The translations under genes were made by a program, and so were the position numbers. DNA of 64,000 bases from Chloroflexota bacterium. Lineage in GTDB: Bacteria > Chloroflexota > Limnocylindria > P2-11E. The stretch covers positions 154,022 through 218,021 of the forward strand of contig JACQAT010000001.1 in NCBI GenBank assembly GCA_016194865.1, in the 5' to 3' direction. The notes under the pieces are model-generated. The model was given only the letters and a program-made list of their open reading frames with translations, did no database searches and was not told the origin of the DNA. Positions 1 through 64,000 of this stretch are shown here, piece after piece. Numbering within the stretch: position 1 is the stretch's first letter; every line of letters starts with the position of its first letter.

Positions 1-210
1 CCCGGCATCGCCTCCGGCATCCGCGTCGGCACGCCCGCGGTCACGACGCGCGGCATGCGCGAGGCGGAGATGACGCGCATCGGCAAGCTCATCGCGGCGA
101 CGTTCCGCGCGAAGGACGACGCCGCCGCTCTGAAGCGCATCGCGGACGACGTGCTCGACCTCACCAGCCGTTTCCCGGTCCCGGGGATCCGCGAGCCCGT
201 ACGCCGCTGA
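1..210 (+). CDS. glyA: serine hydroxymethyltransferase, C-terminal fragment (5' end lies outside the window)
   Basis: Frame +1 reads PGIASGIRVGTPAVTTRGMREAEMTRIGKLIA...FPVPG, the conserved SHMT C-terminal block. TGA at 208-210. Confidence 0.85.
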   Translation, partial: PGIASGIRVGTPAVTTRGMREAEMTRIGKLIAATFRAKDDAAALKRIADDVLDLTSRFPVPGIREPVRR

Positions 211-839
211 GCCACCCACAGCTCTTCGTCTCCACGCATCCGCTCGTCCGCGAAAAGCTGACGCGGCTGCGGGATGAGCGCACGCCGCCGAAGGTCTTCC
301 GCGAGCTGGTCGGCGAGATCGCGATGCTCGTCCTCTACGAAGCGACCGCGGATCTCGCGCTCGCCGACCAGGAGGTCCGCACGCCGCTCGCGCCCTACCG
401 TGGCGCGAAGCTCGCGGAGCAGGTCGGACTCGTCCCGGTGCTGCGCGCCGGGATCGGCATGGTCGAGGCGGCCCTCGAGCTGATCCCCGAGGCGCAGGTC
501 TGGCACATCGGGTTGTTCCGCGACGAGCGCACCCTGCGGCCGATCGAGTACTACAACAAGCTTCCCTCGACGACCGCGGTGCAGGCGTGCCTCGTCCTCG
601 ATCCGATGCTCGCGACCGGCGGCTCCGCGACCGCGACGATCGACATCCTCAAGAAGTGGGGCGCGAAGCGCGTGAAGTACGTCGGCCTCATCGCGGCGCC
701 CGAGGGCGTCGCCGCGCTCTCCGCGGCGCACCCCGACGTCCCGATCCACGTCGCCGGCCTCGACGAGAAGCTGAACGAGAAGGGCTACATCGTCCCCGGG
801 CTCGGTGACGCGGGCGACCGCCAGTTCGGCACCGGCTAG
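207..839 (+). CDS. upp: uracil phosphoribosyltransferase
   Basis: Full-length UPRTase signature (HPLVREKLTRLRD, FRELVGEIAMLVLYEAT, LDPMLATGGSA, YIVPGLGDAGDRQFGT). The track's ATG at 324 would delete about 39 conserved N-terminal residues. There is no ATG/GTG/TTG in frame upstream of 324. CTG at 207 overlaps the glyA stop (CTGA), so the start is uncertain. Confidence 0.9.
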   Translation: MSHPQLFVSTHPLVREKLTRLRDERTPPKVFRELVGEIAMLVLYEATADLALADQEVRTPLAPYRGAKLAEQVGLVPVLRAGIGMVEAALELIPEAQVWHIGLFRDERTLRPIEYYNKLPSTTAVQACLVLDPMLATGGSATATIDILKKWGAKRVKYVGLIAAPEGVAALSAAHPDVPIHVAGLDEKLNEKGYIVPGLGDAGDRQFGTG

Positions 840-851
840 CGATCCGTCGAG

Positions 852-1967
852 ATGGCCGGCCAGATCTTCAGCGCGACCACGCTCTACCTCGGCTCGACGA
901 TCGTCGCCTTCGTGCTCGCCTGCGCGGCGACGCCGCTCGTCGCGTGGCTCGCGCGCAGATTCGGGCTCCTCGACATGCCCGGTGGCCGGCGGATCCATCC
1001 GCTGCCGATCCCGCGTCCGGGCGGGCTCGCGATCGCGTTCGCGTTTGGTGGCGCGGTCATCGTGTTCTGGCTCATCGATCGTCTCGCCGGTGGGCCCTTC
1101 CTCATCCCGGAGGAGGTCCGCTCGCCGCGCTTCACGCTCACCGCGATCGCCGCGCTCCTCGGGCTCGGCATTGGCCTCCTCGACGACATCCTCGAGCTGC
1201 GGGCGCGCTGGCAGTTCCTCGGCTATCTGCTGATCGCGACGGTGATCGTCGTGGCCGGCATCCGCATCGACTTCGTGAACTCGCCGTTCGACGGTGACGG
1301 GCTCGTCAGGCTGGCGCTCCCGATCGCGATCGGCGTGACGCTGTTCTGGATCGTCGGCATGAACGTCGCGCTCAACTTCATCGACGGCCTCGATGGCCTC
1401 GCGGCCGGCGTCAGCGGGATCGCGGCCATCACGCTCGGCGGCATCGCGCTCCTCCCGCAGGTGAACGAGCCCTTCGTCGCATGGATGGAGTTCACGCTCG
1501 CCGGCGCCATCGCGGGATTCCTGCTGTTCAACTTCCATCCGGCGAAGCTGTTCCTCGGGACGACGGGCGTCGCGTTCATCGGCACGATGCTGGCCGTCCT
1601 CTCGATCTTCGCGACGCAGAAGGTCGCCGCCGCGCTGCTCGTGCTCGGCGTGCCGATCATCGACACCTTCTACGTGCTCGTGCGCCGCATGCTCCGCGGC
1701 CAGGCGCCGTTCGCGCCTGACCGCGGGCACTTCCACCATCGCCTGCTCGATGTCGGCCTCTCGCATCCGCAGGCGGTGCTCCTCATCTACGGCATCACGC
1801 TCTCGCTCGGCGCGCTCGCCCTCGTCTCGAGCGGCCGCACGCAGCTCGCGGGCTTCCTTGCCGTCGCCGTCGCGCTCGGGATCGCGGTCGTCGCGCTCGC
1901 GCAGCACACGCCGAAGGCCGAGGAGCTCGACCCGGCGCTCTACGCGGAGAAGAGCGACGGCAGCTAG
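852..1967 (+). CDS. polyprenyl-phosphate N-acetylhexosamine-1-phosphate transferase (MraY/WecA/TagO family, GT4)
   Basis: 371 aa polytopic membrane protein with family motifs DDILELRARWQF, NFIDGLDGLAAG and NFHPAKLFLGTTG. Confidence 0.85.
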   Translation: MAGQIFSATTLYLGSTIVAFVLACAATPLVAWLARRFGLLDMPGGRRIHPLPIPRPGGLAIAFAFGGAVIVFWLIDRLAGGPFLIPEEVRSPRFTLTAIAALLGLGIGLLDDILELRARWQFLGYLLIATVIVVAGIRIDFVNSPFDGDGLVRLALPIAIGVTLFWIVGMNVALNFIDGLDGLAAGVSGIAAITLGGIALLPQVNEPFVAWMEFTLAGAIAGFLLFNFHPAKLFLGTTGVAFIGTMLAVLSIFATQKVAAALLVLGVPIIDTFYVLVRRMLRGQAPFAPDRGHFHHRLLDVGLSHPQAVLLIYGITLSLGALALVSSGRTQLAGFLAVAVALGIAVVALAQHTPKAEELDPALYAEKSDGS

Positions 1968-2016
1968 GGCCCGCGCGCGCATCCTGCTCGATCGCGGCCC
2001 GGCCTAGCATTTCCGC

Positions 2017-3849
2017 GTGACCCGTCGCCCCCTCCTCGACTTCTTCCCGCGCGAGCAGATACGGCAGATGGCGCACACCACGCGTCGGTACAGCGGCCCG
2101 TCCGCGCTCGCGATCTCGCCCGATGCGAAGACGATCGCGTTCGTCTCGGACCGCACGGGCACGTACTGCGCGTGGACCGTGCCGCTCAAGGGTGGCGAGC
2201 CGAGCCTCGCGCTCGCGGTCGAGGGCGGCGCCGTGCGCAGCCTGTGCTGGACCGCGAACGGCGACCTCATCGGCGCCGTCGACCGCGGCGGCACCGAGCG
2301 CTGGCAGCTGTACGTGACGCGATCGGACGAGCGCATCGAGCCCCTCGCCACGTCGCCTGGGGACCGCGTGCAGCACCTGCTCTCGTGGAACGCGGCATCA
2401 CCCGACGGGCGCACGCTCGCGCTGTCGAGCAACGAGCGCGACGACGCCGATATGGACATCGTGACCATCGACATCGCGAAGAGGACGAAGCACCTGCTCG
2501 TGTCGGGTCCGTCGTGGCACGTCGCGGGCGGGTGGTCGCCTGATGGCAGGACGCTGCTCGTCATGCGCGTGCAGGACAACACCGAGCAGACGCTCCTCGT
2601 CGTTGATGGGCTGAGCGGGGAAGCCCGTGAGATCACGCCGCATCGCGAGGATCGGCAGAACGTCCCCGCGGGCTGGCTCGCCGACGGCCGCGCGCTGGCG
2701 ATGAGCGACGCGGGCCGAGAGTTCATCGCGCTCGTCGCGGTCGATCCCGCGACGGGTGCGCGAGAGGTCATCGACGCGCCGGCGTGGGACGTGGAGCTCG
2801 CCGTGTCCTCCGCGGACGGTCGGGCGCAGGCGTGGTCGGTCAACGCCGACGGGTACAGCACGCTGAAGTGGCGCGTGGGCGGTGGACCGATCCGCGAGCG
2901 CGACCTGAGCGGCGCGTGCGAGGACCTGGTCATCTCGAGCGACGGCTCGCTCGTCGCGTTCCTGCGTCAATCGCCCACCGAACCGTCGCAGATCTGGGTC
3001 CTCGACACGGCGAGCGGCGGCGCCCGCGCCGTCGTGATGACCGAGACGCCGGTCGCGCGCGAGGAGCTGGTGGAGCCCGAGCTCGTGCGCATCCCCGGCC
3101 CCGACGGCCCGATCCCCGCGTTCGTCTATCGACCGCGCGACGCAACGGGCCGCGTGCCCGCGGTGCTCTATCCGCACGGCGGCCCCGAGGGGCAGTCCCG
3201 CCCGGCCTACAACCACGTGCTCGGCGTCCTGCAATGCCTCGCGCACCGCGGCATCGCGGTCATCGTGCCGAACATCCACGGCTCGACCGGCTACGGGCGC
3301 AGGTGGCAGGAAGCCATCCACAAGGACTGGGGCGGCGTCGATCTGCGCGACCTGCGCGCGATCGCGGACTGGATGGCCGCGCAGCCGGACCTCGACCCGG
3401 CGCGCCTCGCGGTCTACGGCGGCTCGTACGGCGGCTTCGCCGCGCTCACCTGCGTGACGCGGCTCCCGGACCGCTGGCGCTGCGCGGTGGACCTCTTCGG
3501 CGTCGCGAATCTCGTCACGATGCTCGAGGGGACGCAGCCGAACTGGCGACGCTTCCTGCGGCGCTGGATCGGCGATCTCGACACCGATCGCGAGAAGCTG
3601 ATCGCGCGCTCACCGGTGACCTACATGGATCGCGTGCGCTGCCCGATGCTCGTGCTCCAGGGGTCCAACGATCCGCGCGTGCCGAAGGAGGAATCCGACC
3701 AGGTCGTCGACGGCCTGCGCGCGCGCGGCCAGCGCGTCGAGTACGTGGTCTTCCCGGATGAGGGGCACGGCTTCACGAAGCGCGCGAACGCGGACGCGGC
3801 CTACACGCGGATCGCGGACTTCCTCACCGACGAGCTGCTCTCGCCCTAG
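2017..3849 (+). CDS. S9 family serine peptidase (prolyl oligopeptidase / dipeptidyl-peptidase type) with N-terminal beta-propeller
   Basis: GTG start. TolB-like repeats (SPDGRT, WSPDG) precede an alpha/beta hydrolase with nucleophile elbow GGSYGGF and DEGHGF near the C-terminus. Confidence 0.85.
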   Translation: MTRRPLLDFFPREQIRQMAHTTRRYSGPSALAISPDAKTIAFVSDRTGTYCAWTVPLKGGEPSLALAVEGGAVRSLCWTANGDLIGAVDRGGTERWQLYVTRSDERIEPLATSPGDRVQHLLSWNAASPDGRTLALSSNERDDADMDIVTIDIAKRTKHLLVSGPSWHVAGGWSPDGRTLLVMRVQDNTEQTLLVVDGLSGEAREITPHREDRQNVPAGWLADGRALAMSDAGREFIALVAVDPATGAREVIDAPAWDVELAVSSADGRAQAWSVNADGYSTLKWRVGGGPIRERDLSGACEDLVISSDGSLVAFLRQSPTEPSQIWVLDTASGGARAVVMTETPVAREELVEPELVRIPGPDGPIPAFVYRPRDATGRVPAVLYPHGGPEGQSRPAYNHVLGVLQCLAHRGIAVIVPNIHGSTGYGRRWQEAIHKDWGGVDLRDLRAIADWMAAQPDLDPARLAVYGGSYGGFAALTCVTRLPDRWRCAVDLFGVANLVTMLEGTQPNWRRFLRRWIGDLDTDREKLIARSPVTYMDRVRCPMLVLQGSNDPRVPKEESDQVVDGLRARGQRVEYVVFPDEGHGFTKRANADAAYTRIADFLTDELLSP

Positions 3850-4769
3850 CGGAGCGTGCTCCCCAGGAGCACGCCGTTGGCCCAGTACGTTCCCGTGACG
3901 CCGCTCGGCAGCAGATCGAACGTGAAGCCGCCCGCGTAGCGCACGCGCTCCGCGCTCGCGACGATCGCGCCGTCGAGCGTGTCACCCGCTCGCAGCTCGC
4001 CGACGTGGCGTCCGTCGCTCGTCGGGTGCCCTGGCGAGGCCAGCAGGCCGCGTCCGTCGGTGAGCGCGAGCGCGACGATCTCGTGCGTGCTCGGCACCGG
4101 CGTGCTGCCGATCGCTCGGACGACCGCGTCGACGCGCGCGCCGCTCGCGTCCGCGGTCCACACACTCATCCCGACCGAGAGCGACTCGACGGCGACCTCA
4201 CCGAGCGGCGTCGCGATGCGCGTCCCTGCCGCGAGGCAGATCGGGCAGTTCACGAAGCTGTTCGGCGTGCGCTTCGTGATGGCGATCGTGCCGGCGCGAT
4301 CGATCGTGCCCTCGATCAGCGTCGCGTCGCGCCCACCGCCCGCGGACATGAACCGCTGAGAGAAGGCGAACGCGCCACCCGAGGGGGTGAGCGCCATGGC
4401 CCGCAGCATCTTCCAATCGCGATAGAGGGGAAGCAGCTGCTCGCCCGTGAGCGGCGGCGGCGGGAAGATCGCGATCTGGATGATCGGGTGGTGCGCCATG
4501 AGCGCGGCCCAGGTGTCCGCATCGGCCCGCATGTCGGGCTCGTGCTGCTTCGCCAGGCTCGCCTCGTCCGCCCTGGCGATCGGGTAGAAGTCGGGGTCGC
4601 AGTAGGCGAGCGGCCCGAACTGGTCCAGCAGGCGGTACTTGAGCAGAACCTCGCTGCCGACGGTCCCGGATGGTGCCGGGATCACGCTGGCGCTCGGGCT
4701 GGCGATGCCCCCGCTGCCCGCGCCGCCGCACGCCGCCAGGAGCAGAGCGCAGCACAGGACGAGCCTCAT
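3846..4769 (-). CDS. lipoprotein with C-terminal Hint (Hedgehog/intein-like) domain
   Basis: Trimmed from track ORF 3846..5279; the upstream 170 codons are Arg/Pro/Gly junk that overlaps a real gene. Starts MRLVLCCALLLAACGG (lipobox). The C-terminal ~140 aa begin C-LAAGTRIATPLGEVAVESL (Hint block A), then ASPGHPT (block B-like), and end YWANGVLLGSTLR. Confidence 0.7.
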   Translation of the reverse strand: MRLVLCCALLLAACGGAGSGGIASPSASVIPAPSGTVGSEVLLKYRLLDQFGPLAYCDPDFYPIARADEASLAKQHEPDMRADADTWAALMAHHPIIQIAIFPPPPLTGEQLLPLYRDWKMLRAMALTPSGGAFAFSQRFMSAGGGRDATLIEGTIDRAGTIAITKRTPNSFVNCPICLAAGTRIATPLGEVAVESLSVGMSVWTADASGARVDAVVRAIGSTPVPSTHEIVALALTDGRGLLASPGHPTSDGRHVGELRAGDTLDGAIVASAERVRYAGGFTFDLLPSGVTGTYWANGVLLGSTLR

Positions 4770-5224
4770 GCCTTCTTGACGCTCCCCGCGGTTGCTGGGT
4801 TCCGCCGCTTCACGAACCGCGTCGCGTAGACCTCGTCGCCAAGCGAGAGGATCTTGTTGTCCACCCAACCGGTGGCGAGGCCGGCCCGCTGTATCTCGTC
4901 CCAGTCCGGCGCGCCCGGCCTCAGGAAGGCCTTCTTCCACACGACCGTCCACACGGAGCCCTCCGGGTGGCAGACGCGGATGAGGTCCTTGGCGAGCGCC
5001 CTCGCGTCGCACCGCTCGAGCGCGAAGCACAGCACCAGGCCGTAGCGCGCCGCGTGGAAGCTGAGCGGCAGCTCGAGGTCCGCGCGGTGGAGCTGTCCCG
5101 CGAGATGCTCGATGGGCTTGTCGTAGAGCGCCACGTCGCCGACGCGCAGCGCGGGGTGACCCGCCTTGACGCCGAGACGAGGGACGACCTCCTCCGCTGA
5201 ACGCAGGCCTTTTGGCTTGGGCAT
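4766..5224 (-). CDS. DUF3052-like cytoplasmic protein
   Basis: Start MPKPKGLRS at ATG 5224. GSVWTVVWKKAF...WDEIQRAGLATGWVDNKILSLGDEVYATRFVKRR resembles the DUF3052 C-terminal block. The stop overlaps the ATG of the Hint lipoprotein (ATGA at 4766-4769). Confidence 0.6.
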   Translation of the reverse strand: MPKPKGLRSAEEVVPRLGVKAGHPALRVGDVALYDKPIEHLAGQLHRADLELPLSFHAARYGLVLCFALERCDARALAKDLIRVCHPEGSVWTVVWKKAFLRPGAPDWDEIQRAGLATGWVDNKILSLGDEVYATRFVKRRNPATAGSVKKA

Positions 5225-5268
5225 GTGGCCAGTATCGAGCGGGAACGGCGCTTGCAAGGTAGCCCGGC

Positions 5269-5637
5269 GTGGGGAGCATCAGGAAGTCCAGGCCGATCCT
5301 CGTCGTCGACGACGATCACGCCATCCTCGACAGCGAGCGCCAGATCCTCGCGGATCACGGCTACCGCGTGATCCAGGCACGTGACGGCGCGGAGGCGATG
5401 CACGCGATCGACGCGGACCCGCCCGCGCTCATCGTGCTCGATGTGCAGATGCCGGGGATCGACGGGCCCGCGTTCGCGCTCCAGCTCCGCAGCCGCTTGA
5501 AGCACGTGCCGCTCGTGATCCTGACCGGCGTGGCGGACCCGCGTCGTGAAGCGGACCGCTGCAACGCGGAAGCGTATCTTTCCAAACCTTTCGCAGCTGA
5601 TGATCTTCTCCGCGTTGTGGATCGATTCGCCGCGTAG
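5269..5637 (+). CDS. single-domain response regulator (CheY-like receiver)
   Basis: ILVVDDDHAILD ... LIVLDVQMPGIDG ... VPLVILTG ... YLSKPF: complete receiver signature with no output domain. Confidence 0.85.
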   Translation: MGSIRKSRPILVVDDDHAILDSERQILADHGYRVIQARDGAEAMHAIDADPPALIVLDVQMPGIDGPAFALQLRSRLKHVPLVILTGVADPRREADRCNAEAYLSKPFAADDLLRVVDRFAA

Positions 5638-5689
5638 TCCTCGGCGCTATCGCGCCTGCGGTCTGCTGCTGCGGCAGTAACATCCGGTC

Positions 5690-6646
5690 GTGACCGCTCG
5701 CCTGCTGGTGAAAGACGCGGCGGGCGTCACCGAGCACCCCGCGGCCGAGCTCTCCGAACTGCGGGACCGGTCTGCCTGGCTCGACATCTCCGATCCGAAC
5801 GACGGTGAGCTTCAGCTCATCGCCGACGAGCTTCAGCTCCATCCGCTCGCGCTCGAGGACGCGCGCGAGCGGCACGAGCGCCCGAAGATCGACGAATACG
5901 AGGGCCACTACTTCATCGTGTTCTACGCGCTCAAGCACCCGGAGGGTGGCGAGCTGGAGCTGCACGAGCTGTCGATCTTCGTCATGAAGAACGCGCTCGT
6001 CACGGTGCACAACGGCGACTGCACGGAGCGGGTCGCGGTCGAGAAGCGCTGGCGCGACGGGCGCATCCCGACGCTCGGGATGCTGCTCCACGCGCTGCTC
6101 GACGAGATCGTGGACCGGTATTTCCCGGTGGTCGACTCCTATGGGGACCGCGTCGACGCGCTGGAGACCGCGATCCTCGAGGACACGTCGGGCAGGGCCA
6201 TGCGCTCCTCGCTCGGCGACCTGTTCATCGTCAAACGTGACCTGCTGCGCCTTCGCAAGCTGGTCTCGCCCGAGCGCGAGGTGCTGCAGGTACTGGCTCG
6301 CGGTGATCTGGGGATCTTCCCCCGAAAAGAAGCCGTGTACTTCCAGGACGTGTTCGACCACGTCGTCCGCGTCACGGACGAGATCGACACCTTCCGCGAG
6401 CTGGTCAGCAACGTCGTTGACGCCGATCTGGCGGCGGTCAGCAACCGCCTGAACGAGGTCATGAAGCGGCTCACCTCGATCGCCACGATCCTCTTCGTGA
6501 TGACCGTCGTGACCGGCTTCTTCGGCCAGAACTTCACCACGCTGATCCCGTATGAATCACCCGTTCTGTTCTGGAGCGTCATCGGCGGGACGCTGGCCTT
6601 CTGCGGCGCCCTGGCGCTGTATTTCCGGCGCCAGGGGTGGCTCTGA
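5690..6646 (+). CDS. corA: CorA-family divalent cation transporter (GQN variant of the GMN motif)
   Basis: 318 aa. CorA-type cytoplasmic funnel domain plus two C-terminal TM helices. The loop motif reads GFFGQNF where CorA normally has YGMNF. Confidence 0.8.
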   Translation: MTARLLVKDAAGVTEHPAAELSELRDRSAWLDISDPNDGELQLIADELQLHPLALEDARERHERPKIDEYEGHYFIVFYALKHPEGGELELHELSIFVMKNALVTVHNGDCTERVAVEKRWRDGRIPTLGMLLHALLDEIVDRYFPVVDSYGDRVDALETAILEDTSGRAMRSSLGDLFIVKRDLLRLRKLVSPEREVLQVLARGDLGIFPRKEAVYFQDVFDHVVRVTDEIDTFRELVSNVVDADLAAVSNRLNEVMKRLTSIATILFVMTVVTGFFGQNFTTLIPYESPVLFWSVIGGTLAFCGALALYFRRQGWL

Positions 6647-6785
6647 GGCGCGAGCACGGTGGCATTTTTGCCGGTAGACTGACCTCGCCTTGGCCGCACT
6701 CCGCACCCCGGGTAATCGCACAGCTCATACACACGTCGCTCGTCCTCACCCGTGAGTCTCGGCTCGCGGTCTCGTCCTCGCTAGT

Positions 6786-7085
6786 GTGTGGAGCGCGTTG
6801 AACGCGGCGATCCTGGGCCAGGTCGGATTCATCATCGCGATCCCCATCGCGCTCGGCGCCTGGCTCGGTCTGAAGCTCGATGAGCGACTGGGCACCTCGC
6901 CGTGGGGATTGCTGGGTCTGATCTTCGTGGGGATGGCGGTCGCCGGCGCCGGCGTCGCGCTGCTGATCAAGCGGTACACGGAGGACAACCCGGTGGGCCC
7001 CTCCACGCAGCGCGCGCGCGAGGCCGGGCTGGCATGGCGACGCGAGGTCGACGAAGAAGAACGAAAGCGGGAGCTCGAGAGGTGA
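6786..7085 (+). CDS. atpZ: AtpZ/ATPase_gene1-family small membrane protein with charged C-terminal tail
   Basis: GTG start. LGAWLGLKLDERLGTSPWGLLGLIFVGMAVAG matches the AtpZ two-helix signature. It lies immediately upstream of atpB. Confidence 0.7.
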   Translation: MWSALNAAILGQVGFIIAIPIALGAWLGLKLDERLGTSPWGLLGLIFVGMAVAGAGVALLIKRYTEDNPVGPSTQRAREAGLAWRREVDEEERKRELER

Positions 7086-7096
7086 CGCGCTAGCGC

Positions 7097-7942
7097 ATGG
7101 ACGCGATCTTCAGCTTCCTGTTCCCGAAGGGTTTCCATTACCCCGAGATCCACGTCCCGTCATTCACGGGAGAGCCGCTGTTCGCCATCGGGCCGATCAC
7201 CTACACGAACGCGCATTTCACGATGCTCCTCGTGATCGCCATGCTCGCGGGGATCTCGTTCCTCGCGACGCGCAACATGAAGGAAGTTCCGAGCGGCATC
7301 CAGAACTTCGTGGAGCTGATCGTCGCCGGCCTCGCGGACTTCATCCGCGGCGTCGGCGGTGAGGACGCCGTCAAGCGGCTCCCGCTCCTCGGGACGCTGT
7401 TCCTCTTCGTGCTCATCTCGAACTGGCTCTCGGTCCTGCCGTTCGTCGGGCAGGTGAAGTGGCTGCACAAGCCGACCGCGGACTATCACATCAACTTCGC
7501 GCTGGCCCTCACGGTCTTCGTCCTCTACCAGCTCTCCGGCTTTCGAGCCCACGGGCTCGGGTACACGAAGCGCTGGTTCAACTTCGGCGGATTCAAAGAA
7601 GGTCCGATGGTCGGCGTGATCATGGTGTTCGTCGGCTTCATCGAGCTCTTCAGCGAGCTCTTCCGCCTGCTCACGCTGACCCTTCGTCTCTGGGGCAACA
7701 TGTTCGGCGGCGAGATCACGCTCGGCGTGATGGCCGCGCTGCTTATCGTTCCCGGCTTCGCGATGCCGTTCGTCGGCCTCGAGCTGTTCGTCGGCCTGGT
7801 GCAGGCGCTCGTGTTCATGCTGCTGACGATCATGTACTTCCTGTTCGCCCTGGAGTCACACGACGAAGCACACGAGGAGCACAAGGAGGGGAGTCACGCC
7901 GCGGAGCCGTCCGCGACGCTCAAGCCAGTCGCAGCGCACTAG
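7097..7942 (+). CDS. atpB: F0F1 ATP synthase subunit a
   Basis: LTLRLWGNMFGGE motif with the essential Arg; polytopic; operon context. Confidence 0.95.
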   Translation: MDAIFSFLFPKGFHYPEIHVPSFTGEPLFAIGPITYTNAHFTMLLVIAMLAGISFLATRNMKEVPSGIQNFVELIVAGLADFIRGVGGEDAVKRLPLLGTLFLFVLISNWLSVLPFVGQVKWLHKPTADYHINFALALTVFVLYQLSGFRAHGLGYTKRWFNFGGFKEGPMVGVIMVFVGFIELFSELFRLLTLTLRLWGNMFGGEITLGVMAALLIVPGFAMPFVGLELFVGLVQALVFMLLTIMYFLFALESHDEAHEEHKEGSHAAEPSATLKPVAAH

Positions 7943-8003
7943 CCCACGACGCGCTCGTTAGAGCAAATTGAAAACAAGCAGTGAAGTTATTCCGGAGGAA
8001 TGA

Positions 8004-8231
<228 letters not shown>

Positions 8232-8235
8232 GCGG

Positions 8236-8772
8236 ATGCTCTTCGCTCCGACGCTCGCCGAAGAGGCTCCGTCCCTCACCGTCCAGCCCTACTGGGTGCT
8301 GGTCGCGCTCGTCCAGTTCATCGTCCTCATCTGGCTGCTCCAGAAGTTCCTGTGGGGGCCGATCACGACGACCCTCGCGACGCGCGCCGAGCGGATCCGC
8401 GAGGGACTCGCGAACGCCGAGGCGGCCAAGCGGGAGCGCGAGCGGATGACCGTCGAGGTGGAGCGACTGCTCACCGAGGCGCGCCGTGAAGCCGCCGCGC
8501 TCTCGGAGCGCACCACCAAGGCGGCCGAGGACGCGGCCGCCGAGATCCGCGCGCAGGCGAAGGTCGAGGCCGACCGCATCCGCGAGCGAGCCCGCGTCGA
8601 CGCGGAGCAGCTGCACAGGCAGTCGCTCGCGCAGCTGAAGAGCGAGGTCGCCTCGCTCGCCATCCTTGCCGCGAGCCGCGTGCTCGGCCGCGAGGTCGAC
8701 GCGAACACGCACCGCGCCCTCATCGAGCGTTCGCTCGACGAGGCCGGTGGCGAGCTCGGGAAGCAGAACTAA
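8236..8772 (+). CDS. atpF: F0F1 ATP synthase subunit b
   Basis: One N-terminal TM helix followed by a long charged coiled coil; operon position. Confidence 0.9.
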   Translation: MLFAPTLAEEAPSLTVQPYWVLVALVQFIVLIWLLQKFLWGPITTTLATRAERIREGLANAEAAKRERERMTVEVERLLTEARREAAALSERTTKAAEDAAAEIRAQAKVEADRIRERARVDAEQLHRQSLAQLKSEVASLAILAASRVLGREVDANTHRALIERSLDEAGGELGKQN

Positions 8773-9303
8773 TTGGCCCTCTCAGGCTCGGCGGCACGCC
8801 GTTACGCGGAAGCGATGCTCGACATCGCCACGCGCGGGAACAGCGTGGCCGCGTTCCAGCAGGCGCTCCAGCGCCTGGCGGGCGCGCTCGATGCGCGCGC
8901 TCTTCGTCGCTTCCGCGACCCGAGCATCCCGCTGAAGACGCGTCTCGAGCTCGCGCAGGCGGTGGCGAGCGGTCAACCGAGAGAGATCTCCGCGCTGCTG
9001 CAGCTGCTCGTCCAGCGCGACCGCATCATGCTGCTGCCGGGCGTCGCGGCCGCGTTCGGCGACCTCGTCGATCGGCGCGAAGGCATCGCCAAGGCACAGA
9101 TCACGACCGCCGTGGCGCTCGACGAGGCCACGCGGCGCGCGTTCGTCGACCGTCTCCAGACATCCTCGGGCAAGAAGCTGCGCGCGACCTTCGGCGTCGA
9201 CCCATCGCTCATCGGTGGCGCGACGGTGCAGGTCGGCGATCACCTCGTCGACACCTCGGTGCGCGCGAAGCTGAGCGCGCTCCGGACCGCCCTCGCGTCC
9301 TGA
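8773..9303 (+). CDS. atpH: F0F1 ATP synthase subunit delta
   Basis: TTG start directly after the atpF TAA. OSCP-like sequence ([12 protein letters not shown] ... [20 protein letters not shown]). Confidence 0.9.
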
Positions 9304-9319
9304 TCACGAAGGAGAAGCA

Positions 9320-10864
9320 ATGGCCACCACCTCGTCAGAGATCACCGACATCATCAAGGCGCAGATCAAGAGCTTCGAGGGCACGACCGAGTCCGCGGAC
9401 GTGGGGACCGTCGTCGAGATCGGCGACGGGATCGCGCGGATCCACGGCCTCGCCGCCTGCATGGCCTCGGAGCTGCTCGATTTCGGGAACGAGGTCTTCG
9501 GCCTGGCGTTCAACCTCGAGGAGGACACCGTCAGCGCCATCATCCTCGGCGACTACACCGGCATCGGCGAGGGTGGCCAGGTGCGCACCACGGGTCGCAT
9601 CGTGGAATGCCCGGTGGGCGACGCGCTCGTCGGCCGCGTGGTCGACCCGCTCGGACGCCCGCTCGACGGCAAGGGCCCGATCGACACGAGGCTCACGCGG
9701 CCCGTCGACGTGGTCGCGCCCGGCGTCATCACGCGCCAGAACGTCGACACGCCGGTGCAGACCGGCATCAAGGTCATCGACGCGATCACGCCGATCGGCC
9801 GCGGCCAGCGGCAGCTCATCATCGGCGACCGCCAGACCGGCAAGACCGCCGTGGCGATCGACGCGATCATCAACCAGAAGGGCAAGGACCTCGTCTGCAT
9901 CTACGTCGCGATCGGGCAGAAGGAATCGTCCGTCGCGAAGATCGTCGCGACGCTCGAGGAGCACGGCGCGATGGAGCACAGCATCGTCGTGGTCGCCGGC
10001 GCGTCCTCACCCGCGACTCTGCAATACCTCGCCCCGTTCTCGGGCTGCGCGATGGGCGAGTTCTTCCGCGATGAGGGCAAGGACGCGCTCGTCGTCTACG
10101 ACGACCTCTCGAAGCACGCCTGGGCCTACCGCCAGGTCTCGCTCCTCACGCGTCGCCCGCCCGGCCGCGAGGCGTACCCCGGCGACGTCTTCTACCTGCA
10201 TTCCCGGCTCCTGGAGCGTGCCGCTCGCCTGAACAAGGAGAACAAGGGCGGCTCGCTCACCGCGCTGCCGATCATCGAGACGCAGGCGAACGACATCTCG
10301 GCCTACATCCCGACGAACGTCATCTCGATCACCGACGGCCAGATCTTCCTGGAGACCGACCTCTTCAACCAGGGCATCCGCCCCGCCATCAACAGCGGCC
10401 TGTCGGTCTCGCGTGTCGGTGGCGACGCGCAGACGAAGGCCATGAAGGCCGTCGCCGGCGGACTCCGCGCGAGCCTCGCGCAATTCCGCGAGCTCGCGGC
10501 ATTCGCGCAATTCGGCTCCGACCTCGACAAGGCGACGCAGCAGCAGCTCCGCCGCGGCGAGCGCATGACCGAGGTCATGAAGCAGCCGCAGTACCAGCCG
10601 CTGTCGCTCGCGCAGGAGGTCGTCATCATCTTCGCCGGCACGAACGGCTACCTCGACGACGTACCGGCCGCGCGCGTCCGTGAGTTCGAGCGCGACATCT
10701 TCCGCTACATGGAGACCCAGTACAGGCAGATCCCCGAGACCATCGCCACCAGCAAGAAGCTCGAGCCGGACACGCAGAAGGCGATCAAGACGATGATCGA
10801 GGAGTTCAAGAAGAGCACCGACTTCGGCGAGAAGACCGAGGCGAAGACGGTAAAGAAGAGCTAG
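9320..10864 (+). CDS. atpA: F0F1 ATP synthase subunit alpha
   Basis: Walker [10 protein letters not shown]; typical alpha-subunit sequence throughout. Confidence 0.97.
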
Positions 10865-11722
10865 GTGCCGTCAGAGCGCGAGCTGCGGAGGCGCATCCGC
10901 AGCGTCAAGAACATCCAGCAGCTCACGCGCGCGATGCAGCTCGTCGCCGCGTCGAAGATGCGGCGCGCGCAGGAGGCGGTCCTCGCCGCGCGGCCGTTCG
11001 AGGCGAGGCTGCGGACCGTCCTCAACGACCTCGCGCCCTACGCCGACCCCGAGATCAGCCCGCTCCTGCGGAAGCGTCCGGTGAAGAAGGTCGCGGTCAT
11101 TCTGGTGACGACCGACCGCGGTCTCGTCGGACCGATGAACGTGAACCTGCTGCGCGCGACGCTGCGCCAGATGGCGCAGGCACCGGGCTCGGCCTGGATC
11201 GCGGTCGGGCGCAAGGGCATCGGCTCGCTCCGCCGGACCCACCAGAACGTGCTCGCGGAGTTCCCCGGCATCCCCGACCGCCCCACGACGGGCGACACGA
11301 ACGCGATCGCGCGCGCCGCGGTCGATGAATTCGTGAGCGGGAACGTCGACGAGGTGCATCTCGCGTTCACGCGCTTCATCAACACGCTGCGCCAGGAGCC
11401 GACGATCCGCCGGCTCCTGCCGCTCGCGCCCGAGGAAGAGGACGACGACACGCGCGTGCCGAAGCAGTACATCTTCGAGCCCGACCCGGAGACCGTGCTG
11501 CGGCAGATCCTGCCGCGGCTCATCGAGGTCGCGGTCTACCAGGCGGTCCTGGAGTCGAAGGCCTCCCAGTTCTCGGCGCAGATGGTGGCGATGCGCAACG
11601 CGACCGACGCCGCCGGAGACCTCATCTCCGATTACACGCTCGCGGCCAACAAGGCACGGCAGGGACGGATCACGAAAGAGATGCTCGAGATCGCGACCGG
11701 GGCCGAGGCGTTGAAAGGCTAG
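10865..11722 (+). CDS. atpG: F0F1 ATP synthase subunit gamma
   Basis: GTG start abutting the atpA TAG. IKNIQQLTRAMQLVAASKMRRAQ N-terminus and ITKEMLEI C-terminus. Confidence 0.95.
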   Translation: MPSERELRRRIRSVKNIQQLTRAMQLVAASKMRRAQEAVLAARPFEARLRTVLNDLAPYADPEISPLLRKRPVKKVAVILVTTDRGLVGPMNVNLLRATLRQMAQAPGSAWIAVGRKGIGSLRRTHQNVLAEFPGIPDRPTTGDTNAIARAAVDEFVSGNVDEVHLAFTRFINTLRQEPTIRRLLPLAPEEEDDDTRVPKQYIFEPDPETVLRQILPRLIEVAVYQAVLESKASQFSAQMVAMRNATDAAGDLISDYTLAANKARQGRITKEMLEIATGAEALKG

Positions 11723-13176
<1,454 letters not shown>

Positions 13177-13177
<1 letters not shown>

Positions 13178-13590
13178 TGCCGGGACTCAGGCTCGAGATC
13201 ATCACGCCCGAGCGCGTCGTCCACCAGGACGACGTGGACATGGTCATCGCTCCAGGCAGCGAGGGGTATCTCGGCATCCTCCCGCATCACGCGCCGCTGC
13301 TGACCGCGCTCGGGCACGGGGAGCTTCGCGTGAAGAAGGGCGGCACCGAGACCTCGCTCGCGGTGTTCGGCGGCTTCATGGACATCGGGCCCGATCACGT
13401 CGTCGTGCTCACCGATGCCGCCGAGCACGCGGAGGAGATCGACGAGCAGCGTGCCGAGGCGGCACGGGCGCGCGCCAAGGCGGCGCTCGAGGCGGGACCG
13501 GTCGGGGTGGACGAGCAGCGTGCGCGCGCGGAGCTGTCGCGCGCGATCACGCGTCTGCGTGTGAGCGAGCGCCGCCGCCGCCGACCCTAG
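13177..13590 (+). CDS. atpC: F0F1 ATP synthase subunit epsilon
   Basis: The GTG overlaps the atpD TAG. LEIITPERVV... beta-sandwich plus C-terminal helices. Confidence 0.9.
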
Positions 13591-13615
13591 CTGCGGGACA
13601 GTCCGGTCTAATCTC

Positions 13616-14128
13616 GTGGGCGTGCTCATGCGCGCCCTCGCGGTCGTGTTCAACGCGCTGCCGGTCCGCTGGCAGCGCCGGGTCATCGACCGCGCGCATC
13701 CTCGCTTCCTCGTTGGCGTCGTCGGCTTCGGGGTGAACGAACGCGGTGAGGTCCTCCTCGCGCGCCATCGCTTTGGCTCGCCGCGCTGGCGCTTCCTCGG
13801 GGGGATCCTCACGAAGCGAGAATCGCTCGACGACGCGCTCAAACGCGAGATCCATGAAGAGACGGGCATGACCATCGAGGTCGGGCCGCTCCTCGAGGCG
13901 AACACCGGATTCCGCTGGTCGCGCGTCGAGGTCGTGTACGCGTACCGGGTCGTCAGCGGCGTGGCCGCACCGAGCGGCGAGGTCGCCGAGGTCACCGCGT
14001 TCCCGGCCGACGCGCTGCCCGACGTACGCGCGGACCAGCGCGGGGTGATCGAGCGCCATCACGCGGCGGTCGTGCGCTGGGCTATTCGGGCGGCCGCTGA
14101 CTCCCGAGAGAGGCGAGGATCTGCCTGA
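13616..14128 (+). CDS. NUDIX hydrolase
   Basis: Nudix box GGILTKRESLDDALKREIHEETGM. Confidence 0.8.
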   Translation: MGVLMRALAVVFNALPVRWQRRVIDRAHPRFLVGVVGFGVNERGEVLLARHRFGSPRWRFLGGILTKRESLDDALKREIHEETGMTIEVGPLLEANTGFRWSRVEVVYAYRVVSGVAAPSGEVAEVTAFPADALPDVRADQRGVIERHHAAVVRWAIRAAADSRERRGSA

Positions 14129-14750
14129 TGTGGTCGAGATGCTCGTATTCGTGCTCGAGGATGCGGCGCATGACCTTGCGCGTCGTGAACCGGACGCCCA
14201 TCACCGGGTGATCGACCCAGTCGCTGGGCTCCATCACGGTGAAGCGCTGGAACGCCATCCGGTGCACCGCCTGTAACGTCGCGAACTCGTGGTCCGGCCA
14301 GCGCTCCATTCTTGAGAGCAACGAAACCTGAGTAAGCATGATGTGCTCGAGCGCTTCACGCACGCTCCAGGCCGTCTCGGTCGGCTTGCGCTCGAGCTCG
14401 TCCGCCGAGAGCCCGCGCACGAGCGCGAGCAGCGCCGAGCGCGACGCCTCCATCTGGTGCAGGAAGTCGCGCAGCTCGTGCTCCTCGAGCGGCTTCTCGT
14501 CGGGTGGGAGCACGTGCATGGCCGTCATGTCCCACTCGTGAGCGACGAACTTCGCCGGATCGAGGCCCTTCCAGTGCTCGGTCGAGACGCCGCGCAGGGT
14601 CAGCAGCTCGAGGTAATCGCGGAACGCGGCTCGGATCTTCGCCAGCGCGTCCTCTTTCGACGTCCCGCGCGCGGTGCAGCCGGGCAGCTCCGCGAGCGAC
14701 GCGAGGAACGTGCCATCGTTCGCGACGCGGATGTATACGTTCCCGCTCAC
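14082..14750 (-). CDS. HicB-like (UPF0150) N-terminal domain fused to a DinB_2-type four-helix-bundle domain
   Basis: Preferred start is GTG 14750, which overlaps the stop of the DtxR-family gene (GTGA). N-terminal part: YIRVANDGTFLASLAELPGCTARGTSKEDALAKIRAAFRDYLE. C-terminal part: WSVREALEHI ... ILEHEYEHLDHI (DinB-like His/Glu ligands). Confidence 0.6.
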   Translation of the reverse strand: MSGNVYIRVANDGTFLASLAELPGCTARGTSKEDALAKIRAAFRDYLELLTLRGVSTEHWKGLDPAKFVAHEWDMTAMHVLPPDEKPLEEHELRDFLHQMEASRSALLALVRGLSADELERKPTETAWSVREALEHIMLTQVSLLSRMERWPDHEFATLQAVHRMAFQRFTVMEPSDWVDHPVMGVRFTTRKVMRRILEHEYEHLDHIRQILASLGSQRPPE

Positions 14751-15394
14751 AGCGCCACCCAGACCTTCTGCGCGCAATCCGGCCGGACGTCGCGCTCCAG
14801 CCCGTCGACGAGGACGCGCAGCGAATCGGGGCCGCTGCGCACGAGCGCGATCGCCGCGCCGGGCCGCAGGCCCTGCCCGTCGAGATACTCGAGGAAGCCG
14901 GGCTCGTGCTCGAACTGATCGGGGATCCGCGTGATCGTGCTCTGCTCACCGGGCTTGAGCTGACCGAGCGGCTTCGTCGGCTTCGGCTTCCGCCCCGGCA
15001 TCGGGTTCCCGTGCGGGCAGGTGTCCGGGTCGCCGAGCACCTTGATCATCCGCGCCTCGAGCTCGGGGGACATCGCGTGCTCCAGGCGCTCGGCCTCGTC
15101 GTGCGTCTTCCACCACTCGAAGCCGAGGACATCGACCAGGAAGCGCTCCGCCAGGCGGTGACGCCGCACGACCGAGTCGGCAGCTCGCTGGCCGGACGCG
15201 GTGAGGTGCACGCCACGGCGCTCGTCGAGGTCGACCAGGCCGTCGTGCTCGAGGCGGTGCACCATCTCGGAGACCGTGGGAGCCGAATTCCCGAGGAATT
15301 CGGCAAGCCGGGCGGCGATGACCGTCCCGCCCTCGTCGCTGAGCGTGTAGATCGCCTGGAGGTATTCCTCCGCCGCGGCCGAGCTGCTGGCTAT
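14747..15394 (-). CDS. DtxR/IdeR/MntR-family metal-dependent transcriptional regulator with FeoA/SH3-like C-terminal domain
   Basis: The frame upstream of the track's ATG (15265) reads IASSSAAAEEYLQAIYTLSDEGGTVIAARLAEFLGNSAPTVSEMVHRLEHDGLV, the DtxR winged-HTH that cannot be omitted. This is followed by HRLAERFLVDVLG ... HDEAERLEH. No canonical start exists between the in-frame stop (15418-15416) and 15265; ATA at 15394 is the only near-cognate codon. Confidence 0.85.
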   Translation of the reverse strand: MASSSAAAEEYLQAIYTLSDEGGTVIAARLAEFLGNSAPTVSEMVHRLEHDGLVDLDERRGVHLTASGQRAADSVVRRHRLAERFLVDVLGFEWWKTHDEAERLEHAMSPELEARMIKVLGDPDTCPHGNPMPGRKPKPTKPLGQLKPGEQSTITRIPDQFEHEPGFLEYLDGQGLRPGAAIALVRSGPDSLRVLVDGLERDVRPDCAQKVWVAL

Positions 15395-15415
15395 TCTTGA
15401 CTCCCCAGGTCGGAA

Positions 15416-15460
15416 TTAGTTAGGGTGGCCTAAGCAACGAGATTAGGTGCCCCTAAGCAG
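15416..15460. promoter_or_regulatory. two DtxR/IdeR-like palindromic operators (TTAGG-N4-CCTAA) in the divergent promoter region
   Basis: ttagttaggGTGGcctaagcaa (core at 15420-15433) and gattaggTGCCcctaagcag (core at 15443-15456), centres 23 bp apart. They lie between the DtxR-family gene and the FTR1 permease gene. Confidence 0.65.
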
Positions 15461-15473
15461 GTGATGCCGACCG

Positions 15474-16301
15474 ATGTCCGCAGCCGACATTAGCGCACTG
15501 ATCATCGCGCTCCGCGAAGGCGTCGAGATGGCGCTCATCGTCGGGATCGTCCTCGCCTATCTGACGCGGATCGACGCGCGCCACGCGCACCGCTGGGTGT
15601 GGCTCGGCGCCGTGATCGCGGGCCTCGTGAGCCTCGGCTTCCTCGGCCTGCTGAACCTGCTCGAGGCGGAGTTCACCGGAACGACCGAGTTCTACTACGA
15701 GGGCACGACCCTTCTGCTGGCGGCCGCGTTCCTCACCTGGATGATCCTGTGGATGCTCCAGCGCGCCCGGTATCTGAAGAACGAGCTGCAGGGCGAGATC
15801 CAGCAGGCGCTCTCGCACCGCGGCGCGTACCTCGGTCTCTTCCTCCTCGCCTTCTTCAGCCTCGTGCGCGAGGGCGTGGAGACGGCGCTGCTCCTGTTCG
15901 CCGCCCCCGGCCAGGGAAAGCTGCTCGGCACGCTCCTGGGCTTCGCCATCGCCATCGCCATCGGCGTCGCGATGTATCACTACGGCCGGCGGATCGACCT
16001 GCGCGCGTTCTTCCGCGTCACCGGCGCGCTGCTGGTCGTCTTCGCCGCGGGCCTTGTGACGCACGGCGTGCACGAGTTCGTCGAGGCGGGCCTCTCCGGC
16101 GGACCGAAGGTCTTCGATCTCAGCGAGACGCTCCCGGATTCCGAGGGCCTCGGGTCCGTCCTGCGCGCGCTTTGCGGCTACTCCGCGGACCCGACGATCC
16201 TCGAGGTCGCCGCGTACCTCGGCTACTTCGTGCTGGTCTGGGTCCTCTCGCGCACGCGGATCGTCGGCCGGAGGCAGGCAAGCCCTACCGTCGCGGCCTA
16301 A
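15474..16301 (+). CDS. FTR1/EfeU-family high-affinity iron permease
   Basis: Two REGVE motifs (REGVEMALIV, REGVETALLL) in a 7-TM-like protein. Confidence 0.85.
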   Translation: MSAADISALIIALREGVEMALIVGIVLAYLTRIDARHAHRWVWLGAVIAGLVSLGFLGLLNLLEAEFTGTTEFYYEGTTLLLAAAFLTWMILWMLQRARYLKNELQGEIQQALSHRGAYLGLFLLAFFSLVREGVETALLLFAAPGQGKLLGTLLGFAIAIAIGVAMYHYGRRIDLRAFFRVTGALLVVFAAGLVTHGVHEFVEAGLSGGPKVFDLSETLPDSEGLGSVLRALCGYSADPTILEVAAYLGYFVLVWVLSRTRIVGRRQASPTVAA

Positions 16302-16376
16302 CACCGAGGTGGACGCCGAGGTTGAAGCCTAGACTGGCCTTTCCGGCACCGCATCGCCAAACGGAAAGGACACGCT

Positions 16377-17396
16377 GTGTTCGCACGCCAGATCGGCATC
16401 GACCTCGGGACCGCGAACGTCATCGTGTACGTCCGCGGCAAGGGCATCGTCCTCACGGAGCCCTCCGTGGTCGCCATCGCGCAGGACGACGATCACAGCC
16501 GTCCGCGCATCGTCGCGGTGGGTGAGGAAGCGCGTCTCATGCTCGGCCGGACGCCCGGCAACATCACCGCGCTGCGGCCCATGCGCGATGGCGTGATCTC
16601 CGACTACGTGATCACCGAGCACATGCTCAGGCACTTCATCGACAAGGTCTGCGGGCGCATCCGCGTGTTCCACCCCGAGCTCATGATCTGCGTGCCGTCG
16701 GGCGTGACCAGCGTCGAGCGGCGCGCGGTGAAGGACGCGGCGATCCGCGCGGGCGCGCGCGACGTCCACCTCATCGAGGAGCCGCTCGCGGCGGCGATCG
16801 GCGCGAACATCCCGATCTCGGGGCCCAGCGGCAACCTCATCATCGACATCGGCGGCGGCACCGCGGAGATCGCGGTCATCTCGCTCGGCGGCATCGTCGT
16901 ATCGCGCAGCGTGCGCGCCGCCGGCAACCGCTTCGACGAGGCGATCGCGAACTTCGTCCGCAAGCGCTACAACCTGATGATCGGCGAGCGCACGGCCGAG
17001 GACGTGAAGATCCAGGTCGGCTCCGCGCTCCCGATGGATCCCGAGCTCACGATGGAGGTCCGCGGCCGCGACCTGATCGCGGGCCTGCCGCGCACGATCA
17101 CGGTCGGCAGCAACGAGATCACCGACGCGCTCGAGCCCGTGCTCCAGCAGATCATCACCGCCGTGAAGGGCGTTCTCGAGGAGACTCCGCCCGAGCTCGC
17201 GTCCGACGTCATCGACAAGGGCATGGTCCTCTCAGGCGGTGGCGCGCTGCTGCGCAACATGGACAAGCTGCTGACGCAGGTCACCGGGGTCGCGTGCTAC
17301 GTCGCGGAGAACCCCCTCTACTGCGTCGCCAAGGGCACCGGGCTGGCGCTCGAGCACATCGAGTTCTTCAAGCGCAGCCTCGTCGCGGTGAGATAG
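16377..17396 (+). CDS. mreB: rod-shape-determining actin homologue MreB
   Basis: [58 protein letters not shown]. Confidence 0.95.
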
Positions 17397-18136
17397 AGGA
17401 CCGACTGCCCGAGCGCCTCGACGTCCTCGGCGTGGGCTTCGATCGGGTCGACCTCGCGGGCGCGGTCCGGACCATCTGCGAGCGCCTCGATGCGCGGGCG
17501 CGCACGTTCGTCATCACGGCCAATCCCGAGTTCGTGATGCTCGCGCGGCGCGACGCGGAGCTGTGCGGCATCGCGCGTGACGCGGAGCTGGTCATCCCCG
17601 ATGGCACGGGCATCGTCGCCGCGGCGCGTCTGCTCGGCGATCGCCTTCCGGGTCGCGCGCCGGGCCGCTTCCTCGTCGACGCCCTGGTGCCGCGCCTCGC
17701 CGAGCGCGGGCTCTCCGTGTACCTGCTCGGCGCCGCGCCCGGCATCGCGGAGCGCGCGGGGCAGGAGCTGCGGCGGCGCGCGCCGCTCCTCCGCGTCGCC
17801 GGCACGCACAGCGGCTCGGCGAGCGACGACGGCGCCGCCGCGCTCGTCGCGCGGAGCGGCGCGGACGTGCTGCTCGTCGCGTACGGCATGCCGTCCCAGG
17901 AGCGCTGGATCTCGCGGAACCTCGCGCTGCTCCCGAGCGTGCGGCTCGCGATCGGCGTCGGTGGCGTGTTCGATCAGCTGAGCGGACGCACCGCGGTCCC
18001 GCCGCGCATGGTGCACGCGATCGGCCTCGAGTGGCTCTGGCGCCTGGTGCGCGAGCCGCGCCGCTGGCGGCGCCAGCGCGTGCTGCCCCTGTTCGCGCTG
18101 CTCGTTCTCGCGGAGCGCGCGCGGAAGCTCGCGTGA
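17393..18136 (+). CDS. WecB/TagA/CpsF-family (GT26) glycosyltransferase
   Basis: [69 protein letters not shown]. Start is uncertain. Options: ATA 17393 (overlaps the mreB TAG), CTG 17405, GTG 17432 (clips a conserved block), or ATG 17294 (103-nt overlap with mreB). Confidence 0.8.
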
Positions 18137-19230
18137 CCATCGCGCTCGCGCACGAGTACTTCTCCGCGCACGGTGGCGCGGAGCGCGTCGTCGAGGTCTT
18201 CCACGAGCTGTGGCCGAGCGCGCCCGTCTACACGTTCTTCCACGACCGCGCGCGCTACGGACCGCTCGGCGCGGATTGGGTGCTGCGGACATCGTTCCTC
18301 CAGCAGCTGCCGATCGGCGGCGGGACGCATCGGCTCCTGCTGCCGCTCTATCCGCGCGCGGCGCGACGCCTGCGCGTCCCGGCGGACATCGATCTGGTGC
18401 TCACCTCGACGAGCGCCTTCATCAAGGGGATCGGGCTCGCCGAGCGCACGGTCCACGTCGCGTACTGCCATTCGCCCACGCGCTATCTCTGGGATTGGAG
18501 CGAGCGGTATCTCGACGAGGAGGTGCCGCTGCCGCTCCAACCCTTCGTGCGGCAGTTGTTGGTGGGGCTGCGCGAAGCGGACCTCCAGGCCGCAACAAGA
18601 GTGGATCGCTGGATCGCCAACTCGAACGTCGTCGCGGAGCGCATTCGCTCCATCTACCGCGCGCCGAGCGAGGTCGTGCATCCGCCGGTCGACGTTGACG
18701 GCTTCCGGCCCGCCGCGACGCGCGGTGACTTCTGGCTGTTCGTCGGCCGGCTGTCCAGGTACAAGCGCGCCGACATCGCGATCAAGGCGTTCAACGAGGT
18801 CGGCCTCCGCCTCATCGTCGTGGGCGAGGGGCGCGAGCGCGGCTCGCTGGAACGGCTCGCGCGCGACAACGTCAGCTTCACCGGCCGCGTCGCCGACGCG
18901 ACGGTGCGCGAGCTGCTGGCGTCGGCCCGCGGTCTCGTGTTCCCGGCGGAGGACGACTTCGGCATCGTCTGCGCGGAGGCGCTGGCATCCGGCGCGCCGG
19001 TGGTCGCCCTCGCGAAGGGCGGCGCGCCGGAGATCGTCGGCCCGGCGGAGGGCGCGCTCGTCGCCGAGGCCGTCCCCGAGGCCTTCGCGGACGCCGTGCG
19101 CGCGATCGAAAGCGACGGGCGCGACCCCCAGACGCTGCGCCGCTCCGCGCGCCGTTTCGATGTGCCACGATTCCGTGACCGAGTGAAGACGATCGTCGAA
19201 CAGGCGCGCGAGGCCGGGCGCGCGCGGTGA
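18133..19230 (+). CDS. GT-B glycosyltransferase (GT4 family)
   Basis: Start GTG 18133 overlaps the upstream TGA. Reads [20 protein letters not shown]. The C-terminal half has the GT4 EDFGIVCAEALASGAPVVA block. Confidence 0.8.
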   Translation: MTIALAHEYFSAHGGAERVVEVFHELWPSAPVYTFFHDRARYGPLGADWVLRTSFLQQLPIGGGTHRLLLPLYPRAARRLRVPADIDLVLTSTSAFIKGIGLAERTVHVAYCHSPTRYLWDWSERYLDEEVPLPLQPFVRQLLVGLREADLQAATRVDRWIANSNVVAERIRSIYRAPSEVVHPPVDVDGFRPAATRGDFWLFVGRLSRYKRADIAIKAFNEVGLRLIVVGEGRERGSLERLARDNVSFTGRVADATVRELLASARGLVFPAEDDFGIVCAEALASGAPVVALAKGGAPEIVGPAEGALVAEAVPEAFADAVRAIESDGRDPQTLRRSARRFDVPRFRDRVKTIVEQAREAGRAR

Positions 19231-19913
19231 CGCCACGACGCGTCCGGCTCGATATGCACACGCATTCGGAGTTCTCGCCGGACAGCCGCACGCCCATCGC
19301 GACCCAGGCGAAAGCGATCAGGGCCGCGAAGATCGACGTCGTGTGCGCGACCGATCACAACACCATCGAGGGCGCGCTGCGGCTGCGCGAGCTCGCGGAC
19401 GGATTCCGGGTGATCGTCGGAGAAGAGATCAGCACGCGGGACGGCGAGATCATCGGCCTGTTCCTCGAGAAGGCGATCGAGCGTGGCATCTCCGCCGAGG
19501 AGACGATCGCGCGCATCAGGGACCAGGGCGGCATCGTGTCGGTGCCGCACCCGTTCAGCCACAACCGCATCTACCGCATCAAGCGCGAGGCGCTCGAGCG
19601 GATCTGGCCGACGATCGACTGCATCGAGGTCTTCAACGCGCGCGAGGCGTTCGCGGGTGATAACCGCCGCGCGCTCGTGTTCGCGACCGAGCACGGCATC
19701 CCGGGCGCGGTCGGGAGCGACGCCCACCGGCCGTGGGAGCTCGGCCGGGCATACCTCGAGGTCGATGAGTTCACGGGCCGCGACGATTTCGTCGCGGCCG
19801 TCCGCAACGGAACGGCCGAAGGACGCCTCGCGGGACACGCGATCCATTTCTTCACGCGGTACGACAAGTGGCGCAAGTGGCTGACGGCACGACGGACGAA
19901 GCGGACCTCCTAG
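19227..19913 (+). CDS. PHP-domain metal-dependent phosphoesterase
   Basis: LDMHTHSEFSPDS, ATDHNTIEGA, SVPHPF, GSDAHR. GTGA overlap with the upstream gene. Confidence 0.8.
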   Translation: MTPRRVRLDMHTHSEFSPDSRTPIATQAKAIRAAKIDVVCATDHNTIEGALRLRELADGFRVIVGEEISTRDGEIIGLFLEKAIERGISAEETIARIRDQGGIVSVPHPFSHNRIYRIKREALERIWPTIDCIEVFNAREAFAGDNRRALVFATEHGIPGAVGSDAHRPWELGRAYLEVDEFTGRDDFVAAVRNGTAEGRLAGHAIHFFTRYDKWRKWLTARRTKRTS

Positions 19914-20944
19914 CCTCACCGGAGCCGGCCGCCCATCGCGAGGACCCCTCGATCGAGGCCCTCGCGGAGGCCGCCGAGCACACCGACGAGCGTGCCGTCC
20001 AGCGCCAGCTGTTCGGCTGGCGCGAGCTCGCGTCGCTCGCGATCCCGTTCGCGCTGCTGTTCGTCTCCGCGCGCGGCGTCGACTTCACCGAGGTCCTGCG
20101 CACCATCCGTGGCTCGCAGCCGCTGCTCGTCGTCGCGGCGCTGATCGTCTACTACGTTTCTTTCCCGATCCGCGCGGCGCGCTGGGCGCGCCTGCTGCGC
20201 GAGAGCGGCATCCGCGTGCGGGGCCGCGATCTGCTCGAGATCCTCATGTTGGGCTGGTTCGTGAACTGCCTGGTGCCCGCGAAGCTCGGCGATCTCTACC
20301 GCTCATATCTGGTGAAGCGCCGCTTTGGCGTCTCCATGTCGAGGACCGTCGGCGTCGTGGTCGCGGAGCGATTGCTCGACATCTTCGTCGTGTTCGGCCT
20401 GCTCATCGTCGGCGGCTACATCGCGTTCGGCCGGACGATCGTGCCTGACCTCCGGCTCGTCTACCTCAGCGCGATCGCGCTCGCGGTCGTCATCGCGCTG
20501 CTGACGTTGGTGACGTACCTGCTCGCGCCGCGGCTCGCGCGGTTCTTCCCCGCGGAGGTCCGGCGCATCGGCCGCCTCTTCCGCGAGGGCGTCGTCCACA
20601 GCTTCCGCGCGCTGCCCGTCGCCGGACCGCTCACCCTGCTGGTGTGGGCGTCCGAGGCCTTCCGGCTCGCCTTCGTGCTCTCGGCGCTCGGGCTCGAGCT
20701 TCCGTACTCCGGGATCATCTTCGTCGCGGTCGCCTCATCGCTGCTGACGACCGTGCCGCTCACCCCCGCGGGCTTCGGCTTCGTCGAGATCGCGATCGTC
20801 TACCTGCTCACGACCGGCTTCGGGTTCGGGCAGCACGACGCCATCGCCGTCGCGATCCTCGACCGCGTCGTGAGCATCTTCTCCGTCATCGTGATCGGCT
20901 CCGTGCTCTACGCCCGGCACCGCGTGAAGGGGACGTTCGGCTAG
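19868..20944 (+). CDS. UPF0104 / lysylphosphatidylglycerol-synthase-TM-like (flippase-like) membrane protein
   Basis: About 8 hydrophobic segments and the family motif NCLVPAKLGDLYRSYL. Start is uncertain (46-nt overlap with the PHP gene if 19868 is used). Confidence 0.6.
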   Translation: MAQVADGTTDEADLLASPEPAAHREDPSIEALAEAAEHTDERAVQRQLFGWRELASLAIPFALLFVSARGVDFTEVLRTIRGSQPLLVVAALIVYYVSFPIRAARWARLLRESGIRVRGRDLLEILMLGWFVNCLVPAKLGDLYRSYLVKRRFGVSMSRTVGVVVAERLLDIFVVFGLLIVGGYIAFGRTIVPDLRLVYLSAIALAVVIALLTLVTYLLAPRLARFFPAEVRRIGRLFREGVVHSFRALPVAGPLTLLVWASEAFRLAFVLSALGLELPYSGIIFVAVASSLLTTVPLTPAGFGFVEIAIVYLLTTGFGFGQHDAIAVAILDRVVSIFSVIVIGSVLYARHRVKGTFG

Positions 20945-20964
20945 TCCGGCACTAGCCTCAGCTC

Positions 20965-22221
20965 ATGCCGCGTCCGGTGCTCGCCCTCACCACGCTCGCG
21001 TTCGCCGTGACCGTCGCCTACGCGGCGTCCCTCTCGCCCGAGTTCGAGCCGAGCCGCGACGATCAGCTCGCGTTCGCCGCGCTCGCGCGCGGCCTCGCGG
21101 AACGGGGCGAATTCACGCGTGCCGGGCCCGGAGAGGCGTTCTTCCCCGAGACGCTCCGCGCGCCGGGGTATCCGTTGTTCGTCGCGGCGCTGTGCCGCAC
21201 CGTCGGCTGCGGGCATTGGCAGATCGCGCTCGCGCAGGGGCTGCTCGTCGCCCTGCTCGTCGTGCTCACGCACGCGCTCGCGAAGCGCGCGCTCGCGGAT
21301 GGAAGACCCGCCCTCGTCGCGACGGCACTGGTCGCGGTCTATCCGACGTTCGCCTACTTCGCGGCGCTCGAGATGGCGGACATCCTCGGCGCGGTCCTGC
21401 TCATGGGGGCCGCGCTCGCGTTCGTTCGGTCGCGCGCGGCGCTGTCGGGCGCGCTCTTCGGGGCGCTCGCGTTGACGCGCTTCCTCTTCGGGCTCGTCGT
21501 GGTCCCGGTCGCGTTCCTGAGCACGCGCCGCCGGCTCCTCGCGCTCGCGCTCGGGTTCGCGGTCGTCGTGACGCCGCTCTTCGTCTACTCGTACAGCACG
21601 CTCGGCACGCTCTCGTCCGGCAGCAGCGGCTCCGGCCTGTGGTACGGCTACTTCCAGCGCCTCGATGCGCGCGACCTCGATAGCGCGGAGCGCGCCAGCG
21701 CGGCGCAGGTCCAGCGCGAGATCGATGCGTTCGACGCCATCACGGACCGGCGCGCGCAGGCGCTCGCGTGGCCGCGCCTCGACGCGCTCATGCGCGACCG
21801 CGCCCTCGCGCTCATCGCCACGCATCCGCTGCCCTGGCTCGCTCGCGGCGTCGATCGCTCGCTCGTGCTCTGGGCGGGGGATCGTCCGGTGCGCGTCGGG
21901 ACGAGCATCCCCGACGCGGTCGCGGTCGCGCTCCTCGCGGCGCAGCTCGTGCTCTTCGTCGCCGGGCTTATTGGCTCCGCCGCACTTGCGCGACGGCCGG
22001 AGGTCGCCGCCCGGCTGCCGCTGCTGATCGTCGCCTACACGTGGCTGAGCGCATTCCCGTTCGTGACGGAGGAGCGCTACGCGCTGCCGGCCCGGCCGTT
22101 CCTGTTCATCGGTGCCGTGGCCGCGTGGGTCGCGCTCAGGGCGCGGTCGCGACCCGCTTCACTTTCCGCGCCTCGTCGAGACGGATCAACGGCCACAGAC
22201 GCAGCAGCTCCACAAGGGTGA
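20965..22221 (+). CDS. GT-C-fold membrane glycosyltransferase (PMT_2 / ArnT-like)
   Basis: Polytopic. The first-loop region DDQLAFAALARGLAERGEF ... TLRAPGYPLFVAALC is typical of GT39/GT83-like enzymes. Confidence 0.6.
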   Translation: MPRPVLALTTLAFAVTVAYAASLSPEFEPSRDDQLAFAALARGLAERGEFTRAGPGEAFFPETLRAPGYPLFVAALCRTVGCGHWQIALAQGLLVALLVVLTHALAKRALADGRPALVATALVAVYPTFAYFAALEMADILGAVLLMGAALAFVRSRAALSGALFGALALTRFLFGLVVVPVAFLSTRRRLLALALGFAVVVTPLFVYSYSTLGTLSSGSSGSGLWYGYFQRLDARDLDSAERASAAQVQREIDAFDAITDRRAQALAWPRLDALMRDRALALIATHPLPWLARGVDRSLVLWAGDRPVRVGTSIPDAVAVALLAAQLVLFVAGLIGSAALARRPEVAARLPLLIVAYTWLSAFPFVTEERYALPARPFLFIGAVAAWVALRARSRPASLSAPRRDGSTATDAAAPQG

Positions 22222-22855
22222 TCAGCGCGACCGAGAGCTGACCGCCCTTCGCGCGGCCCGCGCGCCGTGGGAACTGCGGGACGTCGAGCTCGACGATCCG
22301 CGCGCCTCGCCGCCGCGCGCGGAACAGGATCTCCGGGAGCAGGGTCGCCGACCGCGGGCGCGAGCGGAATGGCATCTCGTCCAGCAGAGAGCGCCTGAAT
22401 AGGAATGCCGAGCTGAACTCGCGCAACGGCAGGTCGTACAGCGTCCGCGCCACGAGGTGGAAGCCGCGCGACAGCACCTTGCGCTCCCAGCGATCGGCCC
22501 GGTGCGAGCGAACGCCGACGACGATGTCGGCGTCCGCCGCGCGTGTGAGGAAGCGCGCGAGCTCATCCACGTGCGTCTGCCCGTCGGCCGGCACGAGGAA
22601 GATCCAATCACCGCGCGATCGGCGGAAGCACGTCTCCATCGCGCCGCTGAAGCCGCGGTTGGTCTCGTGATGCACGACCCGCACCTTGGGATGCGACGCC
22701 GCGAGCGTGTCGGCGAGCGCCGCCGTGCCGTCGCGGCTCCCGTCATCGACGATGAGCACCTCGCCGTCGCCCGAGAGCACCGCCCGCGCCTCGTCGACCA
22801 CCGACGCGAGGCTTCCGACCTCGTCGTACGCGGGGATCGCGATCGTCACCTTCAC
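22136..22855 (-). CDS. GT2 glycosyltransferase (polyprenol-phosphate sugar synthase type)
   Basis: Trimmed to GTG 22855. VKVTIAIPAYDEVGSL ... LIVDDGSRDGT ... HHETNRGFSGA, with a C-terminal amphipathic/TM tail. Confidence 0.8.
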   Translation of the reverse strand: MKVTIAIPAYDEVGSLASVVDEARAVLSGDGEVLIVDDGSRDGTAALADTLAASHPKVRVVHHETNRGFSGAMETCFRRSRGDWIFLVPADGQTHVDELARFLTRAADADIVVGVRSHRADRWERKVLSRGFHLVARTLYDLPLREFSSAFLFRRSLLDEMPFRSRPRSATLLPEILFRARRRGARIVELDVPQFPRRAGRAKGGQLSVALITLVELLRLWPLIRLDEARKVKRVATAP

Positions 22856-22933
22856 GGCGGCGAGTGTAGGGATGGACGTGCTCGCGCAGCGGTGACACAG
22901 CGCACGCGGTGGAGGTACTAGTACCGTTCGCGC

Positions 22934-24349
22934 GTGACGATGCCGCCGCTGCTCGTGACGCTCGCCGGGCTCGCGCTGCGGCTCGCCTCGCTCGTCGTGA
23001 TCGCGCAGCCCGGCTACACCGACGCCTATTACTACGCGACGACGGCCGCGCGCCTCGCCCACGGCGAGGGGCTCACCGCCGACTTCCTGTGGGCCCCCCT
23101 CGATGCTCCGACGCTCGCGCCGTTCCCGATCCCGAGCCATCGCTTCTGGATGCCGCTCGCCACGGTCGTGCAGGCGGCCGGCATCGTCGTCCTTGGACCG
23201 CTCCTCGGCGACTTCCGCGCGGGACAGCTCGCGTTGGTGCTCGCCAGCCTCGCGCTGCCGCCGGTCAGCTATGCCCTCGCGCGGACCCTTGGCGCGTCGG
23301 ATCGCGCCGCGATCGTCGCCGCGCTGCTGGTGGCGCTCGGCGGCCTGTTCGCGCCGGCCTGGCCGAGCCTTGACGGCTTCGGGCTCGCGGCGCTCCTCGG
23401 TTCGCTCTTCTTCCTCGCGTTCGATCGCGCGGCTCGTGGGGATGTGCGCGCGGCCGCGCTGTGCGGCTTGTGCGCGGGTCTTCTGTATCTCGCGCGCGCC
23501 GAGGGAGCCCTGTTCGGCGTCCCGCTGCTCGCGCTCGTCGGGCGCCGCGGGGCTCGCCGGGCCGGCCTCGCCGGCAGCGCCATCGCGCTCGCGATCGGGC
23601 TGGCCTGGCTGGCGCGTGGCGCGCTGCTGGGCGCGTCGCCCGACCTGCTCGCGCGCGGCATCCTGCTGCCGCGCTACGACGCCTTCTTCTCATTGACGTC
23701 GCCGACCGGCTCCGTCGATCTCTGGGCGCGCCTCGGCGCGCTGCTCACGAACGCGAGCACCGCGCTCGTCGCGCTCTTCGTGCTGCTCGCACCCGGTACG
23801 GTCCTCGGTGCGCGCGCGCTGTGGTCGCGCGCGGATGTCCGCGCGTTCGTGTGGCTCGCGCTGGGCGTGTACCTCGCGGAGTCGCTGCTCTTCACGCTGC
23901 ACTCGACGCGCGGGTCGTACTTCCACTCGCTCGCGGCATTCTTCCCATTTGCCGTCGCCCTTGCGGTCGTCGGGACCGAGCGCCTGCTCGCCGCGCGCCT
24001 GCGGCGCGTCGCGTTCGCCGGGGCGCTCGCGCTCGCGGCGGTCATGTCCGTCGGCGCGCTGCTCGCGTGGGACGAGAGCTTCAACGTGCCGTACCGCGCG
24101 CGCGCCGCGGCGCTCGGCTCGATCCCGAGCGGCCCGTTCAGCGCGATCGACGCCGCGGCGTGGCGCTGGATCAGCGGCAGGTCCGTCGTCGTGACGCCGT
24201 CCGATGGCCTCGCGAGCGCCCGCTGCCTCGCGACCCGCTACGGCGCGCGCACGCTGGTGCTCGAGCCGGTGCACTTCGCCGCGTACGAGGCGCTCTACCA
24301 AGGCAGCGGCATCATCGCGCTGCCCCTCGAGCCGGGACCCTGCCCATGA
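22934..24349 (+). CDS. polytopic membrane protein, GT-C-like (putative glycosyltransferase)
   Basis: 471 aa, more than 10 hydrophobic segments. The N-terminal loop QPGYTDAYYYATTAARLAHGEGL resembles GT-C first-loop motifs. Confidence 0.5.
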   Translation: MTMPPLLVTLAGLALRLASLVVIAQPGYTDAYYYATTAARLAHGEGLTADFLWAPLDAPTLAPFPIPSHRFWMPLATVVQAAGIVVLGPLLGDFRAGQLALVLASLALPPVSYALARTLGASDRAAIVAALLVALGGLFAPAWPSLDGFGLAALLGSLFFLAFDRAARGDVRAAALCGLCAGLLYLARAEGALFGVPLLALVGRRGARRAGLAGSAIALAIGLAWLARGALLGASPDLLARGILLPRYDAFFSLTSPTGSVDLWARLGALLTNASTALVALFVLLAPGTVLGARALWSRADVRAFVWLALGVYLAESLLFTLHSTRGSYFHSLAAFFPFAVALAVVGTERLLAARLRRVAFAGALALAAVMSVGALLAWDESFNVPYRARAAALGSIPSGPFSAIDAAAWRWISGRSVVVTPSDGLASARCLATRYGARTLVLEPVHFAAYEALYQGSGIIALPLEPGPCP

Positions 24350-25752
24350 GAGCGAGCACGCTCTTCGCGCTGTTCTGCGGTCTCGGCGCCGCCGTCATCG
24401 CGGCGTCGCTGCCCGCGAGCGACTCCGATCTGTTCTGGCACCTGCAGAGCGGCGATCTGATGATCGACCGCGGGGAGCTCCTGCGCACCGACCCGTTCTC
24501 GTACACGCGCTTCGGGACGCCGTACTCGGTCGGCGCGTGGCTCGCGGAGATCGTCTACGCCGGTGTCTTCCGCGCGCTGTCGTGGACCGGCGTCGACCTG
24601 TTGCGCGGACTGCTCATCGGCATCGCCGTGTTCTTCACGGCGCGTGCGGTGCTGCGCCTGCAGCGGCACCCCGCGTGGGCGTTCCCGCCGCTCGTCCTCG
24701 CGATCCTCGTCAGCAAGCCCGACTGGGGCGACCGCCCGCAGCTGTTCACGCTCGCGCTCTTCCCGATCTTCCTCGACGTGCTGCTGCGGACCCGGCTCAC
24801 GGGGAAAACGCGCCAGCTGTGGGCCCTGCCGTTCCTGGTCCTGCTGTGGGCGAACCTGCACGGTGCGTTCGTCATCGGGATCGCCCTGGTGCTCCTCTTC
24901 GCGGTCGAGGCGATCCACGCGCGGCTCGCGATCCAGCGGCCGCTGGCGCTCGTCTCGCTGCTCTGCGTCGTCGCCGGCCTCGCGACGCCGGCGTTCTGGC
25001 GCGCGTACTACGCGGCCGGGTCGTACGCGACGGGCCCGAGCCGTGGTGGCGTCCTCGAGGAGCAGCCGGCCGACGTGCTGAGCGGCGGTGGCGCCGCGTT
25101 CGCGATCCTGCTCGCGCTGGCGCTCGTCCTCGCGCTGCTGCCGAAGCGGCGGGACGCCGCGGTCGCGCTCGACGCACCGCTGCTGTGGTCGCTCCTCATC
25201 GTGCCGTTCACGCTGCTCGGTCTCGCGATCCAGCGGCAGCTGCCATTCGCCGCGTTCATCCTCGCGCCGTACGTCGCGGCCCACCTCCCTGCCGCGTTCG
25301 GCCGCCCGATCGCGCGCGTGCCCCGTCTGCCGCGCAAAGCGGCGCTGCCGATCGCGCTCGTCGCCGTCAGCGCGGCCGTCGCCGCGATGTTCGCGGTCGC
25401 GCCGAGGCAGGCGGATCTCAGCGCGTATCCCGTCGCCGCGGAGCCGATCCTCCGGCGCGAGGCGGGCAACGTCCTCGCCGAATACGACTGGGGCGGCTGG
25501 CTCATCCGCTACGCCCCGAGCGTGCCCACCTTCGTCGACGGACGCGGCGCGACGCTGTTCGCGCCGGACGTGCTCGCTGACTGGGACGACGCCGTGGCGC
25601 TGCGTCCGCCATATCGCGAGATCCTCGACGGCTACGACGTTCGCATCGTGCTCCTGCGGCCGACCCGCCCGCTGGCCATCGCGCTGCGCGAGAGCGGCTG
25701 GAAAGTGCTCGGAGAGGCGCGGGACGCCTGGGTCCTGCTCGAACGCCCGTGA
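24346..25752 (+). CDS. polytopic membrane protein, paralog A (SDLFWHL family; GT-C-like by topology)
   Basis: Trimmed from track ORF 23461..25752 to ATG 24346 (ATGA overlap). Motifs SDSDLFWHLQSG, WANLHGAF, EYDWGGWLIRYAP..TFVDGR. Confidence 0.6.
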   Translation: MRASTLFALFCGLGAAVIAASLPASDSDLFWHLQSGDLMIDRGELLRTDPFSYTRFGTPYSVGAWLAEIVYAGVFRALSWTGVDLLRGLLIGIAVFFTARAVLRLQRHPAWAFPPLVLAILVSKPDWGDRPQLFTLALFPIFLDVLLRTRLTGKTRQLWALPFLVLLWANLHGAFVIGIALVLLFAVEAIHARLAIQRPLALVSLLCVVAGLATPAFWRAYYAAGSYATGPSRGGVLEEQPADVLSGGGAAFAILLALALVLALLPKRRDAAVALDAPLLWSLLIVPFTLLGLAIQRQLPFAAFILAPYVAAHLPAAFGRPIARVPRLPRKAALPIALVAVSAAVAAMFAVAPRQADLSAYPVAAEPILRREAGNVLAEYDWGGWLIRYAPSVPTFVDGRGATLFAPDVLADWDDAVALRPPYREILDGYDVRIVLLRPTRPLAIALRESGWKVLGEARDAWVLLERP

Positions 25753-27134
25753 TGCCGTGGGCCATCGCGCTCCTGACAGGCTCGCTCTTCGCCTTCGCGT
25801 CATCGCGCATGGCCGCACGCGACAGCGATCTGTTCTGGCACCTGGCCACCGGCCGCTTGCTGTTCTCGCGCGGCATCGTCGGCATCGACCAATTCAGCTG
25901 GACCATCGCGAACGCGCCTGTCGCCACCGACCAATGGCTTGGTCAGGCGCTGTGGTACGGCGCGTATCTCGTCGACGGCTGGAGCGGGATCGTCGTGCTG
26001 CGCTCGCTCGCCGTGTTCGCGCTCGTCGCGCTCGTCGTGCACGAGGCCATCGTCCGGCGGCCGGCGCATCCGATCGTCGGTCTCCTCGCCTCGCTCCCCG
26101 CGATCCTGATCGGCCGCTTCATCTGGATCGAGCGGCCGGAGCTGTTCGGCTTCGTGTGCTTCGCCGCGCTGCTGCCGCTGCTGCGCCGCGCGCGCGAGGG
26201 CAGCGGTCGCGCGGCCATCGTGATCATCCCGCTGCTGATCGTGTGGGCGAACGTGCACGGCTCGTTCGCGCTCGGCGTCGGGCTGACGCTGCTCGTGGCG
26301 ATCGAGGGCGCGCTGCGCGACCGAGCGCGCCTGCGGGCATACATCGCGATCGCGATCGGTGCGCTCGTTGCCTGCGTGGCAACACCGGCCGGCCTGTTGA
26401 CGCTCGCGACCCCCGGGTTCCACCTGCTCCATCCGCCGCGCGAGATCCAGGAGTGGGCCGTGCCCGACCCGGCCTCCGCGCCCGGCATCTTCTGGGCGAT
26501 CGCGCTCGCCTTGACGCTCGCGACCGCCATCACAGCAAGAGCGCCGCGTGTCACCGACGCGCTGGTGCTCGTGCCGGTCGCGTTGCTGTCGCTGACCGCG
26601 GCGCGCCACATGCCGCTCCTCGCGATCGCGTGCGCGCCGTATCTCGCGGATCGCGCGCCCGACGCGCTCGCGCTGCTGTTGCGGAGGCCGCCCGTCGCGA
26701 GCCCAAGGCACGCGCGGCGCACACCACCATTCGTAGGGGCGATCGGCATCGCGATCGCTGCCGTGATCCTCGGTGTGAGCGCGGTCACAGCACCGCGCGA
26801 GCCCGACCTGGGCGGCTTCCCGACCGGCGCGCTGGCCGCGCTGCCGCGCGGCGCCGGTCTCTTGAACAATTACGACTGGGGCGGTTGGCTCATTTGGTAC
26901 GCCCCTGATACGCCCGTGTTCATCGACGGAAGGCTCGTCCCGTACATCGATTCGGTGCTGCCGGACTACCGCGCGGTGCTCGGATTGCATCAGGACTGGC
27001 GTGACGTCATCGCGCGCAGACGCGTGCGCGCATTGCTCGTGAGGCCGCGCGACGCGGTCGTGGTCCGCGCGCGCGAGCTGGGGTGGCGCGTGCGCGCGGA
27101 GGGCCCGGAGTTCGTGCTCATCGAGGTGCCGTGA
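25749..27134 (+). CDS. polytopic membrane protein, paralog B (SDLFWHL family; GT-C-like by topology)
   Basis: GTGA overlap with paralog A. Colinear motifs RDSDLFWHLATG, WANVHGSF, NYDWGGWLIWYAP..VFIDGR. Confidence 0.6.
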   Translation: MMPWAIALLTGSLFAFASSRMAARDSDLFWHLATGRLLFSRGIVGIDQFSWTIANAPVATDQWLGQALWYGAYLVDGWSGIVVLRSLAVFALVALVVHEAIVRRPAHPIVGLLASLPAILIGRFIWIERPELFGFVCFAALLPLLRRAREGSGRAAIVIIPLLIVWANVHGSFALGVGLTLLVAIEGALRDRARLRAYIAIAIGALVACVATPAGLLTLATPGFHLLHPPREIQEWAVPDPASAPGIFWAIALALTLATAITARAPRVTDALVLVPVALLSLTAARHMPLLAIACAPYLADRAPDALALLLRRPPVASPRHARRTPPFVGAIGIAIAAVILGVSAVTAPREPDLGGFPTGALAALPRGAGLLNNYDWGGWLIWYAPDTPVFIDGRLVPYIDSVLPDYRAVLGLHQDWRDVIARRRVRALLVRPRDAVVVRARELGWRVRAEGPEFVLIEVP

Positions 27135-28150
27135 GCCGTCGCGCAGCCCGTAACATCCGTGACCTGACGCAAACGACGACCGGGCACCAGACCGAGGAGC
27201 GCAGCGACGATCTCGACGCGCAGTTCGAGGGGATCGTCGATGGGCTGCGTCGCGACGTGCGCCGGCTTCGCACGCAGCTCGAGCGGTTCGCGCGGACCTA
27301 CGAGAAGCGCGCCGAGACCCAGGCCGCGCGCGCACGGCTCGAGCCGGACGACGTCACGCAGCGCGCGCGCCGCCGCCTGCGCCAGCTCCGGCTCGTGGTC
27401 ACCCACATCGAATCGAGCACCTCGTATCTGCTCGGCTCCGGTGTCGCGCCGACCCACGAGGAGAAGGACGAAGCGCACGAGGTGGCGCAGCGCGTCCTCG
27501 ACAGCCTCGAGGCCGAGCGCGAGCGTCTGTACCGCGACGTGCACGACGGTCCGGCGCAGGCGCTCGCCAACGCGATCTTCGAGATCGAATATCTGGAGCG
27601 CATCACCGAGCGCGCGCCGGCCGAGGTCGGAAAGCCGTTGCGCACCGAGCTCGCGCGCCTCAAGACGCAATTCCGCGGTTCGCTCGACGCGGTGCGCGCG
27701 ATGATCTACGACCTGCGCCCGCCGGTCCTCTCCGATCTCGGCCTCGCGGGCGCGATCCGCGACTACGCGTCCGAGTACCAGGCGCGCTACGGGATGACGG
27801 TGAGCTGCCAGCTCGAAGCGGCGGAGACCGGACTCGGGCCGCAACAGGAGCTCGCGGTCTACCGCGTCATGCAGGAGGCGCTCCAGAACGTGCACAAGCA
27901 CGCGAACGCGACGCTCGTGCGTCTCTCGTGGGAGCGCAACGCCGCGCGCTGGCGTCTCAGCTGTCAGGACGATGGCCAGGGCTTCGATCTCGTGAAGGCG
28001 GCGCGCCTCCGGCGATCCGTCGGGCTCTTCGCGATGCGGGAACGGGCCGAGCTGATCGGCGGAACGCTGCAGATCCAATCGGCCCCAGGGCAGGGGACCA
28101 CCGTTACACTCGCCCTTCCCGTGGCTGATATCGATACCGCGCGTGGCTGA
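27131..28150 (+). CDS. cytoplasmic DegS-like sensor histidine kinase (HisKA_3 + HATPase_c)
   Basis: GTG 27131 overlaps the upstream TGA. Coiled-coil N-terminus with no TM. H-box [20 protein letters not shown]-box EALQNVHKHA, G-boxes QDDGQGFD and GLFAMRERAELIGG. Confidence 0.85.
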   Translation: MSRRAARNIRDLTQTTTGHQTEERSDDLDAQFEGIVDGLRRDVRRLRTQLERFARTYEKRAETQAARARLEPDDVTQRARRRLRQLRLVVTHIESSTSYLLGSGVAPTHEEKDEAHEVAQRVLDSLEAERERLYRDVHDGPAQALANAIFEIEYLERITERAPAEVGKPLRTELARLKTQFRGSLDAVRAMIYDLRPPVLSDLGLAGAIRDYASEYQARYGMTVSCQLEAAETGLGPQQELAVYRVMQEALQNVHKHANATLVRLSWERNAARWRLSCQDDGQGFDLVKAARLRRSVGLFAMRERAELIGGTLQIQSAPGQGTTVTLALPVADIDTARG

Positions 28151-28847
28151 GCGCGTGGAGAAGGCGATCCGCATCATTCTCGCGGACGCGAGCCGCCTCA
28201 CGACGCTCGGCATCAAGCAGGTGCTCGAGCGCGAGGCCGACATGGAGCTCCTCATGGCCGTCACCGATGGCGAGGAGGCGGTCGCGCGCACGACCGAGCT
28301 CGAGCCTGACATCCTCATCATCGAGGTCGACCTGCCGAAGCTCGCCGGCGTGAAGGCGACGCAGCGGATCCGCCGCGAGGTCCCGCACGTCGGCGTGATC
28401 GTCCTGACGGCGGACGACCAGGAGCAGACGCTCTTCGACGCGATCCGCGCCGGCGCCGCGGCCTACCTCAACAAGGACTGCGATCCGGCAGAGCTCGTGG
28501 ACACCATCCGCCGCGTGCGCGGCGGCCAGTTCGTCATCAATGAAAAGATCTTCAGCAGGCCGGCCGTGGCGTCCAAGGTGCTCGCCGAGTTCCGCGAGCT
28601 CTCGGTGTACGGACCCGGCTCGTCCCACGTCTTCGCGCCGCTCTCGCCGCGTGAGGTGCAGATCCTCGACAACATCGCGCAGGGCCGTACCAACAAGGAG
28701 GTCGCCTACGCCCTGGCGATCTCCGAGCAGACCGTGAAGAACCACATGTCGAGCATCCTCCGCAAGCTGTCGGTGAACGACCGCACGCAGGCCGTCGTCT
28801 ACGCGATGCGGCAGGGCTGGATCAAGGGCCCCGACCTCCCCACGTAG
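28143..28847 (+). CDS. NarL/LuxR-family response regulator
   Basis: Receiver (IRIILADAS..., ILIIEVDLP, VIVLTAD, YLNKD) plus a LuxR HTH (LSPREVQILDNIAQGRTNKEVAYALAISEQTVKNHMSSILRKL). The start overlaps the end of the kinase gene. Confidence 0.85.
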   Translation: MAERVEKAIRIILADASRLTTLGIKQVLEREADMELLMAVTDGEEAVARTTELEPDILIIEVDLPKLAGVKATQRIRREVPHVGVIVLTADDQEQTLFDAIRAGAAAYLNKDCDPAELVDTIRRVRGGQFVINEKIFSRPAVASKVLAEFRELSVYGPGSSHVFAPLSPREVQILDNIAQGRTNKEVAYALAISEQTVKNHMSSILRKLSVNDRTQAVVYAMRQGWIKGPDLPT

Positions 28848-28864
28848 CCGTAGTCTTTCCGCTG

Positions 28865-29851
28865 ATGTCCGAAGAGGAGACCAGGCTCCAGGCGGAGATG
28901 CGCGAGCTCGACATGCTCCTCGAGTCCACGCAGGTCGAGGTCAATCGGCTGAAGACGCGCGAGGAGCAGGCGAAGGCGAAGGTCGAAGAGGCCCGCAAGG
29001 CTCCGCAGAACTTCCAGCGCGAGGAGATCTTCAGCGCGACCGACGAGCACAACGCCGCGATGGGCCGGCGCATGACCATGGAGGCGGAGCTGTCGTCCCT
29101 CGGCTCGCGCCGCAGGCTGCTCGACCGCGTGCAGGGGGCGTTCGAGCGTTCGCGTGTCCCGCAGGGCGTGGCCGCGACGCCTGCCGCGCCGGCCGCGCTG
29201 GACGAGAAGCGCGTGCTGCAGGCGGTCGTCGACACGCAGGAGGACGAGCGCAAGCGCATCGCGCGCCAGGTCCACGACGGGCCGGCGCAGGCGATGGCCA
29301 ACGTCATCCTGCAGGCGGAGATCAGCGAGCGCCTGTACTCGATCGACCCCGCGCGCTCGAAGGTCGAGCTCGACGCGCTGCGCAAGATGGTGAACAAGAC
29401 CCTGCAGGAGCTGCGCGGGTTCATCTTCGAGCTGCGCCCGATGACCCTCGACGACCTCGGGCTCGTCCCGACACTGCGCCGCTACATCCAGACGCTCATC
29501 GACAAGCACGGCATCAAGTTCGACTTCTCGAGCACCGGCCGCGACCGGCGCCTCTCGCCCGACGACGAGGTGGCCGTGTTCCGCCTCATCCAGGATTCGC
29601 TCGTCGAGCGGATCGAGAAGGCGGGCGCGAAGGACCTCGTGCTCGGCATGACCTGGAAGGAAGGGGCGCTCCAGATCCGCCTGCAGTCGGACGGCAGGGA
29701 GCTGCCACCGGACGGCGAGCTCGCCTCAGGGCTTCGCAGGAGCGAGCGCCTCGAGCTGCTCAAAGGCGAGGCGCACTCGGAGACGCGCGATGGGAAGGTC
29801 ACGCTCGAGATCACTTTGCCCGTCAAGGCCGCGGCCGAGGTGATCTCCTGA
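28865..29851 (+). CDS. DegS-like histidine-kinase paralog with a degenerate ATP-binding domain
   Basis: Coiled-coil N-terminus. Intact H-box [21 protein letters not shown]. The N-box reads [11 protein letters not shown] (Asn and His lost) and G1 reads QSDGRELP instead of DxGxG. Confidence 0.75.
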
Positions 29852-29861
29852 ATCCGCCGGC

Positions 29862-30434
29862 TCACCCCGCGTCCTGTGCGTAGACCTCCGGCTTCAACAC
29901 ACCGATGAACGGCAGGTTGCGGTAGCGCTCGGCGAAGTCGAGCCCGTAGCCGACGACGAACTTGTCGGGGATCACGAAGCCGCGGTAGTCCACCTCGATC
30001 TGTACCTGGCGGCGCGCCGGCTTGTCCAACAGCGCGCACAGCCGGAGTGAGGCCGGATTCATGCCGCGCAGGTGCGTCATCACGTACGAGAGGGTGTGGC
30101 CGGTGTCGAGGATGTCCTCGACCACGAGGACGTGCCGGCCCTCGATCGGCTTCGCGAGATCCTTGAGGATGCGGACGACGCCGCTCGTCTCGGTCGAGCT
30201 CCCGTAGGAGGACACCTCGAGGAAATCGAGCGCGACGTGGATCGGCATGGCGCGCATGAGATCGGCGAGGAAGGGCAGCGCGCCCTTGAGGACGCTGACC
30301 AGGACGACATCGCGACCCTGATAGTCGGCGGTGAGCTTCGCCCCGAGCTCGCGCACCTTCGCGGCGAGCGTCGCCTCGTCGACGAGCACCTCCGCGACGT
30401 CATCGGCGGGTGGGCGGCCAAGCACGATCGCCAT
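29862..30434 (-). CDS. hpt: hypoxanthine-guanine phosphoribosyltransferase
   Basis: Trimmed to ATG 30434. [18 protein letters not shown] motif and [17 protein letters not shown]. Confidence 0.9.
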
Positions 30435-30451
30435 CCCGCCAATTGTGCGCC

Positions 30452-30772
30452 CTAGAAGACGCCCTTCGACCCAGGGATCCTCTCGAAGAGGCCGTGCATG
30501 TCGCCCGCGTAGTCGCGCAGCATCTCGTGAGCGGTGAGCACGTCGTCGACATCGAGGGCCGCCTCGGCCGGCTCGTCGCCCGGCGGCGCCGTCGCTTCGC
30601 GCACGATCACGACGCCGATGCCCTGCGTGCCGCACGAATGGCAGCTGCAGCGCACGAACCAGTAGTTCTCGCGATTGCCGACCACGGCGACGTCCTCGCG
30701 CGCGTACGCGGTGCCGCAGTTCGCGCACTGGACGGTGCCGAAGATCCCATCGAGCCAGCCTGCTCCGTTCAT
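30452..30772 (-). CDS. small zinc-ribbon protein (hypothetical)
   Basis: CANCG ... CSCHSCG cysteine pairs. G/C-rich third positions. Alternative start at ATG 30790. Confidence 0.5.
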   Translation of the reverse strand: MNGAGWLDGIFGTVQCANCGTAYAREDVAVVGNRENYWFVRCSCHSCGTQGIGVVIVREATAPPGDEPAEAALDVDDVLTAHEMLRDYAGDMHGLFERIPGSKGVF

Positions 30773-30816
30773 GGAAATCACGCCACGCATAGACGGTGCC
30801 ACCAGCGTGGAGCGGT

Positions 30817-31512
30817 CTAGCGAGCCCCTCGTCGCGCGAGCGTGAACCCGATCACAGCCACCACCGCCGCGATCGCGCCGAGCAGCACCGTCCCATTCGG
30901 GCCTGACCCCGCATCGGAGCCGGCCGGGGCGGCGCTCGCCGAAGGCGCGGCGATCGCGACCCCGCTCGCTGTGGCGGTCGGCGTCGCGCTCGCGACGGGC
31001 GCGGCGGTCGTCGGCGCGGCGGTCGTCGGCGCGGCGGTCGTCGGCGCTGCCGTGGTGGAGGCCGCGGTCGGCGCCGCGGTGGGCGCCGCCGTCGGAGCCG
31101 CGGTCGGCTGCGGCGTCGGTGCCGGTGTCGGCTGCTGCGTGGGGACCGGCGTCGGCGGGGGCGTCGGTGCCGGCGTCGCGGCTGCGAGCACGTTCACGGT
31201 CCCGCGCATGCGGTCCGGATGGAAGTTGCAAACGTAGAAGAACGATCCGGCCGTCGCGAACACGATCGTCTTGCTCTGGTTCTGAGCGAGGGCGCCCGTG
31301 TCGAATCCGCCGCCATCCTGCGAAGCGGTGTGCGCCGTCGCGTCGCGATTGGTCCAGGTCACCGAGTCGCCCGCGTTGATCGTGATCGTGGAGGGCGTGA
31401 AGGCGAACCCCTGGATCGTCACCGCGCCCGACGCGCCCAGCGCGACGGCGGGAAGCGCGAGGAGCGCGAGCGAGACGACCGTCGCCGCCAGCCACTGGGC
31501 GAAACGGGTCAC
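30817..31512 (-). CDS. secreted type-1 copper protein (plastocyanin/amicyanin-like cupredoxin) with Pro/Thr/Ala linker and C-terminal membrane anchor
   Basis: GTG 31512. Signal peptide WLAATVVSLALLALPAVALGA. Copper ligands AHT ... YVCNFHPDRM (C-x2-H-x4-M). Linker with (TTAAP)n repeats. Tail VLLGAIAAVVAVIGFTLARRGAR. Confidence 0.8.
   Translation of the reverse strand: MTRFAQWLAATVVSLALLALPAVALGASGAVTIQGFAFTPSTITINAGDSVTWTNRDATAHTASQDGGGFDTGALAQNQSKTIVFATAGSFFYVCNFHPDRMRGTVNVLAAATPAPTPPPTPVPTQQPTPAPTPQPTAAPTAAPTAAPTAASTTAAPTTAAPTTAAPTTAAPVASATPTATASGVAIAAPSASAAPAGSDAGSGPNGTVLLGAIAAVVAVIGFTLARRGAR
30998..31057. repeat. 15-bp coding tandem repeat (ggcgcggcggtcgtc x3 perfect plus 1 degenerate)
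   Basis: Read directly. Units at 30998-31012, 31013-31027 and 31028-31042, with a degenerate unit at 31043-31057. Encodes the TTAAP repeats of the cupredoxin linker. Confidence 0.9.
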
Positions 31513-31533
31513 GACCGTACGATACCGAGCGCC

Positions 31534-32286
31534 ATGGCCCCGGCCGCGACGACGCTCAGCGCGCCATTCAAGCGGCTCGGTCGAGAGGCCGAGACGCTGG
31601 GCCTGACGCTGAACACCGCGCAATTGGGGCTCTGCGAGCGATACGCCGAGGAGCTCATCGAGAGGAATACGTCCGTGAACCTCACGGCGATCACGAAGCC
31701 CGACGACATCGCGCGCAAACATTTCCTCGACTCCTTCACCGCGCTCGCGGCGCGGGCGTGGACAGGACGCGAGCGCGTGGTGGATATCGGGAGCGGCGCG
31801 GGGTTTCCCGGCCTGGCGCTACGCATCGCGATGCCCACGCTGAAGGTGACCGCGGTGGAATCGGTGGGCAAGAAATCACGCTTCCTGGAACAGATCAGCG
31901 ACCTGCTCGGTCTCAGCGACGTGACGGTCCGGAACGGCAGGGCCGAGGAGCTCGCGCACGACCACGCCTACCGCGGATCGTTCGACGTGGGCACGGCGCG
32001 TGCGGTGGGCTCGCTCGCGGCGTGCGCGGAGTACCTGCTGCCCCTCCTGCGTCTCGGCGGGGACGCGATCGTGTGGAAGGGACGCATCGACGCCGAGCTC
32101 GCCGCGGCCCAGAGCGCTGTCGCCGCCTGCGGGGGGGAGATCACCGGCGTCGTGCCGACGGCGTCGCTCGGTGTCGGCGAGCTGCTGCCGGGTCGCCAGC
32201 TCGTCGTGATGCGCAAGACGCGCGCGACGCCGGAGCGCTACCCGCGTGGCGCCGCCGAGGCGAGGAAGCGACCCTGGACCGGTTGA
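31534..32286 (+). CDS. rsmG: 16S rRNA (guanine527-N7)-methyltransferase
   Basis: Trimmed to ATG 31534. NLTAITKPDDIARKHFLDS, VVDIGSGAGFPGLAL. Confidence 0.85.
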   Translation: MAPAATTLSAPFKRLGREAETLGLTLNTAQLGLCERYAEELIERNTSVNLTAITKPDDIARKHFLDSFTALAARAWTGRERVVDIGSGAGFPGLALRIAMPTLKVTAVESVGKKSRFLEQISDLLGLSDVTVRNGRAEELAHDHAYRGSFDVGTARAVGSLAACAEYLLPLLRLGGDAIVWKGRIDAELAAAQSAVAACGGEITGVVPTASLGVGELLPGRQLVVMRKTRATPERYPRGAAEARKRPWTG

Positions 32287-32290
32287 GCTG

Positions 32291-33001
32291 ATGCTGGTCG
32301 TGCCCTCCGTCGACGTGCGCGACGGGAAGATCGTGTTCCGCGGCGGCGTCGCCGCCGACGTCGAGCCGCGCGACCTCGCGCGTCGCTTTGTCACGGCTGG
32401 TGCAGAGGAGCTGCACCTCGTCGATCTCGACGCCGCCGAAACGGGCGAGCCGCGCAACTTCGCGCTGCTGTCGGAGATCGCCCGTGCCCACCGGATCCCG
32501 TCTCGTCTGGCGGGTGGCGTCGACTCGCTCGAGACCGCGCAACGCGCGCTGAGCGCCGGGTTCACCGGCGCGCTGTTCTCGTCGGCCGTGTTCGGCGACG
32601 ACGCGCTGCTGCCCCGCATCGCGACGCTCGGCGAGCACGCGATCGTGGAGCTCGAGGCGCGTGACGACGCGCTCGATCCGCGCGGCGGCGATCCGTCCCT
32701 GGTCGCGCGCGCGCGCGGCCAGGACGTCGTGACCGCGGCGATACGCGCGGTCGCGCAGGGCGTGCGCGCGCTCTACGTCATCGACCTGTCGACCGACGGC
32801 CGTCTGGGTGGGCCGGCGCTCGCGCTGCTCGCGCGCGTGCGCGAGGCGGTGCCGAGCGCGGCGCTGCACACCGGCGGCGGCATCCGTGACCTCGCCGACC
32901 TCACGACCCTCGCGCGGATGGGCGTCGCATCCGCGGTGGTCGGCCGCGCGCTGGCCGACGGCCGCTTCACCCTCGCGCAGGCGAAGGCCGTATGCGCGTA
33001 G
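32291..33001 (+). CDS. HisA/HisF-family (beta/alpha)8-barrel protein, stand-alone
   Basis: MLVVPSVDVRDGKIV ... LHLVDLDAA ... GGGIRDLADL ... AVVGRAL. No other his genes are nearby. Confidence 0.65.
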   Translation: MLVVPSVDVRDGKIVFRGGVAADVEPRDLARRFVTAGAEELHLVDLDAAETGEPRNFALLSEIARAHRIPSRLAGGVDSLETAQRALSAGFTGALFSSAVFGDDALLPRIATLGEHAIVELEARDDALDPRGGDPSLVARARGQDVVTAAIRAVAQGVRALYVIDLSTDGRLGGPALALLARVREAVPSAALHTGGGIRDLADLTTLARMGVASAVVGRALADGRFTLAQAKAVCA

Positions 33002-33708
33002 CGCTGCTGTCCGACATCCACGCGAACCGCGTTGCCCTCGAGGCGGTGCTGGCCGACTTGCCTCGAGTCGACGAGCTGTGGGTCATGGGCGACACGGTCG
33101 GCTACGGGCCCGAGCCGGCCGCCGTCATCGCGATCCTGCGCGAGCGCGGCGTGCACCTGGTCGCGGGCAATCACGACGTCGCGGTCGCCACCGGCGCCGG
33201 CCTCGAGCGCTTCAACGACGTCGCGGCGACCGCGGCGCGGATCCACAGGGGCTGGCTCGGCCCTGAGGAGAAGGCCTACCTGTCCTCTCTGCCTCTGACA
33301 TTGGAGCGCTCCGGCGTCACGTTCGTCCACGGCAGCCTGCGCGAGCCGCTCTGGGAATACGTGTTCGACGAGCGATCCGCCGCTCCCTCGTTCGACCTGA
33401 CGAAAACGCGCCACCTGTGCTGCGGCCACACGCACGTACCCGCGCTCTTCCGCGCCACGGCGGCCGGCGTGCGGGGCGTCGCCGTGCGGCCGGGCCAGCG
33501 CGACGCGCTCGACGAGCGCAGCTTCTTCAATCCGGGCAGCGTCGGACAGCCGCGCGACGGCGATCCCCGCGCGGCATGGGCGCTGCTCGACACGGACCAG
33601 GGCGTGACGTTCATGCGGACGGCCTACGACGTGAAGGCGACGCAGCTCGCGATGCGCGAGCGCGAGCTGCCCGACTTCCTCATCGCGCGGATCGCCATCG
33701 GATTGTGA
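32992..33708 (+). CDS. metallophosphoesterase (YfcE/MJ0936-like)
   Basis: LLSDIHAN, GDTVGYG, GNHD, GHTH, NPGSVGQPRDGD. Confidence 0.8.
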   Translation: MRVALLSDIHANRVALEAVLADLPRVDELWVMGDTVGYGPEPAAVIAILRERGVHLVAGNHDVAVATGAGLERFNDVAATAARIHRGWLGPEEKAYLSSLPLTLERSGVTFVHGSLREPLWEYVFDERSAAPSFDLTKTRHLCCGHTHVPALFRATAAGVRGVAVRPGQRDALDERSFFNPGSVGQPRDGDPRAAWALLDTDQGVTFMRTAYDVKATQLAMRERELPDFLIARIAIGL

Positions 33709-33747
33709 GGATTTGTTGAGCACCAGGGATCCTAGCATCGTCCGCGG

Positions 33748-35775
33748 GTGACGGACGACAACGAGCGGGGGAATGAGACACCGTCCCTCGAGCGCCGCGA
33801 AGAGCAGAGCGGCAAGCTCCCCGGCGATCGATACGTGCGGATCGTGCGACCGGCGGGTGGCGCCTTCCGGCGGCGCGGCGGGGTCTTCGTCACGACAGAG
33901 AGCGCGGTCACCGCCGAAGGTCCGGTCGGCCGGGCGCTGGAGCGGGTGCGCCGCATCCTCTTCGGCAAGCGACTCGAGACCGAGGCGGAGGGCTCCGAGC
34001 GGCTCTCGAAGATCACCGGCCTCGCGATCCTCGGCTCGGACAACATCTCGTCCTCCGCCTACGCCACCGAGGAGGCCATGCGCATCCTCGCGCTGGCCGG
34101 CGCGGGCGCGATCGCGCTCACGACCCCGATCTCCTTCGCGATCGTGGCGGTCCTCGCGATCGTGATCCTGTCCCAGCTGCAGGTGATCCGCGCGTACCCG
34201 AACGGGGGCGGCAGCTACATCGTGACCAGCGACAATCTCGGTCGCGCCCCAGGCCTGGTCGCCGCCGCCGCGCTGCTCATCGACTACGTCCTGACCGTCG
34301 CCGTCTCGACGGCCGGCGGCGTCGCCGCGGTGACCAGCTTCGTCCCCGACCTCTTCCCGTACCGCGTCGCGATCGGCGTCTTCTTCATCGCGCTGCTCAC
34401 GCTCGGCAACCTGCGCGGGATCCGCGAGGCGGGTCTCGTCTTCGCCGGACCGACGTACGTCTACGTCGCCGCCATCGGCGCGCTCATCGTGTACGGGCTC
34501 TTCCGCATCGCGACCGGCACGACGCCACCGCCCGCGGTCCCACCAGTGCCCTTCCCGGCGAGCGGGACCGAGGCGCTCGGGCTGTTCCTGATCCTGCGCG
34601 CGTTCGCGTCCGGCTCGGTGGGCCTCACGGGCAGCGAGGCGATCTCGAACGGCGTGCCGAGCATGAAGCCACCGGAGACGAGGAACGCGGCGATCACGCT
34701 CCTGGTCATGGGCTCGCTCTTCGGCACGATCTTCCTCGGGCTGACCTTCCTCGCCCAGACGATCGGCGTCACGCCGGACCGCAGCGAGGTCGAGACGCTC
34801 AACAGCCTGGTGACACGCTCGCTCGTGGGGACCGGTCCCTTCTACTACCTGGTACAGATCTCCACGGCGATCATCCTCGCGCTGGCCGCGAACACCGGCT
34901 TCACCGGTTTCCCGCGGCTGGCGTCGGTCCTCGCCAACGATCGCTTCATGCCGCGGCAATTCGCGTATCGCGGCGAGCGCCTCGCGTTCTCGACCGGCAT
35001 CATCGCGCTCGCGCTCGTCTCGGTCATCGTGCTCATCGCGTTCGACGGCAGCGTGACCAACCTCATCCCGCTCTACACGATCGGTGTCTTCCTCGCGTTC
35101 ACGCTGTCGCAGACCGGTCTCGTCAGGCGCTGGCGCCGCCTGCGTCCGCGCGGCTGGCGGACCACGACCGGCATCAACCTGCTCGGCGCCGTGACGACCG
35201 CGGTGGTCCTCGTCATCACGCTCGTGACGAAGTGGGAGGGCGGCGCGTACCTCGTCGTGATCATGCTGCCGCTCATCGTCGCCCTGCTCTCGGGGATCAA
35301 CAAGCACTACACTGCGGTGCAGGACGCGCTCGTCGTCGAGGATCTCTCCGTCGAGATCCCCGAGCCGGTGCCGCCTGTCGTGATCGTTCCCGTGTCGCGC
35401 CTCGATCGTTCCGCTCTACAGGCGATCACGTTCGCCCGCTCGATCTCGAAGTCGGTCCGCGCGGTGCACATCGCGACGACCGACGAGAGCGCCCGCGAGT
35501 TCCGCAAGCGCTGGGAGCGCTGGAGGGGCGCGCCGCCGCTCGACGTGATCGAGTCGCCGTACCGATCGCTCGTGCCGCCGCTGCTGAAGTACATCGACGC
35601 GATCGACCGCGGCGACGAGCGGCCGGTCACGGTCGTTCTCGCGGAGTTCGTGCCGCGGCACTGGTGGGAGTTCTTCCTCCACAGCCAGACCGCCTTCCGG
35701 CTGAAGGCGAGCCTGCTGTTCCGGCCGAACACGGTCGTGATCGACGTCCCGTACCACTTCCACGAACCCAAGTAA
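33748..35775 (+). CDS. APC-superfamily permease with C-terminal cytoplasmic domain (KimA/YdaO-like putative K+ transporter), copy 1
   Basis: 675 aa. GLAILGSDNISSSAYATEE, LRAFASGSVGLTGSEAISNGV, FPRLASVLANDRFMPRQF. The C-terminal domain reads ESPYRSLVPPLLKYIDAI...AEFVPRHWWE. Confidence 0.7.
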   Translation: MTDDNERGNETPSLERREEQSGKLPGDRYVRIVRPAGGAFRRRGGVFVTTESAVTAEGPVGRALERVRRILFGKRLETEAEGSERLSKITGLAILGSDNISSSAYATEEAMRILALAGAGAIALTTPISFAIVAVLAIVILSQLQVIRAYPNGGGSYIVTSDNLGRAPGLVAAAALLIDYVLTVAVSTAGGVAAVTSFVPDLFPYRVAIGVFFIALLTLGNLRGIREAGLVFAGPTYVYVAAIGALIVYGLFRIATGTTPPPAVPPVPFPASGTEALGLFLILRAFASGSVGLTGSEAISNGVPSMKPPETRNAAITLLVMGSLFGTIFLGLTFLAQTIGVTPDRSEVETLNSLVTRSLVGTGPFYYLVQISTAIILALAANTGFTGFPRLASVLANDRFMPRQFAYRGERLAFSTGIIALALVSVIVLIAFDGSVTNLIPLYTIGVFLAFTLSQTGLVRRWRRLRPRGWRTTTGINLLGAVTTAVVLVITLVTKWEGGAYLVVIMLPLIVALLSGINKHYTAVQDALVVEDLSVEIPEPVPPVVIVPVSRLDRSALQAITFARSISKSVRAVHIATTDESAREFRKRWERWRGAPPLDVIESPYRSLVPPLLKYIDAIDRGDERPVTVVLAEFVPRHWWEFFLHSQTAFRLKASLLFRPNTVVIDVPYHFHEPK

Positions 35776-35787
35776 CCTGCGGAGCGC

Positions 35788-37827
35788 GTGAAAGAGGACG
35801 AGGACCCGAGGGCGGCGGCGCCGTCGCTGGAGAAGAGAGAGCAGCAGTCCGGTCGCCTCCCCGGTGACCGCTACGTTCGCATCGTTCGCCCCGGCGGGCG
35901 CGAGTTCAAGCGCCAGGGCGGCACGTACCTCGCGACCGACCGGGTCTTCACGGCGCGCGGGCCGGTCGCCGGGGCCTGGGATCGCCTCCGCACGACCCTG
36001 ATCGGTCGCCGCCTGGGGAGCGACGCCGAGGCTGACGAGCGGGTGTCGAAGAAGACCGGGCTCGCGATCCTCGCCTCGGACAACATCTCCTCCTCCGCGT
36101 ACGCGACCGAGGAGACCATGCGCATCCTGGCGCTCGCCGGCGTCGGCGCGCTCACGCTGACGATGCCCATCGCCCTCGCGGTCACCGCGGTGCTCGCGAT
36201 CGTCGTGATCTCCGAATCGCGCGTCATCCGCGCGTACCCGAACGGTGGTGGCAGCTACCTCGTCGCGCTCGAGAACCACGGTGTGATCGCGGGACTCGTG
36301 GCGGCGTCGGCGCTGCTCATCGACTACGTCCTCACCGTGGCGGTGTCGACGGCCGCCGGCGTCGCGGCCATCTCGAGCTTCGTCCCGGCCGTGCACGAGC
36401 ATCGCGTGCTCTGGGGGCTCGCGCTCATCGGTCTGATCACGGTCGGCAACCTCCGCGGCGTGCGCGAGGCCGGCGTGCTCTTCGCGGCGCCGACCTACGC
36501 CTACATGGCGGGGATGGTCGGGATCATCGCGTTCGGCATCTTCCGCGTCGCCGGCGGCGACATCCCCAGCGCGCCGCTCCCGCCGGTGCCCTTCCCCGAG
36601 GCCGGGACGCAGGCGCTCGGCGTGCTGCTGATCCTGCGCGCGTTCGCCTCCGGCTCCGTCGGCCTCACCGGGAGCGAGGCCGTCGCGAACGGCGTGCCGA
36701 GCTTCAAGCCGCCGGAGGCGCGCAACGCCGTGATCACCCTGTTCATCATGGGGACCGTCTTCGCCGTGATCTTCCTCGGGATCACCTTCCTCGCGACGAC
36801 GATCGGCATCCGTCCCGACGAGAGCGAGCTCGAGACCGTGAACAGCATGCTGACCCGCTCGATCGTGGGCGCGGGCACGCCCTTCTACTACTACGTGCAG
36901 ATCGCGACCGCGATCATCCTGCTGCTCGCGGCGAACACCGGCTTCACCGGCTTCCCGCGGCTCGCGTCGGTGCTGGCGAACGACCGCTTCATGCCGCGGC
37001 AGTTCGCGGATCTGGGGTCGCGCCTCGCGTTCAACACCGGCATCGTCGTGCTGGCGCTCACCGCGGTCGTCGTGCTCGTCGCGTTCGGCGGTAGCGTGAC
37101 CGCGCTGGTCCCGCTATACACCATCGGCGTGTTCCTCGCGTTCACGCTCTCGCAATCCGGCCTGGTGCGCCGCTGGTACCGCCTGCGCAACCCGGGGTGG
37201 CGCATCTCGATCGCCATCAACAGCATCGGCGCGGCCGTGACCGGCGTCGTGCTCGTCGTCGTTGCCGCGACGAAGTTCGCGCTCGGCGCGTGGATCGTCC
37301 TGATCGTGCTGCCGATCCTGGTGCTGCTGCTCTATCTCGTCCACCGTCACTACCAGGACGTCCACGACGCGCTGGTGCTCCCCACGCTCGAGCTGAAGCT
37401 CCCGCCGTCGGTGCCGCCGGTCGTCATCGTCCCGATCGCGCGCCTCGATCGCGCCGCGGTGCAGGCCCTCTCGTTCGCCCGCTCCATCTCCCCATCCGTG
37501 AAGGCGGTCCACGTTTCGACCACGCGCGAAGGTGCCGAGGCGTTCCGCAAGCGCTGGGCGAAGTGGGATCCCGACATACCGCTCGACGTCATCGAGTCCC
37601 CGTACCGCTCCCTGCTGACACCGCTGCTCCACTACATCGACGCCATCGACAAGGCCGACGAGCAGCCCATCACGGTCGTGCTCGCGGAGTTCGTCCCGCG
37701 GCACTGGTGGGAGTTCATCCTCCATAGCCAGACCGCCTTCCGGCTGAAGGCCAACCTGCTGTTCCGCCGGAACACGATCATCATCGACGTCCCCTACCAC
37801 TTCGAGGATGGCGCGCGGATCACCTAG
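35788..37827 (+). CDS. APC-superfamily permease (KimA/YdaO-like), copy 2, tandem paralog
   Basis: 679 aa, colinear with copy 1 along the whole length (same motifs). 12-nt spacer containing GGAG. Confidence 0.7.
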   Translation: MKEDEDPRAAAPSLEKREQQSGRLPGDRYVRIVRPGGREFKRQGGTYLATDRVFTARGPVAGAWDRLRTTLIGRRLGSDAEADERVSKKTGLAILASDNISSSAYATEETMRILALAGVGALTLTMPIALAVTAVLAIVVISESRVIRAYPNGGGSYLVALENHGVIAGLVAASALLIDYVLTVAVSTAAGVAAISSFVPAVHEHRVLWGLALIGLITVGNLRGVREAGVLFAAPTYAYMAGMVGIIAFGIFRVAGGDIPSAPLPPVPFPEAGTQALGVLLILRAFASGSVGLTGSEAVANGVPSFKPPEARNAVITLFIMGTVFAVIFLGITFLATTIGIRPDESELETVNSMLTRSIVGAGTPFYYYVQIATAIILLLAANTGFTGFPRLASVLANDRFMPRQFADLGSRLAFNTGIVVLALTAVVVLVAFGGSVTALVPLYTIGVFLAFTLSQSGLVRRWYRLRNPGWRISIAINSIGAAVTGVVLVVVAATKFALGAWIVLIVLPILVLLLYLVHRHYQDVHDALVLPTLELKLPPSVPPVVIVPIARLDRAAVQALSFARSISPSVKAVHVSTTREGAEAFRKRWAKWDPDIPLDVIESPYRSLLTPLLHYIDAIDKADEQPITVVLAEFVPRHWWEFILHSQTAFRLKANLLFRRNTIIIDVPYHFEDGARIT

Positions 37828-37854
37828 ACGCGCCGCGTCTAGACTCGGTCGTTC

Positions 37855-38283
37855 ATGCACTTGAAGCGGATCCTCGTGGCTCTCTCGGGAGCCAGCGTGG
37901 ATCCCGATGTGATCCGTTACGCGGTAACGCTCGCGAAGCCGACAAAGGCCGAGCTGATCGGCGTGCACGTCATCGAGGTGCGCTGGAACCTTCCGCTCGA
38001 CGCCGTCCTCGAGAACGAGCTCAACCGCGGCGAGGAGCTGCTCGACAGCGCCGTGAAGATCGCGGAGCAGGCTGGTGGGAAGCTCGAGACCGAGCTCCTG
38101 CAGGCGCGTGAGGCCTCGGCGGCCATCCTCGACACGGCGCGCGAGCGTCAGGTGGATCTCGTGATCGTCGGGATGCCGTATCGCAACCGGATGGGGAAGA
38201 CCTACGTCGGCAAGACCGTGCAGGACGTGTACGTGGGAGCGACCTGTGCCGTGCTCGCGTATCGTCAGGAGCAGCCGCAGTGA
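37855..38283 (+). CDS. universal stress protein (UspA family)
   Basis: ILVALSGASVD ... DLVIVGMPYRN ... GATCAVLAYR. Confidence 0.8.
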   Translation: MHLKRILVALSGASVDPDVIRYAVTLAKPTKAELIGVHVIEVRWNLPLDAVLENELNRGEELLDSAVKIAEQAGGKLETELLQAREASAAILDTARERQVDLVIVGMPYRNRMGKTYVGKTVQDVYVGATCAVLAYRQEQPQ

Positions 38284-38756
38284 ACATCGTCATCGTTGGG
38301 TGCGGGCGCGTGGGCGCCTTCCTCGCAGGGCTCATGGATCTCGACGGACACGCCGTGACGGTCGTCGATAAGGATCGGGCGTCCTTCGCGCACCTGCCGC
38401 AGACCTTCAAGGGCGCGACGCTTCTCGGCGACGGCGTCGACCTCGATCTGCTGCGGAAGGCGGGCACCGAGAAGGCCGACGCGTTCCTCTCGCTCACCGA
38501 CGGCGACAACCGCAACCTGATGGCGGCGCAGATCGCGCAGAAGATCTTCGGCGTGAAGCAGGTCCTGGCGAAGGTGAACGATCCCATCCGCGCGCGTATG
38601 TATCGCGAGCAGGGGATCCCGACGATCTCGCGCACGACCATCCTCGGGACGCTGCTGCACGCGATGCTCACCGGCAACAAGGAGATCGGACCGAAGCTCG
38701 TCGCGCTCGCCAACAAGCACGAGGACGAGATGTCCGGCGGTCCGGAGGCCGACTGA
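38280..38756 (+). CDS. TrkA-N (RCK N-lobe only) NAD-binding protein
   Basis: MNIVIVGCGRVGAFLA Rossmann motif. 158 aa with no TrkA-C lobe. GTGA overlap with usp. Confidence 0.8.
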   Translation: MNIVIVGCGRVGAFLAGLMDLDGHAVTVVDKDRASFAHLPQTFKGATLLGDGVDLDLLRKAGTEKADAFLSLTDGDNRNLMAAQIAQKIFGVKQVLAKVNDPIRARMYREQGIPTISRTTILGTLLHAMLTGNKEIGPKLVALANKHEDEMSGGPEAD

Positions 38757-39412
38757 TGTATTTCGTGATCGCGGGCGGCGGCGAGGTCGGCTTCCACCTC
38801 TCGAAGGCGCTGCTCGAGGCGGGCCACGAGGTCATGCTCATCGAGTCGGATCGCAAGCGTGCCCAGTACATCGAGGAGCAGATCGGATCCGTCGTCATCA
38901 ACGCGCCCGCGGACGAGGGCCGCTACCAGATCGAGGCCGGCTGTCAGCGCGCGGACGCACTCGTCGCGGTGACCGGCAACGACGCGAAGAACCTGGTCAT
39001 CTGCCAGCTCGCGAAGCACCACTGCCACGTGCCTCGGGTCATCGCCCGCGTGAACGACCCGAAGAACGAGATCGTCTTCAAGGCGCTCGGCATCGACGAG
39101 ACCATCTCCTCGACCCGCGTGCTCATGGGCGTGATCGAGCAGGAGCTGCCGACCGGCGGCTTCCTTCCGCTGATGCCGCTCACCGGCTCACACCTCGAGC
39201 TGATCGAGGCCGAGATCGCGCGCAACACGCCCGCCGCCGGCAAGCAGGTGCAGGAACTCGGGCTGCCGGAGGGCTCGCTCATCGGCGGCATCGTCAGGGC
39301 GGGGAAGATCCTCCACGCCCACGGCGACACCCGGCTGGACGTCGGGGACCGGATCATCGTCTTCGCGCCGACGGCGACCGAGGCCGAGGTCCGAAAGGCG
39401 CTGTTCGGCTAA
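38756..39412 (+). CDS. TrkA/KtrA-type RCK protein (TrkA-N + TrkA-C)
   Basis: MYFVIAGGGEVGFHLSKAL plus a C-terminal TrkA-C block (LELIEAEI...GKQVQELGLPEGSLIGGIVR...GDRIIVF). Confidence 0.85.
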   Translation: MYFVIAGGGEVGFHLSKALLEAGHEVMLIESDRKRAQYIEEQIGSVVINAPADEGRYQIEAGCQRADALVAVTGNDAKNLVICQLAKHHCHVPRVIARVNDPKNEIVFKALGIDETISSTRVLMGVIEQELPTGGFLPLMPLTGSHLELIEAEIARNTPAAGKQVQELGLPEGSLIGGIVRAGKILHAHGDTRLDVGDRIIVFAPTATEAEVRKALFG

Positions 39413-39452
39413 CTCAGGCCGCCCAGGGGGGCGGGCGAGCCCTGTCCGGGCG

Positions 39453-39493
39453 TTGTCATGGACATTGACAACGATATTGATAGGTCTTATAAC
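39453..39493 (+). promoter_or_regulatory. hspR promoter (TTGACA-17-TATAAC) overlapped by a 6-N7-6 inverted repeat (HAIR-like operator)
   Basis: TTGTCA tggacat TGACAA at 39453-39471. The -35 TTGACA is at 39465-39470 and the -10 TATAAC at 39488-39493. This is an AT-rich island in a ~70% GC background. Confidence 0.6.
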
Positions 39494-39499
39494 AACGCC

Positions 39500-39829
39500 A
39501 TGGCACGCGGAAACCGGCCCGTCTATGTCATCTCCATCGCGGCGAGCCTCGCTGGCTGCCACCCGCGGACCCTTCGCATCTACGAGGAGGAAGGTCTCGT
39601 CGATCCGGTCCGGACCGAGACGAATATCCGCCTCTACAGCGACGAGGACCTGCAGCGCGTCCGGGCCATCCGCTACCTGACGCAGGTCCGGGGCGTGAAT
39701 CTGGCGGGGGTGAAGCTCCTCCTCCAGCTCACCGGCTTGGACGAGCTGCTCGGGGAGCTGGAAGCGGTGGACGAGGGAGACGACCAAGACCACGCGGGCC
39801 ATCACGCAAGGAACGCCGCGAGGTTCTGA
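39500..39829 (+). CDS. hspR: MerR-family heat-shock repressor HspR
   Basis: VYVISIAASLAGCHPRTLRIYEEEGLVDPVRTETNIRLYSDEDLQRVRAIRYL. ATG 39500 is preferred over 39458, which lies inside the operator. The ATG is 7 nt after the -10, which suggests a leaderless transcript. Confidence 0.8.
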   Translation: MARGNRPVYVISIAASLAGCHPRTLRIYEEEGLVDPVRTETNIRLYSDEDLQRVRAIRYLTQVRGVNLAGVKLLLQLTGLDELLGELEAVDEGDDQDHAGHHARNAARF

Positions 39830-39895
39830 GCCGCCGACCAGCAAGGCTCTGCCTGCCTTCACTCAGCAGCAACAATTCAAGGAGAGATCAACAGC

Positions 39896-42307
39896 ATGAC
39901 CGACGAAACCACGACCACCACCGGCGGACCGCGGACCTATCCCGCGCTGATCCCGCTCGTCCCGCTCCGCGAGGCCGTCGTGTTCCCGAAGCTGGTCGTG
40001 CCGCTCGGCGTCGGTCGCGAGAAGAGCGTGGCCGCGATCAACGCCGCCATGCTCGAGGAGAAGCACTTCGTCGTTCTCGCCGCCCAGAAGGACGCCGAGG
40101 TCGACGATGTGTCAGCCGAGCAGATCTACGGCATCGGCACCGTGGCCGAGATCGTGCGCCTGCTGCGGATCCCCGACGGCAGCGCGCAGATCATCGTCCA
40201 GGGCCTGGACCGCGTGCGGATCACGGGGTACGACCCCGAGTCCCGCTTCTTCAAGGTGAGCGTCGAGCCCCTGAGCGACGTCGACGGCGACGCGGTCGAG
40301 GCCGAGGCGCTGCTTCGCGGCGCGAAGTCGCTGTTCTCGTCCTACGTCGACAACGGCGGATCGATCCTGCCCGAGATCGCGATGACGGCGAAGAACACCG
40401 ACGACACGTCGCACTTCGCGGACCTCGTGGCCTCGAGCCCCGACCTGACGCTCGAGCAGCGCCAGCAGCTCCTCGAGACGCGCAGCGTCGTGGAGCGGCT
40501 GCGGATCATCTCCGTCTTCCTCGCGAAGCAGAACGAGATCCTCGAGCTGAAGCAGAAGATCCAGAGCGAGGTCCAGCAGACGCTCGACAAGACGCAGCGC
40601 GAGTACATCCTGCGCGAGCAGATGAAGGCCATCCAGCGCGAGCTGGGTGACGACGACGGGACGTCCGAGGTCGGCGAGCTTCGCGAGAAGATCGAGGCCG
40701 CGGGCATGCCCGACGAGGTCAAGGAGAAGGCCCTCAAGGAGGTCGGCCGGCTGGAGAAGATCCCGCAGGCCTCACCGGAGCAGGGCGTCATCCGCGCCTA
40801 CGTCGACTGGATGATCTCCCTTCCCTGGAAGAAGGCCGTCGACGACGACTGGGACATCGCAGCGGCCGCGCGCATCCTCGACGAGGACCACTACGGCCTG
40901 CCGAAGGTGAAGGACCGCATCCTCGAGTACATGGCGGTGCGCAAGCTCGCCAAGGACCTGCGCGCTCCGATCCTCTGCTTCGTCGGCCCGCCCGGTGTGG
41001 GCAAGACGAGCCTCGGCAAGTCGATCGCCCGCGCGATGGGTCGCAAGTTCGTGCGCATGTCGCTCGGCGGCATCCGCGACGAGGCGGAGATCCGCGGTCA
41101 CCGCCGCACCTACGTCGGTGCGCTGCCGGGCCGCGTGCTCCAGAACATGAAGACCGCCGGCGAGATCAACCCCGTGTTCATGCTCGACGAGATCGACAAG
41201 GTCGGCGCGGACTTCCGCGGCGACCCGAGCTCGGCCCTGCTCGAGGTCCTCGACCCGGAGCAGAACAACACGTTCTCCGACCACTACCTCGAGGTGCCGT
41301 ACGACCTCTCCAAGGTCATCTTCATCACGACGGCGAACATCGAGGACACGATCATCGCGCCGCTCCGCGACCGCATGGAGATCATCCGTCTCCCTGGGTA
41401 CACGGAGGACGAGAAGATGCATATCGCCGAGGGGTACCTGCTGCCACGGCAGCTGAAGCAGCACGGGCTCTCGCCCGAGACCTGCCTCATCCCGCAGGAG
41501 ACGCTGCTCCAGCTCATCCGCGAGTACACGCGCGAGGCCGGCGTTCGGAACCTCGAGCGTGAGATCGGCTCGATCTGCCGCAAGGTCGCTCGTGCCGTCG
41601 CGGAGGGCAAGGCCCAGAGCGTGTGCGTCACGGGCAAGGAGCTCGCGACATACCTCGGCCCGCAGAAGTTCGACTACGGCCTGGCCGAGGAGGAGGACCA
41701 GATCGGCGCCGTCACCGGCGTCTCGGTCTCCGAGGCGGGCGGCGACGTCCTCACGGTCGAGGCGACCGTGATCGACGGCAAGGATCAGGACTTCCTGCTC
41801 ACCGGCCAGCTCGGGAAGGTCATGGAGGAGTCGGCACGCGCGGCGCTCTCCTACGTGCGAGCGCACCACGCGGAGCTCGGCGTCCCGAAGGGCTTCTTCG
41901 AGGACCACGCGATGCACATCCACGTCCCCGCGGGAGCGATCCCCAAGGACGGCCCGTCCGCCGGCGTCACGATGGCGACGGCCATCACCTCGGCGCTCAC
42001 CGGACGTCGTGTCCGGCGCGACGTGGCGATGACGGGTGAGATCACGCTCCGTGGCCGGGTGCTGCCGATCGGCGGTCTGAAGGAGAAGCTCCTCGCGGCC
42101 CACCGTGCCGGCATCAAGACGTTCGTGTTCCCTGAGAAGAACAGGCGCGATCTCGTCGACGTGCCGAAGGAGATCCTCGACAGCGTGGAGACGATCCCGG
42201 TGTCGGAGATCGACGAGGTCTTCAAGATCGCGTTGCTGCTGGGGCCGAACGTGACCCCGGCACAGATCGAGGCGGCACGTCCATCGGTGGCACCGCCGGC
42301 GCACTAG
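39896..42307 (+). CDS. lon: ATP-dependent Lon protease
   Basis: Walker [10 protein letters not shown] and catalytic [22 protein letters not shown] upstream. Confidence 0.97.
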
Positions 42308-42323
42308 CCCCCGGAGGCCGCAC

Positions 42324-43319
42324 ATGCCGGTCGAATACAAGGACTACTACAAGACACTGGGCGTGAAGAAGGACGCCTCCGCGGATGAGATCCGCAAGGC
42401 GTATCGAAAGCTCGCCCGGCAATTCCATCCAGACGTGAACAAGGGCACCGACGCGACGAAGCGCTTCCGCGAGGTCAACGAGGCCAACGAGGTCCTCTCC
42501 GATCCCGACAAGCGCAAGCGCTACGACACGCTCGGCCCCGACTTCGAGCGCTACGCGAACGCGGGGCCGGGCGCGCATCCCGGCGGCTTCGGCCGCGCGG
42601 GCAACGGTGGCTTCCAGTACGTGTACACGGGCCCGGCGGGGAGCGATCCGTTCGGCGGCGACGCCGGCGGGTTCTCCGACTTCTTTCGCACCGTCTTCGG
42701 CGACATGGCCGCGGGCGGTGTCGGCGGACAGACGTTCACGCGGCGCACGCGCTCGCGGGCGCAGCCGGGTGTCGACGCGGCATACGAGGTCGAGGTCTCC
42801 CTCCAGGAGGCCTATCGCGGAAGCGAGCGGACCATCCAGCTCCAGCGCGAGGACGGCACGACGCGCACGCTCCAGGTGAAGATCCCCGCGGGCGTGCAGG
42901 ACGGACAACGGATCCGTCTGGCGGGCCAGGGCGGGGCAGCGAGCGGGGGCGGCCCCGCAGGTGACCTCTATCTGAAGATCCGCGTGAAGCCGCATCCGTT
43001 CTTCACGCGCGAGGGAGACGACCTCCGGGCGGAGCTCCCGGTCGCGCTCCACGAGGCGCTCCTGGGGGCCGAGGCCGGGGTGCCGACGCTCAAGGGAAAG
43101 GTCTCGCTGCGGATCCCGCCGGAGACGCAGAACGGGCGCACGATCCGCCTCGCAGGGCAGGGCATGCCACGCGCGAAGGAGCGCGGGGGCGGCTTCGGGG
43201 ATCTCTACGTGACCGTCAAGGTCGTGCTGCCGCAGAAGCTCAGCGAGAGGGAACGCGAGCTCATCCAGGGACTCGCCACATCACGCGCGAACGAAGACCC
43301 AAGGGGGCATCTGCTGTGA
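42324..43319 (+). CDS. J-domain co-chaperone (DnaJ class II / CbpA-like, no zinc-finger region)
   Basis: DYYKTLGV ... [14 protein letters not shown], a G/F-rich segment and C-terminal substrate-binding domains. No CxxCxGxG repeats. Confidence 0.85.
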
Positions 43320-45949
43320 TCGATCCGAACAAGCTCACTGAAAAGTCGCAAGAGGCGCTCGTCCTCGCGCAGAAGCGCGCCTCCGACGAGGGCCGTTCGC
43401 AGATCGACGTCGAGGATCTCGCCGTCTCGCTGCTCGAGCAGCCCGGCGGCATCGTGCCGAGCGTCCTCGAGGCGCTCGGGGTCAACAGCAATCAGCTCCT
43501 CGCCGCGCTCAAGTCGGAGCTCGCGCACCAGCCGAAGGTCTCGGGCAACGTCCAGATCCAGGCGTCCGCGCGGCTCGGCCGCGTGCTCCAGCAGGCCTCG
43601 CGCGAGGCGGAGCAGCTCAGGGACGAGTTCGTCTCCGTCGAGCACCTCCTGCTCGCGATGACCAACGACAACGGCTACACGGGCCAGGCCCTGCAGCGGG
43701 CCGGCGTCACGCACGAGCGGGCGCTGGGCGCGCTGCGCGACGTGCGCGGCAACCAGAAGGTCACCGACCAGAACCCCGAGGCGAAATACCAGGTGTTGGA
43801 GAAGTACGGCCGCGACCTGACCGAGCTGGCGCGCAGGAACAAGATCGACCCCGTCATCGGCCGGGACGAGGAGATCCGGCGCGTCATCCAGGTCCTCTCA
43901 CGACGCACGAAGAACAACCCCGTCCTCATCGGCGAGCCCGGCGTGGGTAAGACCGCGATCGTCGAGGGCCTCGCGCAACGGATCGTCCGTGGCGACGTTC
44001 CAGAAGGGCTTTCTAATAAGCGCGTCTTCGCGCTCGACCTGGGATCGCTGCTCGCCGGCGCGAAGTACCGCGGCGAGTTCGAGGAGCGGCTCAAGGCCGT
44101 GCTGAAGGAGATCACCGCGAGCGAGGGCCAGATCATCCTGTTCATCGACGAGCTGCACACCGTCGTGGGCGCCGGCGCGGCGGAGGGCGCGGTCGACGCC
44201 GCGAACCTCCTGAAGCCGATGCTCGCGCGCGGTGAGCTGCACGCGATCGGCGCGACCACGCTCGACGAGTACCGCAAGCACATCGAGAAGGACGCGGCCC
44301 TCGAGCGGCGCTTCCAGCCCGTCACGGTCGGCGAGCCGAGCGTCGATGACACGATCTCGATCCTCCGCGGGCTGCGCGAGCGCTATGAGATCCACCACGG
44401 CGTGCGCATCAACGACTCCGCGCTCGTCGCGGCGGCGGTGCTCTCGGAGCGCTACATCAACGACCGCTTCCTGCCCGACAAGGCCATCGACCTCGTCGAC
44501 GAGGCGGCCTCGAAGCTCCGCATGGAGATCGACTCGATGCCCGCGGAGCTCGACGAGGTGGATCGTCGCATGCGCCAGCTCGAGATCGAGCGCGAGGCGC
44601 TGAAGCGTGAGACCGACAGCGCGTCGAAAGAGCGCCTGGAGAAGCTCGAGAAGGAGCTGTCCGACCTCAAGGAGAGCTCGCGCGAGCTCCGCGCCCATTG
44701 GGAGCAGGAGAAGGCCGCGCTCGCGGAGATCCGCGAGAAGCGGCAGCGGCTCGAGGACATCCGCGCGGAGATCGAGAAGGCCGAGCGCTCCGCCGATTAC
44801 GCGAAGGCCGCGGAGCTGAAATACGGCACCCTCGCGCAGCTCGAGAAGGAGGTGCGCGAGGGCGAGGAGCGCCTCGCGCGTCTCCAGCAGAGCCAGAAGA
44901 TGCTGACCGAGGAGGTCACGCCCGAGGACATCGCGGAGGTGGTCGCGAAGTGGACCGGGGTCCCGGTCACGCGGCTGCTCGAGGGCGAGGTCGCGAAGCT
45001 CCTGCGGATGGAGGAGCGGCTCCACGAGCGCGTCGTCGGCCAGGACGAGGCCGTGCGCGCGGTCGCGAACGCGGTGCGCCGCGCCCGTGCCGGCATGCAG
45101 GACCCGAACCGCCCGCTGGGCTCGTTCATCTTCCTGGGGCCGACCGGTGTCGGGAAGACGCTGCTCGCGAAGGCCCTTGCGGAGTTCCTGTTCGACGACG
45201 AGAAGGCCATGGTGCGCATCGACATGTCCGAGTACATGGAGAAGCACACCGTCGCGCGCCTCATCGGCGCGCCGCCCGGATACGTCGGCTACGACGAGGG
45301 CGGCCAGCTGACGGAGGCGGTCCGCCGCCGGCCGTACACGGTGCTGCTGCTCGACGAGATCGAGAAGGCGCATAGCGACGTCTTCAACGTGCTGCTGCAG
45401 GTCCTCGACGATGGCCGCCTCACCGACGGTCAGGGCCGCACGGTCGATTTCAAGAACGTCGTGATCATCATGACCAGCAACGTCGGCTCGACCTTCATCA
45501 GCGAGATGCACGGCGACGAAGAGAAGATGCGCAAGATGGTCATGGACGCCCTGCGCGGGGCATTCCGGCCCGAGTTCCTCAACCGGGTCGACGAGATCGT
45601 GATCTTCCACCCGCTTCGCGAGAAGCAGGTCATGGAGATCGTCGAGAAGGAGGCCGCCATCCTCACCAAGCGGCTGGCCGATCGGAAGATCTTCCTCGAG
45701 CTCACGCCGAACGCGAAGGCGCTGCTCGCCAAGGAGGGCTTTGACCCGGTCTACGGGGCGCGCCCGATCCGGCGGACGATCCAGAAGCTCGTCCTCGACC
45801 CGCTCGCCCAGAAGATCCTGGAGGGCGAGTACAAGGAAGGCGAGACGGTCTACGTCGACGCCGAGGACGGCGAGATCCAGTTCTGGACCGAGGAGTTCGC
45901 CAAGGTCAACCCCAAGAAGACCCGGGTCACGGGGGCGCGGGCCAACTAG
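43316..45949 (+). CDS. clpB: ATP-dependent disaggregase ClpB
   Basis: Two AAA+ modules ([18 protein letters not shown]) separated by the long coiled-coil M-domain. GTGA overlap with the upstream gene. Confidence 0.97.
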
Positions 45950-45950
45950 G

Positions 45951-47066
45951 GTGCGGCTGCTGCTCGTCGCGTGCGTGGTGCTCTCGGCGTGCGGCGGCGG
46001 TGGCTCTGTACCGGCCACCGCTCCGCTCGCTTCTGCCCCCGCTCCACTCCCTGTCGTCCCTTCGCCGTCCAGCGCGCCATCACCGTCGGCGTCCGCGTCT
46101 CCTTCGCCTGCGTTGGGGTCGCCTTGCTCGCGCGATCCGGAGTGCAACGCGGTGCTGAGCGCGCTCACGTTCATCGATCCGAACAGGATGAACGATCACC
46201 TGAACGTGCTGACCGGCTTCGTCTCCCGTGACCCGCGACACCCCGGTCACGCGAAGGCGGTCGCGTACATCAAGGAGCAGCTCGGGGCGCTCGCGTACTA
46301 CGGCTGGAACATCGAGTCGCAGAAGACGAGCTACCAGGGCATCCCGCTCGAGAACGTCTTCGCGAGCATCGAAGGGTCGACCGCGGCGTCCAGCGGCTCG
46401 GCGACCCCGCGTCTCCCGCCATCCACGACCTCGGTGATCGTCTCGGCGCACTACGACTCCGTCGCCAACCGGACCCCCGGTTGGCGGCCGGCCCTCGACC
46501 CGGCGCCAGGCGCCGACGACAACGGGACCGGCACCGCCGCGCTCCTCGAGTTCGCGCGGGTCATCTCGATCACGACCCGCGAGCAGCTCCGCAGCCGCAT
46601 CGTCCTCGCGTTCTTCGACGGTGAGGAGCTGTTCTTCAAGGGCAGCGGCGCGTACGTGGCGACGCTGACGAAGCCCTACCGCTACAAGGCGGCGCTGAAC
46701 CTCGACATGGTGGGCTTCAACCCGATCGCCGACCGGCTCGACCTGCTCTGGTACACGAACACCTCGGCCGGCCTGCGCGACCGCGTGCTGGCGGCGAACG
46801 ACCGCTACGGCATCGGCGTCGCCCCGCTCAACGCCCAATTTGCGGCGGACGGGAACACGATCATGGATGCCGCGCCGTTCGGCCTCGCGGGGATCCCATC
46901 GATCGCGATCTGCCAGCGCTACGGCGAGAACGACGCCACCTTCCCCGGCAACTACACGTTCCACACCGTCGGCGACACGCCCGACAAGATCACCAACAAG
47001 CGTCTCTGGCTGAAGGCGGCGAAGCTGACGCTCGCGACGGCGCTGGAGCTCGCCCGCGCGAATTGA
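45951..47066 (+). CDS. M28-family aminopeptidase lipoprotein
   Basis: Trimmed to GTG 45951. VRLLLVACVVLSACGGG lipobox. SAHYDS, GADDNGTGTAALLE, FFDGEE, LNLDMVG. Confidence 0.8.
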   Translation: MRLLLVACVVLSACGGGGSVPATAPLASAPAPLPVVPSPSSAPSPSASASPSPALGSPCSRDPECNAVLSALTFIDPNRMNDHLNVLTGFVSRDPRHPGHAKAVAYIKEQLGALAYYGWNIESQKTSYQGIPLENVFASIEGSTAASSGSATPRLPPSTTSVIVSAHYDSVANRTPGWRPALDPAPGADDNGTGTAALLEFARVISITTREQLRSRIVLAFFDGEELFFKGSGAYVATLTKPYRYKAALNLDMVGFNPIADRLDLLWYTNTSAGLRDRVLAANDRYGIGVAPLNAQFAADGNTIMDAAPFGLAGIPSIAICQRYGENDATFPGNYTFHTVGDTPDKITNKRLWLKAAKLTLATALELARAN

Positions 47067-47093
47067 CGTGCTCGACGGAGTGGGCGCCGCCGC

Positions 47094-47558
47094 TCAGGCG
47101 CGACCTGCGCCGAGCTCCGCCTCCGGCCAGCCGTCCGTCGTCGCGACGATCGTCACCGGTCCATCGGCGTCGATGACCACGCGCATGAGCGCTCCGAACC
47201 GACCGTTCTCGACGCGCAGGCCCGTTCCGCGCAGGACGCCGCAGAACGCGTCGAAGAGCCGCCGGCCCGTCTCCGGATCCGCGGCGGCCGTGAAGTCGGG
47301 CCTTCGGCCACGGCGGATGTCACCGAAGAGCGTGAACTGCGGTACCGCGAGGATCGCGCCCCCGATGTCCGCGACGGTGTGGTGCAGATGGCCGCGTTCG
47401 TCGTCGAACACGCGCAGCGAGCCGATCTTGCCCGCGAGCTTCTCGCCATCGAGCGCCGTGTCCGTTCGCGCCACGCCGACGAGGACCACGAGCCCGCGCT
47501 CGATCGCGGCGATCCGCTCGTCCCCGACCGTGACCGTTGCCGCCCGCACGCGCTGCAC
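47094..47558 (-). CDS. dtd: D-aminoacyl-tRNA deacylase
   Basis: VQRVRAATVTV ... GLVVLVGV ... PQFTLFGD ... RPDF. Confidence 0.9.
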   Translation of the reverse strand: MQRVRAATVTVGDERIAAIERGLVVLVGVARTDTALDGEKLAGKIGSLRVFDDERGHLHHTVADIGGAILAVPQFTLFGDIRRGRRPDFTAAADPETGRRLFDAFCGVLRGTGLRVENGRFGALMRVVIDADGPVTIVATTDGWPEAELGAGRA

Positions 47559-47573
47559 GACGGCGCGCGTCTG

Positions 47574-47783
47574 CTAGCTCTCCAGCATCCAGGGGTTGTC
47601 GCCGCGCACCACGTCCTCGACCTCCCGTGGGCCGAGGTGGCCGGGCGCCCAGACGGTCATGCTCTTGGAGAGCGGCAGGCGGGTGATGTAGGTGACCTTG
47701 CCGAACCGGTAGCCGTGCTGGAACAGGAACGGCTTGCCGTCGATCTCGAGGAGCTGACGGCGGTCGGTCGATGTGGCGGGCAT
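47574..47783 (-). CDS. hypothetical 69-aa protein
   Basis: G/C-rich third positions. Lies between the peptide ORF and dtd on the same strand. I recognise no family. Confidence 0.5.
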   Translation of the reverse strand: MPATSTDRRQLLEIDGKPFLFQHGYRFGKVTYITRLPLSKSMTVWAPGHLGPREVEDVVRGDNPWMLES

Positions 47784-47819
47784 CGCGGTCAGTATGGGGA
47801 TGCCAGGCCGCGGGCGTCG

Positions 47820-47987
47820 CTACGGCTGGCCCGGGTCTCCACCACCGTCATCGGGGTCGCTATCGACGAGCTCGACGCCCGCCCGCTCCGGTCCTGCCTG
47901 GGAATCCGCCCGCGCGTGCGTCGGGAGCACGAGCGCGAGCAGGAGCGCGGTCAAGAACAGCGTGACCAGCCGGGAACGCAGTTTCAT
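47820..47987 (-). CDS. 55-aa secreted pro-peptide candidate (signal peptide + acidic tail ending DGGGDPGQP)
   Basis: MKLRSRLVTLFLTALLLALVLPTHARA|DSQAGPERAGVELVDSDPDDGGGDPGQP. It is the C-terminal tail of track ORF 47820..48989. GAGGGG lies upstream of the ATG. G/C-rich third positions. Divergent from the HTH-TPR regulator. Confidence 0.55.
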   Translation of the reverse strand: MKLRSRLVTLFLTALLLALVLPTHARADSQAGPERAGVELVDSDPDDGGGDPGQP

Positions 47988-48068
47988 GTCGGCCCCACCC
48001 CTCGTCCGCGACGCGACCCGGTACGTATGCTTGACGGACTCTACCGACGACGCTCGTTTCGGGTCAAT

Positions 48069-48096
48069 GGTCCTTTCGGTCGTCAGACAAAGGACC
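48069..48096. promoter_or_regulatory. inverted repeat GGTCCTTT-N12-AAAGGACC upstream of HTH-TPR regulator 1
   Basis: Perfect 8-bp arms at 48069-48076 and 48089-48096, in the 126-bp divergent intergenic region and 18 nt upstream of the regulator start. Confidence 0.4.
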
Positions 48097-48113
48097 GCAG
48101 CGCTGGGAGGCAC

Positions 48114-49421
48114 GTGCCGAGCATTACGAAGGCCCCCGACAAGCCAACGCTCCTCGGCGAGCGCGTCCGGATCGCACGCCACGCGCTCGGACTGTCCCAG
48201 TCGCAGCTTGCCGGGGCGGAGCTGACGAAGGGGTTCATCAGCCAGATCGAGTCCGGCCTGGTGCGCCCGTCGGTCCGATCGCTGCAGATCATCGCGAACC
48301 GCCTTGGCAAGCCGTTCGACTACTTCATCGGCGACGACCCGGCGGTCAGCAGGAAGCGCCTCGCCTTCCACCGCCTGGCCGCCGAAGCCGCCATGACCCG
48401 CCAGGACTGGCCCGCGCTGCGCAGCGAGATCGAGGCCGCGCTCCGGGAGTCGCCGGACAAGCGCGAGCGCTGCCGGCTCGTCGGCATGCTCTCGGCGGCC
48501 GATCTCGGTGAGGGCGATCGCGAGATGACGTTCACGCGGATCGCCGAAGCGCTTTCGGGTCTGGACCTCGATGCGGACGCCGCGGATATCGCGCAGCTGC
48601 TGTACCGAAAGGGCCGCGCCTACGCGCAGCTCGAGCAGCTCGTCGCCGCCACCGACGCGTACGAGGCCTCGCGCGCGATGGTCGAGAAGTACGAGATCAA
48701 CGACACGCGGCTGCGTTCGCGTCTGCTGGTCGCGCTCGGGACGATGTACCGCCGCCTCAACCGGACCGCGAAGGCCATGGCCACCTATGAGGCGGCGCTC
48801 GCGCAGGCGTCGCGCGCCTCCGAGCAGGAGATGGCGGCCCGTAGCTACATGGGCGTCGCCGCCACGCTCTACGACGCGGGCGAGTACGACTCCGCGATCT
48901 CGAACTACCGTCGCGCGCTCGCGCTCTGGCAGCACCTCGCCGACTCCGACTTCGAGCTGAACGCCATGCAGTCGCTCGCCGGGGTGCACTTCGAGCAGGG
49001 CGATCTCGTCGCGGCGCGGGAGATGGCCACCCGCTGCCTCTCGCGAGCGGAGAGCCTGGGTGACCGCCGCTGGGCTGCCGTGGCGCGCGTCGAGCTAGCA
49101 CGAGGCGAGCTGGCCGCCGGTCACATCCAGGAGGCGCTGTCACTGGCCGACCCAGCGGAACGGGTCCTCGCTGAGCTGGATGATCCCCAGCAGCAGGCGA
49201 GCGCGCTGCGCATCCTCGGCGCCGCGCACGAAGCTGCCGGCGACCATGGCGCCGCCGACCGCGCGTATCTCGCCTCCATCGAGCTGCTCACCGGCATCGA
49301 CCACTTCGCGTCACGGAGCGTCACGTCCGCGGAGTACGCGCAGCATCTTCGCGCACGGGGCGAGATCGACAAGGCTTTCTCGATGCTGGAGCTCGCGCGG
49401 GGTGCCGCCGCCCGCCACTAG
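48114..49421 (+). CDS. Cro/C1 (XRE)-type HTH + TPR-domain transcriptional regulator, copy 1
   Basis: Trimmed from track ORF 47379..49421 to GTG 48114 (GGGAGG RBS). HTH: LGERVRIARHALGLSQSQLAG...FISQIESGLVRPSVRSLQIIANRLGKP. About 350 aa of TPR-like repeats follow. Confidence 0.8.
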   Translation: MPSITKAPDKPTLLGERVRIARHALGLSQSQLAGAELTKGFISQIESGLVRPSVRSLQIIANRLGKPFDYFIGDDPAVSRKRLAFHRLAAEAAMTRQDWPALRSEIEAALRESPDKRERCRLVGMLSAADLGEGDREMTFTRIAEALSGLDLDADAADIAQLLYRKGRAYAQLEQLVAATDAYEASRAMVEKYEINDTRLRSRLLVALGTMYRRLNRTAKAMATYEAALAQASRASEQEMAARSYMGVAATLYDAGEYDSAISNYRRALALWQHLADSDFELNAMQSLAGVHFEQGDLVAAREMATRCLSRAESLGDRRWAAVARVELARGELAAGHIQEALSLADPAERVLAELDDPQQQASALRILGAAHEAAGDHGAADRAYLASIELLTGIDHFASRSVTSAEYAQHLRARGEIDKAFSMLELARGAAARH

Positions 49422-49438
49422 TCACTAGCATTCCGGAC

Positions 49439-51193
49439 GTGCCCCGCACTCCCCTGAGCTACGACAACGCAGGCATCGCGAGCGTGCTTGATGAGATCGG
49501 CGATCTCCTGGAGCTCAAGGGCGAGAACGTGTTCCGCGCCGTCACGTACCGCGCGGCAGCGAGAGCGATCCGCGATCTGCGCAGTCCGCTCAAGGACTAC
49601 ATGGAGGCGGGCACGCTCGAGTCGATCCCAAAGGTGGGGAAGAGCGTCAAAGATGTCATCGAGCAGCTCCTGACCACCGGGACGGCCACGCGGCACGAGG
49701 AGCTGCGCGCGGCGGTCCCGGATGGCCTGCTGACGCTGCTGCGCGTGCCCGGCGTCGGTCCTTCGACCGCCCGGACGATCTACGACCACCTCAAGATCAC
49801 GACCATCGACGAGCTCGAGGAGGCCGCGAAGAGCGGTCGGCTGCGCCAGCTCCCGAAGATCCAGGCGAAGACCGAAGAGAACATCCTCAAGTCCATCGCC
49901 TCGTTCCGATCACGGACCGGGCGTTCTCTCATCGTGGATGCACAAGCCGCCGCGAACGCGATTCTGGAGTGGCTCCAGAACGAGGCGACCTTCGACCGGA
50001 TCACCGTCGCGGGGAGCCTGCGCCGCTGGCGGGAGACCATCGGCGACATCGACGTGCTGGTCGCGTCCGCCGACGCGGCGCCGATCATGGCGGCGTTCAC
50101 GCGCGCCCCAACGGTCGAGCGCGTGCTCGCGAACGGGGAGACGAAGTCCTCCGTCGTCATCGACCGCGGCCTGCAGATCGATCTCCGGGTGGTGCCGCTC
50201 GCGTCGTGGGGTGCCGCGCAGATGTACTTCACGGGCTCGAAGGAGCACAACGTGCGGCTGCGCGGCATCGCGCTCCGCAAGAAGCTTCTGCTCAACGAGT
50301 ACGGCCTGTACCGCGTCGGCGAGGAGAAGACCGGCACGCCTGTGGCGTCACGGACGGAGGAGGAGATCTACGCGGTGCTCGGCATGGAGTGGATCCCGCC
50401 GGAGCTGCGCGAGGACCACGGCGAGATCGACGCGGCCGTCGCGCACAAGCTGCCGGCGCTCGTCGAGGTCGCGGACATCACCGGCGACCTGCACACGCAT
50501 TCGAACTGGACCGACGGACGCGATCCGATCATCGACATGGCCCGCCGCGCGCGCGACAAGGGCTACGCCTACATGGCGCTGACCGACCACTCCGTGGGTC
50601 TTGGCATGACGCAGGGCCTGAACGTCGAGCGGATCGCGGCGCGCAGCGCGGAGATCGCGAAGGTGAATCGCGAGCTGGCGCCGTTCCGTGTCCTCATCGG
50701 CACCGAGGTCGACATCCGCGCGAACGGCAATCTCGACTATCCCGACGAGTTGCTGGCGCAGTTCGACATCGTGACGGCGTCCGTGCACTCCGCGTTCTCC
50801 CAGCCGCGCGCGCAGATGACGCGGCGGATCATCGGAGCGATGGAGCATCCGCTCGTCGACGCGATCTCGCACCCCACAGGGCGCCTACTTGAAAAACGAG
50901 ATCCGTACGACGTCGACATGACGGCGTTGATCGACGCGGCGGTGCGCACGCGCACGCGGCTCGAGGTCAACGGCGGCCCGGAGCGCCTCGACCTCCCGGA
51001 CATCTGCGTGCACGAGGCGCTCGAGAAGGGCGCCGAGCTCGTCATCAGCTCCGACGCGCACCGGGTCGAGGAGCTCGAATGGATGGCGCTCGGCGTCGCG
51101 ACCGCGCGCCGCGGCTGGACGACGAAGAAGAGCGTCGCGAACACGCGATCGCTCGACGAGATCATGGGCTCCCGCAAGCGCGCTGAGAGGTGA
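49439..51193 (+). CDS. polX: family X DNA polymerase with C-terminal PHP domain (PolX)
   Basis: HhH motifs (GVGPSTARTIY), catalytic GSLRRWRETIGDIDVLV, and PHP motifs DLHTHSNWTDG and SSDAH. Confidence 0.9.
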   Translation: MPRTPLSYDNAGIASVLDEIGDLLELKGENVFRAVTYRAAARAIRDLRSPLKDYMEAGTLESIPKVGKSVKDVIEQLLTTGTATRHEELRAAVPDGLLTLLRVPGVGPSTARTIYDHLKITTIDELEEAAKSGRLRQLPKIQAKTEENILKSIASFRSRTGRSLIVDAQAAANAILEWLQNEATFDRITVAGSLRRWRETIGDIDVLVASADAAPIMAAFTRAPTVERVLANGETKSSVVIDRGLQIDLRVVPLASWGAAQMYFTGSKEHNVRLRGIALRKKLLLNEYGLYRVGEEKTGTPVASRTEEEIYAVLGMEWIPPELREDHGEIDAAVAHKLPALVEVADITGDLHTHSNWTDGRDPIIDMARRARDKGYAYMALTDHSVGLGMTQGLNVERIAARSAEIAKVNRELAPFRVLIGTEVDIRANGNLDYPDELLAQFDIVTASVHSAFSQPRAQMTRRIIGAMEHPLVDAISHPTGRLLEKRDPYDVDMTALIDAAVRTRTRLEVNGGPERLDLPDICVHEALEKGAELVISSDAHRVEELEWMALGVATARRGWTTKKSVANTRSLDEIMGSRKRAER

Positions 51194-51423
51194 CCCGCGC
51201 CCGCTTCATCGTGCGCGGCCGCGTCCAGGGCGTGGGCTTCCGTGTGGCGGCGCAGCACCGCGCGGCGCAGCTCGGTCTGTCAGTTCAGGTGTGGAATCGC
51301 GATGACGGCGGGTTCGAGTGCGTGGCCGACGGCTTGGACGCGGCGATCGCCGAGCTGGAACGCTGGCTGCATCGGGGACCGTCGCTCGCCCGGGTGGACG
51401 GCGTCGAGCGGCGAGAGGCTTAG
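51190..51423 (+). CDS. acyP: acylphosphatase
   Basis: VRGRVQGVGFR signature. 77 aa. GTGA overlap with polX. Confidence 0.85.
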   Translation: MTRARFIVRGRVQGVGFRVAAQHRAAQLGLSVQVWNRDDGGFECVADGLDAAIAELERWLHRGPSLARVDGVERREA

Positions 51424-51809
51424 CGCCGCCGCTTCTTCTTTGCCTTCGGGATGTACTTCTGGCGCCGCTGCTCGCGCAGCCATTCGAGCTCGCGCGGCGG
51501 CAGCACGTAGAGGTAGATGGATCCGAGGATCCCCAGGTCGATGGCGAACGTCACGCCGGTCCAGAAGAACGGCGCCTTCGCGATCACGAGCACCAGGACC
51601 CAGATGAGGATGACCACGTTGATCCAGAACGCCCACGGGCGGAGGGCGTGCTCCGCGGGCGCGGAGTCGCGATCCTGTGGCCACGCGTACCAGACGATGT
51701 TCGCCACGAGCGTGATCCCAAGGCCGATGACGAACGGCCAATAGAAGCGCGACTCGGAGTTGAACGGGTCGAAGAGACGGGCCCAGAGATGGCCCGGGTC
51801 GAATGGCAC
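51420..51809 (-). CDS. hypothetical membrane protein with poly-basic C-terminus
   Basis: Three or four hydrophobic segments. Ends KYIPKAKKKRRR. Confidence 0.55.
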   Translation of the reverse strand: MPFDPGHLWARLFDPFNSESRFYWPFVIGLGITLVANIVWYAWPQDRDSAPAEHALRPWAFWINVVILIWVLVLVIAKAPFFWTGVTFAIDLGILGSIYLYVLPPRELEWLREQRRQKYIPKAKKKRRR

Positions 51810-51868
51810 GGGCGGCTATACTACCGTTGCAAACCGACGCACCACGTGATCGATGTTTGGGGGACCAC

Positions 51869-53407
51869 GTGCGCGCACTCCTCTCAGTCGACGACAAGAC
51901 AGGACTTGTGGCGTTCGCGCGCGGACTCCAGGAGATCGGCTGGGAGCTGATCGCCACCGACGGAACGCTCGCGGCGCTCGCGGCCGAAGGCATCACCGCT
52001 CGCTCGGTCGAGGATGTGACCGGCTCGCCCGTCCTGCTCGGCGGTCGCGTCAAGACGCTCCACCCGAAGATCCACGCGGCGATCCTCGCGAAGCGTTCCG
52101 ACGCGAGCCACGCGGCCGACCTCGAACGCGAGAGCATCGTGCCGATCGACCTCGTCGCCGCGAACCTGTATCCGTTCCAGCGCGCGGCCGCGTCGGGTGT
52201 GACCGGTGACGCGCTGCTCGAGAAGATCGACATCGGCGGCCTGACGCTCCTGCGCGCCGCGGCGAAGAACCATCTCGACGTCGTCGTCGTGAGCCGGCCG
52301 GAGCGCTACGTCGCGATCCTCGAGGAGCTGCGCGAGCGCGGGTCCGTCTCCACCGAAACGCGCCGCCAGCTCGCCGCGGAGGCCTTCTCGCACACGGCCG
52401 CGTACGACGCGACGATCGCGTCGCGCCTCTCCGCTGCGGCCGGCGTCTCGTTCCCTCAGGATCTGACGCTCTCGCTCGAGAAGGTCCGCGACCTCCGGTA
52501 CGGGGAGAACCCGCATCAGCAGGCCGCGTTCTACCGCGTGCGCGGCGAGAACGGCGCGATGACGTCCATGGAGCAGCTGCACGGTAAGGCGACGAGCTTC
52601 AACAACATGCTCGACATCAACTCCGCGTGGCGCATGGTGACGGACTTCACGCAGCCCACGGTCGCGATCGTCAAGCACCAGAACCCGTGCGGCATCGCCT
52701 CCGAGACCACGATCGCGAAGGCCTACGGGCGCGCGTTCCTCTGCGACTCGGTCTCGGCCTTCGGCGGGATCGTCGGCTGCAACCGGCCGGTGAGCGCGGA
52801 GCTGGCGCGCGCTCTCCAGGACACCTTCTACGAGGCGATCATCGCGCCCGGCTACGCCGACGACGCGCTGCCGCTGCTGCGCGAGCGGCGCAACCTCGAG
52901 ATACTGGCGGTCCCCGGCTACGACCCGAAGCGCGGTCGCACCGACAAGGGCGCCCTCGACATCAAGCGCGTGTCGGGCGGCGTGCTCGTGCAGACGCCTG
53001 ATGACAGCGCGCCCGAGGAATCGAATTTCAAGGCCGTCACCGAGCGGCACCCGACGCTCGAGGAGCTCACCGATCTCATCTTCGCGTGGCGCTGCGTGCG
53101 CCATGTGACCTCGAACGGCATCGTGCTGGTCAAGGGGCTCGCGACCGTCGGCGTCGGTCCGGGGCAGCTCTCTCGCGTCGTTGCGGTCGAGGTCGCGGTC
53201 CGCAAGGCCGGCGAGAACGCGCGCCTCGCGGTGATGGCGTCCGACGCCTACTTCCCGTTCCCGGATGGCATCGAGGTCGCCGCTCGCGCGGGCGTGACCG
53301 CGATCATCCAGCCAGGTGGCTCGCTCCGCGATCAGATGATGATCGACACCGCGAACCGCCACCGCATGGCGATGCTCTTCACCGGACGGCGCCACTTCAA
53401 GCACTAG
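51869..53407 (+). CDS. purH: bifunctional AICAR transformylase / IMP cyclohydrolase
   Basis: Trimmed to GTG 51869. VRALLSVDDKTGLV ... GGRVKTLHP ... IVKHQNPCG. Confidence 0.95.
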   Translation: MRALLSVDDKTGLVAFARGLQEIGWELIATDGTLAALAAEGITARSVEDVTGSPVLLGGRVKTLHPKIHAAILAKRSDASHAADLERESIVPIDLVAANLYPFQRAAASGVTGDALLEKIDIGGLTLLRAAAKNHLDVVVVSRPERYVAILEELRERGSVSTETRRQLAAEAFSHTAAYDATIASRLSAAAGVSFPQDLTLSLEKVRDLRYGENPHQQAAFYRVRGENGAMTSMEQLHGKATSFNNMLDINSAWRMVTDFTQPTVAIVKHQNPCGIASETTIAKAYGRAFLCDSVSAFGGIVGCNRPVSAELARALQDTFYEAIIAPGYADDALPLLRERRNLEILAVPGYDPKRGRTDKGALDIKRVSGGVLVQTPDDSAPEESNFKAVTERHPTLEELTDLIFAWRCVRHVTSNGIVLVKGLATVGVGPGQLSRVVAVEVAVRKAGENARLAVMASDAYFPFPDGIEVAARAGVTAIIQPGGSLRDQMMIDTANRHRMAMLFTGRRHFKH

Positions 53408-54099
53408 GCGAGCTCGAGGTAGCGGAACCCCTCCGCGGCTTCGAGTCCCCAGCCGCGGCCCGTCGAGCCGGCGAACGCGCGCATGCGCTGCGAGAGGCCC
53501 TTGAAGTCACCGACCTGGCTCTTGTGCGAGCCGATCGCATCGATCTTGCGATCGAGCGTCGAGGTGATGTCGAACCAGACGTTCGGCTCGGCCGTCCCGA
53601 AGAGGTAGACGTGCCTCACGCGGTGGTGCGTGAGCTTGCCGCGCAGCTGCTCCTTGAAGAACAGGTGGTCGCGCGCGGCGATGATGCCGTCCATCGCGCT
53701 CCAGCCCGCGACGCGATGGTCGGGATGCATCTGGTATTCGCGCCATGGATCCTGCGCGAAGACGACGTCGGGCTTGTGGATGCGGATCGCCTTGCAGACC
53801 TCGCCGCGCAGCTTCATCGAGACCTCGAGCTCGCCGTCGTCGTGCCGCAGGAACGTGAACTCCTTCGCGCCGACGACGCGCCCCGCCGCCTGCTGCTCCT
53901 TCTCGCGGATGCGTGAGAGCCGCAGCGGCGTCATCTTCGGATCGTGCGTGCCCTTGTTGCCGCTGGTGAGGAGGCAGTACGTGATGTGCACGCCGCGATC
54001 GGCCCAGAGCGCGAGCGTGCCCGAGCAGCCGAAGTCCACGTCGTCGGGGTGCGCGAAGATCGCCATGGCCCGCTTCGGCAGTGGGAACTCGTCCGCCAC
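53404..54099 (-). CDS. PIG-L/LmbE-family N-acetylglucosaminyl deacetylase
   Basis: AMAIFAHPDDVDFGCSGT ... HPDHR. Confidence 0.8.
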   Translation of the reverse strand: MADEFPLPKRAMAIFAHPDDVDFGCSGTLALWADRGVHITYCLLTSGNKGTHDPKMTPLRLSRIREKEQQAAGRVVGAKEFTFLRHDDGELEVSMKLRGEVCKAIRIHKPDVVFAQDPWREYQMHPDHRVAGWSAMDGIIAARDHLFFKEQLRGKLTHHRVRHVYLFGTAEPNVWFDITSTLDRKIDAIGSHKSQVGDFKGLSQRMRAFAGSTGRGWGLEAAEGFRYLELA

Positions 54100-54102
54100 G
54101 CC

Positions 54103-55353
54103 CTAGACCTCCACCTTCTCGAGGACGCTCTCGTAGAGCGCGACGATCTGCTCGCCCACGGCGTGCCAGGTGAACCCTTCCGCGCGCTGCCGCGCGCCGT
54201 GCGCGAGATGGATGCGCAGCCGATGATCGACCAGCACGCGCGCGATCGCCTCGGCGAGCGCCTGGTAATCGCCGGCTGGGACCAGCAGTCCCGATTCGCC
54301 GTCCTCGATGACCGTCTGCAGGCCGCCCACGCGCGTTCCAACCACCGGCGTGCCGCAGGCCATCGCCTCGAGCGCCACGAGCCCGAACGATTCGGTCAGC
54401 GACGGCACCGCGCACAGATCCGCGGCCGCGTAGTACAGCGCGAGCTGCTCCTGATCGCGCGAGCCGACGAAATCCACGTTGTCCTCCATCCGGTTGTCGT
54501 GGACGAGCCGGCGCAGCTCGAGGATCTTCTCGGTCTCGGGCGCGTCTTCGCCGGGATCGAGCGCGCCGCCGACCACGAGGAGGCAGACCTCCGAGCGCAG
54601 CTCCGGCCGGCGGAAGAACAGGAGCCCGAGCGACTTGAGCAGGACGTCGATGCCCTTGATCTGCTCGATGCGGCCGACGAACAGGATGATCCGCTCGCAC
54701 TGGTCGCGGTGCGTCGCCTCGCGCGCGTCGGCCTGGCGGATCGGATGGAAGACCACCGGGTCCACGCCGCACGGGATGATCCGCATGCGGGCGTCGTCCG
54801 CGTCGTAGAGATCGCGCAGCTCCGTCGCCTCGATCTCGCTGGCGGCCACGACCGCCGCCGAGGTGCGGACGGCCGCGCGCTCGATGTCGATGCGCAGGTC
54901 GCTCTCGCCGTCGATGTCCTCGTCCATCACCTCGCGCTTCACGAGACCGAGCGTGTGGAACATCTGGATCACCGGCACGTGCCACCTGGCGCTCAGCCGG
55001 CGCGCGACGTCCGCGGACAGCCAGTAGTGCGCGTGGATGAGGTCGTAGCGCAGACCCTCGGACGCGACGTGCTCCTCGAGGCGGGCGGTGAACTCCTCGA
55101 GCCGGTCGTAGACCTGCATCTTCGGCAGGTAGCCGATCGGGCCGGACTCGATGTGGATCACGCGCGCGTTCGGGCCGAGGCTCTGGATGCGCGGGTCGCC
55201 GGGCTCGCGCCAGCGCGTGAACACGTCGACCTCGATCCCACGCGCACCGAGGTCGCGTGCGAGCTCTCGGACGTAGACGTTCGCGCCGCCCGAGTCGCGG
55301 CCGCCGAGCTTCGCGAGCGGGCACGCGTGCACGGACAGCATCGCGATCCTCAC
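54103..55353 (-). CDS. GT4 glycosyltransferase, MshA-like
   Basis: MRIAMLSVHACPLAKLGGRDSGGANVYVRELA closely resembles the MshA N-terminus. C-terminal ESFGLVALEAMACGTPVV. The GTG start overlaps the upstream stop. Confidence 0.75.
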   Translation of the reverse strand: MRIAMLSVHACPLAKLGGRDSGGANVYVRELARDLGARGIEVDVFTRWREPGDPRIQSLGPNARVIHIESGPIGYLPKMQVYDRLEEFTARLEEHVASEGLRYDLIHAHYWLSADVARRLSARWHVPVIQMFHTLGLVKREVMDEDIDGESDLRIDIERAAVRTSAAVVAASEIEATELRDLYDADDARMRIIPCGVDPVVFHPIRQADAREATHRDQCERIILFVGRIEQIKGIDVLLKSLGLLFFRRPELRSEVCLLVVGGALDPGEDAPETEKILELRRLVHDNRMEDNVDFVGSRDQEQLALYYAAADLCAVPSLTESFGLVALEAMACGTPVVGTRVGGLQTVIEDGESGLLVPAGDYQALAEAIARVLVDHRLRIHLAHGARQRAEGFTWHAVGEQIVALYESVLEKVEV

Positions 55354-56348
55354 GCGGGCACCCGGTCGGCGAGCAGCTCCGCGAGGTAGCGGTCACGCGC
55401 GCCGAGGTCGTACTTGTACGGCTCGTCGCCGCGCAGCAGGTCGTAGACGTTCATGCCCTCGGCGATCGCGTCGCGGATCGCCCACGCGTGGCTGGCGATG
55501 CCGATCGACAGCGAGGAGAGCCCCGGGTCGTACGCCGCGTTGTAGAGCGCGAGCGTCTGCCGGTACGCGAAGCCGAAGAGGATCGCGACATCGGTACCGT
55601 CGACGTGCAGCGCGCCAAGGCGCAGACGGCCGAGCGGCGCGAGCGCCTCGGCGACGTCGCGGAAGAATCGCTCGACCGGGGGTGTCATGAAGTCGGCCTT
55701 GCGGCCGTGGGACAGGCGGTGCAGCTCGAAGAAGCGATCGAGCACCGCCGGCCGCTCGGCGTCGCTCACCGTGCGATACGACGCGGTCGCGGTCGTCTCG
55801 AGCCTGCGCAGCTTGCGCCGCAGCTCGTGCCGCTCCTTCTTTCCGAGGGACTGCACGTACGTCTCGAAATCGGCCGGCAAAGGCAGCGACGGCGACGTCA
55901 CGAGCCGCCGCTGCGTCACGGCGTACCCCGCGCGCGTGAGCTCGGTCGCCACCGCGGGAAGGGTCGGGGAGTCCTCGAAGACGAACGAGAGGCGAACGCA
56001 TGGTGGACGCTCGCGCGCGAGCCAGCGCCCGAGCGCGCCTGCCGCCGCGGCCTCGGTCCCGGGCGCCGCGACCACATCCTGGAGATCCGTCAGCTCGCCC
56101 CCTGCGAAGCGAATGGCCCCGTCGGGATCCCGTGCCAGCGCGGCGATGCCACGGACCGGGTCTCCGATCGCGAGCGTGATGGATGTGCCCGCATCGTGTG
56201 CGCGCGCGACCGAGAGCCACTCCGGCGTGAGGAAGATGCTCGGCTCGCTCCGTTGGTCGGCGAGCGCGCTCCACGCACCCGTGAGGGCCGCTGGGTCGCG
56301 CTCGATACAGGCTGCGTCGGGCCCGAGCGCGAGCGACGTCACTGTCAT
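55350..56348 (-). CDS. GNAT-fold acyl/aminoacyl-transferase (CelD/BcsL / FemAB-like, Acetyltransf_6 type)
   Basis: Trimmed from track ORF 55350..57626 to ATG 56348. FETYVQSLGKKERHELRRKLRRLE ... FFELHRLSHGRKA ... ALYNAAYDP ... DLLRGDEPYKYDLGA. Confidence 0.6.
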   Translation of the reverse strand: MTVTSLALGPDAACIERDPAALTGAWSALADQRSEPSIFLTPEWLSVARAHDAGTSITLAIGDPVRGIAALARDPDGAIRFAGGELTDLQDVVAAPGTEAAAAGALGRWLARERPPCVRLSFVFEDSPTLPAVATELTRAGYAVTQRRLVTSPSLPLPADFETYVQSLGKKERHELRRKLRRLETTATASYRTVSDAERPAVLDRFFELHRLSHGRKADFMTPPVERFFRDVAEALAPLGRLRLGALHVDGTDVAILFGFAYRQTLALYNAAYDPGLSSLSIGIASHAWAIRDAIAEGMNVYDLLRGDEPYKYDLGARDRYLAELLADRVPA

Positions 56349-56372
56349 CAGTCTAGGTGTCAGAATCGCGTG

Positions 56373-57527
56373 ATGCCCGCCGCTATTCCGCGGGTCTTGA
56401 TCGCGCCGCAATCGTTCAAGGGGAGCCTCGATGCCGTCGCGGTCGCCGGCGCGATCGCGCGCGGTCTTCGTCGCGTCTGGCCGAACGCGGTCTGCGATGA
56501 GCTGCCTCTCGCTGACGGAGGCGAGGGCACCGTGCGCGCGCTCGTCCGCGCGACGAAGGGGAAGCTGCGGCGCACGCTCGTTCACGATCCGCTCGGCCGC
56601 GAGATCGAGGCGGAGTGGGGGATCCTCGGTGACGGCACGACCGCCGTCGTCGAGATGGCCGCCGCGAGCGGGCTGCCGTTGCTCCTGCCGAGCGAGCGCG
56701 ATCCACGGATCACGTCGACGCGCGGCACCGGCGAGCTCATCCTCGCGGCGGCGGTGAGCGGTGCGCATCGGATCGTGATCGGCATCGGCGGCAGCGCCAC
56801 GAATGACGGCGGAGCGGGCATGGCGCGCGCGCTCGGCTATCGATTCCTCGATGCCGCCGGCGACGAGCTTCCCGAAGGAGGGGCCGCCCTCGCTCGTCTC
56901 CATCGCATCGACGGCCAGACCGATACGCGCCTCATCCGTCCGGCCATCGAGGTCGCCTGCGATGTCCGCAATCCGCTTCTCGGTCCCGAGGGCGCGTCGG
57001 CCGTCTATGGGCCGCAGAAAGGTGCGACGCCCGAGATGGTCGCGGAGCTCGACAGGGCGCTCGAGCGCTACGCCGGCGTGGTCGAGCGCTTCGTTGGTCG
57101 CAACGTGCGCGACGTCCCTGGCGCGGGCGCGGCGGGTGGGCTCGGGGCGGGACTCATCGCGTTCCTGGATGCGCATCTTCGATCCGGCGCGGAGCTCGTC
57201 CTCGAAGCGACCGGATTCGACGAACGGCTCGCGCACGCCGACCTCGTCATCACCGGCGAAGGGCGTCTGGATCAGCAGAGCGCGTACGGCAAGCTCACGC
57301 AGGCGGTGACGAAGCGCGCCGCCGCGAAGGGCAGGCCCGTCATCGCGATCGTCGGCGGGACCGGCGAGGGGCACGAGGCGCTCTTCGAACAGGGACTCAC
57401 CGCGATCGAGCCGACGAGCGACGGACCGATGTCCCTTGGCGATGCCATGGCGCACGCGGACGCGCTCATCCAAGCGGCGGCGGAGCGCGTCGCGCGCATC
57501 GTGCAGGTTGGCCGCCAACTCGGTTAG
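56373..57527 (+). CDS. glxK: glycerate kinase
   Basis: Trimmed to ATG 56373 (GTG 56370 is also possible). [48 protein letters not shown]. Confidence 0.85.
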
Positions 57528-57537
57528 CGTTGACGCG

Positions 57538-58527
57538 ATGAAAGAACCCTCTGCCACCGAGCGTGCCTCGAGCCTCGACCTGGTCCGCATCACCGAAGCT
57601 GCCGCCATCGCGGCCGCGCATCTCATGGGTCACGGCGACAATCGCGCCGCGGACAAGGCGGCCGTCGAAGCCATGCGCTCGACCATGGACGAGGTCGCGT
57701 TCAACGGGACGATCGTCATCGGCGAGGGCGAGCGCGACGAAGCGCCGATGCTCTACATCGGCGAGAAGGTCGGCCGCGGCGTCGGGCCCGAAGTCCACAT
57801 CGCCGTCGATCCGCTCGAGGGCACGAACCTCGTCGCGCAGGGCCGCGCCAACGCCACCGCCGTCATGGCCGTCTCCGAGCCGGGCGGGCTGCTCCACGCG
57901 CCGGACACGTACATGGAGAAGCTCGTCGTCGGCGCGCCCGCGAAGGGCAAGGTCGACCTCGACCGCCCGGTCGCCGAGAACCTCAAGATCATCGCGGACT
58001 CGCTCGGCGGACGCGATGTGCGCGACCTGACCGTCATCATCCTGGCGCGGCCGCGACACGAGAAGCTCATCAACGACGTGCGCGCCGCCGGCGCGCGCAT
58101 CAAGCTGATCGACGACGGCGATCTCACCGCCGCCATCTCCGTCGCCGTCGCCGGCACAGCCGTCCACGCGGTCATGGGCACCGGCGGCGCGCCCGAGGGT
58201 GTGCTCGCCGCCGCCGCGCTCCGCTGCCTCGGCGCCGAGATCCTCGGCCGGCTCCGTTTCCGCAACGACGGCGAACGCGAGCGCGCGCGCAAGATGGGCG
58301 TCATCGACGAGACGCGGGTCTACCGCACCGAGGACCTCGCGAGCGGCAAGGACATCCGCTTCATCGCCACCGGTGTGACCGACGGGGAGCTGCTCCAGGG
58401 CGTCCGCTTCTTCGCCCACGGCATCCGGACGCACTCGATCCTGGCCGACTCGATCCTGGGCAAGCTGCGCTTCATCGACACCCAGCACTTCGAGGATCCG
58501 GCCAAGCCGCCCATCATCCGGCTCTAG
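57538..58527 (+). CDS. glpX: class II fructose-1,6-bisphosphatase
   Basis: Trimmed to ATG 57538. [50 protein letters not shown]. Confidence 0.9.
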
Positions 58528-58537
58528 CACTTATTTA

Positions 58538-58566
58538 TTGACAGGCGCCGAGGGCCGTCCTAACGT
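58538..58566 (+). promoter_or_regulatory. candidate promoter TTGACA-17-TAACGT, positioned to give a leaderless mRNA for HTH-TPR regulator 2
   Basis: TTGACA at 58538-58543 and TAACGT at 58561-58566. The GTG start at 58573 is 7 nt after the -10, the same geometry as the hspR promoter. An AT-rich patch (cacttatttattgaca) precedes it. Confidence 0.45.
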
Positions 58567-58572
58567 GCCGCC

Positions 58573-59922
58573 GTGCCTCAGCAGACGCGCACCAGGCGGC
58601 CCATTCCCGACTCCACGACCGTCAAAGAGCTCGGTGCGCGCATCCGCAGGGCGCGCACAGAGGCAGGGCTGAGCCAGGGCGCGCTCGCGGCCCCCAACTT
58701 CACGCGCGCCTATGTGAGTGCGATCGAGCTGGGGAAGATCCGGCCCTCCATGAAGGCGCTCGAGTACCTCGCGAACCGACTGGGGAAGCCGACATCGTTC
58801 TTCCTGTCGGACGAGGCCGAGGAGTCAGAGCGGAAGCAGCGGGAATTCGCGATCGCTGAGCTTTCCAGTCGTTTGACGCGCGCACGCGCGGCGGAGGCTC
58901 TCTCGAGTGCTGAAGAGCTGCTTGCGGCGGCCAAGTCCCATCGCGAGATAGCGACCCTGAGGATGTACCGAGCGACCGCGCTGAACTTCCTCCAGAGGGG
59001 CCGTGAAGCGCTGCCTGATCTCGAAGCGTCCGAGCGTCTTGCGAAGCAATTGGGTGACGAGCGACTTTCCGCGCAAGTGAACTATCAGCGAGCCATCGGA
59101 TACCGACTCGTCGGCGATCCACTCAGGGCCAAGCACCTACTCGAGGAGCATCTAGCGAAGGTGGAAGCTGCACCGGTGATCGACGCCCTCATGCGAATGA
59201 AGCTCTTGAAGGATCTCGGCGCTATCGCGTACGACCTTGGACAGCACGAAGCCGCGAGTGCTTATTACTTTTCGGCGCTCGAATGGTCGAAGGACGTGAG
59301 CGATATGGCCGCCCTAGCGACGATCTATCAGGGCTTGGCGCTGTCCTATCGAGCTCGCGGTGATCTGGATGCCGCAACCACGTATCTCCAAAGAGCAATC
59401 GGAGCGAGTGAGGCCGCCAACGATCTGACGCAGATAGCCATGCTCTACAACGCCATGGCGTTGTTTGCCGCGGAGCGTGGGCACCTGCAATCGGCGCGTA
59501 CGTACTCAGACAAAGCGATCGAGCTCGCACGCGTCACTGGTCCAGCGGCCTTCGTGCCCCACTACGTGACTACGAAGGCCGAGTGCGCCGCGAAGGCCGG
59601 GATGTGGCAAGACGCTGCGGGGTTTGCGGCGCAGGCGCTCGCTCTGGCGACGGAACACCAGAACGTGCGCGCTGCCGCCGCTGCCCGATTGGTCCTGTCT
59701 GACGCTGCGAGCCATCTCGGCCAAGTCGACGAAGGCGTTCGCCATCTAAAGGAGGCTGCGACGGCCTATGAGGAATTGAATGCGTTTGCTGAGCTCGGGG
59801 AAGTGTTCCAGCGTCTAAGCCGACTGGCTGAGACACGCGGCCAGTCTGACGAAGCCCGCCATTACCTCATCAAGGCGTACGAAGCAACGCGAAAGCCCAG
59901 TGGGCTCATGGAAAGGAAATGA
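58573..59922 (+). CDS. Cro/C1 (XRE)-type HTH + TPR-domain transcriptional regulator, copy 2
   Basis: HTH: LGARIRRARTEAGLSQGALAA...YVSAIELGKIRPSMKALEYLANRLGKP, colinear with copy 1. TPR-like repeats run to the C-terminus. Confidence 0.8.
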   Translation: MPQQTRTRRPIPDSTTVKELGARIRRARTEAGLSQGALAAPNFTRAYVSAIELGKIRPSMKALEYLANRLGKPTSFFLSDEAEESERKQREFAIAELSSRLTRARAAEALSSAEELLAAAKSHREIATLRMYRATALNFLQRGREALPDLEASERLAKQLGDERLSAQVNYQRAIGYRLVGDPLRAKHLLEEHLAKVEAAPVIDALMRMKLLKDLGAIAYDLGQHEAASAYYFSALEWSKDVSDMAALATIYQGLALSYRARGDLDAATTYLQRAIGASEAANDLTQIAMLYNAMALFAAERGHLQSARTYSDKAIELARVTGPAAFVPHYVTTKAECAAKAGMWQDAAGFAAQALALATEHQNVRAAAAARLVLSDAASHLGQVDEGVRHLKEAATAYEELNAFAELGEVFQRLSRLAETRGQSDEARHYLIKAYEATRKPSGLMERK

Positions 59923-60032
59923 TGCGGTACCTCATGCTCGTCCTCGCCCTCATCGTCGCGCTACAAGTCGCCACGCCTACCCTCGTCACAGAGGTTGACT
60001 CGTGGGGAGGGGACCCGCCAACGGCCGGCTAG
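59919..60032 (+). CDS. 37-aa secreted pro-peptide candidate (not in the supplied ORF track)
   Basis: ATGATG spans the regulator TGA (59920-59922). Reads MMRYLMLVLALIVALQVA|TPTLVTEVDSWGGDPPTAG, with TAG at 60030-60032. AAGGA lies upstream. The tail shares VDS.. and GGDP with the 47820..47987 peptide. Confidence 0.5.
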   Translation: MMRYLMLVLALIVALQVATPTLVTEVDSWGGDPPTAG

Positions 60033-60880
60033 CCGCCTCCGACCTGCCGCTCCGTAGCGGCGAGCACGTTCCGCAACAGGAGCGCGGTCGTCACCGTGCC
60101 GAGCCCACCAGGAACAGGGCTCAGTGCGTCGGCGACCGCGCTCACGCTCTCGACATCGACATCCCCAACGATCCCATTCGGCGTCACATTGATGCCCGCA
60201 TCGATCACGACGACGCCCTTCGACACCATGTCACCGCGCAGGAAGCCCGCGCGACCGGTGGCGATGATGATCACCTGCGCGTCACGCGTGTGCCGCGCGA
60301 GATCGACCGTCTTGCTGTGCGCGATCGTGACGGTCGCGTCCTTGAGCAGGAGGAGATTCGCGGCAGGGCGCCCGATCACGGTGCTCCGGCCAACGATCAA
60401 CGCGCGCGTGCCGCGCAGCGGCACCTCGTAGAACTTCAGAAGCTCCAGCGACGCCTCGGCGGTCGACGGCACGAAACGCGGACGGCCGTCGGCCAGGAAG
60501 CCGACGTTGAACGGATGCATGCCCTCGACGTCCTTCGCGACGGGGATGTGGTCGACGATGTGTCCCTCGTCGAGCTTGCCCGGTAACGGCGTGAGCAAGA
60601 GGACGCCGTGCACGCTCACATCGGCGCCGGCCCGCTCGAGTGCAGCGATGAGCTCGCTCTCGGTGGTGTCCCGCGCGAGCGCGGCCTCGACGACATGCAC
60701 GCCCAGCGCTTGACCCGCCTTCGCGAGCCGCCCCGCGTAGGCGTTCCCCGCCGGATCGGCGCCGACGGACACGATGCGCAGGGTGGGCTGTGTGCCACGC
60801 GCTTTGAGCGCCTCGCTACGCGCCGCGAGATCGGCCGTGATGCGCTCCGCGAGCGGTCGCCCGTGAAGGAGTCTCGTCAT
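60029..60880 (-). CDS. folD: bifunctional methylene-THF dehydrogenase / methenyl-THF cyclohydrolase
   Basis: Typical FolD sequence (LRIVSVGADPAGNAYAG ... GVLLLTPLP ... VIGRPAANLL ... TPVPGGLGTVT). Confidence 0.95.
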   Translation of the reverse strand: MTRLLHGRPLAERITADLAARSEALKARGTQPTLRIVSVGADPAGNAYAGRLAKAGQALGVHVVEAALARDTTESELIAALERAGADVSVHGVLLLTPLPGKLDEGHIVDHIPVAKDVEGMHPFNVGFLADGRPRFVPSTAEASLELLKFYEVPLRGTRALIVGRSTVIGRPAANLLLLKDATVTIAHSKTVDLARHTRDAQVIIIATGRAGFLRGDMVSKGVVVIDAGINVTPNGIVGDVDVESVSAVADALSPVPGGLGTVTTALLLRNVLAATERQVGGG

Positions 60881-61509
60881 CAGCGCGCGATCCGTGACTC
60901 GACGAAGTCCAGGATGCGCTTGCGCTGCTCCTCCGATCCATCGAGGGCGCGGTCGAGGTCCTCGGAAAGCGACTTGATCTGTGCCGCGTCGCTGATGGAG
61001 GCGAGATTGGTCATCACGTTGAGTGCCGCGCCGCGCAGCGCGGCCTCCGCCATGAGGGCCGCCACGCCGATGTCGCTGACGGTCATCGGGCTCGCGGTCT
61101 TGAGGCCACGCTCACAGGCGTCGAGCAGACGGCGCGCGGCCTTGGCGACCTCGAGCGGCACCCGCGACGCGCCCGTCAGACCGGCCTGGAGCCGTTCCTT
61201 GCGTGCCGCTTTCTCGGCATCGGTCGACTTTGGGAGCCTCATCGCCTCGCTCACACGGCGGAACGCGGCGCTATCGTCGTCGACGAGGCGCAGGAAATAG
61301 GCGCGGAGGTCGTCGAGCTCCGCGATGAACTCGGTATCACTTCCGCTCCCATCCTTCTTCTTCGCGGCGATGCGACCGACCATGGCCGCGAGCGCCGCGC
61401 CGAGCGCGCCGGCGTAGGCCGCCGCGCTTCCACCGCCGGGGACGGCGCTACCCGATGCGAGCTCATCGCTGAACGCGCGCAGGCTGAGGTCGACGAATCG
61501 ATCGGTCAT
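60880..61509 (-). CDS. cyclodeaminase/cyclohydrolase-family protein (FTCD C-terminal-like, FchA-like)
   Basis: Trimmed to ATG 61509. FSDELASGSAVPGGGSAAAYAGALGAALAAMV. ATGA overlap with folD. Confidence 0.8.
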   Translation of the reverse strand: MTDRFVDLSLRAFSDELASGSAVPGGGSAAAYAGALGAALAAMVGRIAAKKKDGSGSDTEFIAELDDLRAYFLRLVDDDSAAFRRVSEAMRLPKSTDAEKAARKERLQAGLTGASRVPLEVAKAARRLLDACERGLKTASPMTVSDIGVAALMAEAALRGAALNVMTNLASISDAAQIKSLSEDLDRALDGSEEQRKRILDFVESRIAR

Positions 61510-61554
61510 GGGCGCGGTTGAGTGTACGGTGCTAGCATCGACGCAATTCACGCG

Positions 61555-61665
61555 CGATCCGTCATCGAGAGCGGCTGAGGGAACGGCCCGTCGAAGCCGC
61601 GGCAACCAGCGGAGTCCCGCTTCGGTGCCAATTCCGGCCCTGAGTCAGGGAAAGATGAGAGAGCA
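61555..61665 (+). promoter_or_regulatory. SAM-I (S-box) riboswitch
   Basis: tcATCgAGAGcGGctGAGGGAacGGCCCgtcGAAgCCgcGGCAACCagcg...cgcttcGGTGCCAATTCCggcc...GAAAGATGAgag matches the S-box core blocks in order. It lies 6 nt upstream of the metF TTG start. Confidence 0.85.
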
Positions 61666-61671
61666 GAGGTC

Positions 61672-62574
61672 TTGTTCCGGTTGAGCACATTCCCGTCATT
61701 GGTCCGGTCCGGCGCGTTCGTCGTGACGGCCGAGATCAATCCCCCGAAGAGCGCAGACGGCGACGTCGTGACACGACGCGCGAGCGCGCTCCGTGGCTGC
61801 GTCGATGCCGCGAACGTGACCGACAGCAACCGCGCGGTGGCCGCGATGTCGTCCATCCCGGCGGCGCTGCTCGTGCGCGATGCCGGCGTCACGCCGATCG
61901 TGCAGATGACGGGCCGGGATCGGAATCGCATCGCGCTCCAGGGAGACCTCCTCGGCGCGGCCGCTCTCGGGCTCGACACGTTCCTGTGCATGAGCGGCGA
62001 CGATCCGAGGGTGGGCAATCACCCGGATGCCGTCCACGTGAAGGATCTCGACGGCATCGGGCTGCTGAAGATGGCCAGCGGAATGCGCGACCGTGGCGTC
62101 TTCCTGTCCGGAGACGCGATCACCAAGCCGCCGCAGCTGTTCCTCGGCGGCACGGCCTCGCCATTCGGGGAGCCGACGAGCCGAGACGTGGATCGCACGA
62201 TCGAGAAGCTCGAGGCCGGCGCTGATTTCCTGCAGACGCAACCGGTGTTCGACATCGTCACATTCAGCGCCTGGCTCAGCGAGGTGCGCAAGCGCGCGAA
62301 GGACCCGGCCATCCTCGCGGGCGTGCTCGTCCTGCGCTCCGCGGATCAGGCGAAACGTCTCGCGAAGGTGCCCGGCGTCACGATCCCCGACGCGACGGTC
62401 GAGCGGATGCGTGGCGCGCGGGACGCGGAGCAGGAAGGGATCGCCATCGCGGTCGAGCTCGTCCAGGAGCTCCGCGCGTTGCCGGGCGTGCACGGGGTGC
62501 ACATCTACGCGATCGAATGGCCAGAGGCGGTGGGCCTCGTCGTCCAGCGAAGCGGATTGAGGGAGAAGTCATGA
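61672..62574 (+). CDS. metF: methylenetetrahydrofolate reductase
   Basis: TTG start. VTAEINPPKS ... IVQMTGRDRN ... FLCMSGDDP ... FLQTQPVFD. Confidence 0.85.
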   Translation: MFRLSTFPSLVRSGAFVVTAEINPPKSADGDVVTRRASALRGCVDAANVTDSNRAVAAMSSIPAALLVRDAGVTPIVQMTGRDRNRIALQGDLLGAAALGLDTFLCMSGDDPRVGNHPDAVHVKDLDGIGLLKMASGMRDRGVFLSGDAITKPPQLFLGGTASPFGEPTSRDVDRTIEKLEAGADFLQTQPVFDIVTFSAWLSEVRKRAKDPAILAGVLVLRSADQAKRLAKVPGVTIPDATVERMRGARDAEQEGIAIAVELVQELRALPGVHGVHIYAIEWPEAVGLVVQRSGLREKS

Positions 62575-63542
62575 AGACCACGGTCATCGGCGCCTATCCG
62601 AAGATCTCCGATGAGACGGGCGGCCAGGCGCTGCGCAACGCGCTCCACCGTCACGATCGCGGCGAGATCGACGACGGCGAGCTCGCGACGGTCCAGGACG
62701 GGGCGACACGTGCGGCGATCGCTGAGATCGAGGGCACCGGTATCGACATCCTCAACGATGGGCAGATCCGCTGGGACGACCTGTTCGCGCCCTTCGCGAA
62801 GGCCTGGGGCGGCGTCTCGCGCGGCCCGCTCGAGCGCTACTACGACAACAACACGTACTTCCGGCAGCCGCTCATCGAGGGGAAGATCACGACCGACGGC
62901 AAGACGCTGGTGCGCGACTTCGCGTTCGCGCGCGGCCAGACGACGCACGAGCTGAAGGCCGCCATCTGCGGACCGCTCACCTTCGCCACGCTCGCGATCG
63001 ACAAGCACTACCGCACGCTCGAGGATCGCGTCGCCGCCGTCGCCGATGCGCTCGCGGCGGAGATCACCGGGCTCGGCGCCGCGGGCGCGACCTTGATCGA
63101 CGTGGAGGAGCCCGCGCTCGTCGCCCAGCCGCAGCACATCGAGCTCGCGCGCGCGGCATTCCAGCGCCTCGCGGCAGCCGGTGTACCGCTCGCGTTGCAG
63201 ACGTACTTCTTCCCGGCCGATCGCGTCCTCGAACTCCTTGCATCGTTCCCGGTCGCGCAGATCGGTCTGGATATCCGCAGCCGGGACACGACCGTGCTGC
63301 GCCGGCTCGACGTGTTCGGCGAGAAGACGATCGTGCTCGGCATCGTCGAGGCCCGGAACACGCGTCTGGAGACGCGCGACGAGCTGACGAAGCTCGCGGA
63401 GGAGGCGCTGAAGCTCGTGAAGCCGGATCGCCTCTGGCTCGCGCCGACGACGAGCCTCGAGTTCCTTCCGCACGACGTGGCCGTCAAGAAGCTGGCCGTG
63501 CTCGCCGAAGCGGCGCGCGTCGCGGGAGGTGTGGTCGCATGA
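62571..63542 (+). CDS. MetE-family protein resembling the non-catalytic N-terminal barrel of cobalamin-independent methionine synthase (stand-alone)
   Basis: Trimmed to ATG 62571 (ATGA overlap with metF). TTVIGAYPKI ... GIDILNDGQIRWDD ... YDNNTYFRQP ... LIDVEEPAL. I see no Zn-ligand His/Cys block. Confidence 0.65.
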   Translation: MKTTVIGAYPKISDETGGQALRNALHRHDRGEIDDGELATVQDGATRAAIAEIEGTGIDILNDGQIRWDDLFAPFAKAWGGVSRGPLERYYDNNTYFRQPLIEGKITTDGKTLVRDFAFARGQTTHELKAAICGPLTFATLAIDKHYRTLEDRVAAVADALAAEITGLGAAGATLIDVEEPALVAQPQHIELARAAFQRLAAAGVPLALQTYFFPADRVLELLASFPVAQIGLDIRSRDTTVLRRLDVFGEKTIVLGIVEARNTRLETRDELTKLAEEALKLVKPDRLWLAPTTSLEFLPHDVAVKKLAVLAEAARVAGGVVA

Positions 63543-64000
63543 CAGAGGTGGGTGGTTCTCGGGGGGCACAGCACCCCGGTGGTGGTGTCCTGTTGACCAC
63601 GACGGTCGGCTCCTTCGGGAAGCCGGAATATCTACAGAAGGCCCGCAACGCGTTCGCGCGCGGGAAGCTCGGCAAGACGGAGCTCGAGGAGCTCGAGCGC
63701 AAGGCGACGACGGAGTGGATCCGTGTCCAGGAGGACCTTGACCTCGACATCCTCGTGGACGGCGAGATGTATCGCGGCGACATGGTCGCGCACTTCGCCG
63801 AGCTGCTCGACGGGTACACCGTGGGCGGGCTGGTGCGCGCGTACGGCAATCGCTACTACCACAAGCCCATCATCTCTGGGAAGGTCGCGCGACCGAAGCC
63901 GATGACGGTCGACTGGTTCACCTTCGCGCAATCGCTTACCGATCGTCCCGTGAAGGGGATGCTGACCGGCCCGTACACGATGCTCGACTGGTCCTACCTC
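63539..64000 (+). CDS. metE: cobalamin-independent methionine synthase catalytic (C-terminal-type) domain protein, 3' end outside the window
   Basis: ATG 63539 overlaps the upstream TGA. Reads TTTVGSFGKPEYLQKAR ... DILVDGEMYRGDMVAHF ... YGNRYYHKPII ... KGMLTGPYTMLDWS. The frame is open to the window end and is not in the supplied track. Confidence 0.8.
   Translation, partial: MTEVGGSRGAQHPGGGVLLTTTVGSFGKPEYLQKARNAFARGKLGKTELEELERKATTEWIRVQEDLDLDILVDGEMYRGDMVAHFAELLDGYTVGGLVRAYGNRYYHKPIISGKVARPKPMTVDWFTFAQSLTDRPVKGMLTGPYTMLDWSYL

Follow-up and report, generated by a model that had tools for sequence, protein, structure and literature searches.

In the NprR-NprX system of the Bacillus cereus group, a receptor of ~420-435 aa, in which an XRE-type HTH precedes about nine TPRs, is paired with a small adjacent gene for a Sec-exported propeptide, a short processed fragment of which is the ligand. 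PlcR, from the same group, is an HTH-TPR activator whose ligand is a C-terminal piece of a propeptide exported by Sec; in its target promoters it binds a palindromic box. In the Rgg-SHP and PrgX-PrgQ systems, the receptor and peptide genes are divergently transcribed. The features of NprR used here for comparison rest partly on PMC3763537. In the large surveys and reviews found, RRNPP/RRNPPA systems are treated as a trait of Bacillota, including their plasmids and phages (PMC10075063, PMC9765709, PMC12700828), and our search of the literature library returned no report of RRNPP-type systems outside Bacillota, and none for Chloroflexota or Limnocylindria. As an operational definition we took the five-criterion signature of Bernard et al. 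2023 (PMC10075063): a propeptide of 10-100 aa, a Sec (SPI) signal, a receptor of 250-500 aa, TPRs detected via TPR HMMs, and neighbouring genes with an intergenic distance of -60 to 400 bp.

The locus described here lies in a 64-kb stretch of DNA from a soil Chloroflexota bacterium (the window). The initial annotation had placed a 435-aa regulator across a 126-bp gap from a divergent 55-aa ORF, which it took to head a minus-strand string of peptide, 69-aa ORF and dtd. ORF calls confirmed the coordinates, and the string was borne out by ORF calls and the Pfam match of dtd. The genes and their parts are the following (coordinates refer to the window).

47094..47558, minus strand: dtd, D-aminoacyl-tRNA deacylase (Pfam Tyr_Deacylase, E 9e-46), which ends the minus-strand string
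47574..47783, minus strand: orf69, a conserved protein of 69 aa restricted to the lineage, 36 nt downstream of pep1
47820..47987, minus strand: pep1, pre-propeptide ORF of 55 aa, MKLRSRLVTLFLTALLLALVLPTHARADSQAGPERAGVELVDSDPDDGGGDPGQP, with its ATG at 47987 and its stop at 47820-47822
47907-47987, minus strand: pep1 residues 1-27, predicted Sec-type signal peptide (MKLRSR, hydrophobic core, HARA/D)
47823-47906, minus strand: pep1 residues 28-55, acidic Pro/Gly-rich pro-region
48114..49421, plus strand: reg1, HTH_3 + TPR regulator of 435 aa, with a GTG start at 48114
48153-48329, plus strand: XRE-type HTH of reg1, residues 14-72
48339-49400, plus strand: TPR-like repeats of reg1, 18 helices forming 9 repeats, residues 76-429

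Among the orthologous loci, the gene order clpB-M28-dtd-orf69-pep-reg-polX-acyP is common to the whole class, and dtd was in its syntenic position in all loci with sequence available there. The module is embedded in a conserved housekeeping block (clpB-M28-dtd...polX), unlike many RRNPP systems, which are mobile and patchy.

Reg1 belongs to the XRE family by its N-terminal HTH_3 domain (Pfam PF01381, residues 19-71, E 2.8e-8). Pfam also returned TPR_12 (5e-22), TPR_1 (1e-10) and TPR_2 (4.5e-9), together with TPR_14, TPR_8 and a MalT-like TPR, and TPR models matched all 20 aligned orthologues. Most columns that are invariant among the aligned orthologues fell within residues 14-74. The AlphaFold2 model (pLDDT 90.7) has 5 helices in the HTH and 18 in the TPR region; Reg1 is a cytoplasmic regulator combining an HTH with a TPR superhelix of the peptide-binding type. 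A protein search yielded orthologues with 49-62% identity, mostly of 427-453 aa; these, and a protein identical to Reg1, came from MAGs of Chloroflexota/Candidatus Limnocylindria, rather than from Bacillota or their mobile elements. No phage-borne relative was found in IMG/VR. In JGI records, several orthologues carry the name 'NprR'.

The best Foldseek match of the Reg1 model was LGN/Pins (E 1e-9), and designed TPRs also ranked above the RRNPP receptors. The latter comprised PlcR:PapR7:DNA (3u3w; E 7e-7, TM-score 0.40 normalised to the query) and RapJ, RapF, RapI, phi3T and pLS20 Rap (E ~1e-6, up to 4e-6; TM 0.55-0.63). NprR structures were absent from the best 50 Foldseek matches and from the 60 listed PDB sequence matches, and AimR was absent from the best 50 Foldseek matches. 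In a PDB profile search, RapJ (1e-9) and RapF (2e-7) were recovered, the Rap chains overall spanning 1e-9 to 2e-5, and the PlcR HTH was matched with E 9e-6; generic TPR proteins scored better than Rap, and by sequence a place of the sensor domain in RRNPPA is not supported. The Pfam family RNPP_C reached 12.7 bits on Reg1 against a cut-off of 26.5 (E 0.09) and was not a consistent match across the 20 aligned orthologues. The canonical TPRs, the best matches of LGN type and the sub-threshold RNPP_C score therefore leave homology with RRNPP unproven.

We collected 46 orthologous loci, all of them from species-representative genomes of Limnocylindria (Chloroflexota). In 46/46, a small ORF occupied the same place on the minus strand, between orf69 and the regulator, in the same orientation. 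Of these ORFs, 45 were complete (41-92 aa) and the remaining one was truncated by a contig end; the 46 peptides analysed below are the 45 complete orthologues plus pep1 of the window. In 15 loci, and in two that had no orf69 anchor, the ORF was found by reading frames, start-codon and hydrophobicity thresholds having excluded them. The intergenic distance to the regulator was 41-179 bp. A tblastn search with Pep1 (E <= 1e-3) returned no orthologue in related loci and nothing specific in the window, because peptides this short and this diverged escape such a search, and conservation was therefore established through position and features. The orthologous peptides begin with a basic (K/R) n-region and a hydrophobic h-region; an AxA-like site follows, and the tail behind it is variable. 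The AxA-like c-region lies within residues 16-38 in 46/46; the Sec signal was judged heuristically from these n/h/c features and the cleavage site placed via the -3/-1 rule. Across the peptide ORFs, GC3 (0.81) exceeded GC1 (0.69) and GC2 (0.55), and GC3 was higher than GC2 in every one of the 46. Furthermore, pep1 was called as a gene in the independent Logan assembly SRR12113409. These data establish that pep1 is a real gene, universally paired with the regulator. They agree with the initial annotation, which had read the 55-codon frame as a propeptide gene bearing a Sec signal with an AxA-type HARA/D site, and had paired it with an HTH-TPR regulator of peptide-receptor type, a pairing that the Pfam matches and the 46/46 loci support.

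The variable tail carries a recurrent core, which in the window falls within the following segment.

47823..47867, minus strand: C-terminal 15 residues of pep1, VDSDPDDGGGDPGQP, predicted mature signalling peptide region (putative boundaries), holding the core D-P-G

The conserved core of the copy-1 family is D-P-[G/W/E] near the end of the tail, with variants that include FPEDPW, VPYDPGLP, DPGDPGLPPD, DPGDGGGF and PEDPGF. DP[GWE] was present within the last 16 aa in 40/46 peptides, against 2.8 expected from shuffles, and the core unit formed exact tandem repeats in 18/46, against 0.28 expected. Tandem pheromone copies have been described in RRNPPA propeptides, for instance in some Rap-Phr systems (PMC11343458). 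The mature signalling peptide probably comes from the C-terminal 15 residues of Pep1, as the position of the core suggests.

The divergent region between pep1 and reg1 holds the elements listed below.

47993..48003, minus strand: Shine-Dalgarno-like GAGGGGTGGGG, a purine-rich GGGGAG block 5 nt upstream of the pep1 ATG
48002..48031, plus strand: candidate P_reg, TCGTCC-N18-TATGCT, toward reg1
48038..48067, minus strand: P_pep, predicted sigma-70-type promoter TTGACC-N18-TAGAGT toward pep1, orf69 and dtd (consensus scan)
48069..48096, no strand assigned: candidate operator, inverted repeat GGTCCTTT-N12-AAAGGACC

P_pep was the sole promoter-like site found by the consensus scan in 47000-49600, with 0.2 expected. 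Its hexamer blocks are conserved in the orthologues, as GGTCAA and AGTCTA/GATTAT (plus-strand letters), and the GGGGAG block directly 5' of the peptide ATG is conserved across the aligned orthologous intergenic regions. The candidate P_reg fell below the scan threshold in the window, and at its position the orthologue alignment conserves TTGTCC-N17-TAT(C/T)GT blocks. The candidate operator, which is the best inverted repeat of the intergenic region, lies just upstream of the P_pep -35, inside the reg1 leader, and aligns with a conserved box, (C)TGTCAGTTCGGT(C/G)AC(A). This box is palindromic (TGTCA-N6-TGACA) in one clade. A uniform palindromic operator was rejected, as we found a conserved box with clade-specific inverted repeats only. 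A scan of 47500-48250 with Rfam matched no RNA family. Shine-Dalgarno, promoter and box elements are thus all conserved at the divergent region.

The window contains a second pair, whose components are the following.

58573..59922, plus strand: reg2, HTH-TPR regulator of 449 aa, a paralogue of reg1
59919..60032, plus strand: pep2, 37-aa ORF MMRYLMLVLALIVALQVATPTLVTEVDSWGGDPPTAG with a hydrophobic leader and the tail EVDSWGGDPPTAG, its ATG overlapping the reg2 TGA as ATGA

The two regulators had been described as paralogous and colinear, which formal alignment by BLASTP confirmed (30% identity over 332 aa, E 1e-22). Orthologues of reg2 sit in a conserved glpX-reg2-folD synteny. A putative third group of paralogues (P0232, P0239) was rejected, these being distant reg2 orthologues in the same glpX-folD synteny; the glpX-reg2 gap of distant reg2 orthologues held no upstream Pep2-like ORF. 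Pep2-like ORFs were present downstream of ~18/72 reg2 orthologues (..WGGQPP[VI]WG and ..D[WFYLI]xGxPPxCC), with a family core of [WFY]-G-G-x-P-P and usually C-C at the end. Judging from the cores, Pep2 belongs to a family different from that of Pep1. The initial annotation had further proposed that the two tails share a VDS[DW]...GGDP block. Their best local alignment scored 30 (p = 0.023 against shuffles; p = 0.0066 against 915 ORF tails of the window) and retained D...GGDP alone, without the VDS block. The alignment is thus weakly significant (p ~0.02), and neither orthologue family conserves the block in the form proposed. The arrangement of the peptide genes differs as well, pep1 being divergent and upstream, and pep2 co-directional and overlapping the stop of its regulator. 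Given the marginal similarity of the tails, the different cores and the different arrangement, co-duplication of the peptide with the receptor is therefore unproven. Of the duplicated receptor/peptide module that had been suggested, the duplication of the receptor stands (E 1e-22), as does the presence beside each regulator of a small ORF with a hydrophobic leader, which is conserved in relatives.

We compared the divergence of Reg1 with that of its neighbours. In lineages with the motifs FPEDPW, SPDDPEFD and PEDPGFGG, the TPR domain showed a divergence of 0.42-0.49, against 0.15-0.17 for polX, 0.19-0.24 for dtd, 0.13-0.22 for orf69 and 0.12-0.15 for the HTH. Among genomes sharing the VPYDPGLP motif, polX diverged by 0.10-0.13 and the TPR domain by merely 0.05-0.07. 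The TPR domain thus diverges 3-fold faster than the HTH and the flanking genes where the peptide motif switches, and evolution of the Reg1 TPRs is accelerated where the motif changes between close relatives. We counted 32 class-specific positions in Reg1, none of them in the HTH; they are scattered over TPR helices and loops and, along the sequence, showed no visible clustering in the TPR domain. For copy 1, receptor and peptide co-diversify when judged against the flanking genes.

We consider it fairly probable that the locus encodes an RRNPP-like module for peptide signalling, carried on the chromosome of Limnocylindria. We infer its cleavage and maturation sites, re-import, peptide-TPR binding, operator, direction of regulation and regulon as follows. 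P_pep would drive pep1, probably with orf69 and dtd, to give the 55-aa pre-propeptide, which the Sec pathway would export and signal peptidase would cleave after HARA (A27/D28). Extracellular proteases would then trim the acidic pro-region of 28 aa, leaving a short peptide that spans the C-terminal D-P-G core. At high density, this peptide would be re-imported and dock in the groove formed by the nine TPR repeats of Reg1. Its binding would alter the contact of the XRE-type HTH with the conserved box in the 126-bp divergent region, with the expected result that the peptide operon is activated and/or reg1 is autoregulated. Indirect support for the steps from re-import to the switch in receptor activity comes solely from the co-diversification of the TPR domain with the peptide motif.

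We considered the possibility that Pep1 is instead an exported product with a role of its own (antimicrobial, adhesion, metal-binding or envelope) and that Reg1 senses another cue. A divergent promoter layout suits a regulator and its target equally well, and no oligopeptide permease (Opp) or other peptide transporter was found within the 64-kb window. Moreover, TPR-HTH proteins can bind non-peptide ligands, a MalT-like TPR is among the Pfam matches of Reg1, and, according to PMC12998947, ComR can answer non-peptide metabolites. Yet an exported product of this kind would leave unexplained why the 3-fold acceleration at motif switches is confined to the TPRs, and why these are near-frozen where the peptide is constant. 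Also, pheromone precursors typically carry a Sec leader followed by short C-terminal units in tandem (PMC11343458). We therefore regard this explanation as unlikely, although it retains some weight.

Another explanation is that the Asp/Pro/Gly-rich tail is modified in the manner of a RiPP, possibly with the help of orf69, before acting as a signal or effector. orf69 is probably co-transcribed with pep1, and no terminator was found. In all loci orf69 follows the peptide gene immediately (2-81 nt), and it is conserved more than the regulator (identity 56-87%, mostly 73-87%). It is without known fold or family: neither Pfam nor NCBIfam matched it, none of its 225 homologues carries a Pfam domain (those named at source are hypothetical proteins of Limnocylindria/Chloroflexota), and its predicted model of 4 strands and one helix, of medium confidence (pLDDT 71), had no fold match in the PDB. 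The conserved terminal Cys-Cys of the copy-2 peptides also hints at chemistry besides proteolysis. However, no recognisable modification enzyme is adjacent, and most tailoring enzymes are larger than orf69 with its 69 aa. It stays highly conserved across the peptide core classes, unlike a substrate-specific partner, and what precedes the tail is a Sec signal peptide, not a RiPP leader. This makes modification of such a kind improbable.

Peptide gene and regulator might also be functionally unrelated and simply retain an old gene order. As the whole block from clpB to acyP is syntenic across the class, adjacency alone carries little information and could indeed reflect old synteny. Yet mere synteny would not account for a co-diversification restricted to the TPR domain or for the compact common divergent control region with its conserved elements, and the paralogous reg2 is also accompanied by a leader-bearing mini-ORF; we judge it just as improbable as a modified tail. 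Finally, although spurious ORFs are plentiful in a window of 69% GC and Pep1 has neither a Pfam match nor a tblastn orthologue, a chance ORF is effectively refuted by the comparative data (the 46/46 positional conservation with signal-peptide features, codon-position GC, Shine-Dalgarno, promoter, repeated C-terminal core and independent gene call), and its probability is negligible.

Returning to the signalling module, the five-criterion signature can be read directly on the locus. The propeptide is 55 aa long in the window, and its complete orthologues span 41-92 aa. All 46 peptides show a Sec (SPI) signal by heuristic n/h/c features, the criterion itself naming SignalP. The receptor has 435 aa, its orthologues keep mostly to the range given above, and TPR HMMs match it and all 20 aligned orthologues. 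The genes are neighbours, 126 bp apart in the window and 41-179 bp apart in the orthologues. The best reading of the module is thus that of an RRNPP-like system of secreted peptide and cytoplasmic receptor, so classed by signature rather than by shown descent. At about even odds, we take it to be an ancient pheromone system of the core genome, inherited vertically and split into many specificity classes, either a deep sister or outgroup of RRNPPA or an independent invention. If this is true, peptide quorum sensing through cytoplasmic receptors would be no speciality of Bacillota and would be at work in a lineage that ranks among the most abundant uncultured ones in soil and freshwater. According to a structural phylogeny, rooting RRNPPA and deducing its ancestral state needs an outgroup among remote structural homologues (PMC12700828); a conserved pair of HTH-9TPR regulator and propeptide from another phylum is a concrete candidate for this. 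Every sampled species of the class has the pair, and the signal of receptor-peptide co-evolution is clear, so that the locus also lends itself as a natural experiment on how specificity evolves. For Limnocylindria, its peptides, receptors and compact promoter region would provide a first testable handle on cell-cell signalling.

Compared with the known systems, the module resembles NprR-NprX in the length of its receptor, in the order of HTH and TPRs, and in the small adjacent gene for a Sec-exported propeptide. It differs from it in occurring in Chloroflexota instead of Bacillota, and in the position of the peptide gene, that of NprX being co-directional and downstream, whereas pep1 is divergent and upstream. 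Furthermore, the TPRs of NprR are degenerate, while those of Reg1 are canonical (strong TPR_1/2/12 matches), and NprX is unrelated to the Pep1 core D-P-[G/W]. PlcR-PapR has the same HTH-TPR architecture, and the PlcR:PapR7:DNA structure (3u3w) matches the Reg1 model; however, PlcR is a smaller protein (~285 aa, 5 TPRs) than Reg1 (435 aa, 9 repeats), and its DNA box is different. In the Rap-Phr systems, the receptor is a TPR superhelix that matches Reg1 in sequence (RapJ, RapF) and in structure. A Sec leader is found on their propeptides too, and some of these, as in the systems of phages phi3T and phi105, carry the pheromone in several tandem copies (PMC11343458), like the 18/46 peptides with tandem repeats here; receptor and peptide likewise co-diversify fast into specificity classes. 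In contrast to Reg1, a transcription factor of the core genome, Rap has no HTH and acts on protein partners, and the rap and phr genes are usually co-directional and overlapping, and often located on mobile elements. The peptides of Rgg-SHP and PrgX-PrgQ are exported by PptAB and lack Sec signals, and their receptors have 5 TPR-like repeats. It is with these systems that the locus shares its layout, a receptor gene and a peptide gene diverging from one common control region (PMC10075063, figure 1).

In the window (69% GC), the initial annotation had placed a 435-aa regulator and a 55-aa ORF on opposite strands, 126 bp apart, with a 69-aa ORF and then dtd following the latter. ORF positions and Pfam bore out this arrangement:

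48114..49421, plus strand: reg1, the HTH-TPR regulator gene, a 435-aa ORF with a GTG start at 48114
ATG 47987 to stop 47820-47822, minus strand: pep1, a 55-aa propeptide ORF, product MKLRSRLVTLFLTALLLALVLPTHARADSQAGPERAGVELVDSDPDDGGGDPGQP
47783..47574, minus strand: orf69, a 69-aa ORF, second in the minus-strand string
47558..47094, minus strand: dtd (Pfam Tyr_Deacylase, E 9e-46)

In the reg1 product (Reg1), Pfam places HTH_3 at residues 19-71 (E 2.8e-8) and also matches canonical TPR models strongly (TPR_12, E 5e-22, plus TPR_1, TPR_2, TPR_14 and TPR_8). A Pfam scan of the pep1 and orf69 products gave no match. GGGAGG lies only 3-4 nt before the GTG (48105-48116), a narrow spacing for a Shine-Dalgarno interaction; orthologue N-termini back the start region, if not with certainty the codon itself. 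An identical protein is encoded on a 234-kb contig of a Chloroflexi MAG, and the homologues of Reg1, with 52-62% identity among the matches listed, are overwhelmingly from Candidatus Limnocylindria/Chloroflexota. The remaining genes of the window are housekeeping genes (ATP synthase, MreB, Lon, DnaJ, ClpB, PolX, PurH, GlpX, FolD and others).

A profile of the regulator was scanned against one genome per species (GTDB representatives), giving 46 full-length orthologous reg1 loci, from Limnocylindria/Chloroflexota MAGs except for two labelled Candidatus Acidiferrales and Candidatus Bathyarchaeia. As far as the contigs reach, the genes run dtd(-), orf69(-), gap, reg(+), polX(+); most loci also have an M28 peptidase gene on the upstream side, plus clpB where the flank is long enough, and acyP on the downstream side. 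The gap held a minus-strand ORF in 46/46 loci (45 complete, of 41-92 aa, the other truncated where its contig stops); the 55-codon frame is hence conserved in relatives, in the same place and on the same strand. These ORFs share a common build: K/R residues follow the start, a hydrophobic segment leads to an AxA-like site, and a variable linker separates this site from a conserved unit at the C-terminus. The peptides were too divergent to be detected by tblastn with pep1 on the orthologous loci, so that what is conserved is position and features, not sequence, as expected for a fast-evolving signal precursor. Their codons show GC3 (0.81) above GC1 (0.69) and GC2 (0.55), with GC3 exceeding GC2 in 46/46 ORFs (45 orthologues and the window), and a purine-rich Shine-Dalgarno block just 5' of the peptide ATG is conserved among the orthologous intergenic regions. 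The pep1 ORF was also called as a gene in a separate Logan assembly.

The tails of the pep1 family fall into several classes (FPEDPW(PGL); VPYDPGLP; DPGDPG[LI]PPD; DPGDGGG[FW] and [ED]DGGF; PEDPG[FLI]; DDPGY; IDPGF) with the common core D-P-[G/W/E]. This core occurred in the last 16 residues of 40 of the 46 peptides, against 2.8 expected (maximum 9) from shuffled tails. The pep1 tail of the window, VDSDPDDGGGDPGQP, is intermediate between the DPGDGGGF and DPGDPGLP classes. An exact 2-4x repeat of the C-terminal unit was present in 18/46 peptides (0.28 expected); several tandem pheromone copies in one propeptide have been described for RRNPPA systems, in which peptide pheromones act on cytoplasmic receptors (PMC11343458).

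Whether Pep1 and Reg1 belong together was examined through protein distances in the two domains of Reg1 (TPR and HTH) and in its neighbours polX, dtd and orf69. For three lineages whose peptides differ (FPEDPW, SPDDPEFD and PEDPGFGG), they were 0.15-0.17 for polX, 0.19-0.24 for dtd, 0.13-0.22 for orf69, 0.12-0.15 for the HTH and 0.42-0.49 for the TPR domain. Among genomes sharing VPYDPGLP, the class ranges were 0.10-0.13 for polX and 0.05-0.07 for the TPR domain, and two single pairs lay 0.11 (dtd), 0.04 (orf69) and 0.02-0.03 (HTH) apart. The ratio of sensor-domain to housekeeping divergence thus differs about six-fold between the changed-peptide lineages and the VPYDPGLP group, on a simple count of three independent lineage splits, the pairs themselves not being phylogenetically independent. 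The acceleration affects only the ligand-binding half of Reg1 and is seen where the peptide core has changed, a pattern that is expected for co-evolving receptor-signal pairs but is not predicted if Pep1 is only a regulated product of Reg1. Nor is it predicted if pep1 and reg1 are neighbours through synteny alone. The 32 class-specific residues of Reg1 are scattered across the TPR domain, with none in the HTH.

An AlphaFold2 model of Reg1 (alignment of 20 orthologues, pLDDT 90.7) comprised a five-helix HTH followed by 18 helices forming nine TPR-like repeats, an architecture nearest to the HTH + 9-TPR type of NprR. Foldseek against the PDB matched it to peptide-binding TPR superhelices, with LGN/Pins on top (E 1e-9), followed by PlcR with PapR7 and DNA (3u3w, E 7e-7) and by RapJ, RapF, RapI, phi3T Rap and pLS20 Rap (about 1e-6, TM 0.55-0.63). 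A profile search of PDB sequences found RapJ (1e-9), RapF (2e-7), RapH (2e-5) and the PlcR HTH (9e-6), with generic TPR proteins again outscoring Rap and PlcR. RNPP_C, the RRNPP-specific Pfam model, reached only E 0.09 on Reg1 and had no consistent match among the orthologues. From the model and the Rap/PlcR matches, Reg1 is predicted to have the RRNPP architecture, and with the weak RNPP_C score common descent with that family is no more than possible.

A consensus scan of 47000-49600 found one sigma-70-like site (0.2 expected), a candidate pep1 promoter, and both its hexamers fall on blocks conserved in the orthologous intergenic regions. A plus-strand pair, TTGTCC-N17-TAT(C/T)GT, is likewise conserved there, as is a further box, (C)TGTCAGTTCGGT(C/G)AC(A), between the -35 of the pep1 promoter and the reg1 ribosome-binding site; in the VPYDPGLP clade this box is palindromic (TGTCA-N6-TGACA). 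The elements of the window are:

48067..48038, minus strand: TTGACC-N18-TAGAGT, reading into pep1
48002-48007 and 48026-48031, plus strand: TCGTCC and TATGCT, aligning with the conserved pair, a candidate promoter that would drive reg1
48069-48096: 8-bp inverted repeat GGTCCTTT-N12-AAAGGACC, counterpart of the conserved box by alignment

The HTH is the most conserved portion of Reg1, which makes a shared operator plausible. The conserved box is the proposed Reg1 site, and its position would permit both activation of the pep1 promoter and autoregulation of reg1. No Rfam family was found in the control region. Since no terminator was found between pep1, orf69 and dtd, and orf69 begins 2-81 nt after the propeptide gene in every locus, the three probably form one transcript.

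The orf69 product (68-69 aa) is confined to Limnocylindria/Chloroflexota, and its identity over orthologous loci (56-87%, mostly 73-87%) is higher than that of the adjacent regulator or dtd. It belongs to no Pfam or NCBIfam family, and its AF2 model (pLDDT 71, four strands and a helix) had no fold match in the PDB. The M28-family peptidase (45741-47066, plus strand), which adjoins dtd, has a lipoprotein-like leader (..LLLVACVVLSACGGGG) and then a Pro/Ser/Ala-rich linker. Placed next to the propeptide operon, such an exported aminopeptidase could contribute to maturation; because the whole block is syntenic, as the M28 gene itself is in most orthologous loci, a link to the peptide cannot be inferred. 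Directly upstream of this block lies a heat-shock cluster (39458-45949, plus strand) of a MerR-family regulator, Lon, DnaJ and ClpB, in which the MerR gene occupies the position of an HspR-like repressor. Elsewhere on the plus strand, 2017-3849 encodes a protein of the S9 prolyl-oligopeptidase family that has beta-propeller repeats, of possible interest since the putative pheromones are Pro-rich. Three large plus-strand ORFs with gene-like codon GC (20965-22218, 418 aa; 23461-25749, 763 aa; 25749-27131, 461 aa) had no Pfam match at E <= 1e-8; they lie among glycosyltransferase and LPG_synthase_TM genes and are possibly lineage-specific envelope proteins.

The window holds a second regulator and peptide ORF:

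58573..59922, plus strand: reg2, the second regulator
59919..60032, plus strand: pep2, a 37-aa peptide ORF, sequence MMRYLMLVLALIVALQVATPTLVTEVDSWGGDPPTAG, its ATG overlapping the reg2 TGA as ATGA

The two regulators had been described as paralogous and colinear, and BLASTP agreed (E 1e-22, with 332 colinear residues aligned at 30% identity). Pep2 is not divergent, being on the same strand as reg2 and directly 3' of it. A local alignment of the two peptide tails scored 30 (p = 0.023 against shuffles, 0.0066 against 915 ORF tails of the window) and kept only D...GGDP of the VDS..GGDP block on which the initial annotation had relied. The pep2 family ends in ..WGGQPP[VI]WG in the closest orthologues and in ..D[WFYLI]xGxPPxCC in many others; with separate cores in two families, pep1 and pep2 are both real, and VDS..GGDP is conserved in neither. 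Of the proposed duplicated receptor/peptide module, the paralogous receptors and the two peptides therefore stand; that the peptide genes too share an ancestor is not shown by their tails.

Most pep2 relatives (loci L081-L127) end in Cys-Cys, and the window and its two closest relatives have WGG[DQ]PPxxG with no Cys. Such a Cys pair hints at disulfide, lipid or other chemistry atypical of RRNPP pheromones. Only about 18 of the 72 reg2 orthologues had a detectable pep2-type ORF on their downstream side, and most of the more distant ones (L096-L160) had no detectable downstream peptide ORF. Apparent remnants occur in two loci, L111 and L114 (around 3860-3891), as a truncated-looking ..MKGGSPPGCC without a hydrophobic leader. 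This suggests repeated peptide loss and orphan receptors in the reg2 lineage, in contrast to copy 1, whose peptide is kept throughout. In very distant reg2 orthologues (33-35% identity, same glpX-reg-folD synteny), the regulator is directly followed by a 26-28-aa ORF (L162, about 2843-2923; equivalent in L163 and L164). This ORF has a strong Shine-Dalgarno box, ends in a conserved AAR.FAD[LI]xPGxVG and is by its sequence a third peptide type for this receptor lineage.

Divergent receptor-peptide pairs are known among RRNPP systems (Rgg-SHP, PrgX-PrgQ), and tandem pheromone copies are a known variation in phage Rap-Phr. The published five-part RRNPP signature (PMC10075063) asks for a propeptide of 10-100 aa, secreted through Sec, and a receptor of 250-500 aa that contains TPRs, the two genes being direct neighbours; pep1-reg1 shows all five features, Sec secretion being judged heuristically from sequence features. 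On this wholly computational evidence we consider RRNPP-like peptide signalling the most likely mechanism, with moderate confidence, its importer, maturation protease, mature peptide, operator and regulon all being presumed. The overall interpretation of the initial annotation is supported in substance, though not through the motif it used. The surveys and reviews found describe the RRNPP family as a Bacillota trait (PMC10075063, PMC9765709, PMC12700828), our literature search found no paper tying it to Chloroflexota or Limnocylindria, and remote structural homologues have been called for as an RRNPP outgroup (PMC12700828). The system is of high interest for its phylum, for its presence throughout the class and for the signal of co-evolution. 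We therefore file pep1-reg1 as a system that would work like RRNPP, membership by descent being left apart. It differs from the known systems in its phylum, in its canonical rather than degenerate TPRs, in its acidic, Pro/Gly-rich peptide with a D-P-G/W core and, where RRNPP systems are often patchy or mobile, in the fixed place it holds among housekeeping genes throughout the sampled species of the class.

Follow-up and report, generated by a model that had tools for sequence, protein, structure and literature searches.

Organization of the locus

In the window, i.e., the whole stretch of 64,000 nucleotides that was analyzed, a gene encoding an HTH-TPR regulator is directly followed on the same strand by a small ORF of 37 codons (Table 1). 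The TGA of the regulator lies inside the sequence ATGATG and overlaps the start of this ORF by 4 nt (ATGA), as could be read directly from the sequence in agreement with the original prediction, and the TAG of the small ORF overlaps the stop codon of the convergent folD gene, also by 4 nt. The regulator had been described as a protein with a Cro/C1-type HTH followed by TPR-like repeats, and both approaches used here agree with this. Pfam recognized HTH_31/HTH_3 at the N-terminus and TPR_12, TPR_8 and TPR_MalT at aa ~205-434 (E 9e-18 for TPR_12), while the AlphaFold model (pLDDT 87.6) displays a five-helix HTH, a linker helix and then 17 helices forming about 8.5 TPR-like pairs. The GTG start is supported by the N-terminus MPxxRxRxRRPAPVS, conserved in the orthologs, and by the position of the promoter. 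More than 100 orthologs of the regulator were collected (44-57% identity, 427-471 aa), named Candidatus Limnocylindria/Limnocylindrales, and several of them carry the JGI pipeline name “quorum sensing regulator NprR.” N138 and N293 are among the invariant residues of the regulator. Their conserved neighborhood is glxK-glpX-REG-pep-folD-FTCD_C, where REG is the regulator and pep the small ORF. Besides, a search of genome contigs with the regulator returned a single remote relative, of no use for synteny.

Table 1. Features of the regulator-peptide locus and of its paralog, in coordinates of the window.
Feature	Position	Strand	Description	Basis
Promoter of the regulator-peptide operon	58538..58566	+	-35 TTGACA 58538-58543, 17-nt spacer, -10-like TAACGT 58561-58566	Ortholog comparison
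Receptor/regulator gene (copy 2)	58573..59922	+	449 aa; GTG start, TGA 59920-59922	ORF list, Pfam, AlphaFold model
HTH of the regulator	about 58627-58800	+	aa 19-76	Pfam
TPR-like repeats of the regulator	about 58885-59889	+	aa ~105-439; about 8.5 repeats	AlphaFold model
SD-like purine-rich element	59910..59917	+	GGAAAGGA; within the regulator gene, near its 3′ end; both candidate ATGs lie 1-4 nt further on
Putative propeptide gene	59919..60032	+	37 codons; start 59919 or 59922; product MMRYLMLVLALIVALQVATPTLVTEVDSWGGDPPTAG	ORF, ortholog conservation, dN/dS, heuristic
Conserved end of the tail	60003-60029	+	W-G-G-D-P-P-T-A-G
folD	60029..60880	-	Convergent
Paralogous HTH-TPR regulator (copy 1)	48114..49421	+	435 aa; 29% identical to copy 2
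Copy-1 partner, secreted-peptide gene	47820..47987	-	55 aa; MKLRSRLVTLFLTALLLALVLPTHARA/DSQAGPERAGVELVDSDPDDGGGDPGQP; divergent from copy 1	Conserved position

Promoter and putative operator

The start codon of the regulator is located 6 nt downstream of the -10-like element, hence the mRNA is probably leaderless. A pattern search for the same arrangement, TTGAC(A/G)-N17/18-TA(N)CGT with (A/G)TGCC 6-8 nt further on, succeeded in 81 of 82 orthologous loci, the spacings being tabulated for 80 of them. Only this comparison allowed the promoter to be recognized, since a generic promoter scan did not flag the site of the window, whose -10 element matches the consensus at 3 of 6 positions only. In most orthologs, a near-invariant box, TGTCGATT, lies 5 nt upstream of the -35 element, the two making up an imperfect inverted repeat. 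Such an operator-like box stands next to the -35 element in 71 distinct orthologous promoters, and that of the window is degenerate (TAGCACTT). The putative operator of most orthologs is likely the inverted repeat TGTCGA-N7-TTGACA, which covers the -35 element of the operon itself. No further copy of TGTCGATT-N5-TTGACR was found in the window beyond chance, and no regulon can be proposed.

Conservation of the small ORF and features of its product

In 23 divergent metagenome loci, the orthologous regulator is followed by a small ORF, and so it is in three more, where the contig ends inside the ORF. These loci comprise all 17 of clade A, to which the window belongs (3 of them cut by the contig end), 5 of a second clade, locus L043 and 3 very distant positional orthologs; in the window's own clade the ORF is thus neither absent nor frame-disrupted. 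It is retained downstream of regulators sharing 33-58% identity, starts at -3 to +12 nt of the regulator stop in all intact orthologs, and encodes peptides of 26-41 aa. A GGAG, GGAGG or GGGAG motif precedes the start by about 5-10 nt in all 20 aligned orthologous peptide ORFs, the spacing being short in the window. The bias of the third codon positions toward G/C noticed initially was recovered as well (GC3 of 0.82, within the range of local genes). Pairwise dN/dS values of 0.14-0.81 were obtained at dS up to >1, and a Logan assembly (P0247) contains one gene call with exactly the same 37-aa product. Judged from this pattern of conservation, the small ORF is a real gene and is under purifying selection.

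The encoded peptide is made of an n-region (MMR), a hydrophobic core (L5-A18) and a tail whose conserved end would belong to the exported part. To predict a Sec signal, a heuristic of our own was applied, requiring a positively charged n-region, a 10-aa hydrophobic window of KD >= 2 and the -3/-1 rule. It was passed by 22 of 24 family and paralog-partner peptides, including that of the window, vs. 2 of 192 control small ORFs (28-60 aa, six frames of the window), one of the two being the propeptide ORF itself. The basic n-region, hydrophobic core and cleavage context proposed for the window peptide are in line with this result. Cleavage had been placed at QVA/T; a cleavable-type region is predicted, but not convincingly at that exact site, given that Q occupies position -3 and that the heuristic prefers LIVA/LQVA. 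Textbook AxA sites occur in many of the other peptides, e.g., GSFA/AADEDERDWGGPPPICC and AARAFA/DLAPGMVG. No Pfam or NCBIfam family was matched by the peptides, weak matches being restricted to their signal-peptide regions, PhrK included.

Most copies share a tail of the form G-x-P-P-x-(CC/WG/AG)-stop, in which G and PP are invariant across 20 aligned peptides. Most family peptides end with Cys-Cys, and whole clades have WG, AG or xxG in place of this pair, so that tail types follow lineages (PPxCC, PPxWG and PPTAG, with the 8-aa D(L/I)xPGxxG in the most distant orthologs). In the alignments, the tails vary with lineage as pherotypes do. The propeptide combines a conserved, lineage-varying tail with a leader that, to the heuristic, looks like that of a Sec substrate; in the window, SWGGDPPTAG and TEVDSWGGDPPTAG are the predicted C-terminal tails and candidate ligands.

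A paralogous pair and the loss of the peptide gene

The present cassette had been numbered as copy 2, and another of the same plan was found around the copy-1 regulator, which has a conserved, divergently transcribed secreted-peptide gene as partner. The synteny there is also conserved (dtd <- 68-aa gene <- small ORF <-/-> regulator -> PolX -> acylphosphatase). Positional homologs of the partner come from six other loci. Each of them combines a signal peptide and an AxA-type site with a P/G/D-rich tail, and in five of the six this tail contains a short motif twice. From these features, the copy-1 partners are clearly predicted to be cleavable secreted peptides.

In about 55 more distant orthologs of the copy-2 regulator, the peptide gene is lost or reduced to a remnant and the regulator is kept. 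The UPGMA tree shows one large clade (about 37 loci) without a peptide gene near the regulator, and another in which the gene decayed repeatedly to remnants such as MKGGSPPGCC and VKRLLIGCC, the regulator and the promoter box being intact. Because the regulator is maintained where the peptide gene is lost, it serves a role for which no locally encoded peptide is required. No other secreted small ORF recurs near these “orphan” regulators. In a clade other than that of the window, the peptide gene is replaced by spacers of 150-215 nt, for which Rfam returned no family and which hold a conserved element of ~130 nt in either orientation.

Relationship of the regulator to known peptide receptors

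A profile of the N-terminal 205 aa of the regulator, leaving out the generic TPR region, was compared with 177,635 PDB sequences. The top match was PlcR (2qfc; E 1.6e-9), residues 18-202 of the query being colinear with PlcR 4-190 over the HTH, the linker and the first TPRs, and the next matches were bare HTH domains with E >= 3e-4. At the level of sequence profiles, the regulator has PlcR-specific similarity beyond a generic HTH or TPR. The full-length profile also matched NprR (4e-8) and Rap (2e-6), and ranked generic peptide-binding TPR proteins (LGN/Pins, KLC, designed CTPR) above the RRNPP members. Foldseek with the regulator model retrieved PlcR, phage phi3T Rap, RapF, RapI and pLS20 Rap at E about 1e-7 (TM 0.5-0.64), the best match being LGN/Pins, with PlcR at rank 28 and the Rap proteins from rank 29 onward at similar E-values. 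With the predicted model as query, the structure search does not separate the regulator from generic TPR proteins. Hence, the PlcR/NprR-type domain plan originally proposed is borne out by the PlcR-specific sequence match, but not by the structural ranking. No RNPP-specific Pfam or NCBIfam model was among the matches of the regulator, and a Foldseek search of viral structures (BFVD) returned generic TPR and Sel1 proteins, with no AimR-like signal.

A receptor-propeptide cassette as the favored interpretation

The signature of RRNPP cassettes used by RRNPP_detector consists of five criteria (PMC10075063), and all five are found at this locus, one of them through our heuristic. The propeptide has 37 aa for an expected 10-100 aa, the receptor 449 aa for 250-500 aa, TPRs are recognized in the receptor (Pfam TPR_12, AlphaFold helices), the two genes are neighbors with a 4-nt overlap, and a Sec/SPI signal is predicted by our heuristic. 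The host, a member of the Chloroflexi, falls outside the described range of Firmicutes/Bacillota and their plasmids or phages, which is a range only and no mechanistic requirement. Taken together, we consider, with a probability of roughly 60%, that the locus is a chromosomal RRNPP-type receptor-propeptide cassette, like PlcR/PapR or NprR/NprX, in Limnocylindria-like Chloroflexi. As far as comparative data can tell, the regulator and propeptide genes are conserved together and arranged for co-expression. The flanking glpX and folD are syntenic housekeeping genes; therefore, adjacency alone is a weak sign of functional coupling.

In such a cassette, one promoter would drive a probably leaderless mRNA encoding the cytoplasmic HTH-TPR receptor and the 37-aa propeptide, the latter being translationally coupled to the receptor stop codon. 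The propeptide would be exported by Sec, cut by signal peptidase and perhaps trimmed further, releasing a short C-terminal peptide that contains WGGDPPTAG. At high concentration, this peptide would be re-imported and bind the concave face of the TPR superhelix, altering DNA binding by the receptor. A receptor site on TGTCGA-N7-TTGACA, which in most orthologs lies over the -35 element of the operon, would result in a feedback loop. We infer here export, the cleavage site, the mature peptide, re-import and binding, as well as the direction and targets of regulation.

It is also conceivable, although unlikely, that the exported peptide exerts its effect extracellularly or through a membrane sensor, as a secreted effector, a Cys redox or metal-binding peptide or a RiPP-like product, the regulator controlling at most its expression without binding it. 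Indeed, the conserved part of the peptide is the exported tail, mostly ending with Cys-Cys, which points to some chemistry (disulfide, bound metal or modification); many lineages keep the regulator in the absence of the peptide gene; and no Opp-type permease or other importer was found among the 20 larger ORFs of the window that were scanned. However, the conserved neighborhood contains no modifying enzymes, transporters or sensor kinases, and the replacement of CC by WG, AG or xxG according to clade is more readily explained by a tail that determines specificity than by a catalytic or metal site. In addition, the tight coupling to a PlcR-like HTH-TPR protein, repeated at the paralogous locus, is the RRNPP pattern. 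Less probable still would be a small protein that spans the membrane once through an uncleaved signal anchor, has a non-signaling or a tethering/modulating role and is co-inherited by conserved gene order. The shortest members (29-33 aa), with 8-14 residues after the hydrophobic segment and ambiguous predicted cleavage, as well as the conserved housekeeping synteny, would agree with such a protein, whereas in the longer members (37-41 aa) an acidic pro-region comes after a canonical AxA site, and conservation peaks in the extreme C-terminal tail, not in the hydrophobic segment. The cleavable appearance and duplicated motifs of the copy-1 partners argue against it too, and start codons overlapping the regulator stop point to co-expression more than to mere neighborhood. 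Finally, it is hardly credible that the small ORF is a chance frame in a GC-rich convergent spacer, where GGNGGN...CCNCCN would act as a hairpin or terminator between the regulator and folD: the GG..PP codons are self-complementary and allow 5-bp stems in several orthologs (e.g., GGAGG-TCTT-CCTCC in L003 and GGCGG-ACTT-CCGCC in L005), but PP.CC persists where replacement of the first Gly codon of the pair makes a stem impossible (FGSPP in L009, YGIPP in L014, SGSPP in L050), the window, L007 and L008 break the stem yet keep the residues, start codon, SD, frame, hydrophobic profile and a dN/dS below 1 are all conserved, and 13 family members were called by independent gene callers. As residues are kept without a stem and a terminator scan of the locus found nothing, a hairpin or terminator in place of the peptide is largely refuted.

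Novelty and significance

In the literature, RRNPP signaling is treated as a property of Firmicutes and of the mobile elements they carry. No report of RRNPP-type peptide signaling in Chloroflexi was found in the literature searched, which is consistent with the new lineage that had been suggested for the mechanism. The one large-scale screen for RRNPP cassettes covered only Firmicutes and viruses (PMC10075063). We read the cassette as a new lineage of RRNPP-type receptor-propeptide pair, which would extend peptide quorum sensing through cytoplasmic receptors to another phylum whose members are abundant and uncultured, the pairs being carried by Chloroflexi of soil and freshwater. Since the pair still occupies the same place (glpX-REG-pep-folD) in orthologs whose receptors share as little as 33% identity, the Limnocylindria pairs may tentatively, and with somewhat less than even confidence, be regarded as true, vertically inherited homologs of the Firmicutes RRNPP systems. 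If so, this type of quorum sensing would be older and wider than Bacillota, and the lineage would be a candidate outgroup for rooting the RRNPPA family. An outgroup is what was missing in a structural-phylogeny study for deciding between a nine- and a five-TPR ancestor (PMC12700828). New pheromone classes would follow as well, one with a G-x-P-P-x-Cys-Cys carboxy terminus and a second with tandem duplicated DPG motifs. Besides, the candidate signals are short and easily synthesized for biochemistry (e.g., DLAPGMVG or a peptide ending in WGGPPPICC), and the repeated loss of the peptide gene with the receptor kept provides a natural series for the origin of “orphan” receptors.

Comparison with known systems

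The best structural matches of the regulator are the eukaryotic TPR domains of LGN/Pins and kinesin light chain (Foldseek E about 2e-9, TM 0.5-0.6), whose superhelix of 8 TPRs accommodates extended peptides in its concave groove. These proteins belong to another domain of life and have neither an HTH nor a paired peptide gene, and the likeness reflects the generic TPR fold. The copy-1 pair resembles Rgg-SHP in that the receptor and peptide genes are divergent, with about 125 nt of common intergenic DNA between them. However, SHPs lack a Sec signal and leave the cell through PptAB (PMC10075063), whereas the copy-1 peptides start with a classical signal peptide and end in a longer P/G/D-rich tail, in which a motif is often duplicated.

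PlcR-PapR of Bacillus cereus/thuringiensis differs from the present pair by a receptor of 285 aa with 5 TPRs, vs. 449 aa here, by the sequence of the box and by unrelated tail motifs; autoregulation is, in our case, putative, and the operator half-site of the window is degenerate. On the other hand, PlcR and the regulator have in common the HTH motif S-x-IE-x-G-x-x-x-PSM-x-x-L-x-x-IA-x-KL, papR lies just downstream of its receptor gene as the small ORF does, with the C-terminal heptapeptide of PapR being the ligand, and the palindromic box recognized by PlcR is found close to the promoter of its own gene, much as the inverted repeat overlaps the -35 element in most of our orthologs. NprR-NprX of the Bacillus cereus group is unlike the present system in its host, here Chloroflexi of 69% GC, in its peptides, to which the G-x-P-P-x-CC/WG/AG family is unrelated, and in its context, as the receptor stop and peptide start overlap here by 4 nt in a housekeeping environment without protease or sporulation genes. 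The NprR structures 4gpk and 5dbk were matched by the family profile (E about 4e-8), the similarity being confined to the central TPRs. Nevertheless, both receptors associate an XRE-type HTH with about nine TPRs in about 420-450 aa, and in both cases a propeptide gene with a Sec signal lies directly downstream on the same strand, co-transcribed in NprR-NprX and predicted from the gene arrangement to be co-expressed here. The active peptide of NprX is a short piece of the exported part, as is putatively the case for the peptide described here.

Organization of the regulator locus

Every element of the layout originally predicted, i.e., a 449-aa regulator whose TGA falls within ATGATG and a 37-codon ORF behind it, was confirmed by ORF listing and reading of the sequence (see table). 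The FTCD_C cyclodeaminase gene comes after folD. The proposed association of an HTH with TPR-like repeats was recovered both by Pfam (HTH_31/HTH_3, aa 19-76; TPR_12/TPR_8/TPR_MalT, aa ~205-434) and by an AlphaFold2 model based on 31 orthologs (pLDDT 87.6, pTM 0.71), in which a five-helix HTH and a linker helix are accompanied by 17 further helices, or about 8.5 TPR-like pairs. The G+C content of the window is 69.3%, and the third codon positions of the small ORF are G/C-biased as anticipated (GC3 of 0.82, against 0.82-0.96 for the other genes). The GC3 of the regulator (0.72) lies clearly under that of the other window genes despite its vertically conserved position.

More than 100 full-length regulator orthologs (44-57% identity) were found, the named ones belonging to Chloroflexi/Chloroflexota, Candidatus Limnocylindria or Limnocylindrales, and the gene order glxK-glpX-regulator-folD-FTCD_C-metF is conserved among orthologous loci. 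The SAM-I riboswitch upstream of metF is also conserved there.

Coordinates of the features in the window and, where a metagenome locus (L0nn) is named, in orthologous loci
Feature	Position	Strand	Remarks
Regulator	58573-59922	+	GTG start; TGA at 59920-59922
Small ORF	59919-60032	+	MMRYLMLVLALIVALQVATPTLVTEVDSWGGDPPTAG
folD	60029-60880	-	convergent; small ORF end reaches four bases into folD stop
glpX	57436-58527		upstream of regulator
Regulator promoter	-35, 58538-58543; -10, 58561-58566		both present
SAM-I riboswitch	61559-61661	+	Rfam RF00162, 84.9 bits; directly 5' of metF
metF (MTHFR)	61672-62574
Copy-1 regulator	48114-49421	+	paralog
Copy-1 peptide ORF	47987-47820	-	MKLRSRLVTLFLTALLLALVLPTHARA/DSQAGPERAGVELVDSDPDDGGGDPGQP (slash, cleavage); divergent from regulator
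68-69-aa protein	47574-47783	-	MPATSTDRRQL.EIDGK.F.FQHGYRFGKVTYITRLPL..S.TV..PGHL...EV..VVRGDNPWMLE
68-69-aa protein, orthologs	L087 666-872; L088 1946-2152; L089 1901-2107; L090 1926-2132
Perfect 8-bp inverted repeat	48069-48096		GGTCCTTT-N12-AAAGGACC; just 5' of copy-1 regulator start
~130-nt element	L056 3861-3994; L039 3872-4006; L081 1682-1813 (reverse)		inverted ends, GCGCGGGTGGCACGGG...GGGACAGGACCCGCGC; about 15 other clade-B loci
Peptidase_S9 protein	2017-3849	+	prolyl-oligopeptidase family; beta-propeller N-terminus
Three large ORFs	20965-27134 and 27083-29851		418, 471 and 461 aa

Comparison of 82 loci revealed a strongly conserved regulator promoter, cTGTCGATT-N5-TTGAC(A/G)-N17(18)-TA(N)CGT-N6-8-(A/G)TGCC. 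Because the start codon lies only 6-8 nt past the -10 element, the regulator mRNA is probably leaderless. In about 80 orthologous loci (e.g., L032, L057, L092), a near-invariant TGTCGATT box stands 5 nt 5' of the -35 TTGACR, its TGTCGA core carrying about 2 bits per position (71 distinct sequences). Since this box and the -35 form an imperfect inverted repeat (TGTCGA vs TGTCAA), they make a plausible putative operator for an HTH dimer, which would imply autoregulation. The left box of the window itself is degenerate, TAGCAC (TAGCACTT), and a motif search revealed no further copy of the motif in the window.

The small ORF as a gene for a predicted exported peptide

The DNA downstream of the regulator was inspected in 80 metagenome loci fetched with the ortholog profile. 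A 29-41-codon ORF beginning -3 to +5 nt from the regulator stop was present in 20 distinct loci, and in 3 more it was cut by the contig end, in line with the expected synteny. A GGAG, GGAGG or GGGAG element lies about 5-10 nt 5' of its start in 20/20. Family members are illustrated by MNMKRLVLVLALLAVFMSTGSFA/AADEDERDWGGPPPICC, MMKRLAMILVLLATTLSLSGAALA/TPEESDRDWWGPPPTCC and MKRILVLVLAFFAMSADVIA/SLDAMGGTPPGCC (slash, predicted cleavage), as well as by MKRIALFLVPLVVGAAGLALRMGVVGGLPPTCC and MRFLVGAMNIALMIQLASSRFLSEPWGGQPPVWG; the aligned sequences all keep the G and PP of the tail, and the M-K/R-R at the N-terminus hardly varies. Pairwise Nei-Gojobori dN/dS was 0.14-0.81 in all 12 comparisons with a computed ratio, synonymous divergence being often saturated; for two comparisons with locus L002, dN (0.26, 0.36) was far below dS (1.57, 1.40). 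A signal-peptide heuristic was passed by 22/24 peptides; of 192 small ORFs taken from all six frames of the window, only 2 passed, including the ORF under study.

Three far more distant positional orthologs (receptor identity 33-35%) encode another peptide at this position, preceded by an SD-like GGAGG; its cleavage site is of textbook type, and the predicted product has eight residues: MKWMYAILLFASAARAFA/DLAPGMVG, (V)IWLRLAVFAFFVSAARLFA/DICPGVVG and MTLLRLTAFALFATASRLFA/DIAPGLIG. Besides, 13 family members had already been predicted by gene callers in a 5.8-billion-protein collection, one of them, from a Logan assembly, being the window peptide. They are either unnamed or "hypothetical" and carry no Pfam domain, and searches of Pfam and NCBIfam gave no family for the peptides. 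These comparisons identify the ORF as a gene for a small, predicted exported peptide, in which the conserved part, variable between lineages, is the carboxy terminus.

A hairpin reading of the conserved GGNGGN..CCNCCN was rejected: PP.CC persists even with another codon in place of the first Gly of the pair (FGSPP, YGIPP, SGSPP), and in several loci, including the window, the stem is broken but the residues are kept. A terminator scan detected no terminator.

Distribution and loss of the peptide gene

UPGMA clustering of 79 regulators, labelled by the state of the downstream ORF, gave three groups. In the window's clade, the peptide gene is intact in 17/17 loci (cut by the contig end in 3); in the other clades, disruption and loss occur. 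The second clade combines intact genes, obvious remnants (MKGGSPPGCC in L037/L040, VKRLLIGCC in L026, RRATFDVLGGSPSGCC in L022 and a frameshifted MKR...CC in L023) and complete loss, the regulator then abutting folD. The third clade (about 37 loci) is without the peptide gene: the regulator either adjoins folD directly or is separated from it by a conserved ~130-nt element, and no other secreted small ORF recurs near these regulators. This element, found in either orientation depending on the genome and absent from the window, matches no Rfam family at the gathering threshold.

Since the regulator, its invariant residues (e.g., N138, N293) and the promoter box are retained in each of the three groups, the peptide gene is ancestral and was lost repeatedly. 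The regulator does not need a locally encoded peptide to function, in which it resembles the orphan receptors known from other systems; this is a caveat for a strict "cognate pair" reading.

The copy-1 cassette and other genes of the window

The paralogous copy-1 regulator, located by tblastn, is 29% identical to the 449-aa regulator and 52-62% identical to its own orthologs. Their arrangement is constant, with dtd, the 68-aa gene and the small ORF on one strand, and the regulator, PolX and acylphosphatase on the divergent one. In the orthologous loci compared (L087, L088, L089, L090, L094, L095), a signal peptide with an AxA-type site precedes a P/G/D-rich tail in each of the six positional homologs of the copy-1 peptide. 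In 5/6 of them, a short P/D/G-rich motif is present twice in the mature part (FPGDPGF, IQPEDPG(T/F)S, SVPADPGY(P/E)D, VPEDPPPV or PGDG(G/A)W), a layout also seen in multi-copy pheromone precursors. Chance adjacency can hardly account for two paralogous receptor families that each have their own secreted-peptide neighbor.

The 68-69-aa protein is highly conserved without Pfam match, and may belong to the copy-1 cassette given that its gene is always flanked, on one strand, by the peptide gene and dtd. The inverted repeat ahead of the copy-1 regulator may serve as an operator or form a hairpin in the 5'-UTR. Elsewhere, three large ORFs without Pfam match at E <= 1e-5 adjoin a two-component system (HisKA_3 kinase, LuxR-type response regulator, second HisKA_3 protein). 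Peptidase_S9 is a proline-specific peptidase, and the candidate signal peptides of this genome are built on Pro-Pro or Asp-Pro-Gly; as its gene is 56 kb off, no link is implied.

Receptor similarity and comparison with known systems

With the full-length family profile, generic TPR proteins dominated the matches among PDB sequences, which also included PlcR (2qfc; E 1.1e-8, one colinear stretch, query 19-261/chain 4-247), NprR (4gpk/5dbk; about 4e-8) and Rap proteins (2e-6 to 1e-3). The generic TPR signal was stripped with a second profile of residues 1-205, for which PlcR was the single best match among 177,635 PDB sequences (E 1.6e-9). The alignment spans HTH, linker and first TPRs (query 18-202, PlcR 4-190), with the common motif S-x-IE-x-G-x-x-x-PSM-x-x-L-x-x-IA-x-KL; the next matches are isolated HTH domains (E >= 3e-4). 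Foldseek against the PDB retrieved PlcR, phage phi3T Rap, RapF, RapI and pLS20 Rap (about 1e-7, TM 0.5-0.64), but below LGN/Pins (about 2e-9), a result compatible with the RRNPP reading, yet non-discriminating. A viral structure library added nothing. The JGI pipeline applies the label "quorum sensing regulator NprR" to several orthologs of each paralog.

To the limit of sequence analysis, the original interpretation is supported. The small ORF is very probably a genuine gene, expressed together with the regulator and encoding an exported peptide, and we put at roughly 0.6 the probability that its product is the ligand of the regulator in an RRNPP-like loop. Of the main rivals, an exported peptide with an extracellular role would fit the lineages that keep the regulator alone; set beside the tight coupling to a PlcR-like receptor, it seems unlikely. 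A small membrane protein is still less probable, longer family members having canonical AxA sites and conservation being centered on the carboxy-terminal tail.

The peptide-receptor reading is also in line with the signature of RRNPP_detector (small propeptide, Sec signal, receptor of 250-500 aa, TPRs, direct adjacency), applied only to Firmicutes and viruses (PMC10075063); the window cassette shows all five features, the Sec signal by heuristic only. Full-text literature searches gave nothing relevant on RRNPP in Chloroflexi/Chloroflexota or quorum sensing in Limnocylindria, consistent with the proposed new lineage. In the RRNPPA structural phylogeny, an outgroup is still needed to choose between nine-TPR and five-TPR ancestors (PMC12700828).

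The closest systems are NprR-NprX, similar in size, in its about nine TPRs and in its downstream, co-transcribed, Sec-dependent propeptide, and PlcR-PapR, whose receptor is the best sequence match and whose ligand is a C-terminal peptide. Unlike theirs, the receptor of the window cassette matches no RRNPP-specific domain model; the cassette belongs to a different phylum with a different G+C content, and its peptide family (G-x-P-P-x-CC/WG/AG) is unrelated. Whereas those systems occupy mobile or virulence loci, this cassette stands in a housekeeping, vertically inherited context.
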